A DNA stretch of 37,546 nucleotides, taken from IMG/VR virus record IMGVR_UViG_2565956620_000003. One strand, 5' to 3'. The position numbers were made by a program, and so were the translations under genes. This document shows positions 1 to 37,546 of this stretch, piece after piece. The notes below the pieces were generated by a model. It ran no database searches, had not been told where the DNA came from, and was given only the letters and a program-made list of their open reading frames with translations. Positions within the stretch are counted from its first letter, which is position 1; each line of letters opens with the position of its first letter. The stretch comes from a virus. Its lineage: Duplodnaviria; Heunggongvirae; Uroviricota; Caudoviricetes.

Positions 1-43
<43 letters not shown>

Positions 44-44
44 T

Positions 45-122
<78 letters not shown>

Positions 123-131
123 TTGCAGATA

Positions 132-521
132 TTACTCTTTTTTCTCCGTATCTGCATCGGGTTCATCAGCAAATAGCTTGCCCTGCATCCGATCCAGTTC
201 TTCTTTTCTTACCCGCTTAACCACGCTGTAGACCCACTGAAGCGAAACACCAAATTTGCGGGCCAGTTCGTGGTGGTTGCGTCCGTTAAACTCCCTGAAG
301 ATTTCCCGGTCGCGCTGACTGACCTTCCATACCATGCCCATCGGGAAATAAACGTTTTGCCCGCCCCAGACCTGCATCATTCGGTTCGCGACGGCCTGAC
401 CAATCTGGTCGGCAACTTCGGGCTCAATATCAATAATCTCGCGAACGGTCTCAGAGGTATGCTGTGCCAGTTCCACCAGGAGTTCCGGCCCCTTACTTCG
501 AAACTGATTCAGGTCGCTCAT
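132..521 (-). CDS. mor: Mor/C-family transcriptional activator (middle operon regulator)
   Basis: 129 aa; motif GGQNVYFP followed by a C-terminal HTH-like segment (FNGRNHHELARKFGVS..VY..VKR) typical of the Mu Mor/C family; sits directly after a GemA-like gene as in Mu; 5' end overlaps the upstream gene by 29 bp. Confidence 0.75.
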   Translation of the reverse strand: MSDLNQFRSKGPELLVELAQHTSETVREIIDIEPEVADQIGQAVANRMMQVWGGQNVYFPMGMVWKVSQRDREIFREFNGRNHHELARKFGVSLQWVYSVVKRVRKEELDRMQGKLFADEPDADTEKKE

Positions 522-942
522 GTTTGACTCCCGCAGCTCTGCGCTGCCACTTCTTCAGTTTCTCAATAACACTGCTTGCCTGTTCAGTACTGAGCCAGCG
601 CAGGGCGCTGATGCCCGTTTCCCGCTTGATCCACCTCGCTAATGCATTTTCTGAACGGTCACGAACAATGCCGGCAGCAGCCATTTCAAGCCATAGCGCA
701 CGAATTTTCCTGGACTGCGGATGGTTATCAAGCGGTAAACCGGAGCTGGCTTTTCTGGCTGGTTTAACGCGAAAGCCTTTCTTTTTCATGGATTCCAGCA
801 CGCAGTTTAGTTGTGTGGTATCCATTCCTTTGGTTGAGGCTTTACCGGTCAGCCCCTGTAACATCTGGCGGTAGGTGTCTTCATCCATACCCAGTTCATT
901 ACGGGCAATATGGATAAGCTGTATCAGGCGTTTTTTCTGCAT
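493..942 (-). CDS. gemA: GemA / Mu gp16-like early protein
   Basis: 149 aa; N-terminus MQKKRLIQLIHIARNELGMDEDTYRQML..GKAS resembles the Mu gp16/GemA family; position immediately upstream of mor. Confidence 0.65.
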   Translation of the reverse strand: MQKKRLIQLIHIARNELGMDEDTYRQMLQGLTGKASTKGMDTTQLNCVLESMKKKGFRVKPARKASSGLPLDNHPQSRKIRALWLEMAAAGIVRDRSENALARWIKRETGISALRWLSTEQASSVIEKLKKWQRRAAGVKHERPESVSK

Positions 943-943
943 A

Positions 944-1150
944 TCATCTCCTTTTTTTCAGTCTGTCGGCAACAATGTCGGTTGCAGCTGGCAGGGTGAC
1001 TGGCCAGAACAACATGACGGCGGTCATGTACAGGATGTAATGCGCGGTGTCGTAGTGCCTGCCATAGCCCAGGGAACGATGAAGTCTTGCGCTGCATGAT
1101 CCTGCGTACATATACCAGAAAAGAAAACAGACAATGGTTTCAGTAGTCAT
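944..1150 (-). CDS. Small hydrophobic protein, hypothetical
   Basis: ATG at 1150 follows the stop of the upstream gene by a few bases; predicted product MTTETIVCFLFWYMYAGSC... is hydrophobic. The longer track ORF 944..1306 overlaps the upstream gene and is less likely. Confidence 0.35.
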   Translation of the reverse strand: MTTETIVCFLFWYMYAGSCSARLHRSLGYGRHYDTAHYILYMTAVMLFWPVTLPAATDIVADRLKKRR

Positions 1151-1370
1151 TCTGAATACCTCCCCATTCGATATGAATATTACGGGCAGCAATGACAGGG
1201 TCGTTATTCCACCATGCACCTGACATGTATTTTTCAACCTGTTCGCGTCCGGCAATAACACCAATTGTGATCCCCGGCCTGACGTTCTTAAAAAAGGCGC
1301 GGGCAAAAAGGTATCTGGCAGATATTCGGCAGGCTTTTAATTTCCGGCTTTTACCTGATAGCGTAATCAT
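1140..1370 (-). CDS. Hypothetical early protein (76 aa)
   Basis: ORF in the same orientation as the early operon; start overlaps the upstream stop by 4 bp (1367-1370). Confidence 0.4.
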   Translation of the reverse strand: MITLSGKSRKLKACRISARYLFARAFFKNVRPGITIGVIAGREQVEKYMSGAWWNNDPVIAARNIHIEWGGIQNDY

Positions 1371-2050
1371 CTGGCCTCCAGTTTCTGTTGTTCCTGCCCA
1401 CTGACCGGGCGGTGCAGTCTGACGTTCTGCCCTTCACGAAACCCCGCATAGCGCGAGGCGTCGCCATTGCGGCTTCTTCCCGGTTTACGCGCCCTGGTGG
1501 TTTGCGTCTGCGGGTATTTATGTTCCAGCCACTGCTGCATCAGTTCACGCTCATCATCGGTCAGGGCAAAGGACTGTATTTCACTGATAACGGCCAGCAC
1601 CCAGCCTTCGGCAAACTGGTCTCCACGGCTGGTGCGGGTGGCGGTTTTTATTCTTTTGTTCTGTGCACTGATATACTGCTGACGCGCCTTTTTCAGCTGA
1701 CGGGCCAGCACTTCCCAGGTGTATGCAGCCAGTGCCGCACGTTCCCGGTTGCCGTAGAACCCCACAGACGGATGCGTGCCGGGGTGAATGATGGAGTTAA
1801 CACCAAATACCTCGCGGATGATGTTCATCAGGCCCAGCATGTAGCGCGGTGGACGGAGACTGCCTGTCGGCCAGTAGTGACTGATGGTTTCATCAATATC
1901 ACTCATAGCAATGTCGGAATGTGTGATGCCGTGAACATCCATCAGTTTACGGGCTCGGCGCAGTGCCAGAGCGGCCTCGTGCGGGTTGCCGGATGCGGCC
2001 AGCGCCAGCAACTTTTTCAGTTTCTCAATGTGTTTATTCTGGTCTGTCAT
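1367..2050 (-). CDS. Hypothetical early protein, DUF2786-like N-terminus
   Basis: Start chosen at ATG 2050, which forms an ATGA overlap with the stop of the upstream gene (2047); N-terminal KLLALAASGNPHEAALALRRARKLM resembles a prophage-associated domain of unknown function. Confidence 0.55.
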   Translation of the reverse strand: MTDQNKHIEKLKKLLALAASGNPHEAALALRRARKLMDVHGITHSDIAMSDIDETISHYWPTGSLRPPRYMLGLMNIIREVFGVNSIIHPGTHPSVGFYGNRERAALAAYTWEVLARQLKKARQQYISAQNKRIKTATRTSRGDQFAEGWVLAVISEIQSFALTDDERELMQQWLEHKYPQTQTTRARKPGRSRNGDASRYAGFREGQNVRLHRPVSGQEQQKLEAR

Positions 2051-2262
2051 TGTTCTGTATCTCCGGTATTTTTCTGCCGTTTCCATGCCCGGACAGCGTC
2101 GGACAGCTCTTTCAGGCTGTATGCTGCTTTAAGCTTTTCCCATAACCACTGTGTTGTTATGTGCATCAGCAGGGCAGCCAGGGCTGCCCCCGCACTGAGG
2201 CATGTCGCCAGGCCAGTAAGAATCAGTGTCCATGCGGTGATTTCCCTGAGTATGTCAGCCAT
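2047..2262 (-). CDS. Small membrane protein, hypothetical
   Basis: 71 aa with one clear hydrophobic helix (WTLILTGLATCLSAGAALAALLM). Confidence 0.45.
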   Translation of the reverse strand: MADILREITAWTLILTGLATCLSAGAALAALLMHITTQWLWEKLKAAYSLKELSDAVRAWKRQKNTGDTEQ

Positions 2263-2276
2263 TGAATGCCTCCCGG

Positions 2277-2573
2277 TTACTCGTTCGTGTAAATCACGCC
2301 CAGTCGTGCAGCCAGACGTTCCAGTTTTTTCTGTTTGTGGAAGTCAATCAGCCGGTCCATCCCCTGAAGGCGCAGTTGCTCTGTCATGATTTCCACGTCT
2401 GCCAGCTCTGCCGCGAGGTCACTTTCGCTGCCCTGTCCGTTCAGGTTGCGGGCGGCACTGGCCGCCAGTTCAGCGGCCTCTTCTGCCAGTTTCAGGGCCT
2501 GTGCGTCCGGCCCGAAACGCTGCAGGGCCAGACGGTAGAGGGCGGTGCGGGTGAGTTCGGTGTTTCGTGTCAT
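2277..2573 (-). CDS. MazG-like nucleotide pyrophosphohydrolase domain protein (putative)
   Basis: 98 aa; acidic helix pattern EEAAELAAS ... ELADVEIMTEQL matches the EExxE...E..D metal-binding signature of MazG/HisE-type all-alpha NTP pyrophosphatases. Confidence 0.45.
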   Translation of the reverse strand: MTRNTELTRTALYRLALQRFGPDAQALKLAEEAAELAASAARNLNGQGSESDLAAELADVEIMTEQLRLQGMDRLIDFHKQKKLERLAARLGVIYTNE

Positions 2574-2582
2574 GCCGCGCCC

Positions 2583-2855
2583 TCAGTGCTTCCGGCTGAC
2601 GGTGATGTGCAGGCCGCCTTCTGCAGTGGTTTCCATCCGGTACGGCACCTCATGCTCTGCCGTGTGGGTGAGTGTGTTCATCAGTACCTGCAGGGCAGCC
2701 TCCTTTCCGTTGGTCGCCACAATGGCCTGTGTGGCCATGCTGATTAGCGCCGTCAGGACGTGCTTCACATCGGTGAGGTCGCGGCATTCACACTCGTTGA
2801 CATAGTGTTCAACAAGGGTTCGGGTGCGCTGTCGTGCTTCCTGTGGGGTAATCAT
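2583..2855 (-). CDS. Hypothetical early protein (90 aa)
   Basis: ORF packed in the early operon; its start overlaps the downstream gene (2852..3046) by 4 bp. Confidence 0.45.
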   Translation of the reverse strand: MITPQEARQRTRTLVEHYVNECECRDLTDVKHVLTALISMATQAIVATNGKEAALQVLMNTLTHTAEHEVPYRMETTAEGGLHITVSRKH

Positions 2856-3046
2856 TGCGAGTCCTCCCTGTCAGGGCGGGAGAATTCCATGACGGGCACG
2901 TCTGCCGAAAAATGCTGGCTGCAGTACGGGCAGACCAGGGTGACGCGTACCGCAGGGATGTGGTATTTACCGGACATCACGGCGATGGCGCTGTGAAAAC
3001 GCAGGGCTGTTATATCCCTCTCGCACTGAATACATTTAAATATCAT
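2852..3046 (-). CDS. Small Cys-rich (zinc-ribbon-like) protein, hypothetical
   Basis: 64 aa with CIQCE ... CPYC spacing suggestive of a zinc ribbon. Confidence 0.45.
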   Translation of the reverse strand: MIFKCIQCERDITALRFHSAIAVMSGKYHIPAVRVTLVCPYCSQHFSADVPVMEFSRPDREDSQ

Positions 3047-3143
3047 GATTTAATTCTCCTCTGTTTCCGGCGTGCAGAAGCCCGCGGCGCTGACGTCGGA
3101 ATAAAAAAGAAAATGTTTTTATTAAATAATTAACGTGGTGTGT

Positions 3144-3674
3144 TTACTGCACATCCTGCTCAAAAGGAATTATTGAAAAATCCTCAATGTCGCTTTTAAT
3201 GGAAATACCGGGAATATTTTTCACGGCCTCTTTTTCATTCAGGATAGCGTCTTTATTTATTTCCTCTTTTACACGAATAAAGCGCTCAAGCCCCAGACGT
3301 CTCAGTAATTCAATAACATTATCCGCCCCACGGATACTGACTGATGGCGGACGGTTTCGCCACTGCACCTCGCCGGTGGTGAGGTTAGCGAACTTCACCT
3401 TCCCGTTGCCGGTCAGTTCATCACGGTGTGCCTCACACCATGTCTGAATACCGGACTGCAGTTCGGCCATGCGTTTTTTCAGGCTCTCGGTGAGCGGGGC
3501 ATAACGTGCGGTGATATCGCCAATGGCGTCATTCATTTCTGTTTCAGCCCTGACCAGTTCACGTTGTGCGTCACCGAGTAGTCTGATTCCCTCAATGACC
3601 TCTTCACGTGTCCCCGGCACCCAGAGTGCTGCTGCGGCCTTGATACGTTTTGCACCTTTTGTACTTTTTGCCAT
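3144..3674 (-). CDS. gam: Gam host-nuclease inhibitor (DNA-end-binding, Ku-like)
   Basis: 176 aa; near-collinear similarity to Mu Gam as recalled (AKRIK.AAA..VP, ETEMNDAI, WCEA.RDELT..GKVK.ANL.TG.V.WR.RPPSVSIRG, LGL.RFIR.K.EINK.AIL, SIKSDIEDFSIIPFEQ). Confidence 0.9.
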   Translation of the reverse strand: MAKSTKGAKRIKAAAALWVPGTREEVIEGIRLLGDAQRELVRAETEMNDAIGDITARYAPLTESLKKRMAELQSGIQTWCEAHRDELTGNGKVKFANLTTGEVQWRNRPPSVSIRGADNVIELLRRLGLERFIRVKEEINKDAILNEKEAVKNIPGISIKSDIEDFSIIPFEQDVQ

Positions 3675-3701
3675 TTTTTATGATTTCTCCAGTTGTGCTG
3701 A

Positions 3702-3971
3702 TTACCACAAAGATTCCGGCCACACGACGCGACAGCCGTGCAGTTCGAAAACGCCCTGACGGAAATATCCCCTGTGGTCATGTCCGGTATACAGATAACA
3801 GGCCTTTCCCTGCTCAAGCATGCGCATGCAATGCGCACTCCGGGAAACGCGGATGACAGGTTTGTTACCCCTGATGGTGATGCTTTGTACATCCGTGTTC
3901 GTCGCCTTAAGCGCCATAATGGCTGACTGCACTTTGCTGATTTGCTGGTTGATACCTGTGGTGGATTTCAT
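3702..3971 (-). CDS. Hypothetical early protein (89 aa)
   Basis: Starts 3 bp after the stop of the transposition ATPase gene; same strand as the operon. Confidence 0.45.
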   Translation of the reverse strand: MKSTTGINQQISKVQSAIMALKATNTDVQSITIRGNKPVIRVSRSAHCMRMLEQGKACYLYTGHDHRGYFRQGVFELHGCRVVWPESLW

Positions 3972-3973
3972 TA

Positions 3974-5179
3974 TTAAACCCCTTTGACAACGTCAGCGTT
4001 GACCTGTGGAACCCCGATTTCAGCGGCCAGATTCATGGCGGCTATTACCAGGTTACTGACGGCCAGCGGATACAGCAGGCTGACCATATTTTTACGGTGA
4101 CTTCCCGGATTGCTCAGGCGGGCACGTATGGCATCCACTGCACCGGCGTCCATAATGTCCGTCAGCTGTTTACCGGCCCGTTGCAGTTTGAACGTCAGAA
4201 ATTCTTCAAGGTTATTGTCCAGAGGCAGAAGTTCGACCACCTCACAGCGCTGAACGACTTCACGGACTTCCATATTGCGTTCAGACAGTTTTGTCGCCAG
4301 TTCCGGCTGGCCAATCAGCACGATGGACAGCAGTTTTTTGAAACCGGACTCCAGCTCAAAAAAGCGTTTGAGGTGTTTCAGTGTCGGAATGGGCAGACTG
4401 TGGGCCTCCTCAATCACCAGAACGTGGCTGAACCCCGCCTGGCTGCTGTCTTTCAGGACGCGATGCAACTGGCGAAAACGGGCGTCCTGACTGCGTCTGA
4501 TGCTTTCCAGTGGTGCGATGGTACTGATAATGGCTTCGGCAATAGCTGCTGCCTTCAGGGTTTTCCCTTTCACATCGTTGTCTTCCATAGCGATGATGTA
4601 TGGCTCGATAACAATTACCGGCGCATTCTCGCGGTTGATACGTTCAGTCAGGTCGCGGCGCAGCGTGGATTTACCCGCACCGGACTCACCGATGACGGCC
4701 ATAAACCCACCATGACGGGCTGTCTGGTACAGCGCCTCACGCACGTAGCGAATGTCCGGGGTGGTGAACACATCATCAGAACCCTGCATGGCTTCGTCGG
4801 CGAACGGGTCACGGAAAAGACCAAACGCTTTTTTGGTTGCTGGAAATAACACCTGTTTTTTGAGTAACATATTCTCTTCCTCACTGAGGCTCGTTTTATC
4901 TGTGGTACCCGCTGTACGGGGCGTGGCCGCGCCCTGTACAGCATCAAAACTCTTCGTTGTATCAATCCCCTGACTTTCCAGCCAGGACGCAAGACGCCGG
5001 CGCACTTCTCCGGGGCTGGTGCGGGGCCACGCGTTATGATTCACAATCTGGGCCAGCGTGGCCTCAGAAACATCGACAGCTCTCGCCACCACCGCCTGTG
5101 GAATACGGGCCTCTTTCAGTTGCTGCTTCAGTACCAGCATGTTTCCCTCCTCAGTTGCCGTTAACAATGCTGATAACAC
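3974..5179 (-). CDS. Transposition ATPase (MuB/TniB-like AAA+ protein)
   Basis: 401 aa; Walker A GESGAGKST; N-terminal HTH-like segment; lies immediately downstream of, and overlaps, the transposase gene as for Mu B. Confidence 0.85.
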   Translation of the reverse strand: MLSALLTATEEGNMLVLKQQLKEARIPQAVVARAVDVSEATLAQIVNHNAWPRTSPGEVRRRLASWLESQGIDTTKSFDAVQGAATPRTAGTTDKTSLSEEENMLLKKQVLFPATKKAFGLFRDPFADEAMQGSDDVFTTPDIRYVREALYQTARHGGFMAVIGESGAGKSTLRRDLTERINRENAPVIVIEPYIIAMEDNDVKGKTLKAAAIAEAIISTIAPLESIRRSQDARFRQLHRVLKDSSQAGFSHVLVIEEAHSLPIPTLKHLKRFFELESGFKKLLSIVLIGQPELATKLSERNMEVREVVQRCEVVELLPLDNNLEEFLTFKLQRAGKQLTDIMDAGAVDAIRARLSNPGSHRKNMVSLLYPLAVSNLVIAAMNLAAEIGVPQVNADVVKGV

Positions 5180-6920
5180 TGCTGCGGGCCGGTGTGGTCA
5201 GCGTGGCCATGACTTCATCCAGTGCGGCTTCCGGTACGCCGTCCGGGTACTGTGCCGTTAACTGGCGGTAATGTTCCGGCGTCCAGGTAAGGCCGTCGGC
5301 GCTGAACTTATCGCGCAGGGCTTTCGCGGCCTCCACATGAGTCATGGGACGTTGTTCAGTGCGCGGCCCGCGTACGTCAGAGGCCTGACCACGCTTCGGC
5401 ATATAGGCCGGAAGTGTGGTGTCGTCGATATGTTTATACGGGTCAAGCCGCCCGCCGAACGGCAGCGCCTTCGCCTTGCGTGCGGCGGCTGCATCTGCGG
5501 CGTTGTCTGTACCGGTAACCAGCGCTTCGGTTTCTTTTGCCGCCATCTGTGCCGGGGTTTCCGGCAGGGCTTTGTAACTTTCGCCAAATACCGCCGCGCC
5601 TTCAGCAAAGCCAAACTCGTTCTTTCTGACCTCTTCGACCAGGAAGAACGTCTCGTGGCCGTCCTCACCGGTCAGAACCACCTGTGCCACATCGCTGCGC
5701 CATGGGTTACGGGTAATCATCAGTTTTTCACCAACCAGTACGCCCGGTACCGTTGATACGTCAAATTCAGTGCCCCGGAACGAGACACGAAGTTTTGGCG
5801 TGACTTTGCGGAGTTCTGGTGCCGCCACAGCCAGTTCACGACATACCTCAACGGAAGGCGCTTTTTTCAGCTGCTCAGCAGTAATCTTCAGCCAGATATC
5901 CGTGCGGGTTTTACCGTGGCGGCTGTGAACAGCCGTGGCGTTAAAGTGGCTGCGCCATTTCGCGGCCAGCGCGTTGAGTTCTTCCAGACTGTGAACCGGC
6001 CGGAACTTCAGACCCGGCTCCAGCTTGCGTTCGATAATGTCACGCGCCTTTTCCACCTGTCCGGTGGCGCGGGCGTTATGCGGCTTGTGCGCTATCAGGT
6101 CGATGCCCAGTGAGCGGCACATGTTTTTCGTCATACCCGCGGTGTTTGCCGAGCCGGGGTCGAGATAGAGTATTTTCGGCACGCCGTGCAGCACGTCTGC
6201 GCCGCCACGCTCCTGCATGGCGTTGATAAGCACAGAACACAGGTTCTCACCTGATTCCGCGCCCGTCACATACTCAACGTAAATCCAGCCGCTGGCATGG
6301 TCGGTAATCTCGTAACTCCACACGCGGTCACTGGCGATACGGGCAAGGTTAGCGGGCTTGTTCTTGTAGAACTTCGCGCTGTCCATCACCTGCAGCCCTT
6401 TATGTCCATTGCTCAGGTAGTAAAGCGTGCAGAGTGAGGCGTCAATCTGCCAGACATGATTGGGATGCAGACTGGCCACTTCGGTATGTGGTGCAGGGGC
6501 ATCCAGTTGTTCCGGGTGCAGGCCATAGTTACGCAGAGCACGGCTGATGGCATCTTCAGACAACGGGAAAAACTCACTGGTGGTTTCATCTGTTCTGCCT
6601 GCGGTGATAAAGCCGTTAGCCCGCAGGGTTTCCACTGCATCTGCGATGGAATAGAGACGCTTACCGTTCTTGCGGGTGGCCTCACGCAGTGTGGCAGATA
6701 TCAGCGCGGCTTCGTCGCGGGTCAGGGCGCTGCGCCCGGCATCGGCGCGTTTTTTGCGTTTATCAGTCACAGATACCTCCTTCAGCCTGCGCAGCAGAGT
6801 GGCGCGGGACATGCCAAGTTCAGCACAGGCAGCGTCGTATATTGCACCGCGTTTACCATGCCCCGCGTCACGTGCCGCGCGGGCTGTTTCAACCAGTTTT
6901 TCAGTCAGTGCCGGGGTCAT
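5151..6920 (-). CDS. DDE transposase (rve/integrase-core type, BcepMu TnpA-like, not MuA-like)
   Basis: 589 aa; N-terminal HTH (GMSRATLLRRLKEV); integrase-core-like motifs (HPNHVWQIDASL, ILYLDPGSANT); sits between early regulators and the MuB-like ATPase. Confidence 0.85.
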   Translation of the reverse strand: MTPALTEKLVETARAARDAGHGKRGAIYDAACAELGMSRATLLRRLKEVSVTDKRKKRADAGRSALTRDEAALISATLREATRKNGKRLYSIADAVETLRANGFITAGRTDETTSEFFPLSEDAISRALRNYGLHPEQLDAPAPHTEVASLHPNHVWQIDASLCTLYYLSNGHKGLQVMDSAKFYKNKPANLARIASDRVWSYEITDHASGWIYVEYVTGAESGENLCSVLINAMQERGGADVLHGVPKILYLDPGSANTAGMTKNMCRSLGIDLIAHKPHNARATGQVEKARDIIERKLEPGLKFRPVHSLEELNALAAKWRSHFNATAVHSRHGKTRTDIWLKITAEQLKKAPSVEVCRELAVAAPELRKVTPKLRVSFRGTEFDVSTVPGVLVGEKLMITRNPWRSDVAQVVLTGEDGHETFFLVEEVRKNEFGFAEGAAVFGESYKALPETPAQMAAKETEALVTGTDNAADAAAARKAKALPFGGRLDPYKHIDDTTLPAYMPKRGQASDVRGPRTEQRPMTHVEAAKALRDKFSADGLTWTPEHYRQLTAQYPDGVPEAALDEVMATLTTPARSSVISIVNGN

Positions 6921-6935
6921 AGCTTGTCTTCCCTG

Positions 6936-7253
6936 TTATCCGATTCTGGCGGCAATTTTTCTGGCGAGGTCGCACAGTGTTTCGCCATCGCAGGTTTTCA
7001 CCACGGTATTTACCGGTTGCGGTGCAACTACCGGGCGTAATGCTGACTGATTCTGCAGACGTCTTATCTGCTGCATCAGCATCACCTCCATCGTCAGTAC
7101 AAACGGGTGCGTCTCCTGTGCGGGTACGCAGATTTCACCGGAAGGGGTCACCACGCGGAAACCCTGCACCATCTCCGGCAGCAGATTACACAGTGCGTGC
7201 CCCAGTGCCTCCGGGCTGTCCATCAGGGTATTTTGTGTGTTATTCGTATTCAT
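6936..7253 (-). CDS. Hypothetical early protein (105 aa)
   Basis: ORF in operon; start shares a base with the upstream stop at 7253. Confidence 0.5.
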   Translation of the reverse strand: MNTNNTQNTLMDSPEALGHALCNLLPEMVQGFRVVTPSGEICVPAQETHPFVLTMEVMLMQQIRRLQNQSALRPVVAPQPVNTVVKTCDGETLCDLARKIAARIG

Positions 7254-8173
7254 TACTGCATATCCTCCGGTCGGTTGATTTCAGGTTCCGGTTCGGTCAG
7301 CCAGGCGGGGGCATCGTTACCCGATGGAGCGGCCTCAAGGTCAAACGTCTCACGTAATGCATGAACACTGCGTTCAATCTGGCAGACCAGACCGGCCATG
7401 AAATCTCTGGGGGTATCGATCATGTTTTTGGTGCAGTATTCACACAGGGTCTCAAAAACACTGGACAGCCGGACGGCGATAGCCGATTCGGCCTCAACCG
7501 CTAATGCCGTCACTTCCGCCCGCAATTTTTTCAGTTCTTCGTCTGGCGGCGGAGGTTGCAGGCGCGATTTCTTCTCCAGTTTTGTGGCCAGTTCGTTGAT
7601 TTTTTCGTCCTTTCCGGCAAGCACCTGTTGCTGAGCTGCGTTGGTTTCGCGCGCTTCACGCAGGGCGGCCTTCAGTTCGCGGCTGGTCATGCGATCAATA
7701 TCATCAAGCGTTGCACCGGCGACGGTTCCACCATCAGCTAATGCGTCGAGTTCTTCGTCATCCAGAACCATCAGTTCATATAACTTGGTTTTTCCCAAAA
7801 CGCTCAGCGCTGAGCGTTTTGGCTGTTCATCTCCATTGCCGAGAAATTTCACGCTGGCCTGCATCATGCGACGAGCTACCTGTGGTGCTAATCCGAGGTC
7901 GTTTTCCAGAATATTTGTGAAATCACCATGCGGTTCATTTTCTTTTAAGATGATCAGCCGCTTACCCGCTTCCAACATAGATTCAGCACTCTGCGCCATA
8001 TAAAAACGTGCTTCGTGAACGATGCGTTCACGTTCATAAGGCAGTCCATCACCAAACTGCTGCATGATCTCCATGCGATGCTGTGTCATGGCATTCAGGC
8101 TGACGTTGAGATCATCCGACAGCGGTACATCGGCGTTCAGTTCAGTGTTAATCGGTGATTTGGTACGTCCCAT
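7253..8173 (-). CDS. Hypothetical early protein with coiled-coil C-terminal half
   Basis: 306 aa; the charged C-terminal half looks coiled-coil; a protein of this kind is common in Mu-like early regions (possibly a DUF3102-type protein, family assignment from memory only). Confidence 0.55.
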   Translation of the reverse strand: MGRTKSPINTELNADVPLSDDLNVSLNAMTQHRMEIMQQFGDGLPYERERIVHEARFYMAQSAESMLEAGKRLIILKENEPHGDFTNILENDLGLAPQVARRMMQASVKFLGNGDEQPKRSALSVLGKTKLYELMVLDDEELDALADGGTVAGATLDDIDRMTSRELKAALREARETNAAQQQVLAGKDEKINELATKLEKKSRLQPPPPDEELKKLRAEVTALAVEAESAIAVRLSSVFETLCEYCTKNMIDTPRDFMAGLVCQIERSVHALRETFDLEAAPSGNDAPAWLTEPEPEINRPEDMQ

Positions 8174-8183
8174 TGATTACTCC

Positions 8184-8498
8184 TTACAAACGACTACCTG
8201 AAATGACACGTTGGTTAATTTCGTTAATACGATCCTGTGCACGTGCCATCTCGTTACTGTGGGCCATGGCGATCTGCAGTAACTGGATGCCCGGTGCAAA
8301 ACGTCCGTTCTCCAGTTTCAGAGCCAGCCCTTCTTCAATGAGGGTGTTGAGTGCCCGGTTGATGTTTGCCGGTGACTCGTGCAGTGCTGTCGCCAGTTCA
8401 CCGTTAGAAATACCGTTCAGGGCATGACCGCGCAGCGCTTTGAGTACCCGGAGGATGCGACTGCCGGAGCTTGAAACATTCGTCTTACTCATCTGCAT
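8184..8498 (-). CDS. Winged-helix DNA-binding protein, hypothetical regulator
   Basis: 104 aa; segment ISNGELATALHESPANINRALNTLIEEGL looks like a winged HTH. Confidence 0.5.
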   Translation of the reverse strand: MQMSKTNVSSSGSRILRVLKALRGHALNGISNGELATALHESPANINRALNTLIEEGLALKLENGRFAPGIQLLQIAMAHSNEMARAQDRINEINQRVISGSRL

Positions 8499-8544
8499 AC
8501 CTCTTTTGCGATATGTGATAACCTTTTACAAAGACTCAAAATAT

Positions 8545-8733
8545 TTAGGCCGCCTGAGCTGTTGATTTCAGTCCCAACTTCACGGCGATTTCATGGGATT
8601 TACCGTAACGGGCTTTGGTCTGCCCGTTGAGAACGCGGTATACCTCATTGCGGTTGTAGCCGTTTTCTTCTGCCCAGCGGGTGAAAGTGATCCCGCGCTG
8701 GCGGAAGAGAGCTTTGACTTGTTCTGCAGTCAT
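8545..8733 (-). CDS. Ner-like (Cro-like) early transcriptional regulator
   Basis: 62 aa; spacing pattern V.A....RG.T......E.GY........L.G.....G..IA..LG matches the Mu Ner / Nlp family; first gene of the leftward early operon, divergent from the repressor. Confidence 0.7.
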   Translation of the reverse strand: MTAEQVKALFRQRGITFTRWAEENGYNRNEVYRVLNGQTKARYGKSHEIAVKLGLKSTAQAA

Positions 8734-8826
8734 CGTTGTCTCCTTTGTTGATGCAATGATGTTTGCCTTATATGTGTTAGATTATTGCTCATAATTATGA
8801 GCATATCAAGATAGAGATTCACTTTT
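8734..8826. promoter_or_regulatory. Divergent early/repressor control region with operator-like palindromes
   Basis: Perfect 18-bp palindrome TGCTCATAATTATGAGCA at 8786-8803; the half-site TTATGAGCA recurs at 8825-8833, overlapping the repressor start codon; AT-rich spacer between divergent genes. Confidence 0.6.
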
Positions 8827-9183
8827 ATGAGCAAAGATATAGGAGAGCGCGTTATTTCTGTGAGGAAGAAAGCAGGGTTGAACCAGAGAGAATTTGCAGC
8901 TCGTTTAGGTATTTCTAATGGTGGTATCAGTCAGATTGAAAATGGAAAGGCGATGCCTGGAGGGGAGTTTCTGTTAAAGATGCATCAAGAGTTTAATGTT
9001 GATGTAAATTGGTTGCTCACTGGAATGAGCACAGATGGTATGACTAGAAACCAGAATCAAATTTCCCCAGAAAAACAAAAACTAATAGATACTTTTGACG
9101 ACATGACACCAGACCAACAACGCTCATTTCTTGAGATTGGGCGATTCTATACTCAGCCAAAACCAGGAAAAATCGCAGGCTGA
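8827..9183 (+). CDS. XRE-family HTH repressor (prophage maintenance repressor candidate)
   Basis: 118 aa; classic Cro/C1-type HTH (LNQREFAARLGISNGGISQIENGK); divergent from the Ner-like gene. Confidence 0.8.
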   Translation: MSKDIGERVISVRKKAGLNQREFAARLGISNGGISQIENGKAMPGGEFLLKMHQEFNVDVNWLLTGMSTDGMTRNQNQISPEKQKLIDTFDDMTPDQQRSFLEIGRFYTQPKPGKIAG

Positions 9184-9269
9184 TACTGACCCGGACACAA
9201 AGGACAGGTGGTTGATCTGGATGCTTTCAGAAAACATCGCCAGTGACATAGTGGAAGTTGTTTGGTTTA

Positions 9270-9300
9270 CCGGAAAGCATTGTGCTTTCCGGTTTTGTTT
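9270..9300 (+). terminator. Rho-independent terminator after the repressor gene
   Basis: 9-bp perfect stem CCGGAAAGC / GCTTTCCGG with loop ATTGT, followed by TTTTGTTT; sits between the convergent repressor and methyltransferase genes. Confidence 0.6.
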
Positions 9301-10064
9301 CAGAAGTTGCAGATTAGCAGTTCACGGCGCGGCGTGGGTTTACCCGCCAGACTGTAGTTGATATTCACTGTCTGTATGTTCAGTCCAGTGAACACCTCGC
9401 GCATCTGCGGGATGTCGTTCACCGAAATTATCATTTTTCCTCTGATGCACCGGGCCAGCTCTGCCAGCCGCGAGTAGTTCCCTTCAGGAAAATCCACACC
9501 ATAGCCTTCCGTACCCAGGTACGGTGGGTCGCAGTAGAACAGCGTGTGCGGACGATCATAACGCTCAATGCACTGTTGCCAGTCCATGTGTTCTATGACT
9601 GTTCTGGAAAGCCGCAGGTGTGCCGCTGACAGTTCTTCTTCAATACGTAGCAGGTTGAAGCGTGGCGGGGATGTGGTGGAGGTACCGAAGCTGTGCTCTG
9701 CCACCTTGCCGCCAAACGCCTGCTTCTGAAGGTAGTAGAACCGTGCCGCACGCTGGATATCCGTCAGTGTTTCTTCCGGGGTGATCTGCAGCCATTTGTA
9801 GATCTGACGGCTGACCAGCGCCCATTTGAACTGGCGGACAAATTCTTCCAGGTGATGCTTTACCACCCGGTACAGATTCACCAGTTCACCGTTGATATCA
9901 TTGATGACTTCGATCTTGCCGGGTGTCTTAAGAAAATAGAGCGCTGCTGCCCCACAAAACGGCTCCACATAACATTCATGCGCCGGAAACAGCGGCAGAA
10001 TGTGTTTTGCAAGGCGGCGTTTGCCACCAATCCACGGCACGATGGGTAATGTCTGCATTTTCAT
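9300..10064 (-). CDS. Dam-family N6-adenine DNA methyltransferase (orphan)
   Basis: N-terminal PWIGGKRRLAKHILPLFP motif and catalytic DPPY motif (FYCDPPYLGTEGYG). Start placed at ATG 10064 (MKMQTLPIVPW); the track ORF extends to 10154 without support. No adjacent restriction endonuclease gene. Confidence 0.85.
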   Translation of the reverse strand: MKMQTLPIVPWIGGKRRLAKHILPLFPAHECYVEPFCGAAALYFLKTPGKIEVINDINGELVNLYRVVKHHLEEFVRQFKWALVSRQIYKWLQITPEETLTDIQRAARFYYLQKQAFGGKVAEHSFGTSTTSPPRFNLLRIEEELSAAHLRLSRTVIEHMDWQQCIERYDRPHTLFYCDPPYLGTEGYGVDFPEGNYSRLAELARCIRGKMIISVNDIPQMREVFTGLNIQTVNINYSLAGKPTPRRELLICNF

Positions 10065-10254
10065 AATCTGCAAGCCTTTTACAATTATTAAAAAATATGG
10101 CAGTCTGGTCAGGTCTCGCGAGACTGACTGAACCTTGGTCGGCTCACAGCGCATTCCTGTGGGGCGATGACCAGCCCGGCTTTCGGGTGCCGGGCTGGTC
10201 GTTCTTTCATGATGCGGCAGGGATGGCGGGATTTCTGTTAATGTGGTTTAGGGA

Positions 10255-10470
10255 TTATCCGGGGCGATTTTCTGACCTTATCCGGTCCAGGGCATAAGTA
10301 ATACCTTCTGCAAAAACAGAAGTATCAAACTGCTTTTGTATTCCCTGAAAATGAAAAGCGGCACGACAGACACTCAGTTCTCCGCGGTATAACCGGATAA
10401 TATCTTCCAGAACATTGTTCACTGCTTCAGCACGGCGCTGATGTTCTGTTAACGTTAATCGGGGATTCAT
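10255..10470 (-). CDS. Hypothetical protein (71 aa)
   Basis: Strong ribosome-binding site AAGGAG 6 nt upstream of the ATG on the minus strand. Confidence 0.5.
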   Translation of the reverse strand: MNPRLTLTEHQRRAEAVNNVLEDIIRLYRGELSVCRAAFHFQGIQKQFDTSVFAEGITYALDRIRSENRPG

Positions 10471-10873
10471 GATGCACTCCTTAAATGATGATTTTTATGT
10501 ACTCACCGGCAAAATATTCTGCCGATTACTGAACACGCATCCGGCACCTCAGGTTTTGATTTATTCTGGTTTTTTCGATATCCCGGACCAGGTTGATCAC
10601 GACCAGAAAAAGTGCCGGTGTTTTATTGATACGCTGATATGGCTTCGGGATAACAGCTATATTCGTTACTCTCAGTTGCTGGCTGTGGGAGCGGCTGATG
10701 TCGTCCTCACGGAAAAAACGCTCTGTCTGCTCAATGCCATGCCGACCTTTCTGCAGCCCCGGCCCGTACCATTTAAAGAGTCACTTCTGGATGCAGTAAA
10801 AACCGGTGAAAATGCAGTCATCGCTGAATGCGTATCCCGGATTATGCGTTACGTGTTTAATGAACGTAAGTGA
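10469..10873 (+). CDS. Hypothetical protein (134 aa), uncertain
   Basis: Only long ORF filling the 378-bp gap between two minus-strand genes; its start codon overlaps the start of the divergent 71-aa gene within TCATGATG; relatively AT-rich segment. Confidence 0.3.
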   Translation: MMHSLNDDFYVLTGKIFCRLLNTHPAPQVLIYSGFFDIPDQVDHDQKKCRCFIDTLIWLRDNSYIRYSQLLAVGAADVVLTEKTLCLLNAMPTFLQPRPVPFKESLLDAVKTGENAVIAECVSRIMRYVFNERK

Positions 10874-11577
10874 GGTTTATCCGCTGTCTGCATAATCCCG
10901 ATAGCCAGTGCGAGGGGAAGTAATTCCGGGGAAACTCTTTCAAACAGCGATGCCCATTCTCCTCTCGCCATCACTCTGTCCAGCCCGCCCTCCAGTTGCA
11001 TTTCAGCAATCTTCCTGATTTCCCGGAACAACGCCGCTTTGATCTCTTCATGCTCAGCTTTATTTTCCGGTGTCAGAAGGTATTCGTCGAAGAACCGGGG
11101 AGGCTGGTTAATCGGGATGTGTTCCTGTTTGCCGTACTTCGGGGACGAACAACATTCTGTTGACTGACCAGTGAGTTTACGTAACTCCTTCATGAGCAGC
11201 TCCTGATCGTAAACTGTCATCAGTGCCGCAATGGTGGCATGCAGTGCATCGGGCAGTATCCAGGGTTGCCGGCCCGTGGGGCATATAACATCCAGCAGCT
11301 CATTCGTCCGACAGATACGCTCCTCGCCGTATGACAACAGGCCCTGTCCCGTGTATTCCTCCAGCCTGATCACTGTGCCAGCCCGTGGTTTCTGCCATGT
11401 GCTCAGATCATCCCCACTCATACGGCGCTCACCGTCCACGTCTGCGGCGTCGACAATGACGCTGTTTCCGAATTCCTGTTTCACCACTTCCTCTATTCGC
11501 GCCAGTACGTAACTTTTACCGCTGCCCACAGGACCGGACACGGTGACAGTGATGACCGGATTCAGTGTCTGCGTCAT
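10849..11577 (-). CDS. P-loop NTPase of unknown function
   Basis: 242 aa; Walker A SGPVGSGKS near the N-terminus and a candidate Walker B (SVIVDAAD); no resemblance to Mu core proteins that I can recognise. Confidence 0.6.
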   Translation of the reverse strand: MTQTLNPVITVTVSGPVGSGKSYVLARIEEVVKQEFGNSVIVDAADVDGERRMSGDDLSTWQKPRAGTVIRLEEYTGQGLLSYGEERICRTNELLDVICPTGRQPWILPDALHATIAALMTVYDQELLMKELRKLTGQSTECCSSPKYGKQEHIPINQPPRFFDEYLLTPENKAEHEEIKAALFREIRKIAEMQLEGGLDRVMARGEWASLFERVSPELLPLALAIGIMQTADKPHLRSLNT

Positions 11578-11707
11578 ATCGTATTCTCCTCTGTGAATAA
11601 TTCATCGTTTATCCTGCACATCCCGTATCCCCGGCTCTCTTAACGCGCTTTAAAATCCTTCGCGCCCTGTATTTGTGATGCTGTCTCCACCAGATAAGGA
11701 GACACAC

Positions 11708-12058
11708 ATGAAAAACCTGAAAAAATTCATTCCCCCTGTTAAAAAACCTCGCCTCAGCGGCTGGCTGCTGACCTCAGTGCTGTTGCTGGGCACCATCGCT
11801 CTGGTCTCACCACAGCAGCTGCCTGTTGTGATCTACAAGCTGGCACTCATCACGCTGGCAGCAGTGCTGGGTTACTGGCTTGACCGTTCGCTCTTCCCCA
11901 AAGCCCGTCCCGGTCAGTACCTGAAACATGACGACAGGCTGATGGCTGAAGGGCGTTTCCCGGTACAGACCGGCCTTCACCTGGTGTTTTCTGCTGCGTT
12001 AATCCGCCGTGCACTGATTGTTGCAGCGGTCTGCCTGGCTGTTGCGATGGGGCTTTAA
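11708..12058 (+). CDS. Putative holin (three hydrophobic segments)
   Basis: Ribosome-binding site AAGGAGA upstream of ATG 11708; product has about three TM-like segments and a charged C-terminus; directly upstream of the endolysin. In-frame GTG/ATG at 11675/11678 could give a longer form. Confidence 0.5.
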   Translation: MKNLKKFIPPVKKPRLSGWLLTSVLLLGTIALVSPQQLPVVIYKLALITLAAVLGYWLDRSLFPKARPGQYLKHDDRLMAEGRFPVQTGLHLVFSAALIRRALIVAAVCLAVAMGL

Positions 12059-12060
12059 TC

Positions 12061-12801
12061 ATGAACTGGCCGCAGATCACCTGGATTGTATGCATGTCCC
12101 TGAAACTGGCTTTCGAAGCCTTTCGGGTCTTCATCAGAACCGAACGCCTGTCAGTCCGCGCCGGGACCTTTCTGGTTCATATGGCATGGGTATTCTTTGT
12201 CGCAATGTTGCTCTGGTGTGGCGGCTTTTTCAGCCAGGCATGCGCAGCACAACCTCCGCAGGCTGCGCTGCAGTATCGCGATGATGTGATCCGTAATGCC
12301 CGGCTTGAATGGGGACTGTCTGCGCCGGTGGCCGATTTCGCCGCGCAACTGCATCAGGAAAGCGGCTGGCGACCTGATGCGATCTCGCCGGCTGGCGCTC
12401 AGGGACTGGCGCAGTTCATGCCTGCCACTGCCGACTGGATAAGCCAGTTGATACCGATGCTGAGCAGTCGTGAGCCGTTTAATCCGGCATGGGCTATCCG
12501 GGCGCTGGTCAGCTATGACCGCTGGCTGTGGCAGCGTGTCAGCGCCGCCAGTGACTGCGAGCGTATGGCCATGACACTGTCGGGCTATAACGGTGGTCTG
12601 GGCTGGGTACAACGGGACAGGCGGCTTGCATCACAGAAAGGTCTGGACAGCACCCGCTGGTTCGGACATGTCGCCACGGTGAATGCCGGACGCAATGCGG
12701 CCAGCTGGCGGGAGAACCGCCATTATCCGCAGCGCATCCTGCGCGAACTGGCACCGCGATATCTCACATGGGGAGGCAGCAGTTGTGTGGCATCTGGTTA
12801 A
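12061..12801 (+). CDS. Endolysin: lytic transglycosylase with N-terminal signal-anchor (SAR-like)
   Basis: SLT-type catalytic region (LHQESGWRPDAISPAGAQGLAQFMPAT); N-terminal hydrophobic stretch MAWVFFVAMLLWCGGFF; alternative start at ATG 12181. Confidence 0.8.
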   Translation: MNWPQITWIVCMSLKLAFEAFRVFIRTERLSVRAGTFLVHMAWVFFVAMLLWCGGFFSQACAAQPPQAALQYRDDVIRNARLEWGLSAPVADFAAQLHQESGWRPDAISPAGAQGLAQFMPATADWISQLIPMLSSREPFNPAWAIRALVSYDRWLWQRVSAASDCERMAMTLSGYNGGLGWVQRDRRLASQKGLDSTRWFGHVATVNAGRNAASWRENRHYPQRILRELAPRYLTWGGSSCVASG

Positions 12802-13435
12802 AAAGCTGCCGTGGCGCGGCATTCTGCTGGCCATTCTTATCAATGCCTTTCTGGTCGGCCTGTATGCCATGGGATACAGAAGTGGTCATGACTCTGCAAA
12901 GCGTGACGGTGATACCGCGCTAAGTCAGTTGCAGTCAGCATTTGACGCGTACAAAACGGAGCAGGCAACGCTTGAGAATGCTGCGCTGCGGGCCTGGGCC
13001 AGACGGTATCAGGAGCAGGTGGCCGCCGGGCAGCGGGCTGAAGCCGGTTATCTTGAGCAGATTGCTCAACTGGAGAGCCGGAACAAACAACTACAGGGGC
13101 AAATTAACGATGTCACACAGCGCTGGATTGATGAAAAAGGTAAGAGTCATCCCATTGAGTGCGTGTTTACTCGCGGTTTCGTGCGCCAGTACAACGCCGC
13201 ACTCGGATATGACAACGCATCCGTCGACACCGGTCATTCAGACTCAGTTGCCGCCACTGGCACCCGCTCTGGCACAGCGACCGGGCAACCTGAAACCACT
13301 GACACCCGGTTACGCGATTCGGGTGTCTCCCAGCGTGACGTTCTCGCCAACATCATCGACAACGCATGGCAATGTCGTCGCTGGCGGAACCAGATAAACG
13401 CGCTGCTGGATGAACGGGAAGGATTACAGAAATGA
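12785..13435 (+). CDS. i-spanin (Rz-like inner-membrane spanin subunit)
   Basis: GTG start at 12785 preceded by GGGAGG; one N-terminal TM helix (ILLAILINAFLVGLYAM) followed by a coiled-coil-rich periplasmic domain; overlaps the endolysin 3' end. Confidence 0.7.
   Translation: MWHLVKKLPWRGILLAILINAFLVGLYAMGYRSGHDSAKRDGDTALSQLQSAFDAYKTEQATLENAALRAWARRYQEQVAAGQRAEAGYLEQIAQLESRNKQLQGQINDVTQRWIDEKGKSHPIECVFTRGFVRQYNAALGYDNASVDTGHSDSVAATGTRSGTATGQPETTDTRLRDSGVSQRDVLANIIDNAWQCRRWRNQINALLDEREGLQK
13131..13397 (+). CDS. o-spanin (Rz1-like outer-membrane lipoprotein), embedded in the i-spanin gene
   Basis: Starts MKKVRVIPLSACLLAVSCAS: lipoprotein signal peptide with lipobox AVSC; Pro-rich mature region; entirely inside the i-spanin gene in another frame. 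Confidence 0.7.
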   Translation: MKKVRVIPLSACLLAVSCASTTPHSDMTTHPSTPVIQTQLPPLAPALAQRPGNLKPLTPGYAIRVSPSVTFSPTSSTTHGNVVAGGTR

Positions 13436-13758
13436 CACTGCAGGTTGAATTCTGGACGGTGGTGAGTTTTCTGCTCACCTTCATGAGGTTTGTGGGAGGG
13501 CTCGCCAAATGGTTGTTCAGTAAAACAGAAGAACGCCAGGCGGCACGATTCGCCTCCCTTGAACAGGCCCTGCAACAATCCGCCTCCAACTGGGGCGAGC
13601 TGGAAAAAGAATTTATGCGATTTAAAGCGGATTTACCGCTGAATTATGTCCGTCGAGAGGATTATATCCGTGGCCAGACAGTCATTGAGGCCAAACTGGA
13701 CGCGCTTTATAACAAACTGGAAGTGGTACAGCAGTACCGCAATACCGGAGGTCAATAA
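13432..13758 (+). CDS. Hypothetical membrane protein (108 aa)
   Basis: ATGA overlap with the i-spanin stop; N-terminal TM helix (FWTVVSFLLTFMRFVGGLAKWLF). Confidence 0.5.
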   Translation: MTLQVEFWTVVSFLLTFMRFVGGLAKWLFSKTEERQAARFASLEQALQQSASNWGELEKEFMRFKADLPLNYVRREDYIRGQTVIEAKLDALYNKLEVVQQYRNTGGQ

Positions 13759-14069
13759 TGGTCGATATTACCCGGGTACGCCGCGAATCCCTGCGCTGGA
13801 GTCTGCTGGTTGCCCTGAACAAGACCCGCCCTTACACCGCCAGCGAGACGCTGCTGCTGGATGTGTCCCGTGCCATCTACCCGGACACCACACCGCTGGA
13901 ACTGCGCCGCGAACTGGATTATCTGGCTGACCGTAAAATGGTTGAGCTGGAGAAAAAACCTTCTGGCGACTGGTTTGCTGACCTGACCCGCCTCGGCGTA
14001 GACCTGGTGGAATACACCGTGGAATGTGGTCCGGGTATTGCCCGCCCGGAAAAGTACTGGAGTGAATAA
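13758..14069 (+). CDS. Hypothetical protein (103 aa)
   Basis: Tightly packed ORF in the late operon upstream of the terminase genes. Confidence 0.5.
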   Translation: MVDITRVRRESLRWSLLVALNKTRPYTASETLLLDVSRAIYPDTTPLELRRELDYLADRKMVELEKKPSGDWFADLTRLGVDLVEYTVECGPGIARPEKYWSE

Positions 14070-14614
14070 TGGCCAGACGCAGCACAATAGAAAAGCTGCC
14101 GGAAGACGTGCGCCGCTGGCTTGAACGGGCGCTGACTGAATCCGGCTTCAGCGGGTATAACGAGCTGGAGTCACTGTTGCGTGAGCGGGGGTACGTCATC
14201 AGCAAATCCGCTATCCATCGCTATGGACAGAAGATTGAGCGCCGCTATGGTGCTATCCGTGCGGCAACAGAAGCGGCCCGCATGCTGACCGAAGGCGCAG
14301 CAGACGATCAGGATGCGCGTTCGGAGGCTGTGATAGCCCTTATTCAGACCGAGCTGTTCGAGAGTATTGTCCAGTTGCAGGAGGCGGAAGAAGGCGAAGT
14401 CGATCCTAAAGAACGCGTGGCCCTGCTGTCGAAGGTGGCGAAGAATGTGGCTACGCTGTCCCGCGCGTCCGTCAACCTCAAAAAGTTCCAGTCTGAAGTA
14501 CGGGCCAGAGCGCAGCAGGCAGCCAGCAACGCCGAGAAAATTGCCCGTAAGGGGGGACTGTCAAGCGACGCAGTACAGGCGCTTCGTCGCGAGATTCTGG
14601 GGATTGCCACATGA
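14069..14614 (+). CDS. Putative terminase small subunit (Mu gp27-like)
   Basis: 181 aa; N-terminal DNA-binding-like region; immediately upstream of and overlapping the large terminase. Confidence 0.6.
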   Translation: MARRSTIEKLPEDVRRWLERALTESGFSGYNELESLLRERGYVISKSAIHRYGQKIERRYGAIRAATEAARMLTEGAADDQDARSEAVIALIQTELFESIVQLQEAEEGEVDPKERVALLSKVAKNVATLSRASVNLKKFQSEVRARAQQAASNAEKIARKGGLSSDAVQALRREILGIAT

Positions 14615-16206
14615 CAAAATCATCCGGAGTGATTTTAAACGCCGCTGGCGGCGGCCCCGAAGGGATGAGTCCCATGGACGGGAGGAATAACCTTGCTCCC
14701 GTTTTGCCTGATACCTCGGCGCTGGATGCCCCTCCCGTTCTGTTGCCTTACCAGCAGCGCTGGGTGGCAGACACCTCTCCGCTTAAGGTGATAGAAAAGA
14801 GCCGTCGTACCGGTATTACATGGGCTGAGGCATCCGATAACGTACTGACCGCCGCCTCTTCTGCGCCAGCAGGCGGGATGAATGTGTATTACATCGCTTA
14901 TAACCAGGACATGACCGTCGAATACATTCAGGCGTGTGCGATGTGGGCACGGGCATTCAACTATGCGGCCAGTGAAATTGAAGAAGGATTCTGGGAAGAG
15001 GACGACGACGACAAACACATCAAGACTTACACCATCAAATTTCCTGACTCCGGCTTTCGTATTGTTGCGCTCTCCAGCCGCCCGTCTAACCTGCGTGGCC
15101 GTCAGGGTATTATTGTTATCGACGAAGCGGCGTTCCATGAGCAACTGGACGAACTGCTGAAAGCGGCGCTGGCGATGCTTATCTGGGGGGGAAAGGTACG
15201 CGTTATCTCCACCCATGACGGTGACGACAATCCGTTCAATACGCTTATCGGGGATATCCGTGCCGGACGTCAGGGAGGCAGCATACATCGCATCACTTTC
15301 CGGGAAGCCGTATCTGAGGGGCTGTTCCGGCGCGTCTGTCTGCGCACCGGGAAGGAATGGTCGGAGGCATCCGAGCAGGCCTGGATGGCATCGGTGTACA
15401 AATTCTACGGTGCCGGCGCATCCGAAGAGCTTGACTGTATTCCGGCCAACGGTGGCGGTGCCTGGCTGTCCCGTGCCCTGATAGAGTCCCGCATGTCCGC
15501 TGATACGCCGGTATTGCGTCTGACCTGCAAGGAAGGTTATGAACTGCTGTCTGATGAGGTTCGCTTCCGCGAGACGCAGGACTGGCTTGATGAGTATCTG
15601 AAACCATTGCTGGAGGCACTCCCCACTGATGCCCGCTCTTTCCTGGGGCGCGACTTTGGCCGTAGCGGTGATTTGTCGGTGGACTATCCCCTGCTGCAGG
15701 AGAAGAACCTGGTACGACGCGTGCCATTCGTACTGGAGCTGCGTAACGTGCCGTTCAGACAGCAGGAGCAAATCACCTGGTATCTGATGGATGGCCTGCC
15801 CGGTCTGCTGGGTGCAGCGTTTGATGCCCGTGGTAATGGTGCCTATCTGGCTGAATACGCCATGCAGCGCTACGGCTCCGGCCGGGTTCAGCAGGTGATG
15901 CCAACCGAAGGCTGGTACCGGGAGCATATGCCTCCGGTCAAAGCTGCACTGGAAGACGGCAACCTGGTGGACTTACCAAAGGATGAAGACACACTGGATG
16001 ACCTGCGGGCCGTTCAGGTGGTGAACGGTGTCCCCCGCGTACCGGAGCAACGCTCAAAAGCAAAGGCTGACGGTGGTAAACGCCACGGGGATTCAGCCAT
16101 CGCACTGGCGCTGGCGTATTTCGCCAGCCGTGAAATTAACAAAGGGCCGGTGAAGGCAAGCTCACGCCGTCGTCGTCAGGCGGCCCGTATGCTGGAGGGA
16201 TTCTGA
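14611..16206 (+). CDS. Terminase large subunit (Mu gp28-like)
   Basis: 531 aa; ATPase and nuclease-type acidic motifs (GIIVIDEAAF, VISTHDGDDNPF); position upstream of the portal. Confidence 0.8.
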   Translation: MTKSSGVILNAAGGGPEGMSPMDGRNNLAPVLPDTSALDAPPVLLPYQQRWVADTSPLKVIEKSRRTGITWAEASDNVLTAASSAPAGGMNVYYIAYNQDMTVEYIQACAMWARAFNYAASEIEEGFWEEDDDDKHIKTYTIKFPDSGFRIVALSSRPSNLRGRQGIIVIDEAAFHEQLDELLKAALAMLIWGGKVRVISTHDGDDNPFNTLIGDIRAGRQGGSIHRITFREAVSEGLFRRVCLRTGKEWSEASEQAWMASVYKFYGAGASEELDCIPANGGGAWLSRALIESRMSADTPVLRLTCKEGYELLSDEVRFRETQDWLDEYLKPLLEALPTDARSFLGRDFGRSGDLSVDYPLLQEKNLVRRVPFVLELRNVPFRQQEQITWYLMDGLPGLLGAAFDARGNGAYLAEYAMQRYGSGRVQQVMPTEGWYREHMPPVKAALEDGNLVDLPKDEDTLDDLRAVQVVNGVPRVPEQRSKAKADGGKRHGDSAIALALAYFASREINKGPVKASSRRRRQAARMLEGF

Positions 16207-17702
16207 TGGCGAGGGGTATCTGGGTTTCACCCGATGAATTTGTTGCTTTTTCTGAGCCTCAGAAATCACTGACCGCGCAGATTGCCTCCCGCAGCCGCGC
16301 GATCGACTTTTACGGACTGGGCATGTATCTGCCCAATCCTGATCCCATTCTCAAGGCTCAGGGACGGGATATCCGTATCTACCGCGAACTGCGCACCGAC
16401 CCGCTGGTCGGGGGCTGTATCCGCAGACGTAAAGCAGCGCTCAAATCGCTGGAGCGTGGACTGGAGCGTGGTCACGCCTCTGCCCGGGTCTTCCGTTTCA
16501 TCCGCGACATGCTCGACGATCTGGATCTGTCCCGCATCATCGGTGAAATGAGCGATGCCGTGCTCTACGGGTATCAGCCCTGTGAAATCATGTGGGGCCG
16601 TTCGGTCAGGTCGTGGGCGGTGACGGATATTGTCGGCAAACCGCCTGAGTGGTTTCAGTTTGATACGGACAACTGCCTGCGCTTTCGGGCGCGTGATGCG
16701 GGTGTGGAGGGTGAGCTGCTGTCACCGTCAAAATTCGTGGTGCCGGCACAGGATGCCTCGTATGACAATCCTTACGGTTTCCCGGACCTGTCCATGTGCT
16801 TCTGGCCGGTCGCCTTCAAGAAAGGCGGGATGAAATTCTGGCTCCGCTTTGCCGAAAAGTTTGGCTCCCCGTGGGTGATCGGTAAGCACCCGAGGGGCGC
16901 AAATGATGCAGAGATTGAAAAACTGCTGGACTCCATGGAGCAGATGGTGGAGGACGCGGTGGCCGCCATCCCCGATGACAGCAGTATTGAGCTCAGGGCA
17001 GCGGATGGCAAGGCAGACAGCAGCGAGGTATTTCGCGAGCTGATCACACTGTCACGCAGTGAGATCTCCATTGCATTACTCGGTCAGAATCAGACCACGG
17101 AAGCGAACAGTAACAAGGCCTCTGCACAGGCCGGGCTGGAGGTAACGGCTGATATCCGCGATGCGGATGCGGACATCATTCAGGCGGCAGTGAATCAGGT
17201 CATCAGAACGGTGGTCACCCTGAACTTCGGCGATGTGCCGTGTCCGGTCTGGGCCATGTGGGAACAGGAGGCCATTGATGACACCCGTGCCACCCGCGAC
17301 GAAAAACTCACCCGGGCGGGTCTGCGTCTGACCCCGCAGTACTTCAAGCGTGAGTACCAACTGCAGGACGGCGATATTGACGAGACACCACCGTCGGAAC
17401 GCCAGAATAACATGCTGCCGCTGTCATTTGCCGAGGCGATTGATGCTGATATTCAGGCTCAGCAGCAGCTTGACGACGCGCTGGACATTCTGATGAACGG
17501 AGGCGCGTTAAATGGCACGCTGGAACCCGTCCTGGCACCTCTGTTCAGGCGGGTCGAAAACGGGGTTAACCCGTCTGAGCTGCTGGGCGAACTGGCGGAG
17601 CTCTACCCTCAGATGAACACGGACGATCTGCAGGAGCGGCTGGCCCGCATTCTCTTTGTGGCAAATATCCGGGGACGTCTGCATGAGCGTGACAACGGCT
17701 GA
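16206..17702 (+). CDS. Portal protein (Mu gp29-like)
   Basis: 498 aa; position between terminase and the head morphogenesis gene; start overlaps the terminase stop. Confidence 0.8.
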   Translation: MARGIWVSPDEFVAFSEPQKSLTAQIASRSRAIDFYGLGMYLPNPDPILKAQGRDIRIYRELRTDPLVGGCIRRRKAALKSLERGLERGHASARVFRFIRDMLDDLDLSRIIGEMSDAVLYGYQPCEIMWGRSVRSWAVTDIVGKPPEWFQFDTDNCLRFRARDAGVEGELLSPSKFVVPAQDASYDNPYGFPDLSMCFWPVAFKKGGMKFWLRFAEKFGSPWVIGKHPRGANDAEIEKLLDSMEQMVEDAVAAIPDDSSIELRAADGKADSSEVFRELITLSRSEISIALLGQNQTTEANSNKASAQAGLEVTADIRDADADIIQAAVNQVIRTVVTLNFGDVPCPVWAMWEQEAIDDTRATRDEKLTRAGLRLTPQYFKREYQLQDGDIDETPPSERQNNMLPLSFAEAIDADIQAQQQLDDALDILMNGGALNGTLEPVLAPLFRRVENGVNPSELLGELAELYPQMNTDDLQERLARILFVANIRGRLHERDNG

Positions 17703-18504
17703 ACTGGCGTACTGCATGACGCTTCCCCCGAAGCGGGCAATCAACTACCTGAAGTCCAAAGGATATCAGATTACCTGGGACTGGGAAGAAATGTGGCAGG
17801 AGGCCCATGCCCGCGCCTTTACCGTTGCTAAAGTGACCCGCCTGGATATCCTGGAAGATATTCGCGGGGCACTGCAGCAGGCTGTCGATGAAGGAAAAAC
17901 CGATCGCTGGTTCCGGCAGGAGCTGGAGCCGGTGCTGAAGCGTAAGGGATGGTGGGGACCACGTGACACGACTGACCCGGTAACGGGTGAGCCGGTCACC
18001 ATTCAGCAGGGCAGTCCGTGGCGGCTCGATACCATCTTTCGCACCAATATGTCCGTACTCTACAGCGCCGGTCGTTGGGCGGAACAGATGGAAAACGTCG
18101 ACGACAGGCCGTACTGGATGTATACCGGCATCAACGACAGCCATACCCGCAGGAGCCATCTGGCGCTGCATGGTCTGGTGCTGCGCTGGGATGACCCGTT
18201 CTGGCAGGCATTTTACCCGCCGAACGGCTGGCGCTGCCGCTGTAGTGTTATTGCCCTGAGTGCGGCGGATGTACGTGCCCGTGGCCTGAAGGTTATCAGC
18301 TCCGGCTCTGCCATGGGCCAGGAACTGAAACTGGTCTCAGAGAAAACCGGCGAAATGCGGAACGTGGCCACCTTTAATACCGGCACCACGAAGGTGACCA
18401 CCGACGTCGGCTGGTCTTATGCTCCGGGGGCAGCATACCGTCCCGACCTGGCCCGCTATCAGGGTACGCTTCAGCCACTGGCACAACAGGAACTGAGAGG
18501 ATAA
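17683..18504 (+). CDS. Head morphogenesis protein (Mu F-like)
   Basis: ATG at 17683 (MSVTTAELAYCMTLPP...); conserved position after the portal. Confidence 0.7.
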   Translation: MSVTTAELAYCMTLPPKRAINYLKSKGYQITWDWEEMWQEAHARAFTVAKVTRLDILEDIRGALQQAVDEGKTDRWFRQELEPVLKRKGWWGPRDTTDPVTGEPVTIQQGSPWRLDTIFRTNMSVLYSAGRWAEQMENVDDRPYWMYTGINDSHTRRSHLALHGLVLRWDDPFWQAFYPPNGWRCRCSVIALSAADVRARGLKVISSGSAMGQELKLVSEKTGEMRNVATFNTGTTKVTTDVGWSYAPGAAYRPDLARYQGTLQPLAQQELRG

Positions 18505-18506
18505 CA

Positions 18507-18965
18507 ATGGCTTCCGATAACCTGGTCAGTATCACCATTAACGATAAGTCCCTGCGCCGGAGCCTCCGTGCGCTGGATCTTGCTGCCACAGACCTGGAGC
18601 CCGCGATGCGCAAAATCGCCGGAACCCTGCTGGCGGAAACACAGTTTAACTTTCTTGATGAGGGGCGTCCGGGGTGGATGCCCTCGCTGGCAGCGGAAGA
18701 ACGTGACGGGCAGACACTGCAGGATACCGGGCGTCTGATGGGGTCAGTATCAACCGACCATGACGACCGGCAGGCTGTTGTGGGGACCAACGTTGTTTAC
18801 GGTGCCATTCACCAGTTCGGGGGTAAAACGGGGCGTAATGAGTCTGTTGAACTTCCGGCCCGCCCGTTCCTGCCGGTGACGGGGGATGGAGAACTACAGC
18901 CTGAAGTGGTAATCCCCATCCTCGATACCATTGTCCGCCATCTTGAATCAGCGGCCCGTCGCTGA
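18507..18965 (+). CDS. Virion morphogenesis protein (Mu G-like)
   Basis: 152 aa; position and size as for Mu G. Confidence 0.65.
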   Translation: MASDNLVSITINDKSLRRSLRALDLAATDLEPAMRKIAGTLLAETQFNFLDEGRPGWMPSLAAEERDGQTLQDTGRLMGSVSTDHDDRQAVVGTNVVYGAIHQFGGKTGRNESVELPARPFLPVTGDGELQPEVVIPILDTIVRHLESAARR

Positions 18966-19021
18966 GTTTTCTCTCTTCAGGCGGGTGATTTATCATTGCC
19001 AGCGAATGAGGGGCTGTATTA

Positions 19022-19053
19022 CCTTTATAAAGGCTTTACAGCCTCTGTTTTAT
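19022..19053 (+). terminator. Candidate weak terminator/attenuator in the 214-bp gap before the protease gene
   Basis: 12-bp palindrome CCTTTATAAAGG (19022-19033) overlapping a short hairpin AGGCT-TTAC-AGCCT, followed by CTGTTTTAT. Confidence 0.3.
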
Positions 19054-19179
19054 AACCGCCTCCGGTTCACCGCATTGCTTTCCCTGTCCTTCTCCCCTGA
19101 TGTTTTCTAAAGCAGATTAAAATCGCCGGGCCTGCATTTCTCACAAACTGTCTCCGACAACATAACGCGGGACAGCAAA

Positions 19180-20295
19180 ATGTCAGCCATTCACATTTTT
19201 AAAGCCGGTACTCATACCGATATGCACGGCAAAAAACTGCCGTTCACGCCAGACGATCTTGCCGCCTGCGTGAAAGCCTATGACCCGTCCGTCCATGAAG
19301 CACCACTCGTGATTGGTCATCCCAGAACGGAAGACCCGGCGTGGGGCTGGGTGAAAGCCCTGTCGCTCAGCGGCGTCGATCTGATGGCAGAGCCTGCCCA
19401 GCTGGACCCGCAGTTTGCTGAGATGGTCACCGACGGACGATTCAAAAAAGTGTCCGCCTCTTTCTACCTCCCGGATTCACCGTCCAATCCGAAGCCCGGC
19501 GTGCTCTACCTTCGCCATGTGGGCTTTCTCGGGGCACAGCCACCTTCCGTCAAGGGGCTGAAACAGGTGTCCTTCAGTGAGCAGGAAGAAGGTGTGGTGG
19601 AGTTCGCCGACTGGCAGGCCATCACGAATGCCTCCCTGTGGGGAAAGCTGCGCGATTTTCTGATCGCCCGCTTCAGTCTGGACGAGGCAGAAAAAGTCCT
19701 GCCGGAATGGCAGCTCAACAGTCTGCGCGAAGAGGCGTACCGCGACACACTGTCGCAGGATGCAGCAGGTGCACAATTCAGTGAGACAGGCCCGGGGCCG
19801 TCTTCCGCAAGTAACGAGGAATCATCGATGACAAAAGAAGAGATTGAAGCCCTTCAGGAGGAGAACCGCCGCCTGAAGCAGCAGGCTGCTGATCGCGATG
19901 CGCGTGATGCACAGGTCAGACAGGAGCAACTGCATAAGGACAATGTGGCCTTTGCAGAAAAACTGGTCGCAGAGGGCCGTCTGGCTCCCCGCGCCTCCTC
20001 CGTGGTGGTTGCCCTGCTGGATGCCGTCGCCGGTGGCGACAAGCCGGTGGAGTTTGCTGAGGGGGAAAGCCGCACACCGCTGGCCACCGCCTTTCGTTCA
20101 TTGCTCTCCGACGGGGAGCCGGTGATGAATTTCGCCGAACAGGCCACAAAAGAGCGTGTCGGCGACACGGTGAAGGTGGATGTGGCAGAGTTTGCGGAAG
20201 CCGATCCTGAGCGTCTGGCCCTGCATCAGAAAGCAGTGGCCCTGTCCAAAAAAGAAGGCATCAGCTATGAGGCTGCTGTCGCACGCTGCCTGTAA
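19180..20295 (+). CDS. Head maturation protease / scaffold (Mu I-like)
   Basis: 371 aa; N-terminal protease-like domain and acidic coiled-coil C-terminal half, upstream of the major capsid gene. Confidence 0.75.
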   Translation: MSAIHIFKAGTHTDMHGKKLPFTPDDLAACVKAYDPSVHEAPLVIGHPRTEDPAWGWVKALSLSGVDLMAEPAQLDPQFAEMVTDGRFKKVSASFYLPDSPSNPKPGVLYLRHVGFLGAQPPSVKGLKQVSFSEQEEGVVEFADWQAITNASLWGKLRDFLIARFSLDEAEKVLPEWQLNSLREEAYRDTLSQDAAGAQFSETGPGPSSASNEESSMTKEEIEALQEENRRLKQQAADRDARDAQVRQEQLHKDNVAFAEKLVAEGRLAPRASSVVVALLDAVAGGDKPVEFAEGESRTPLATAFRSLLSDGEPVMNFAEQATKERVGDTVKVDVAEFAEADPERLALHQKAVALSKKEGISYEAAVARCL

Positions 20296-20309
20296 TTTAA
20301 GGAGAGAGC

Positions 20310-21263
20310 ATGTCTGATTACTTAAAAGGTAAACGTGTCGTTGATCCGGTACTGACCAGTATCGCCCGTGGCTATAAAAATGCCGCATTCATCGGCGAAC
20401 GTATTTTCCCCGTCGTGCTGACGGACAAGGAAGGCGTGCGTGTACCGACCTTCGGGAAAACCGCCTTTGTGGAATATGACACCGAGCGTGCCGTCGGGGC
20501 GGACAGCAATGTTCTGGTCCGTGAAAAAACAGGCACGCTGGACCTGGTGCTGGGTGAACACGATCTGGCTGCGCCGGTGGACTATCGCGAGCAGGCGGAG
20601 TCCATGTTTAACGAAGAGAGCAAGGCCATCCGTCGCGCCACGAATGGCGTGAACCTGCGCCGTGAACTTATCGCTGCCCGTCTGGCTCAGGATGAAAAGG
20701 TCTACCGTACCGGGCACGTCAAAAAACTGACAGCCAGTGATCGCTGGGCCGGTGGTAAGGGGGACCCCATCGGGGTGATTGAAGCCGGTATGGAAGCGGT
20801 CCGTACGGCCACGGGGCTGCGTCCTAACCTGATGACCATGGGGGCCGGCGTGATGGCGCTGCTGAAGTTCCACCCGGCGATTCAGGCCGCCATCGGAGCC
20901 AACGAACGCAAGCGCATCACCACAGAAATCCTGCAGGACCTCTTTCAGATCGAAGAGATCGTCATCGGTGCCCCAGTCTCCCTGCCGTCCATGAAAGCGG
21001 CAATGGATAAGAACAGCGTGCCGGCGGATATCTGGGGAGACAATCTGATGCTGCACTATGTCGGCAAACCGCAGCCGGGGGCGGACAGCGCGGACGAGAA
21101 CGAGCCGTCCTTCGGCTACACCCTGCGTCGTAAGGGGATGCCTGTTGCCGACAAATACGACGGAGCCGGTGGCAAGGTGAAGTACTGCCGTTATACCGAT
21201 ATCTACAAAGTCGCCGTGGTTGGTGGCGATGCCGGGTATCTCATTACCGGTATCAGTAAATAA
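20310..21263 (+). CDS. Major capsid protein (Mu T-like)
   Basis: 317 aa; good ribosome-binding site (AAGGAGAGAGC before ATG); position after protease/scaffold. Confidence 0.8.
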   Translation: MSDYLKGKRVVDPVLTSIARGYKNAAFIGERIFPVVLTDKEGVRVPTFGKTAFVEYDTERAVGADSNVLVREKTGTLDLVLGEHDLAAPVDYREQAESMFNEESKAIRRATNGVNLRRELIAARLAQDEKVYRTGHVKKLTASDRWAGGKGDPIGVIEAGMEAVRTATGLRPNLMTMGAGVMALLKFHPAIQAAIGANERKRITTEILQDLFQIEEIVIGAPVSLPSMKAAMDKNSVPADIWGDNLMLHYVGKPQPGADSADENEPSFGYTLRRKGMPVADKYDGAGGKVKYCRYTDIYKVAVVGGDAGYLITGISK

Positions 21264-21272
21264 GGAGGCGTT

Positions 21273-21611
21273 ATGGGAACCACTCAGCAGGTCATTCTGA
21301 TCACAACCGTAACGGCAGGGGCAGCACTGGCACAGCAGCGTTTTGTCGGGGCAGATAATACCCCCTGTAAAGCCGGTGCCGCAGCGCTCGGGGTTGCCGA
21401 AGTGGATGCTGTTACCGGCGACAGCACGCCGGTGAGCGTTCTGGGCATTATTGCTGTCGAGGCCGGGGCCGCTGTCAGCCGTGGTGTGGCTGTTCAGTCA
21501 GATGCTCAGGCCAGAGCCGTGCCGCAGTCCGGCGACGGTAAATCCTGTGGTATTGCACTTGATGAAGCCGGGGGTGAAGGCGACGTCATTCGTATCCTGC
21601 GCGGGGTGTGA
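21273..21611 (+). CDS. Hypothetical head-associated protein (Ala/Gly/Val-rich)
   Basis: 112 aa; ribosome-binding site AAGGAGG upstream; position directly after the major capsid gene. Confidence 0.5.
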   Translation: MGTTQQVILITTVTAGAALAQQRFVGADNTPCKAGAAALGVAEVDAVTGDSTPVSVLGIIAVEAGAAVSRGVAVQSDAQARAVPQSGDGKSCGIALDEAGGEGDVIRILRGV

Positions 21612-21612
21612 C

Positions 21613-22059
21613 ATGTACTGCACCCTGGAGGATTTGCTTGCGCAGGTGCCGGAGCGGACGCTTATCGAGCTCACCAGTGAAGAGATGGACTTCGACTCAC
21701 CTGCAACAGTGAATACCCGTGTGGTGGACAGCTGTATCCGCTATGCCGACGAGCTGATTGATGCCCATCTGCGCGGACGCTATATCCTGCCACTGGCAGA
21801 GATACCGACTGTTCTGCGGGACATTGCCATCACGCTGGTCCGTTACCGGCTCTACGCCCGCCGCCCGGAAGGTGACCTCCCGGATACGGTGAAGGATGAC
21901 CACAAAGAAGCGCTGCGGCAACTCAGGGAGTTACGTGATAACAGGCTCACGCTGGGGCTGCCGTCCACTCAGAAAGATGTGCCTGAGCCTGGCGAGTTTC
22001 GTGTACGCAGTCGCCCGGCCACTTTCGGCGGTCGTGACGGTTTACTGGAGAAATACTGA
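21613..22059 (+). CDS. Mu gp36-like head-tail joining protein
   Basis: ATG at 21613 (MYCTLEDLLAQVPERTLIELT...), typical N-terminus for this family; the track ORF starting at 21451 is an upstream extension. Confidence 0.6.
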   Translation: MYCTLEDLLAQVPERTLIELTSEEMDFDSPATVNTRVVDSCIRYADELIDAHLRGRYILPLAEIPTVLRDIAITLVRYRLYARRPEGDLPDTVKDDHKEALRQLRELRDNRLTLGLPSTQKDVPEPGEFRVRSRPATFGGRDGLLEKY

Positions 22060-22523
22060 TGAACGTTCTGCCCGTCCTTGATGCGGTACTGGCCCGGTTA
22101 CGCGAGAAGCTGCCGCAACTGCAGGTGGAGTACTTCCCGGAGAAACCGGCTGAATATCGCCTGAACCATCCGGTTGGCGCGTTGCTGTTGAGCTATGCCG
22201 GTTCGCGCTTTGACAGGCCGGATGATACCGGTGCGGTGATCCAGTCTCAGACTATCCAGCTCTGCGTCACGGTGGTCTTCCGCCAGCTCAACGGTAAAAA
22301 AGGGGCGATTAATGTCCTGGATGCTGTCCGCCGCATTCTCGGTGGCCACACCCCGCCCGGCTGCCGCCGCCGTATCTGGCTGACCCGCGAGGTGTTTATC
22401 GGTGAAGTCAGGGGGCTGTGGCAGTACGCCCTCGACTTCGCGACTGAAAGCGTCTTTATCGAAGACAGCGATTTACCGTCCGGCCCGCTGTTAACCGAAG
22501 TGAACTATGAGGAAAGCGAGTGA
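22059..22523 (+). CDS. Mu gp37-like protein
   Basis: 154 aa; position between gp36-like gene and sheath; start overlaps the preceding stop. Confidence 0.55.
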   Translation: MNVLPVLDAVLARLREKLPQLQVEYFPEKPAEYRLNHPVGALLLSYAGSRFDRPDDTGAVIQSQTIQLCVTVVFRQLNGKKGAINVLDAVRRILGGHTPPGCRRRIWLTREVFIGEVRGLWQYALDFATESVFIEDSDLPSGPLLTEVNYEESE

Positions 22524-22774
22524 TGAAAGAATACCGCTATTCCGGCCCGGCCAGCGGCGTCACGCTGTCGGACGGAACCGAAATCCTGCTCTGGCCGGGG
22601 AAGACGGTTTCCCTGCCGGAGGAGCATGACTACGTGAAGGTACTGGTGGCGCTGAAACATCTGACGCCGGTACCTGAAGAGACTAAACCCGCCGGCACAC
22701 CGGCTGTGCAGTCACCAAAGCGCAGAAGCAGCAGTGACAGCGAAGTGAAAACGGAGGACACCCATGGCAGCTAA
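22520..22774 (+). CDS. Hypothetical structural-module protein (84 aa)
   Basis: Packed ORF with 4-bp overlap at the start. Confidence 0.5.
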   Translation: MMKEYRYSGPASGVTLSDGTEILLWPGKTVSLPEEHDYVKVLVALKHLTPVPEETKPAGTPAVQSPKRRSSSDSEVKTEDTHGS

Positions 22775-24191
22775 CTATCTGCATGGTCCCGAAACCATTG
22801 AGGTGGAAAACGGTGCCCGCCCGGTTAAAACGGTGAAATCTGCCGTTATTGGCCTGATTGGTACCGCCCCGATGGGGGATGTCAATACGCTGGTACAGTG
22901 CCTGTCTGAGAAAGACGCAGCGGCATTTGGCAGCCAGTTCACCGGCTTTACCATTCCGCAGGCGCTGGATGCGATTTATGACCATGGTGCAGGCACCGTT
23001 CTGGTCATTAACGTCCTCGACCCGGCGAAACATAAAACGGCGATCGAGGATGAGGTGGTTACCTTTGACAAATCGACAGGGCAGGCCAGACTGGCGCATC
23101 CGGTTGTCGCTAATGTGGTGGTGAAAAACAGTGAAGGCAGCACCACCCACACGGCGAACACGGACTACCGTGTTGATGCGCAGGCGGGTGTGCTCACGAA
23201 CCTGGGCAAGGCTATTGAGGCCGGTGGCAGCGTGAAGGTGAGCTATGAGTACGCGGACCCGTCGAAGGTGACTGCGGCGGACATCATCGGCGGGGTGAAC
23301 AGCGCCGGAAACCGAACCGGCATGAAGCTGCTTAACGACAGCTTCAACCTGTACGGCTATTTCGCCAAAATTCTGATTGCGCCGGTGTTCTGCACCCAGA
23401 AGAGTGTCGCAGTTGAGCTTATCGCCATGGCAGAGAAGCTGGGCGCGGTAACCTACATTGATGCGCCTGTCGGTACCACCTTTGCACAGGCTCTGGCAGG
23501 TCGTGGCCCGGAAGGCACCATCAACTTCAATACCAGCTCCGACCGCGTCCGTCTGTGCTATCCGCATGTGAAGGTATATGACCCGGTGACAAACACAGAG
23601 CGTCTGGAGCCGCTCAGCCAGCGTGCAGCAGGTCTGCGTGCCAGAGTCGATCTGGACAAGGGCTACTGGTGGTCATCCTCCAATCAGGAGATTCTGGGGA
23701 TCACCGGCGTGGAGCGCCAGCTGTCCGCGATGATTGATGACCCGCAGAGTGAGGTGAACCTGCTTAACGAACAGGGGATCACCACGGTATTCAGCAGTTA
23801 CGGCAGCGGCCTTCGTCTGTGGGGTAACCGGACGGCAGCATGGCCAACGGTCACCCATATGCGTAACTTTGAGAACGTTCGCCGCACCGGTGATGTGATC
23901 AACGAGTCCATTCGTTATTTCAGCCAGCAGTACATCGACATGCCGATTACTCAGGCGCTGATTGATGCACTGACGGAGTCGGTCAACGCCTACGGTCGCA
24001 AAATGACTGGTGATGGTGCGGTACTGGGCTTCCGTTGCTGGTTTGATCCGGCCCGCAATCCGGAGACGGAGCTGGCCGCCGGGCACCTGTTGCTGAGCTA
24101 CAAATATACGCCACCACCGCCGCTGGAGCGACTGACGTTTGAGACTGAGATCACCTCGGAATACCTGTTAACCCTGAAAGGGGGCAACTGA
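22764..24191 (+). CDS. Contractile tail sheath protein (Mu L-like)
   Basis: 475 aa; followed by the tube gene. Confidence 0.85.
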   Translation: MAANYLHGPETIEVENGARPVKTVKSAVIGLIGTAPMGDVNTLVQCLSEKDAAAFGSQFTGFTIPQALDAIYDHGAGTVLVINVLDPAKHKTAIEDEVVTFDKSTGQARLAHPVVANVVVKNSEGSTTHTANTDYRVDAQAGVLTNLGKAIEAGGSVKVSYEYADPSKVTAADIIGGVNSAGNRTGMKLLNDSFNLYGYFAKILIAPVFCTQKSVAVELIAMAEKLGAVTYIDAPVGTTFAQALAGRGPEGTINFNTSSDRVRLCYPHVKVYDPVTNTERLEPLSQRAAGLRARVDLDKGYWWSSSNQEILGITGVERQLSAMIDDPQSEVNLLNEQGITTVFSSYGSGLRLWGNRTAAWPTVTHMRNFENVRRTGDVINESIRYFSQQYIDMPITQALIDALTESVNAYGRKMTGDGAVLGFRCWFDPARNPETELAAGHLLLSYKYTPPPPLERLTFETEITSEYLLTLKGGN

Positions 24192-24712
24192 TGTCAAAGA
24201 TTGAGATAAACCGCATCACGAATGCCAACATCTATCTGGATGGTACTAACCTGCTGGGACGGGCTGAGGAAGTTAAACTCCCCGATGTCTCCATGATTAT
24301 GCAGGAACACAAGGCGCTGGGGATGGTGGGTAAGGTGGAACTCCCGGCTGGTTTTGACAAACTGGAAGGCGAAATCAAATGGAACAGCTTTTACCGCGAT
24401 GCGATGCTGTCTGCCGCGAACCCGTACAGGTCGCTGGCACTGCAGTGTCGTTCCAGCGTCCAGCGCTACAGCTCGCAGGGGCTGATTGACGAAATCCCGC
24501 TGGTCACCTTCCTGACGATTATGTTCAAGAAGAACCCGCTGGGGACGTTCAAACAGCACGAGAACGCCGAGTTCTCCAGTAGCTTCACCTGCACGTATAT
24601 CAGACAGGTACTGGATGGTGAAGAGCTGCTGCAACTGGACTATCTGGCCAACATCTTCCGGGTCGGCGGTGTTGATCAACTGACTGACTACCGTATCAAT
24701 ATCGGGGGCTGA
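24191..24712 (+). CDS. Tail tube protein (Mu M-like)
   Basis: 173 aa; start overlaps the sheath stop. Confidence 0.8.
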   Translation: MSKIEINRITNANIYLDGTNLLGRAEEVKLPDVSMIMQEHKALGMVGKVELPAGFDKLEGEIKWNSFYRDAMLSAANPYRSLALQCRSSVQRYSSQGLIDEIPLVTFLTIMFKKNPLGTFKQHENAEFSSSFTCTYIRQVLDGEELLQLDYLANIFRVGGVDQLTDYRINIGG

Positions 24713-24714
24713 CG

Positions 24715-24996
24715 GTGAGTGTTGAACTGACGGATAAAGGAGGACGATGTGCGGCACTGGGCATGTCAAATGGTACGTGGTTTACCCTCCTTGATATTCC
24801 GGGGGTGGAAACCCTTTTTAATACCCGTAAAACCAATGACCCGATTGACTGCACACGTTCAAAGGCCCGCAAACTGGCGGATTTGATTGAAGCATGGGAG
24901 CCTCCCGACCACTGGTTCTCCGGCATCGGCAAATCTGAGGGAAAGACGCTTCTCATCGCTTTCCTGCGTAACTGCAAGGGGTTTCGCACTTGCTGA
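24715..24996 (+). CDS. Hypothetical protein (start uncertain)
   Basis: Track ORF uses GTG at 24715; an in-frame ATG lies at 24766. Confidence 0.35.
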   Translation: MSVELTDKGGRCAALGMSNGTWFTLLDIPGVETLFNTRKTNDPIDCTRSKARKLADLIEAWEPPDHWFSGIGKSEGKTLLIAFLRNCKGFRTC

Positions 24997-25003
24997 CATC
25001 ACA

Positions 25004-25028
25004 GGGGCTCCGGCCCCTTCTTCTTAAT
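25004..25028 (+). terminator. Short GC hairpin, possible intra-operon attenuator
   Basis: GGGGC-TCCG-GCCCC followed by TTCTTCTT; only a 5-bp stem. Confidence 0.25.
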
Positions 25029-25093
25029 CTCCTTTAATATCCGTCACGCGCTTCTCCCGACATACTGCCCTGAACTTACACAGGAGCACAATC

Positions 25094-25429
25094 ATGTCAC
25101 AGACCCCATCCGATACTTTTAAATTGTCTTATCCCTTCACCACTGCTGCAGGCACCAGAATTGAGCTGGTTGAACTGAAACGCCTGACGGTAAAAGACCT
25201 GAAGCAGGTGCGCAAAATCAGCAAAAACCCGGCAGACTGGGACGAACCGCTGATTGCCCGCAGTACTGGTCTTCTCCCGGAGGATCTCGACAATATGGAT
25301 CTGGCTGATTACCTGCAGTTACAGAAACGATTTCAGCTCATCACGGGGATGGGTGAGAGCAACCAGGGCGCTGACGCAGGCGCAGGGGCTGCTGGCGAGA
25401 TGGTTCCGGTTTCAGCCGGGGGAGATTGA
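25094..25429 (+). CDS. Tail assembly chaperone (upstream frame)
   Basis: 111 aa; ribosome-binding site CAGGAGC; immediately upstream of the tape measure gene. Confidence 0.65.
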   Translation: MSQTPSDTFKLSYPFTTAAGTRIELVELKRLTVKDLKQVRKISKNPADWDEPLIARSTGLLPEDLDNMDLADYLQLQKRFQLITGMGESNQGADAGAGAAGEMVPVSAGGD

Positions 25430-25511
25430 TGCCCTCGATACTGACGATCTGGAGATGTGGCTGGAGCAGGCTGAAGAGCAAATCAAAAGCGAGTACGGCG
25501 ACAAATCATAG
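25254..25511 (+). CDS. Overlapping ORF, candidate frameshift extension of the tail assembly chaperone
   Basis: Open in the +1 frame relative to 25094..25429 and runs past its stop; the G-run CCGGGGGAG at 25416-25424 sits at the end of the upstream frame. Confidence 0.4.
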   Translation: MPAVLVFSRRISTIWIWLITCSYRNDFSSSRGWVRATRALTQAQGLLARWFRFQPGEIDALDTDDLEMWLEQAEEQIKSEYGDKS

Positions 25512-25586
25512 TACAGACAGCCGCCAGTAGCGGCTGTTCTGCGTTATCCCCTCACGTCTTTTCACCTTCCCCGGAGGTTAACCACT

Positions 25587-28538
25587 ATGTCGGGACAGTT
25601 TTCAGTCGGCGTTGTTATCGGCGGGATGATTGGCAGCACATTCCGTTCTGCAATGAGCGGTACCCGCCGTGCGCTTGATTCCCTGAGCGATACCTCACGC
25701 CGCCTGCAGGAACGTCAGAACGCTTTAACCCGTGCAACAGAACGTTATGGTCAACTGGGTTCTTCCCGGATGCAGCATCTCAACAGCGAGCTGCTGCGGG
25801 TAAGCCGCACCATGGAGCAAATTGAGCGCCAGCAGCGCCGTCTGTCAGCGGCATCCGCTACCAGTGATGCGCTGAAAGCTAACCGCATGGCGCTGTATGG
25901 TCAGGGGATTGAAGCGTATGGCATGGCACAGACTGTTTATCATACGGTTTCCCCTGCCGTTCAGCAGTCCATGTCTTTTCAGGACAAAATGATTGATATG
26001 TCGATCACCGCAAAATATGACAATAAAACGCGGGATGCACTTGCCGGACAGATAAAAGGCTGGGCGCTTAAATACAATCAGTATCAGGATGAGCTGCAGG
26101 AGGCGATGGGTTCACTCATCAGCGACAATATTGATAATGTGTCAGATATCGGTTTTCTGATGCCGGATATTGCCCGCGCGGCAACGGCAACACGCACGTC
26201 TGCTCAGGACTGGGCAAAAGTGGCCGCAGTCTGGCAAAACTCCCTGAAAGGCGCGGCCAGAGATTTTGGTGCCGTTCAGAATATTATGGCTTATGCCGGT
26301 GACCAGGGGTCATTTGAAATCCCGGATCAGGTCAAGTGGATGCAGTCCCTGGCCCCAATGATGGCGGGTATTGCCAGTGGAAAAGAGGCTGTTGCTGAAA
26401 TCGGGGCCAGTCTCCAGATAGCAAAAATCGGTGCAGGTTCCACCGACGAAGCAGCCAATAATTTTAAAAACTTTCTTACCAAAATTTTTGCCCGCGATAC
26501 TCAGAAACAGTTTGCTGATCTGGGTATTGATTTGCAGGGATCTATTGCGAGTTATAAAGCTGCGGGGATCTCTCCGATTGAAGGGATGTTGAGTGTTATA
26601 GAACGTTACCTCAATGCCAAAAGCCCCGAAGCGCTGGCCGGCTTCAAATCAGCCATGAAAATAAAGAATGATACGGCAAGAGATGAGGCACTTCAGGCTC
26701 TGGCGAAAAACTTTGGTCTGGGCGATATGTTCGCGGATATGCAGGTCATGGCATTTATCCGCCCGATGCTGGCCAACATGGACAGATATCGAGAGATCCG
26801 TGCCGGTGCTCTCAGGGCTGCGGATAACGATTTGCTTGCCAGTGCTTATGATCAGCGGCTGAAATCTCCCCTTGAAGCCACTAAAACACTTATGGTCAGC
26901 AGTCGCGATCTGGCAATTACGCTGGGCGATCAATTAGCTCCATCTTTTATTTCTCTGACTCAGGACTTGCTCCCACTCATTCAGGGGACAAAACACTGGG
27001 TGGCGACTCACCCGCAATTTGTCAGTGGGGCTTTTAAGCTCATCAGTGCGCTCCTTGCGATTAAGATAGCGACTGTTGGTCTCAAACTGGGGCTGAATCT
27101 CCTTATTTCCCCCTTTGTGAACGTCTGGAAAACTGCTGTTTTACTCCGGACCAACTGGCATCGACTGACTACCGCACTCGGAGAAGGTGGCAAATTACGC
27201 TGGCTTGTCACTGGATTCAGCCGACTGACCAGCGGAGGACTGAAACTCAGCAAAGTTCTGGCGGGCAGCCTCGTTCGCGGTTTTATGAGCGCTGCACGTG
27301 CCGTTCTCTGGATTGGGCGAGCGCTGATGATGAATCCCATCGGTCTCGTTATCACCGCTGTCGCGGCAGCAGCTTACCTTATCTACCGCAACTGGGGGGC
27401 AGTCAGTGGCTGGTTTAAACAGCGCTGGGCTGACATTCAGGAAGCCTTTAACGGCGGTATCGCGGGAACTGGTAAGCTGCTGATTAACTGGTCGCCGGCA
27501 GGCCTGCTCTATAAAGCCTTTGCGGCTGCGCTGAAATATTTCGGCGTTACTCTGCCGGCAAAGTTCACCGACTTCGGTGGCCATCTTATCGACGGTTTGA
27601 TTAACGGTATCAAAAACAAATGGGGGTCGCTCAAATCCAGTGTAACCGGAATGGGTGACAGCATCAGTAGCTGGTTTAAACAATGCTGGGCTGACATTCA
27701 GGAAGCCTTTAACGGCGGTATCGCGGGAACTGGTAAGCTGCTGATTAACTGGTCGCCGGCAGGCCTGCTCTATAAAGCCTTTGCAGCTGCGCTGAAATAT
27801 CTTGGTGTTGATCTGCCGGCAAAGTTTACCGACTTCGGTGGCCATCTTGTCGATGGTCTGATTAACGGTATCAAAAACAAATGGGAGTCGCTCAAATCCA
27901 GTGTAACCGGAATGGGCGACAGCATCAGTGGCTGGTTCAGCGAAAAGCTGGGCATTCATTCGCCGAGCCGCGTGTTTATGGGCTTTGGTGACAATATCGC
28001 GCAGGGGGCCGCCATTGGCCTGCAGCGGACCACTCCGCTTGCAGCTCTGGCCGGGCAGCGAATGGCCAGTGAACTGCTCCCCAGAATGCCCGTGAGCATT
28101 CAGGGGCCAGAAATACGGGATAACACTTCAGGTGTTCGCTTCAGTATGCCGTTGCCCGATATCAATGGGTTTATGTCGTCTGCTAAAAATGCGATCGGAG
28201 CCGTAATCAATAGTTTGTCTTCCATGCCCGCTATTCCGCTCTCCACCCGGGCATCGATTTTACCAGGGCAACGTCTGGCAAATGAGATGACACCGGATGT
28301 TCCCCGTATCCCCTCGCCTGAAATCCTGGCTGCCGGATATTCAGGCCGTGGTGCAGCTGCAACCGGCGGTGGAACGTCTGGTGGTATCCAGGTCAGCTTT
28401 AATCCTCAGTTTTTCCTCAATGGCAGGGAAACCACAGCGCCTGCAGGACTGACTGGTGCCCTGAATATGAGTCTGCATGAGCTGGAAAAAATGCTGGAGC
28501 GTCTGCTGGCTCAGAAACAACGTAAGGAGTACCGCTGA
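25587..28538 (+). CDS. Tail tape measure protein
   Basis: 983 aa; long helical N-terminal part, hydrophobic central segments, position after the chaperone pair. Confidence 0.9.
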   Translation: MSGQFSVGVVIGGMIGSTFRSAMSGTRRALDSLSDTSRRLQERQNALTRATERYGQLGSSRMQHLNSELLRVSRTMEQIERQQRRLSAASATSDALKANRMALYGQGIEAYGMAQTVYHTVSPAVQQSMSFQDKMIDMSITAKYDNKTRDALAGQIKGWALKYNQYQDELQEAMGSLISDNIDNVSDIGFLMPDIARAATATRTSAQDWAKVAAVWQNSLKGAARDFGAVQNIMAYAGDQGSFEIPDQVKWMQSLAPMMAGIASGKEAVAEIGASLQIAKIGAGSTDEAANNFKNFLTKIFARDTQKQFADLGIDLQGSIASYKAAGISPIEGMLSVIERYLNAKSPEALAGFKSAMKIKNDTARDEALQALAKNFGLGDMFADMQVMAFIRPMLANMDRYREIRAGALRAADNDLLASAYDQRLKSPLEATKTLMVSSRDLAITLGDQLAPSFISLTQDLLPLIQGTKHWVATHPQFVSGAFKLISALLAIKIATVGLKLGLNLLISPFVNVWKTAVLLRTNWHRLTTALGEGGKLRWLVTGFSRLTSGGLKLSKVLAGSLVRGFMSAARAVLWIGRALMMNPIGLVITAVAAAAYLIYRNWGAVSGWFKQRWADIQEAFNGGIAGTGKLLINWSPAGLLYKAFAAALKYFGVTLPAKFTDFGGHLIDGLINGIKNKWGSLKSSVTGMGDSISSWFKQCWADIQEAFNGGIAGTGKLLINWSPAGLLYKAFAAALKYLGVDLPAKFTDFGGHLVDGLINGIKNKWESLKSSVTGMGDSISGWFSEKLGIHSPSRVFMGFGDNIAQGAAIGLQRTTPLAALAGQRMASELLPRMPVSIQGPEIRDNTSGVRFSMPLPDINGFMSSAKNAIGAVINSLSSMPAIPLSTRASILPGQRLANEMTPDVPRIPSPEILAAGYSGRGAAATGGGTSGGIQVSFNPQFFLNGRETTAPAGLTGALNMSLHELEKMLERLLAQKQRKEYR
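27411..27932 (+). repeat. In-frame tandem duplication (2 x 261 bp) inside the tape measure gene
   Basis: Two adjacent, nearly identical 87-aa units beginning WFKQ(R/C)WADIQEAFNGGIAGTGKLLINWSPAGLLYKAFAAALKY...; copies start at 27411 and 27672. Confidence 0.85.
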
Positions 28539-29422
28539 TGTTTGCCGTACTGGGTGATATTGAGTTTGAGCTGATTACCTACTGGGACGGCTTCGAGGCC
28601 ACGTTCGGCGTCGATTATGCGGAGCATGCCCGCATCGGGGGTAAGCCTGGTCTGCAGTTCGTCGGCGACAGGCTGGACGAAATCCAGATAACTCTGGTTT
28701 TCCATCAGCATTATTGTGTACCCGATGTGGAGCTGGCGAGACTGCGAACAGCCATGAAAGCCCATCAGGCACTGGCGCTGGTCTTCGGCAACGGTGACTA
28801 TCGCGGCTGGTTCGTGATCACCGATGTGACTGCAACCAGCGAGCAGACTGACAGTACCGGCAACGTGCTGGCTGTCAGTGCCACCGTGTCTCTCCGGGAA
28901 TACACCGGTGACCCGAAAAATCCTCTGCAACCACCGGCAATACGCACGAAGCTCCCGGGTGTCGGGGCGGTCTCCGGTGCCATACCTTCACCTTCAGGGG
29001 TGGCGCAGTTCATCCGCAACGGCGTCAACTATGCGAAACAGGCGCAGTCTGTACTCCAGACCACTATCAGCGCCGTTCGGGTGACACAGAAAATGAAGGA
29101 TAACCCCGTTGTCGCACTGACCCGTGTGCCGGGGCTGATGAGCGGACTGGGTAATATCTCCGGGGCTCTGGGGAAAAGTGTTCCGGCGTTTAACGCACTC
29201 TCTGAATCCATGCCCGATGCCATCAGTCTGGCCAGAACAGCCAGCGAAGCAGCCACGTATGTACAGCAGGCACAGTCTGCGCTGAGTGGTGTGGACAAAA
29301 GAAATATTGCAGGTGCTCTGGATACCGTTTCCGGGCAGCTTAACGCCGTCGGCACAGCATTCAACCGCATGTCTCCGGGATTAAGTGCAATGGCCGCCAG
29401 AATACTGACGAGGAGTGTGTGA
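28538..29422 (+). CDS. Tail protein, P2 gpU-like N-terminal domain with C-terminal extension
   Basis: N-terminus MFAVLGDIEFEL ... ARIGGKPGLQFVGDRLDEIQI resembles P2 gpU; ATGA overlap with the tape measure stop. Confidence 0.55.
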   Translation: MFAVLGDIEFELITYWDGFEATFGVDYAEHARIGGKPGLQFVGDRLDEIQITLVFHQHYCVPDVELARLRTAMKAHQALALVFGNGDYRGWFVITDVTATSEQTDSTGNVLAVSATVSLREYTGDPKNPLQPPAIRTKLPGVGAVSGAIPSPSGVAQFIRNGVNYAKQAQSVLQTTISAVRVTQKMKDNPVVALTRVPGLMSGLGNISGALGKSVPAFNALSESMPDAISLARTASEAATYVQQAQSALSGVDKRNIAGALDTVSGQLNAVGTAFNRMSPGLSAMAARILTRSV

Positions 29423-29634
29423 TGTTTCTTGAACATGTTACCCGTGACGGAGAGCGCTGGGATTCGCTGGCATGGCAGTACTACGGTGACCCGCTGGGCT
29501 ATCCCCGGATTATTGCCGCCAATCCGCACGTGGCCATCACGCCGGTGCTGCCCTCCGGGCTGTTGTTACTGATCCCGGTGATTGAGGCTGAAGAAGCCCG
29601 TACAGAAGAGGATATTGCCCCATGGCTGAGATAA
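29419..29634 (+). CDS. Tail protein X-like (P2 gpX-type)
   Basis: 71 aa; small ORF in the conserved position before the gpD-like gene. Confidence 0.55.
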   Translation: MMFLEHVTRDGERWDSLAWQYYGDPLGYPRIIAANPHVAITPVLPSGLLLLIPVIEAEEARTEEDIAPWLR

Positions 29635-30776
29635 ACAGCACTGCGCAAGTCACATCAGCGTTAACCGGCGTCAGCGATGTGCTGACACCGGTGTTCACTC
29701 TGTGGTATCTGCAGAAAAACATCACCTCTGATATCGCGCCTTATGTCACCCGTGTGACCTGGAGCGATAACATCAAAAATGAGTCCGATACCATTGAGGT
29801 GGAGCTGGACGACACCGATGGCCGCTGGCTGGATAAATGGTATCCGGGCAAGGGTGACACGCTGACGCTGAAAATGGGCTATCAGGGCGAGAAGCTGCTG
29901 TCCTGCGGTACGTTCTCTATAGACGAGATCGAAGTGAGTTCGCCCGCTTCCGTTGTTTCTATCCGTGGGGTGGCCACCTCGGTTAACAGTGCCCTGCGGA
30001 CTAAAACCAGTCGTGGTTTTGAGAACACCACGCTGGCAGCTGTTGCGGGGCGGATTGCCAGAAAGCACCGGCTGAAACTGGTGGGCAGCATTGAGTCCAT
30101 CAGAATCGACCGGGTGACCCAGTATGCTGAAACCGACGTGGGTTTTCTGCGCCGGCTGGCCAGCGAGTATGGTTATGCAGTGAAAGTGGTCAGTGACCAG
30201 CTGATTTTTTCTCATCTGGCCACACTGCGCAGTCAGGAGCCGGTCAGGCAGTTAAAACCGCAGGATGTGGCCCGCTTTTCCCTGCGTGACACCATCAACC
30301 GGGTCTATAAATCTGCAAAGGTAAAACACCAGAAAAGCAGCAGTAAAAAACTGATCGTCTACGAAGCTGATGGTGGTACCCGTGAAAGCGACAAAAAGCT
30401 CAAAGGTGGTAAGGTTACCAGCGCTGACTCACTTAAAGTTAACAGCCGCGTCAGCGACCCGGACAGTGCCCGGATTAAAGCGGATTCAGCACTGGCCAGA
30501 CATAACGAATACCAGCAGAACGGCTCCCTGACGCTGACGGGAACACCTCAACTGACAGCAGGCAACAAAATTGAACTGGTGAGTTTTGGGCAGTTATCCG
30601 GGCCATGGCTCATAACCACTGCCCGCCATGCGTTTGACCGTAACAGCGGCTACACCACAGAGCTGGAAGTGGCACGGGGGCCAGTCACAAGAGGGAAAAA
30701 ACAAAAAACTCAGAAACTCACGGTTTATCACCCGGATGGCAGTACATCGACGGTGATTAAGGAGAAGAAAAAATGA
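29622..30776 (+). CDS. Baseplate hub / late control gene D-like tail protein
   Basis: 384 aa; order and size match the P2 D / Mu P position. Confidence 0.7.
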   Translation: MAEINSTAQVTSALTGVSDVLTPVFTLWYLQKNITSDIAPYVTRVTWSDNIKNESDTIEVELDDTDGRWLDKWYPGKGDTLTLKMGYQGEKLLSCGTFSIDEIEVSSPASVVSIRGVATSVNSALRTKTSRGFENTTLAAVAGRIARKHRLKLVGSIESIRIDRVTQYAETDVGFLRRLASEYGYAVKVVSDQLIFSHLATLRSQEPVRQLKPQDVARFSLRDTINRVYKSAKVKHQKSSSKKLIVYEADGGTRESDKKLKGGKVTSADSLKVNSRVSDPDSARIKADSALARHNEYQQNGSLTLTGTPQLTAGNKIELVSFGQLSGPWLITTARHAFDRNSGYTTELEVARGPVTRGKKQKTQKLTVYHPDGSTSTVIKEKKK

Positions 30777-31369
30777 CTGGTGTCACTCGTCAGGTCGGTA
30801 CGGTCAGTGCCGTTGATGCCGACAGGGTTCAGGCCCGCGTTCGTCTGCCTGAATGCGATAACCTGCGCACAAACTGGCTTAACGTGCTGCAGCGCAATAC
30901 CCAGGATAACAAAGATTACTGGCTCCCTGACGTGGGGGAGCAGGTTGAGGTGCTGCTCGATGCCAACGGCGAGGATGGTGTTATTCTGGGCGCGGTGTAT
31001 TCAGACGTCGATAAACCACCGTTCAGTGACAAAAATATCCGGGGAACCCGGTTTGCTGATGGTGCAGAGTACAGCTACAACCGGAAGACGCACACTCTGA
31101 TCATCCGGGGCGGCATTGAGCATATTGTCATTGAGTGTGGTGCTGATGTGGTATTGAAAACACAGAAAGCCACGATTGACGCACCGGAAACCGAACTTAC
31201 CGGAGATCTGCGTGTCAGGGGTAAGCTGATTTACGAAGGAGGCATGGCGGGTTCTGGTGGTGAAGGTGTTACCGCGACCATCCATGGCAATATCGAGATT
31301 AAAGGGAATGTCCATGCCACGGGCAGTATGTTGTCTGATGGCGAAAACTCCAGCCACCACTCCCACTGA
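30773..31369 (+). CDS. Baseplate spike protein (gpV-like)
   Basis: 198 aa; gpV-like N-terminal domain (WLPDVGEQVEVLLDANGEDGVILGAVYSD). Confidence 0.75.
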   Translation: MTGVTRQVGTVSAVDADRVQARVRLPECDNLRTNWLNVLQRNTQDNKDYWLPDVGEQVEVLLDANGEDGVILGAVYSDVDKPPFSDKNIRGTRFADGAEYSYNRKTHTLIIRGGIEHIVIECGADVVLKTQKATIDAPETELTGDLRVRGKLIYEGGMAGSGGEGVTATIHGNIEIKGNVHATGSMLSDGENSSHHSH

Positions 31370-31423
31370 GCTTTTTAAACGCCTTTAATATCAGCGTTCC
31401 CGCACGGGGGCAATACTGCCCCC

Positions 31424-31771
31424 ATGAAAACAACCTCAGTATTCTGGCAACCAGCCCTGCAGGCTCCCGGCGAAATTGTCCGGGGGCTGGATGATATCCG
31501 GCAGGCGATTCAAATTATCCTGCGGACTCCCCGCGGCAGCGACCCGCATCGCCCGGAGTTCGGCAGCAATCTGCATCTTTATATCGACTGGCCTGTAGAC
31601 CGGGCCATTCCGCATGTGGTGCGCGAATCCGTCGATGCCATCCGGCGCTGGGAGCCCCGCTGCCAGCTTATGTCAGTTAAACCCGCCGTCGACGGCGAAC
31701 ATCTTACGCTCCGGGTGAGCTGGAAAGGCTCAGACGGACAGACCCGGACTCAGGAGCTGCTATGGCGCTGA
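31424..31771 (+). CDS. Baseplate wedge protein (gpW / gp25-like)
   Basis: 115 aa; motif VRGLDDIRQAIQIILRTPRGSDPHRPEFGSNLHLYID typical of the gpW/gp25 family. Confidence 0.75.
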   Translation: MKTTSVFWQPALQAPGEIVRGLDDIRQAIQIILRTPRGSDPHRPEFGSNLHLYIDWPVDRAIPHVVRESVDAIRRWEPRCQLMSVKPAVDGEHLTLRVSWKGSDGQTRTQELLWR

Positions 31772-32865
31772 CAGAACCCGATTTTATTGAACGCGATGCC
31801 GACAAAATCACGGCAGAAATGATTGCGAAGTATGAAGCGGATACCGGCAAAACGCTGTACCCGGCACAGGCAGAACGTCTGCTGATTGATCTGTGGGCCT
31901 ATCGCGAAATGCTGGTCAGGGTTGCGGTACAGGAGGCAGCAAAGCAGAATCTGGTCGCCTTTGCCCGTGAGCCGATGATTGATTACCTCGGTGAACTGGT
32001 CGGTGTATACCGTCTTGCCGCGCAGCCTGCCACCACCACGCTCCAGTTCTCCGTAGATGAGGCACTGGCCATTGATGTGCTGATCCCGGCAGGCACCCGC
32101 GTCAGCGCTTCCGACAGCGTTATTTTTGCCACCGATACAGATGTGGTACTGAAGGCCGGATTGCTGCTGGTCAATGTCACGGCCACCTGTACCGAACCCG
32201 GTACCGCTGGTAACGGCTGGCAACCTGCGCAGGTCAGTCAGTTACTCGATGAGATTGATAACGTTAACCTGCTGGTGAGCAATCTGATGGCCAGTTCCGG
32301 CGGTTCAGAACAGGAAGACGATGACAGGCTCCGGGAGCGTATCAGGCTGGCCCCGGAGTCATTCACCAATGCCGGAAGCCGTGGCGCATACCGCTTTCAT
32401 GCCATGCAGGCCCATCCCAACATTGTCGATGTTGCTGTGCTTTCCCCGGTTCCCGGGACCGTAGATCTGTATCCGCTGCTCAGTACCGGTCTGCCGGACG
32501 GCGGTGTTCTCACGCTGGTAGAGAGTTTCTGCTCTGATGAGAAAGTCAGGCCACTCACTGATACAGTGCGGGCTAAAACACCAGTGAAGGTGGATTACAC
32601 CATTGAAGCCAGGATTACGATCTATCGTGATCAGGATGCCAGGTCTGTAAAAGATGCCGCTAACAGCGCCATACAGAACTGGGTGGCATCACGTGCCGCC
32701 ACGCTGGGGCGCGATATTGTCCCCAGCCAGATTATCAGTGCATTGTCCGTTTCCGGGGTGTACCAGGTTGAACTGGTGACACCGGCACTGCGGGTGGTGG
32801 CAGAAAACGAATGGGCAAACTGTACGGCAATCACTCTTAACATGACTGGAGTGTCTGATGACTGA
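31762..32865 (+). CDS. Baseplate J-like protein
   Basis: 367 aa; position after the gpW-like gene. Confidence 0.8.
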   Translation: MALTEPDFIERDADKITAEMIAKYEADTGKTLYPAQAERLLIDLWAYREMLVRVAVQEAAKQNLVAFAREPMIDYLGELVGVYRLAAQPATTTLQFSVDEALAIDVLIPAGTRVSASDSVIFATDTDVVLKAGLLLVNVTATCTEPGTAGNGWQPAQVSQLLDEIDNVNLLVSNLMASSGGSEQEDDDRLRERIRLAPESFTNAGSRGAYRFHAMQAHPNIVDVAVLSPVPGTVDLYPLLSTGLPDGGVLTLVESFCSDEKVRPLTDTVRAKTPVKVDYTIEARITIYRDQDARSVKDAANSAIQNWVASRAATLGRDIVPSQIISALSVSGVYQVELVTPALRVVAENEWANCTAITLNMTGVSDD

Positions 32866-33436
32866 GCCATTACAACTCCCGCCACCGCTTGAGGGTGATA
32901 TCAGTCTCAGGACGCTGGGAAGACTGGCAGGACGGCTGGATAACATCGACCTGAGCGTACTGATGGTCTTTCTCGTCGATATCGTCGACAGTTCCGCGCT
33001 GCCATGGCTGGGCGAGCAGTTCTCACTGTCTGGCGATGGCTGGGAGCTGGCGGAATCGGACGATGTTCGCCGCATGCTTATAAAAGCAGCCATCGAACTG
33101 CACCGGTATAAAGGGACGCCGTGGTCAATCCGGGAAGTTATCCGCCGTTTTGGCTTTGGTGAAGTGGATCTGATTGAAGGCACAGGTCGTCTCAGTTACG
33201 ACGGCAATCGCAGCTATAACGGACTGTTTGTTCATGGAGATGCAGCCGCCTGGGCAGTTTATCGCGTTATTCTGAAACAGCCCATTACTAACGATCAGGC
33301 CGCGATGCTGCGTCAGACGCTGGCTGCATTTGCACCGGCCCGCTGCCATCTGGCCAGCCTGGAGTATCAGTCTGTGGCCATTCGCTATAACAATACCGCC
33401 ATCCATGATGGCAGTTATAACCACGGGAGCAGTTGA
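32858..33436 (+). CDS. Tail protein I-like (baseplate, fibre attachment)
   Basis: 192 aa; P2 gpI position, directly upstream of the fibre gene. Confidence 0.7.
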   Translation: MTEPLQLPPPLEGDISLRTLGRLAGRLDNIDLSVLMVFLVDIVDSSALPWLGEQFSLSGDGWELAESDDVRRMLIKAAIELHRYKGTPWSIREVIRRFGFGEVDLIEGTGRLSYDGNRSYNGLFVHGDAAAWAVYRVILKQPITNDQAAMLRQTLAAFAPARCHLASLEYQSVAIRYNNTAIHDGSYNHGSS

Positions 33437-34770
33437 TTATGGGAAACCTGAATGAAACAGAAAAGTGGGAAGAAAATATCTATCAACTGGAGACATCAGA
33501 TCCGGTTCTGGGTGGTGCAGACGGGATATCAAATCGAGCCCCCCGGCAACTGGCAAACAGGACGAAATGGCTGAAGAAGAAAACGGAGGAAGCCGCACAG
33601 TCACTGGCTGAACACGTACGTTCCCGTAACCACCCGGACGCGACACTGACAGCTAAGGGGTTCACCCAACTGAGCAGTGCCACCAACAGCACCTCTGAAA
33701 CGCTGGCCGCCACACCAAAAGCGGTCAAGGCTGCATACGACCTGGCAGCCGGCAAGGCGCCTGCCAGCCACACTCACCCGTGGAGTCAGATAACGGGAGT
33801 GCCTGCGGCTTCACTGACGGCAAAAGGCACCGTACAACTGAGCAGCGCCACGGACAGTCAATCAGAAACTGAGGCTGCCACGCCGAAGGCGGTCAAGGCT
33901 GCATACGACCTTGCAGCCGGCAAGGCGCCCGTCAGCCACACTCACCCGTGGAGTCAGATAACGGGAGTGCCTGCTGCCTCGCTGACGGCAAAAGGCACCG
34001 TACAATTGAGCAGTGCCATCAACAGCACGTCTGAAATACTGGCCGCCACACCGAAAGCGGTCAAGGCTGCATACGATCTGGCAAACGGAAAACAACCGGC
34101 AGATGCCACGCTCACTGCTCTGGCAGGACTTGCCACTGCAGCAGATCGGTTGCCTTATTTTACCGGAGCAGACCGCGCAGAGCTGGCAACCCTTACAGCT
34201 ATTGGTCGCGCTATTATCGCTAAGGGCAGTATAAAAGATGTCCTCAATTACCTTGGTTTAGGAGAAGGCTCGGCGCTACCCGTTGGTGTGCCTGTTCCGT
34301 GGCCCACCGCCACACCGCCAGCAGGCTGGTTAAAGTGCGACGGGCGCGCCTTTACAAAAGAACAATATCCTGTTCTGGCCAGAGTCTACCCGACCCTCCG
34401 TCTTCCCGATTTACGCGGTGAGTTTATCCGTGGATGGGACGACGGGCGCAAAGTTGATACAGGACGTAAGTTGCTGTCCGCACAAGGGGCAACGCTGTTA
34501 AGAACAGCAATGCTGGATTATTATAACCAGGACACTACGGGAACCTCGGGGATAGTCGGCATGGGATTCAACAATGAAGATTCCATTACAGACCTTCGTG
34601 AGGGCAGCTTTAAAATGCCGGACGGGACAACATTCAGCGATCCTGTCGTGGCAATGTCAGACAATGGTATGCAGGCTACTATTCTGACCTCTATCAGAAG
34701 CGGGTATGCGAAGGGTATCACTGTCAGACCCCGTAGCATTGCACTTAATTACATTGTGAGGGCAGTTTAA
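33433..34770 (+). CDS. Tail fibre protein: constant N-terminal part plus the currently expressed variable C-terminal cassette 1
   Basis: 445 aa; internal 56-aa tandem repeats; its C-terminal about 170 aa begin with the sequence GEGSALPVGVPVPWPTATPPAGWL that is also found at the start of two minus-strand cassettes. Confidence 0.85.
   Translation: MIMGNLNETEKWEENIYQLETSDPVLGGADGISNRAPRQLANRTKWLKKKTEEAAQSLAEHVRSRNHPDATLTAKGFTQLSSATNSTSETLAATPKAVKAAYDLAAGKAPASHTHPWSQITGVPAASLTAKGTVQLSSATDSQSETEAATPKAVKAAYDLAAGKAPVSHTHPWSQITGVPAASLTAKGTVQLSSAINSTSEILAATPKAVKAAYDLANGKQPADATLTALAGLATAADRLPYFTGADRAELATLTAIGRAIIAKGSIKDVLNYLGLGEGSALPVGVPVPWPTATPPAGWLKCDGRAFTKEQYPVLARVYPTLRLPDLRGEFIRGWDDGRKVDTGRKLLSAQGATLLRTAMLDYYNQDTTGTSGIVGMGFNNEDSITDLREGSFKMPDGTTFSDPVVAMSDNGMQATILTSIRSGYAKGITVRPRSIALNYIVRAV
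33646..34100 (+). repeat. About 2.7 tandem copies of a 168-bp (56-aa) tail-fibre repeat
   Basis: Units starting CTGAC at 33646, 33814 and 33982; protein unit LTAKG..QLSSA..S.SE..AATPKAVKAAYDLA.GKAP.SHTHPWSQITGVPAAS. Confidence 0.75.
34246..34271 (+). other. Candidate recombination crossover site A (gix/hix-like), inside the fibre gene
   Basis: TTACCTTGGTTTAGGAGAAGG; its reverse complement aligns with sites B and C around an AAACC-AA core. Confidence 0.5.
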
Positions 34771-35384
34771 TGAGTAACACTGCAGTTCTGGATGAAAACG
34801 GTATCGCCACTGTAGCGGGCGATATCACTGTATATCACTATGACGAGGAAACCCGGGAATACACCTCATCCTCTGTGGAGTATCTCGCCCTTGGGGTGGG
34901 TACTCCGGCACATTCGTGCGCCGATGCACCGCCGGAAGCAATTTCGGGTTACGTGGTTTGCCGGACTGCCACGCTGAACGGGTGGGAGCATGTGCCTGAT
35001 CACCGCGGCGAGACGGTATACAGCACGGAGAACGGTAACCCCGTTCTGATTACCCAACCGGGTGATTACCCGGCGGACACCACCACAAAACAGCCAGCCA
35101 CGCCATGGGATACCTGGAACGGTGAGGCGTGGGTAACCGATACTGAACGGCAGCGAGCCGCAGAACTGGAGGTTGCCAGACAGCAACGCCAGCAACGGGT
35201 GAAACAGGCGATGGCGTCCGTCGATCTTATCAACCTCAAACTGCGTGCTGGTCGCAGTCTGAAACCAGAAGAAACGGCAAAACTGAACGCCGTGCTGGAT
35301 TATATCGACGAGCTGAACGCACTGGATATCAGCAAGGCACCTGAAATCAGCTGGCCGGAAGCGCCACTGGCGCTTGCCGGCTGA
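34770..35384 (+). CDS. Tail fibre assembly protein (Mu U / Tfa-like)
   Basis: 204 aa; start overlaps the fibre stop (TAATG); located inside the invertible segment. Confidence 0.7.
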   Translation: MSNTAVLDENGIATVAGDITVYHYDEETREYTSSSVEYLALGVGTPAHSCADAPPEAISGYVVCRTATLNGWEHVPDHRGETVYSTENGNPVLITQPGDYPADTTTKQPATPWDTWNGEAWVTDTERQRAAELEVARQQRQQRVKQAMASVDLINLKLRAGRSLKPEETAKLNAVLDYIDELNALDISKAPEISWPEAPLALAG

Positions 35385-35390
35385 ACGGTA

Positions 35391-35852
35391 TCACGCCGCC
35401 CTCACGATATAGTTAAATGCGATATTGCGGGGGCGAGCTGATACATAAGCCCACCAGTCATATCTTTGTGCACCTTTAGAGGATGCATCAAATATCCACT
35501 TTTTGCCATTTAAGACCCCCAGTTGATTAGAGGTTAAAGCGTCACCAAATCCGTATTGTGTAGAGCCGAGCGAACTGATATCTCCGGTATCATTATCATC
35601 AAAACCGGATACGATAGTCCCTTCCTGAAATGAAAGTAGCGCACGCCCGGTATCAACCTTGCGACCACCGTCCCATCCACGGATAAACTCACCGCGCAAA
35701 TCGGGAAGACGGAGGGTCGGGTAGACTCTGACCAGAACAGGATATTGTTCTTTGGTGAACGTAGCTCCGTTGCACTGTAACCAGCCTGCTGGCGGTGTGG
35801 CGGTGGGCCATGGAACCGGTACACCAACAGGCAATGCAGAGCCTTCCCCCAA
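35391..35852 (-). CDS. Silent alternative tail-fibre C-terminal cassette 2 (no start codon of its own)
   Basis: Begins at the crossover-like site with TTG (Leu in the fused reading frame) and LGEGSALPVGVPVPWPTATPPAGWLQCNG, about 90% identical at DNA level to the start of cassette 1; ends with the shared motif RPRNIAFNYIVRAA. Confidence 0.7.
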   Translation of the reverse strand: MGEGSALPVGVPVPWPTATPPAGWLQCNGATFTKEQYPVLVRVYPTLRLPDLRGEFIRGWDGGRKVDTGRALLSFQEGTIVSGFDDNDTGDISSLGSTQYGFGDALTSNQLGVLNGKKWIFDASSKGAQRYDWWAYVSARPRNIAFNYIVRAA

Positions 35853-35863
35853 ACCAACGTTTC
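35838..35863 (-). other. Candidate recombination crossover site B
   Basis: Plus-strand sequence CCTTCCCCCAAACCAACGTTTCTATG at the 5' end of cassette 2. Confidence 0.5.
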
Positions 35864-36291
35864 TATGCCGCCCTTACGATGTAATTAAACGCAATGTTAC
35901 GGGGACGAATGGTCACATAATTAACCCCATCGCCTCGCGAAGGACCTGCAAATGAAAAACGGGAGAATCCAGGTTGGTTGTCAACGATTTGGTCATAGTT
36001 ATTGATTGAATGACCAGACCCAATGTCAAAATTACCTGCGTAATGAGAAAAACTTGTACCATCCTGCCGTGAAAGCAGATCGCGCCCTGTATCCACTTTT
36101 CGCCCGTCGTCCCATCCACGGATAAACTCACCGCGTAAATCGGGAAGACGGAGGGTCGGGTAGACTCTGGCCAGAACAGGATATTGTTCTTTTGTAAAGG
36201 CGCGCCCGTCGCACTTTAACCAGCCTGCTGGCGGTGTGGCAGTGGGCCACGGAACAGGTACACCAACGGGCAGCGCCGAGCCTTCCCCCAA
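35863..36291 (-). CDS. Silent alternative tail-fibre C-terminal cassette 3 (no start codon of its own)
   Basis: Begins with TTG at the crossover-like site; first ~200 bp about 97% identical (inverted) to 34262-34460 of the fibre gene; ends with RPRNIAFNYIVRAA; an in-frame TGA lies just upstream of the site on the minus strand. Confidence 0.7.
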   Translation of the reverse strand: MGEGSALPVGVPVPWPTATPPAGWLKCDGRAFTKEQYPVLARVYPTLRLPDLRGEFIRGWDDGRKVDTGRDLLSRQDGTSFSHYAGNFDIGSGHSINNYDQIVDNQPGFSRFSFAGPSRGDGVNYVTIRPRNIAFNYIVRAA

Positions 36292-36308
36292 ACCAACGTT
36301 TATCTCTC
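36283..36308 (-). other. Candidate recombination crossover site C
   Basis: Plus-strand sequence CCTTCCCCCAAACCAACGTTTATCTC at the 5' end of cassette 3, about 55 bp upstream of the invertase gene. Confidence 0.5.
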
Positions 36309-36362
36309 AAATCCTCCCCACATTATCTCAGTACTTTAACCACTCAAAAGGGAGTATTTTTA

Positions 36363-36935
36363 ATGCTGATTGGCTACATACGTGTGTCAACAAATGACCA
36401 AAACACAGATTTGCAACGCAATGCATTAATGTGCGCAGGATGTGAACAGATTTTTGAGGACAAAATGAGCGGAACCAAGTCGGAACGACCAGGCCTGAAA
36501 CGCGCTTTAAAGTGCCTTAAAAGAGGGGATACATTGGTGGTCTGGAAGCTGGATCGGTTGGGTAGAAGAATGAAACACCTCATTGCTCTCACAGAAGAGC
36601 TACGCGCAAAAGGTGTCAATTTTCGCAGTCTGACGGATTCAATCGATACCAGCACTCCGATGGGAAGGTTCTTTTTTCATATGATGGGTGCACTGGCAGA
36701 AATGGAGCGTGAACTGATAGTTGAGCGCACGCTGGCTGGACTGGCTGCTGCGCGAGCACAAGGAAGAGTTGGAGGACGTCGCCCGAAACTGACGAAGGAG
36801 CAGCATGAGCAGATCGCAAGATTGCTCCAGAAAGGGTATGACAGAAAGCGGCTGGCAATTATCTATGATATTGGACTGTCAACGATCTACCGCTATCACC
36901 CTGTTGGGACTGTCATAACGCAACCTGAAATGTAA
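36363..36935 (+). CDS. Serine DNA invertase (Gin/Hin/Cin/Pin family)
   Basis: 190 aa from ATG 36363; N-terminus MLIGYIRVSTNDQNTDLQ with the catalytic serine in RVST; C-terminal HTH; ribosome-binding site AAGGGAG upstream. The track ORF start at 36234 is an unsupported upstream extension. Confidence 0.9.
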   Translation: MLIGYIRVSTNDQNTDLQRNALMCAGCEQIFEDKMSGTKSERPGLKRALKCLKRGDTLVVWKLDRLGRRMKHLIALTEELRAKGVNFRSLTDSIDTSTPMGRFFFHMMGALAEMERELIVERTLAGLAAARAQGRVGGRRPKLTKEQHEQIARLLQKGYDRKRLAIIYDIGLSTIYRYHPVGTVITQPEM

Positions 36936-36967
36936 TTCTTTTTCAAATAATGAAACGCCGCGTGGAT

Positions 36968-37013
36968 GCCATTTATCGCACAAGATAGAGTGCATTTATC
37001 GCGCGGCGCATCA
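36968..37013 (+). other. Prophage right end with two direct transposase-binding-like repeats
   Basis: CATTTATCGC at 36970-36979 and 36994-37003; terminal sequence GCATTTATCGCGCGGCGCATCA resembles the Mu right end as recalled and ends in CA at 37013. Confidence 0.5.
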
Positions 37014-37546
37014 CCACCGGGATTGGCATTCTTTATGTCAAAGAAGCCTTGTTGCAGGAGATGCCGCCGTGGGAAGGGGGCGGTTCTATGATCGCCACCG
37101 TCAGCCTGAGTGAAGGCACTACCTGGACCAAAGCACCATGGCGGTTTGAAGCCGGTACACCCAATACCGGGGGCATCATTGGTCTTGGCGCGGCGCTGGA
37201 GTATGTGTCGGCGCTGGGGCTTAATAACATAGCCGAGTATGAACAGAATCTGATGCACTACGCGCTATCACAGCTGGAATCTGTACCGGATCTCACTCTC
37301 TATGGCCCGCAGAACAGGCTTGGCGTTATTGCTTTTAATCTCGGTAAACACCACGCCTATGATGTTGGCAGTTTTCTCGATAACTACGGCATTGCTGTGC
37401 GTACCGGACATCACTGCGCAATGCCATTGATGGCCTATTACAACGTTCCTGCTATGTGTCGGGCGTCGCTGGCCATGTATAACACCCATGAAGAAGTGGA
37501 TCGTCTGGTGACCGGCCTGCAACGTATTCACCGTTTGCTGGGATAA
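37014..37546 (+). pseudogene. sufS: 3' fragment of host cysteine desulfurase gene sufS (about codons 230 to 406), cut off from its 5' part by the prophage
   Basis: Translation from 37016 reads [31 protein letters not shown] ... [50 protein letters not shown], matching the C-terminal part of E. coli SufS as I recall it; reading frame is lost upstream of 37014. Confidence 0.85.

Follow-up and report, generated by a model that had tools for sequence, protein, structure and literature searches.

A three-site, four-state tail-fibre inversion switch with a single fibre-assembly gene in a Mu-like Escherichia coli prophage

Introduction

In the G segment of phage Mu, which is controlled by Gin, the crossover lies inside the tail-fibre ORF and the invertase gene is located immediately downstream at the right end of the genome; the segment has two crossover sites, can adopt two states, and provides either variable fibre part with its own assembly gene (S-U / U'-S'). 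According to published work on the Mu assembly protein TFA, it is through the N-domain that TFA attaches to the distal fibre region. The Min system of p15B and those of P1-like phage-plasmids, i.e., of plasmid prophages of the P1 type, combine a Din-family invertase with more than two sites, and supply alternative 3' ends to one fibre gene. In EPEC E2348/69, a shufflon carried by a P2-like prophage has three partially homologous inverted repeats that allow two overlapping inversions of ~2200 and ~1800 bp, and the four PCR-validated variants provide one tail-fibre protein with three alternative C-termini (Goldberg et al. 2014, PMC4272514).

The locus described here has itself been reported. For the Phi2 prophage of E. 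coli EC958, an inversion of 2067 bp was recognized from an alternative PacBio contig, the fibre was described as Phage_fiber_2 plus Collar, and 26-bp crossover sites were listed (Forde et al. 2014, PMC4134206). In the excerpted text of that account, prophage switches are presented in general terms as mirror images with a cognate downstream gene, and only two sites are given for Phi2.

We have analyzed a 37,546-nucleotide stretch of viral DNA (IMG/VR record IMGVR_UViG_2565956620_000003; hereafter the window) in which positions 33433-36935 are identical (100%) to Phi2 prophage DNA of EC958, a member of E. coli ST131. Both the type of switch and the locus are already in the literature; a third, internal site, four states and the missing second and third assembly genes are, however, not part of the excerpted account of Forde et al. 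(PMC4134206). With its three sites and four states, the region constitutes a small shufflon, a multiple-inversion system. It shares with Mu the crossover within the fibre ORF and the adjacent invertase, but differs in having three sites, four states and one tfa gene, and in its collar-type tips, a type to which the Mu tips do not belong. In its published inversion layout, the EPEC shufflon follows the same logic, there in a P2-like prophage; p15B Min likewise shuffles alternative 3' ends, with more sites and many more permutations.

Results

The fibre-tip switch occupies the right end of an E. coli prophage that resembles Mu. Pfam matches in the window include a DDE transposase, a MuB-like ATPase, the Mor activator and a Mu-type portal, and gene content, TG..CA ends and varied insertion sites are those of a transposable Mu-like phage of the Bcepmuvirus type. 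The right end of the prophage, ...GCGCATCA, is at position 37013 and is followed in the window by sufS, the gene in which this copy is inserted, whereas a different sequence follows in EC958, where Phi2 lies beside aroA; yet other flanking DNA is seen in three further copies. The window does not include the left flank of the prophage. Phage PhiKM, classified in Bcepmuvirus, is 99.5% identical to the first 953 bases of the query, which correspond to the constant part of the fibre gene; its record is a partial genome that breaks at the invertible segment.

The constant fibre part, Sc (33439..34253, plus strand), belongs to an ORF that extends from 33433 or 33439 to 34770; the last base of Sc is the first core T of the crossover site. 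Within Sc, three direct repeats of 168 nt (33644-34147, plus strand) match Phage_fiber_2 (Pfam E = 5.4e-56). Three crossover sites, all 26 bp in length and of the form 12-TT-12, share the same 2-bp TT core. Site A (34241..34266, plus strand; TCCTCAATTACC TT GGTTTAGGAGAA) is within the fibre ORF at ..LNYLGLGEG.., and the internal site B (35844..35869, minus strand; GGCATAGAAACG TT GGTTTGGGGGAA) and site C (36283..36308, minus strand; GAGAGATAAACG TT GGTTTGGGGGAA) are both oriented opposite to A. Each site heads a 229-nt repeat, with a complementarity of 94% between A and C and 85% between A and B. The position of site C relative to the invertase gene matches that of gixR.

The adjacent gene (36363..36935, plus strand) encodes a serine DNA invertase of the Gin/Cin/Pin/Hin/Min family with 190 aa (Pfam Resolvase, E = 8.2e-51, and HTH_7), which shares 77% identity with Gin of Mu across 181 aa. 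In switches of the Din/Gin family, the 5' portion of the invertase gene harbours a Fis-dependent recombinational enhancer; here, the 5' coding region is ~80% identical to gin. Sites A and C are those listed as Phi2_5prime and Phi2_3prime in Table 3 of Forde et al. (PMC4134206), and the inversion of 2067 bp reported there for the same DNA is A x C.

The variable tips are organized as cassettes, each built from a crossover site, a conserved N-terminal collar part, an insert that varies, and a conserved C-terminal strand that precedes the stop codon. Cassette c1 (34254..34770, plus strand), the tip expressed in the window, contains the N-terminal collar part, an insert of ~110 aa, the C-terminal sequence RPRSIALNYIVRAV and a stop codon (Pfam Collar, E = 6.9e-15). 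The two silent tips are on the minus strand, i.e., c2 at 35391..35856 (ORF 35391..35852, 153 aa) and c3 at 35863..36295 (ORF 35863..36291, 142 aa), and their inserts are shorter, ~55-65 aa. Pfam Collar matches all three tips (E from 7e-15 to 6.5e-16; about 1e-15 to 1e-16 for c2 and c3). The 3' end of c2 is 6 nt from the tfa stop codon and that of c3 directly at site B; c3 makes up the entire second invertible segment, and tfa travels with c1 and c2 on the other.

Neither silent cassette has an ATG or GTG start; the sole "start" is a TTG leucine codon 3 nt 3' of the central TT, so the ORFs and sites bear out the initial annotation, which had described two start-less minus-strand cassettes that begin with TTG at the crossover site. 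It had also noted an in-frame stop codon just upstream of c3; this is correct, however, it is not peculiar to c3, since c2 has one as well, a few codons upstream. Fusion in silico at the TT core, starting from the ATG at 33439, gives three in-frame fibres of 443, 426 and 415 aa, and the exact fusion proteins are found on public contigs (Sc+c1 and Sc+c2 on at least 1000 each, Sc+c3 on 998), in agreement with the proposal that the silent cassettes are expressed only as fusions. The Collar matches together with the presence of the predicted recombinants in public assemblies set c2 and c3 beyond chance.

A Gin-like serine invertase recombines site A with B or C, which are opposite in orientation to it, and can recombine B with C once A x C has taken place, and exchange at the common TT core joins the fibre shaft in frame to one of the three tips. 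The inversion lengths here are 2042 and 1603 bp. From the arrangement in the window (state 0), c2 is expressed only after A x B (state 1), and c3 is expressed in states 2 and 3; state 3 is reached in two steps, either A x C and then B x C or A x B and then A x C, and has c3 fused to Sc and, further downstream in the same orientation, tfa and the tail of c1. The inverted forms occur naturally and carry the constant 5' part fused in frame to the alternative 3' parts, and with three sites and four permutations the system is of the multiple-inversion (Min) type. State 1 built in silico is matched exactly in assemblies L007, L008 and L010, and state 3 in L002, L004 and L006, while for state 2 the full-core identity is 99.8-99.96% in L005 and L003. 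Besides inversion between the outer sites, the middle site B is also active, and an exchange footprint is preserved in one assembly, in which the right half-sites of A and B are reciprocally exchanged. A variant with two sites (L016) corresponds to a B x C deletion.

Among 5,426 complete genomes, where the counts are mostly of clonal ST131 and have no bearing on virion function, states 0, 1, 2 and 3 are represented about 237, 135, 53 and 85 times, and the fusions Sc~c1, Sc~c2 and Sc~c3 237, 135 and 138 times. The states in which tfa is co-oriented with the fibre gene (0 and 3) are somewhat commoner than the others (322 vs 188), and states 1 and 2 account for 37% of the sequenced copies. About 124 genomes are without an adjacent c3 (203 vs 327 expected in a consistency check). 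A division of 90 and 48 between states 2 and 3, which assumed that all genomes carry the three cassettes, did not withstand this check; a direct query gave ~53 and ~85.

Given the three-site architecture, four different versions of this locus can all be correct in assemblies, and automatic annotation then breaks up or misnames the fibre gene, e.g., in the RefSeq record of EC958.

All three tails end in RPR(N/S)IA(F/L)NYIVRA, as the initial annotation had observed, with RPRSIALNYIVRAV in c1 and RPRNIAFNYIVRAA in c2 and c3. This is not a special feature of the three cassettes: the motif is invariant in 44 homologues and occurs family-wide in the collar-type tips of lambdoid, P1-, P2- and Mu-like phages. 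It is a C-terminal framework element of a T4 gp37/gp12-like fold and not a cassette-specific signal, and its conservation and the fold matches suggest that it forms the strand that closes the collar. Sequence matches in the PDB (phmmer) are the T4 gp37 tip (2XGF) and a short tail fibre (9CUY), and the best Foldseek matches are 2XGF (E = 2.5e-6), 5IV5 and 1OCY, with gp12 entries among them. The tips are collar-type by both Pfam Collar and structural similarity. In the AF2 monomer of c2, only the framework is predicted with confidence, and the insert is poorly modelled (mean pLDDT 64.6).

A review of T4 assigns the collar to residues 342-397 in gp12 and 814-860 in gp37. T4 gp37 and gp12 share this domain with the tips in the window, but their inserts are unrelated to those of the tips, which are much shorter, and T4 uses gp57A and gp38 for fibre assembly in place of a Caudo_TAP Tfa. 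Collar domains are also found outside the phage context, fused to shufflon PilV pilins.

The sole fibre-assembly (chaperone) gene, tfa (34770..35384, plus strand; 204 aa), has its start codon overlapping the c1 stop (TAATG). Its product matches Pfam Caudo_TAP (PF02413; E = 5.6e-27, 94.9 bits vs a cut-off of 22.1), and both Caudo_TAP_N and Caudo_TAP are found on an identical protein; a two-domain protein of ~200 aa, it belongs with lambda Tfa, Mu U and P2 G. A Tfa HMM run against the six-frame translation of the whole window gave a single match, at 34770-35369, and a search of alternative-frame ORFs inside the segment for a hidden chaperone returned no PHROG family match. The claim that there is only one assembly gene therefore holds, also with respect to additional chaperone ORFs within the segment, as does its corollary that the layout departs from S-U / U'-S' of Mu: the variable parts here do not each have an assembly gene. 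The same annotation had stated that one inversion, whether A x B or A x C, turns tfa antisense to the fibre gene, which the recombinants confirm; however, that picture omitted state 3, in which c3 is combined with a co-oriented tfa (~85 complete genomes, mostly of one clone). Only c2 is always convergent with tfa.

The relation of Tfa to the tips was examined across collar-type fibres. Full-length identity between the Tfa in the window and Tfas encoded after other collar tips is 32-62%. In two other loci, c2-type tips are directly followed by a Tfa gene, with stop and start overlapping, and the N-domains of Tfas after c2-type tips elsewhere are 59-62% identical to that in the window, the same as after unrelated tips. 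A Tfa also directly follows the collar-type tip in HK106, EtG, a Yersinia P2-like phage, 813R1 and Kp4845-2. Over 47 tip/Tfa pairs, in statistics that ignore phylogenetic non-independence, identity of the Tfa N-domain tracks that of the collar framework (rho 0.42) and not that of the insert (rho 0.08), and in some pairs the N-domains are 98-99% identical despite unrelated inserts. Complete collar-type fibres without a Tfa-like gene downstream were found at 22 of the surveyed loci, at one of which the next gene encodes the tail sheath.

The expression of tfa would depend on the state of the switch. In states 0 and 3, tfa would be co-transcribed with the fibre gene, whereas in states 1 and 2 it would either be dispensable or have to be read the other way, by transcription that starts on the invertase side or inside c1. 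A sigma-70 two-hexamer scan of 33000-37546, blind to activator-dependent late and extended -10 promoters, found 0 sites vs 3.6 expected. One candidate extended -10 element, TGAGATAAT (36322..36330, minus strand), points from the invertase side into the array and is hypothetical, a sequence match only; across phage types, weak -10-like matches are present in several of the regions between invertase and array and are not discriminating. A search for a mobile promoter in the 90 nt upstream of tfa, comparing shufflon with non-shufflon phages, showed only the coding constraint of the C-terminal motif to be shared. At the 3' end of tfa, a GC-rich hairpin (35347..35384) lies between the convergent tfa and c2 genes and could be a putative two-way transcription stop; a 66-nt fold has -30.8 kcal/mol (z -3.4) on the plus strand and -30.4 kcal/mol on the minus strand, with no clear U tract.

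Discussion

That the region has a switch architecture with functional cassettes is as good as certain. In the best explanation, each of the three cassettes supplies a functional tip for receptor binding, of the collar type seen in T4 gp37 and gp12. With respect to the chaperone, the Tfa subfamily goes with the conserved collar framework and not with the variable insert, so that a single tfa is likely to be sufficient, and because the Tfa N-domains do not co-vary with the inserts, one generic Tfa is probably shared by every collar-type tip. From these comparisons we infer that the Tfa subfamily in the window is not insert-specific and that this Tfa would act on all three tips. This adds a third element to the two options offered by the initial annotation, folding with no dedicated chaperone or a promoter of its own for tfa, either of which may apply. 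The binding of the Mu TFA N-domain to the distal fibre predicts the opposite, i.e., specificity for the insert. The complete reading, a shufflon with functional tips and a generic shared chaperone, is one that we hold to be on balance correct, if by no means securely so.

The 22 loci without a downstream Tfa-like gene indicate that Tfa is perhaps not obligatory for the collar fold, and c2 and c3, or perhaps all collar-type tips, might fold and trimerise without it, tfa being needed only for c1 with its longer insert (~110 vs ~55-65 aa) or being no more than helpful, in which case its orientation would be irrelevant. Collar domains on PilV pilins point in the same direction. However, c2-type tips are directly followed by an overlapping Tfa gene in L097 and L101, the tips of HK106, EtG, the Yersinia P2-like phage, 813R1 and Kp4845-2 are likewise Tfa-followed, the type of Tfa does not track the insert, and the loci without Tfa may be defective prophages or tailocins. 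We consider Tfa-independent folding unlikely, although it is the most serious of the competing accounts.

If Tfa were essential and its gene expressed only in the orientation of the late operon, virions from states 1 and 2 would be fibre-defective, c2 would never be productive, and the layout would be a tolerated by-product of cassette capture. The sigma-70 scan, which found no promoter for the inverted tfa, is in line with this, as are the minimal cassettes that end exactly at the stop codon, which fit recombinational capture between two conserved blocks, and the somewhat greater frequency of the co-oriented states in the mostly ST131 genome counts. Against it, purifying selection clearly acts on c2-type cassettes in single-Tfa shufflons, across Mu-, P1- and P2-like contexts (dN/dS 0.14-0.23 at dS 0.27-0.85), and P1- and P2-like phages as well as 215 plasmids have kept the same design with 5-7 cassettes. 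Such a design would be hard to maintain if about half of its states were dead, which weakens this account to the point of being improbable.

At the other extreme, the one-Tfa, many-cassette layout could be a designed two-way transcription unit. A fixed promoter on the invertase side, with TGAGATAAT as candidate, would read into the array and express tfa precisely in those permutations that the late operon does not serve; both convergent transcripts would be halted by the hairpin that separates tfa from c2, and the supply of chaperone would be independent of orientation. A universal platform for docking would be formed by the collar framework and its RPRNIAFNYIVRA strand. Taken as a whole, including promoter, hairpin and docking platform, this is a speculative reading that we doubt; were it true, inserts would be swappable without a matching chaperone.

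A chaperone supplied in trans to the inverted states by Tfa genes of other resident prophages is a much more remote prospect. Tfa appears generic, and in Phi1 and Phi4 of EC958 a "minor tail fibre" gene lies downstream of collar-type fibres, as given in the excerpted text of Forde et al. (PMC4134206); however, the late genes of other prophages are silent unless those prophages are also induced, and the phage transposes into many hosts and sites, so it cannot depend on a particular co-resident.

Finally, the idea that c2 and c3 are decayed, non-functional leftovers of earlier cassettes, raised as a possibility by the initial annotation and suggested by their lack of start codons and of a linked tfa, is refuted to the extent that we give it almost no credence, because both frames are intact with exact fusions on ~1000 contigs each, all sites are active as judged from recombinant assemblies and half-site exchange, and the dN/dS values above extend over all three phage contexts, with c2-type tips 60-97% conserved across genera.

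The combination of one Tfa with many collar cassettes recurs in P1-, P2- and Mu-like phages with 3-7 tips. A P1-like plasmid prophage (L105), which appears to be of the p15B type, has seven sites, seven collar tips and one Tfa, and two P2-like prophages (L108 and L109) have five tips and one Tfa. Similar arrays are present on 215 plasmids, mostly ~95 kb in size and non-mobilizable, and 25 of 25 among the matches listed carry one assembly-protein annotation.

Programmed switching of fibre tips determines which hosts a temperate phage can infect, and this applies also to phages in the pandemic ST131 lineage. If one generic Tfa folds every collar tip, framework and chaperone would constitute a natural plug-and-play scaffold, and engineers of phages and tailocins could then swap just the insert of 55-110 aa, with no need to co-transfer a cognate chaperone.

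The invertible locus of a Mu-like prophage

Nucleotides 1–37013 are one transposable, Mu-like (Bcepmuvirus-type) prophage. This follows from genes for a Mor activator (132–521, minus strand), a MuB-like ATPase (3974–5179, minus), an rve transposase (5151–6920, minus) and a Mu-type portal (16206–17702, plus), from the classification as Bcepmuvirus of PhiKM, which is 99.5% identical across the constant part of the fibre gene, and from differing host flanks. The right end of the prophage, ...GCGCATCA, lies at 37013 and abuts, at junction 37013/37014, a 3′ fragment of sufS (37014–37546); the 100% identical copy in E. coli EC958 is flanked by aroA and other copies by other sequences, so that many independent events of transposition or integration have taken place. 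The PhiKM "partial genome" (PQ738613.1, locus positions 4007–5460) stops within the fibre gene, where the invertible segment lies, and resumes in the Mor end, which looks like an assembly break due to the inversion repeats.

The tail-fibre gene (33433/33439..34770, plus; 443/445 aa) encodes three Phage_fiber_2 repeats and a C-terminal Pfam Collar domain, and its stop codon is overlapped by the ATG of tfa (34770..35384, plus), a Caudo_TAP assembly gene of 204 aa. Two short ORFs with Collar domains, c2 (35391..35852, minus) and c3 (35863..36291, minus), and a 190-aa serine invertase gene (36363..36935, plus) complete the locus. A 26-bp site of the form 12-TT-12 opens the 3′ third of the fibre gene (site A, 34241–34266, plus), c2 (site B, 35844–35869, minus) and c3 (site C, 36283–36308, minus), and heads in each case a 229-nt repeat whose copies are 85–94% identical. 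The invertase shares 77% identity with Mu Gin, and alignment places site C on Mu gixR, equally far from the start of the invertase gene. The whole is a multiple-inversion tail-fibre switch of the Gin family.

The "TTG start" assigned to the cassettes by ORF finding is a Leu codon within G-L-G-E-G, 3 nt past the TT core; neither c2 nor c3 contains ATG or GTG, in agreement with the initial annotation, which described both as lacking start codons. Its in-frame stop upstream of c3 is likewise present, however it is not confined to that cassette, as c2 has one too, both lying a few codons upstream. In the EC958 RefSeq record (NZ_HG941718.1, locus positions 3205–4338), which is the same DNA as 33433–34770, the intact 443-aa fibre ORF is split into a "partial, missing N- and C-terminus" pseudogene and a 160-aa "phage tail protein", and c3 is called a pseudogene, an artefact of the repeats and start-less cassettes. 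The shaft units form three tandem 168-nt repeats (33644–34147), the later two being 83% and 65% identical to the first; database relatives with the same fibre measure 530–543 aa against 443 aa here, and this spread in length suggests a polymorphism in repeat number, i.e., in shaft length.

The Min system of p15B, with six sites, is older than the report of a shufflon in EPEC E2348/69. That report (Goldberg et al. 2014, PMC4272514) describes a P2-like prophage with three inverted repeats, overlapping inversions of ~2200 and ~1800 bp, four PCR-validated variants and three alternative C-termini. Over 3.5 kb, the present region has 100% identity to E. coli ST131 genomes, EC958 among them; for the EC958 prophage Phi2, the relevant passages of Forde et al. 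2014 (PMC4134206) report alternative PacBio contigs, a 2067-bp invertible segment with end sites corresponding to A and C, and a fibre consisting of Phage_fiber_2 plus Collar. The same passages give no third site, and depict the prophage switches in general terms as mirror images having a cognate gene downstream. The outer-site switch of this very prophage and the three-site logic of another E. coli prophage are thus known already.

All four inversion states occur in sequenced genomes

Site A has the opposite orientation to B and C, from which four arrangements are predicted; they were constructed in silico with the cut placed between the Ts of the core. In state 0, the window as given, the constant part of the fibre gene (Sc) is joined to the tip c1 and tfa is on the plus strand; A × B inversion produces Sc-c2 with tfa antisense (state 1), and A × C inversion Sc-c3 followed by c2 on the plus strand, again with tfa antisense (state 2). 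In state 3, Sc-c3 is followed on the plus strand by the c1 tail, which is left unfused, and by tfa, with c2 on the minus strand. The earlier statement that A × B or A × C inversion moves tfa to the strand opposite the fibre gene holds for a single event, but overlooks state 3, in which tfa is downstream of Sc-c3 on the same strand. Only c2 is never co-oriented with tfa, because the two are convergent on one segment.

A collection of 15 billion proteins contains all three predicted fusions letter for letter, those of c1 and c2 on at least 1000 contigs each and that of c3 on 998. Exact copies of the predicted 2.3-kb cores of states 1 and 3 were found in two public-assembly loci each, and state 2 is matched at 99.83% across the full core in one locus and at 99.96% in another. 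The latter (GCA_005671255.1, locus positions ~6900–9248) carries an IS66-family element in place of the invertase side and is probably locked in state 2. Split diagnostic queries against 5,426 complete E. coli genomes returned 237 counts for Sc~c1, 135 for Sc~c2, 138 for Sc~c3 and 322 for states 0 and 3 combined, corresponding to ~237, 135, 53 and 85 for states 0, 1, 2 and 3, respectively; as a consistency check on these counts, an adjacent c3 is missing in ~124 of 510 genomes. These data prove the internal site to be active and each of the four states to be common, which is new here.

Furthermore, the right half-sites are reciprocally swapped between A and B in relatives, an exchange that is the footprint of recombination at the core. 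Like the genomes without an adjacent c3, Escherichia phage 503046 (CP025887.1, locus positions 3075–4715) lacks this cassette and has two crossover sites only, of which the outer one retains the left half of site C; this is what a deletion between B and C, as direct repeats, is expected to leave, or else the state preceding the gain of c3.

Silent cassettes and the collar fold

Tips of the c2 type, at 60–97% identity, occur in E. coli, Salmonella, Enterobacter, Cedecea and Xenorhabdus. Pairwise comparison among four single-Tfa shufflons (the window, a close relative, a P1-like plasmid prophage and a P2-like prophage) yields dN/dS of 0.14–0.23 at dS of 0.27–0.85 for c2-type cassettes, and together with the abundance of the fusion proteins this refutes the option that c2 and c3 are decayed remnants, to which we attach next to no probability.

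The C-terminal motif reported for the three tails is indeed present in all of them, ending in RPRSIALNYIVRAV in c1 and RPRNIAFNYIVRAA in c2 and c3; it is, however, not peculiar to these cassettes. RPRN(I/V)AFxYI(V/I)RA is invariant or nearly so in the collar-type tips of lambdoid HK106, the P2-like EtG and Yersinia phages, P1-like 813R1 and Klebsiella Kp4845-2, and likewise in an alignment of 44 collar tips (41 database homologues and the three window cassettes). By sequence, the tips match T4 gp37 (2XGF) and a short tail fibre (9CUY). In an AlphaFold2 model of c2, the N-terminal collar region and the final strand are predicted with confidence and the insert is not; the best Foldseek matches of the model are 2XGF and T4 gp12 entries. 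In a T4 review the collar comprises residues 342–397 of gp12 and 814–860 of gp37. We infer that the conserved N-terminal part and the C-terminal strand jointly form the collar framework, that the motif is an element of this framework, an identification that is new here, and that the variable 55–110 aa are an excursion bearing the receptor-binding surface. The two conserved blocks also provide homology arms flanking the insert, which would explain minimal cassettes that end exactly at the stop codon and lack tfa.

In Photorhabdus kayaii, a P2-like tail module beside glmS/glmU (locus positions 6311–8534), with no invertase nearby, encodes a collar-type fibre, then a free-standing 166-aa collar protein with its own ATG, then one Tfa; collar tips can apparently be encoded as separate proteins too. 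Milman et al. 2023 (PMC9881135) report as an inversion target a PilV pilin of a shufflon that carries a fused phage tail collar domain; collar-type tips hence also serve as swappable adhesin tips outside phages, where no Caudo_TAP chaperone is described.

One assembly protein for several tips

In agreement with the single assembly gene of the initial annotation, a Tfa profile run on the six-frame translation of the whole window matches one gene, and a search for a hidden chaperone among alternative-frame ORFs inside the segment gave zero PHROGs matches. A Tfa of ~200 aa directly follows the tip in every simple collar-type phage examined (HK106, EtG, a Yersinia P2-like phage, the silent cassette of P1-like 813R1, and Kp4845-2). 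The c2-type tips of a true Mu-like prophage (L097) and an Enterobacter P2-like prophage (L101) also precede such a Tfa, and c2-type tips are thus normally accompanied by a chaperone.

The Tfas of other collar phages are homologous to that of the window along their whole length, including the N-domain, which is 57–62% identical in six of eight and 51% and 33% identical in the remaining two, irrespective of whether the neighbouring insert is c2-type or unrelated. Among 47 tip/Tfa pairs, drawn from 80 GTDB-genome loci plus phage examples, N-domain identity correlates with the collar framework (Spearman 0.42) and hardly with the insert (0.08). Some pairs combine N-domains that are 98–99% identical with unrelated inserts (23% identity), and conversely, same-type inserts (61–87%) occur beside N-domains just 43–49% identical. 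Structural work on Mu TFA assigns distal-fibre binding to its variable N-domain and trimerisation to the conserved C-domain. Unlike this distal-fibre binding, our comparisons suggest that the collar-associated Tfa subfamily recognises the conserved framework, in which case one Tfa could serve all three tips; non-collar alternative cassettes come with their own, different Tfa (Kp4845-2 and L097), consistent with this assignment. Such evidence against insert specificity in this subfamily is new here.

One chaperone combined with many collar tips is a recurrent design, a further new finding. A P1-like plasmid prophage has seven sites, seven tips and a single Tfa; two P2-like prophages carry permutations of one array with five sites, five tips and a single Tfa; and single-Tfa collar arrays occur in two close relatives of the window phage and in three fragmented Escherichia sp. 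assemblies. Similar arrays are found in 215 plasmids, mostly of ~95 kb and non-mobilizable like the P1-like query; all 25 plasmid records listed have one assembly-protein annotation, and 23 of these also have phage tail or tail fiber protein entries. The window is a small member of a widespread class.

Tfa supply in the inverted states

States 1 and 2 account for ~37% of sequenced copies, and in both of them tfa lies antisense to the late operon. No consensus sigma-70 promoter was found in 33000–37546, and sequence comparison upstream of tfa revealed coding constraint and nothing further. Between the invertase gene and site C, the extended −10-like match TGAGATAAT (36322–36330, minus) is a candidate that could read into the array and would reach tfa in states 1 and 2 and in no other. 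A stable GC-rich hairpin at the 3′ end of tfa (35347–35384; 66-nt fold −30.8 kcal/mol, z −3.4) lies just where tfa and c2 converge and may stop transcription in both directions; a clear U tract is absent. The two elements could fit two-way transcription.

The initial annotation is confirmed in its observation, and partly correct in its interpretation. We rank first, and consider somewhat probable, that a generic Tfa is supplied in all states by some route. Folding of the tips without Tfa ranks second; 22 surveyed loci that encode complete collar-type fibres with no Tfa-like gene downstream speak in its favour, but we regard it as rather unlikely. That the inverted states are defective ranks third and is less likely still, and supply of Tfa in trans from other prophages, in fourth place, is highly improbable. 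The answer to how the chaperone is supplied would not overturn current understanding.

Follow-up and report, generated by a model that had tools for sequence, protein, structure and literature searches.

The window analysed here, by which the whole stretch of 37,546 nucleotides is meant, is composed of two parts that meet between positions 37013 and 37014: the body of a transposable prophage, at 1-37013 on the plus strand, and the 3′ part of the host gene sufS. The prophage body corresponds to nucleotides 33-37045 of a 37,045-bp element, as established by its colinearity with the prophage of strain 4/1-1, from which it differs by a single mismatch (at 27764) in 37,013 nt. In strain 4/1-1, the element is 37,045 bp long, starts with TGATTAGACTTGAG, ends with GCGCATCA, is bounded by TG...CA, and is flanked by a duplication of TTCTTC. 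Because the window opens 32 nt inside the left end of the phage, the left junction lies outside it. Window positions 1-1300 are 100% identical to a prophage present in 641 of the 5426 complete E. coli genomes, and in the three genomes inspected (4/1-1, LS4, and O25b:H4 ST131) the prophage is located between aroA and ycaL.

The left arm of the prophage carries the transposition genes. A DDE (rve) transposase of the BcepMu/B3 (Tn552-related) group is encoded at 5151-6920 on the minus strand (Pfam rve; PHROG 310 transposase, E = 3.7e-147), sharing 67.8% identity with BcepMu gp09 and 56.3% with B3 TnpA over at least 98% of the length; at E ≤ 0.001 it matches rve alone, and none of the Mu-specific transposase Pfam families was found in it. 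The gene immediately downstream, at 3974-5140 on the minus strand, encodes an AAA+ transposition partner (MuB/TnpB-like, 'ExeA family' in RefSeq) that matches Pfam AAA_22 (E = 3.8e-20) and PHROG 296 (E = 5.5e-93), the latter labelled 'DNA transposition protein'. The genes for Gam, GemA/gp16, and Mor share the transposase strand and run toward the left end, with the leftmost gene (132-521, minus strand) encoding a Mor-family late transcription activator (Pfam Mor, E = 1.3e-43) at the same position and on the same strand as BcepMu gene 01. A divergent early/late control region contains the gene for an HTH_3 repressor-like regulator at 8827-9183 on the plus strand (HTH_3, E = 4.6e-15; Phage_CI_repr, E = 1.8e-5), which corresponds in position to BcepMu gp17, a cro/cI-type regulator. 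The central control region also holds a gene for a D12-class (Dam-type) N6-adenine methyltransferase (9300-10154, minus strand). No record was found for a small ORF at window positions 1-228.

In the right part of the prophage, the tail-fibre gene at 33433-34770 contains three tandem 168-nt repeats at 33644-34147, the second and third being 83% and 65% identical to the first, which correspond to the Phage_fibre_2 repeat region. An invertible tail-fibre segment occupies 34241-36308 and is bordered by 26-bp invertase crossover sites at 34241-34266 (plus strand) and 36283-36308 (minus strand), both exact matches to the EC958 Phi2 sites published in Table 3 of PMC4134206. A 229-nt inverted repeat has its arms at 34250-34478 and 36071-36299, and two alternative collar-domain C-terminal cassettes on the minus strand, at 35391-35852 and 35863-36291, share this repeat with the tail-fibre gene at 34250-34478. 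The last phage gene, at 36363-36935 on the plus strand, encodes a 190-aa Gin-type small serine DNA invertase (Resolvase, E = 8.2e-51; HTH_7, E = 1.3e-12), and the segment at 34241-36308 is a multi-cassette host-range switch operated by this invertase. From the invertase stop codon, which ends at 36935, a non-coding right terminal region of 78 bp (36936-37013, plus strand) extends to the junction, and the right end of the phage is without a mom-like gene. An Rfam scan of the window returned nothing, and neither a sigma-70-like promoter nor an intrinsic terminator was matched in 36200-37546.

Within the terminal region, the two repeats and the end of phage-type sequence at 37013 that the earlier note had described are both present. 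The 10-mer CATTTATCGC (minus strand GCGATAAATG) occurs exactly twice in the whole window when both strands are searched, at 36970-36979 and 36993-37002 with a spacing of 23 bp, against a mean of 0.09 exact matches after shuffling. Read on the minus strand, the inner copy of GCGATAAATG lies at phage nt 35-44 from the right end and the outer copy at nt 12-21, and both are presumed to be bound by the transposase. In this phage as in BcepMu, TGA opens each of the two ends, and G(C/A)GATAWWT motifs follow at nt 12-21 and about 35-44; this shared placement identifies the two repeats as conserved subterminal motifs of the phage group. The analogy with Mu and KS10 (PMC2628397) makes them most likely transposase-binding sites. 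The termini of the phage read TGATTAGACTTGAGATAAATG on the left and CATTTATCGCGCGGCGCATCA on the right, and the phage DNA in the window stops with GCGCATCA (last bases GCGCGGCGCATCA), where the terminal CA dinucleotide at 37012-37013 on the plus strand is the cleavage and joining end. TG...CA ends are named as characteristic of BcepMu relatives, whose transposases also have an rve core (PMC2628397). The 24-nt right end was found in 15 IMG/VR stretches, abutting at least 11 different flanks among IMG/VR contigs, and the 27-nt left end in 24. Since the bases just outside differ among loci, the TG and CA ends are fixed. The idea of a CTG left end with a 5-bp duplication, which arose from the first two sites, both with C preceding TG, was rejected, as the base before TG can be A, C, G, or T.

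Beyond position 37013, the sequence is that of sufS. In at least 25 complete E. coli genomes, the 3′ part of sufS agrees with 37014-37546 at 100% identity, and 5422 of the 5426 complete genomes give a match; the alignment starts exactly at 37014, so that the comparison with an uninterrupted sufS locus, proposed earlier as a means of fixing the junction, defines it to the base. The intact gene of SMS-3-5 reads CATAAACTGTATGGCC/CCACCGGGATTGGC at the insertion point (the slash marking the break), from which it follows that the break falls after the first base of sufS codon Pro230; in E. coli 907672, the prophage is thus inserted between bases 1 and 2 of this codon. The 176 in-frame residues encoded at 37016-37543 align to residues 231-406 of the 406-residue E. 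coli SufS/CsdB (E = 1.7e-118), bearing out the reading of this stretch as the C-terminal part of SufS broken at HKLYGP/TGIG, directly behind the PLP-lysine motif. They match the solved SufS/CsdB structures 1I29 and 1C0N, as well as 1JF9 in its own entry numbering, and the C-terminal part of Pfam Aminotran_5. The host fragment (37014-37546, plus strand), supported by both DNA identity and the SufS alignment, therefore comprises Thr231-Gly406 at 37016-37543 and the stop codon at 37544-37546. Past this fragment, the source contig carries sufE, ldtE, lpp, and pykF in the usual order.

The other side of the insertion was approached through protein records. The 161-aa truncated SufS product (ATG start) led to KI531284.1 (GCA_000488355.1, E. 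coli 907672, 217,649 bp), which is identical to window positions 27061-37546 over 10,486 nt; a 165-aa product (TTG start) led to an unrelated short contig (locus L044) with different upstream DNA and was set aside. The product of the 5′ half of sufS was predicted for different lengths of duplication. A 6-bp duplication gives ...GGC CCC ACC G/TG ATT AGA CTT GAG ATA AAT GAC AGG GAA TAA, encoding SufS 1-231 followed by VIRLEINDRE (241 aa), with the next base being window position 1, whereas a 5-bp duplication gives ...ACC/TGA and a 231-aa product. When exact sequences were looked up, the 241-aa chimera proved to be on record under the name 'cysteine desulfurase, SufS subfamily [Escherichia coli 907672]' (ESD03482.1), on a single contig with the same length as KI531284.1, 217,649 bp; in the same collection, the 231-aa product with the same allele was absent. 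The 5′ part of sufS that had been expected at the other prophage end is accordingly on record as an exact 241-aa protein in strain 907672. Reconstructed from this protein record, the left junction in KI531284.1 is predicted to read CTGTATGGCCCCACCG/TGATTAGACTTGAG or, carried up to window base 1, CATAAACTGTATGGCCCCACCG/TGATTAGACTTGAGATAAATGACAGGGAATAA, and the 5′ half of sufS would abut the left end of the phage with a duplication of CCACCG. This also accounts for where the window starts, just past the stop codon of the chimeric gene.

A 231-aa product consisting of SufS 1-231 of the T156/T159 allele was found exactly on 34 Logan contigs, with the same end codon and a different allele. Its cluster has 388 N-terminal fragments, to which this product probably belongs, arising from a contig end or another insertion; a second insertion one base away is conceivable.

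Given that the source genome is a draft assembly, that the packaged DNA of transposable phages ends in variable host sequence (PMC8705779), and that the phage-sufS junction was found in no other collection, the junction could in principle be a chimeric misassembly or a trace of host DNA on packaged virion DNA. Such an artefact is nevertheless very improbable: the break falls exactly at the terminal CA of the phage, a complementary left junction with the group-typical 6-bp duplication is recorded (ESD03482.1), and beyond the right junction the chromosomal genes run in their normal order for about 10 kb, within the 217,649-bp contig. Misassembly in particular is disfavoured because a misjoin would not reproduce a duplication specific to the family. 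Equally little weight is given to a secondary rearrangement, in which recombination between two copies of the prophage, one of them for instance at ycaL, would have created the junction. Some genomes hold two or three copies of the phage, and a related locus (L012) has a rearranged right end, but recombination between copies at different sites would leave different 6-mers at the two ends, and the left junction in 907672 repeats CCACCG and supplies precisely the missing 5′ part of sufS, as for a simple insertion.

The behaviour of the phage at other sites points to transposition. Across IMG/VR stretches, genomic loci, and the window, 28 distinct 6-mers without a strong consensus flank the phage ends. 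At all four sites for which both junctions were available, the duplication is 6 bp long: TTCTTC at ycaL, where the empty site of K-12 holds a single TTCTTC; GCACAT (loci L036/L007, same contig); AACAGG (loci L026/L008, same sample); and CGTCAC (locus L012). Published values are 5 bp for Mu and 6 bp for B3/Tn552-family phage transposases (PMC8705779). The earlier note had expected a 5-bp duplication near CCACC at sufS, an expectation that does not hold, as the phage duplicates 6 bp at these four sites and the 5-bp product is absent; because the phage is of the BcepMu/B3 type, the duplication here is 6 bp, CCACCG, with the right-hand copy at 37014-37019 (plus strand) delimited by the 6 bp of the other sites and the left copy inferred from ESD03482.1. 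In the mechanism proposed, the rve transposase (5151-6920) would, as its family membership suggests, bind the paired G(C/A)GATAWWT motifs near each end; together with the AAA+ partner (3974-5140), it would join the terminal CA-3′OH ends to a target cut with a 6-bp stagger, and gap repair would then duplicate CCACCG.

The presence of a serine recombinase gene (36363-36935) adjoining the junction, and the location of the phage at one place, beside ycaL, in most complete genomes, might be taken as signs of an integrase phage that uses sufS as its regular attB. There is hardly any credence to be given to site-specific integration of this kind, however. The recombinase is the 190-aa Gin-type invertase, which has its own crossover sites around the tail-fibre segment; the only other recombinase of the phage is the DDE transposase, and no other integrase is annotated in the identical prophage. 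The phage ends abut 28 different 6-mers, each copy is flanked by a short duplication of unrelated sequence, the phage lies in sufS in none of the 5426 complete genomes, and the common ycaL site fits clonal inheritance. Positions 36936-37013 are therefore almost certainly the right terminus of a 37,045-bp BcepMu-type prophage inserted by DDE transposition into host sufS (37014-37546).

The right phage-sufS junction had no further occurrence in IMG/VR, metagenome contigs, GTDB species genomes, or the 5426 complete E. coli genomes, and a gapped left-junction pattern was not found in metagenome contigs, which makes the insertion private to one strain in the collections searched. With one base separating the phage from the ST131-type copy, and no difference between the sufS flank and intact alleles, the insertion looks recent and private to E. 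coli 907672.

Two of the related loci deserve description. In the ST131-type genomes inspected, the phage lies in codons 1-3 of ycaL (locus L002, 3206-3988; NZ_CP023844.1, 1,002,301-1,039,345), and RefSeq still annotates there a 260-aa YcaL (WP_029364556.1) with its start inside the left end of the phage, so that ycaL relies on phage-derived start signals. Locus L012 (IMGVR_UViG_2654587728_000014; 2343-3274 and 8163-11780) contains a 930-bp right-end fragment, 94% identical, in inverted orientation to a left end; the 5.8 kb that separate the two include a second invertase and tail-fibre region, and CGTCAC flanks both ends. It looks like a rearranged copy, perhaps produced via invertase sites common to prophages.

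As regards the consequences for the host, the insertion leaves a 241-aa product and a promoter-less fragment for residues 231-406. A functional SufS requires K226 and C364 in one polypeptide, and neither fragment holds both Lys226, the PLP lysine of SufS/CsdB, and the persulfide cysteine. C364 is the SufS persulfide site (PMC10011822). Before TTG at 37049 or ATG at 37061, there is no start codon in frame that would join the phage to the 3′ fragment, and sufE is now 37 kb from the suf promoter. With K226 and C364 split and sufE cut off from its promoter, the insertion is most likely a sufS null allele with polar loss of sufE. Such an allele would disable the stress-responsive Suf Fe-S pathway, with the housekeeping Isc pathway keeping the cell viable. 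As nothing resembling a terminator was detected from the invertase gene to the sufS fragment, weak read-through from the phage into sufE is possible and the polarity perhaps incomplete. CsdA/CsdE could partly substitute for SufS/SufE. Loss of Suf is tolerated by E. coli, as the Suf pathway of BL21(DE3) is non-functional (bioRxiv 10.1101/811059).

Several other, independent natural lesions of sufS exist, with NZ_CP059003.1 and NZ_CM166348.1 among the loci concerned: an IS1 insertion in strain 2D, unrelated DNA upstream of about codon 240 (L044), deletions of 11 bp (L046) and 5 bp (L051), a +1 frameshift (L054), two different nonsense codons (L047 and L049), and a deletion in CH4796 that leaves the last 185 bp only. 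Some of these may be sequencing errors. Their clustering near codons 225-245 is a selection effect, because most were ascertained via the truncated 161-aa product. Recurrent inactivation of sufS was considered and rejected on the grounds of this ascertainment and of the retention of sufS at a coverage of at least 80% in 5420 of the 5426 complete genomes, a retention that argues for a rare, recent accident in the present case.

The left end of the phage sits directly downstream of sufABCD-sufS′, whose promoter is induced by iron and oxidative stress. It is a long shot, drawn from the geometry of the locus, that transcription from the suf promoter enters the prophage antisense to the early (transposase) operon, or that the loss of Suf was selected in the clinical isolate. 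If the former were true, antisense transcription could couple prophage control to host Fe-S stress.

In terms of significance, the phage has already been deposited and described, and the disruption of genes by such phages is textbook knowledge, so nothing here is new in kind, and the significance is slight beyond strain 907672. The ends of a very common E. coli prophage are nevertheless set to the base, with TG at nt 1 and CA at nt 37,045, and these exact ends, together with the 6-bp duplication, help to delimit the phage in other genomes. For 'Mu-like' prophages of the BcepMu/B3 group, 6-bp rather than 5-bp scars should be looked for. The clinical isolate 907672 would also provide a natural sufS::prophage null allele, inferred as described above, and a possible test of Suf dispensability.

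Among known systems, EC958 Phi2 and Escherichia phage PhiKM (PQ738613.1) are essentially the same phage, window positions 1-25000 being 100% identical to PhiKM PQ738613.1. With respect to the ST131-type copies, only the chromosomal site differs, with the first codons of ycaL and TTCTTC there and sufS and CCACCG here. The PhiKM record is 34,674 bp long and permuted relative to the prophage, and its main match does not include about 34386-37013, where the invertible segment, the invertase, and the right end lie. This suggests an assembly that is incomplete or circularised, with the true ends being those of the prophage.

BcepMu (Bcepmuvirus, NC_005882.1) is syntenic with the phage, with the Mor, GemA, B-like, and A genes on the minus strand at the left, a central control region, and late genes with a P2-like tail on the plus strand, and its gp09 is annotated as a Tn552/IS1604 rve transposase. 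There is, however, little similarity at the DNA level, and no Burkholderia phage appears among the megablast matches. The present phage carries a Dam-type methylase, unlike BcepMu. It also has a Gin-type invertase and, with it, an invertible tail-fibre segment, both of them reported to be absent from BcepMu (PMC2628397); at its right end, BcepMu has an acyltransferase gene in place of the invertase segment. Pseudomonas phage B3 provides the reference for the 6-bp duplication of Tn552-family phage transposases (PMC8705779), but it has a different host, and no DNA-level match to B3 was obtained in the phage searches.

The comparison with Mu separates the two parts of the earlier reading, in which this was a randomly transposed Mu-like prophage. 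Transposition stands, supported by the junction itself, the TG...CA ends, the DDE, AAA+, Mor, and Gam genes, and the many sites of insertion; the likeness to Mu needs to be narrowed. Like Mu, the phage integrates by DDE transposition, has TG...CA ends, encodes Mor, Gam, and GemA, carries Mu-like head genes, and possesses a Gin-type invertible segment for host range. At the outer right end, TGATGCGCCGCGCGATAAATGC resembles Mu R1, TGAAGCGGCGCACGAAAAACGC. In contrast to Mu (Muvirus), whose transposase has MuA-specific Pfam domains, the phage here shows rve alone; Mu duplicates 5 bp, whereas this phage duplicates 6 bp at four of four sites; the early genes of Mu run rightward from the left end, whereas here the early arm is inverted and lies on the minus strand; and Mu has com/mom at its right end, in place of which an invertase gene ends 78 bp from the terminus. 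The rve transposase with its AAA+ partner, the TG...CA ends with inverted motifs, the 6-bp duplication, the many unrelated sites, the length of 37,045 bp within a range of about 36-39 kb, and the overall layout are all those of the BcepMu/B3 type, to which, on these sequence features, the phage belongs, rather than to Mu proper.
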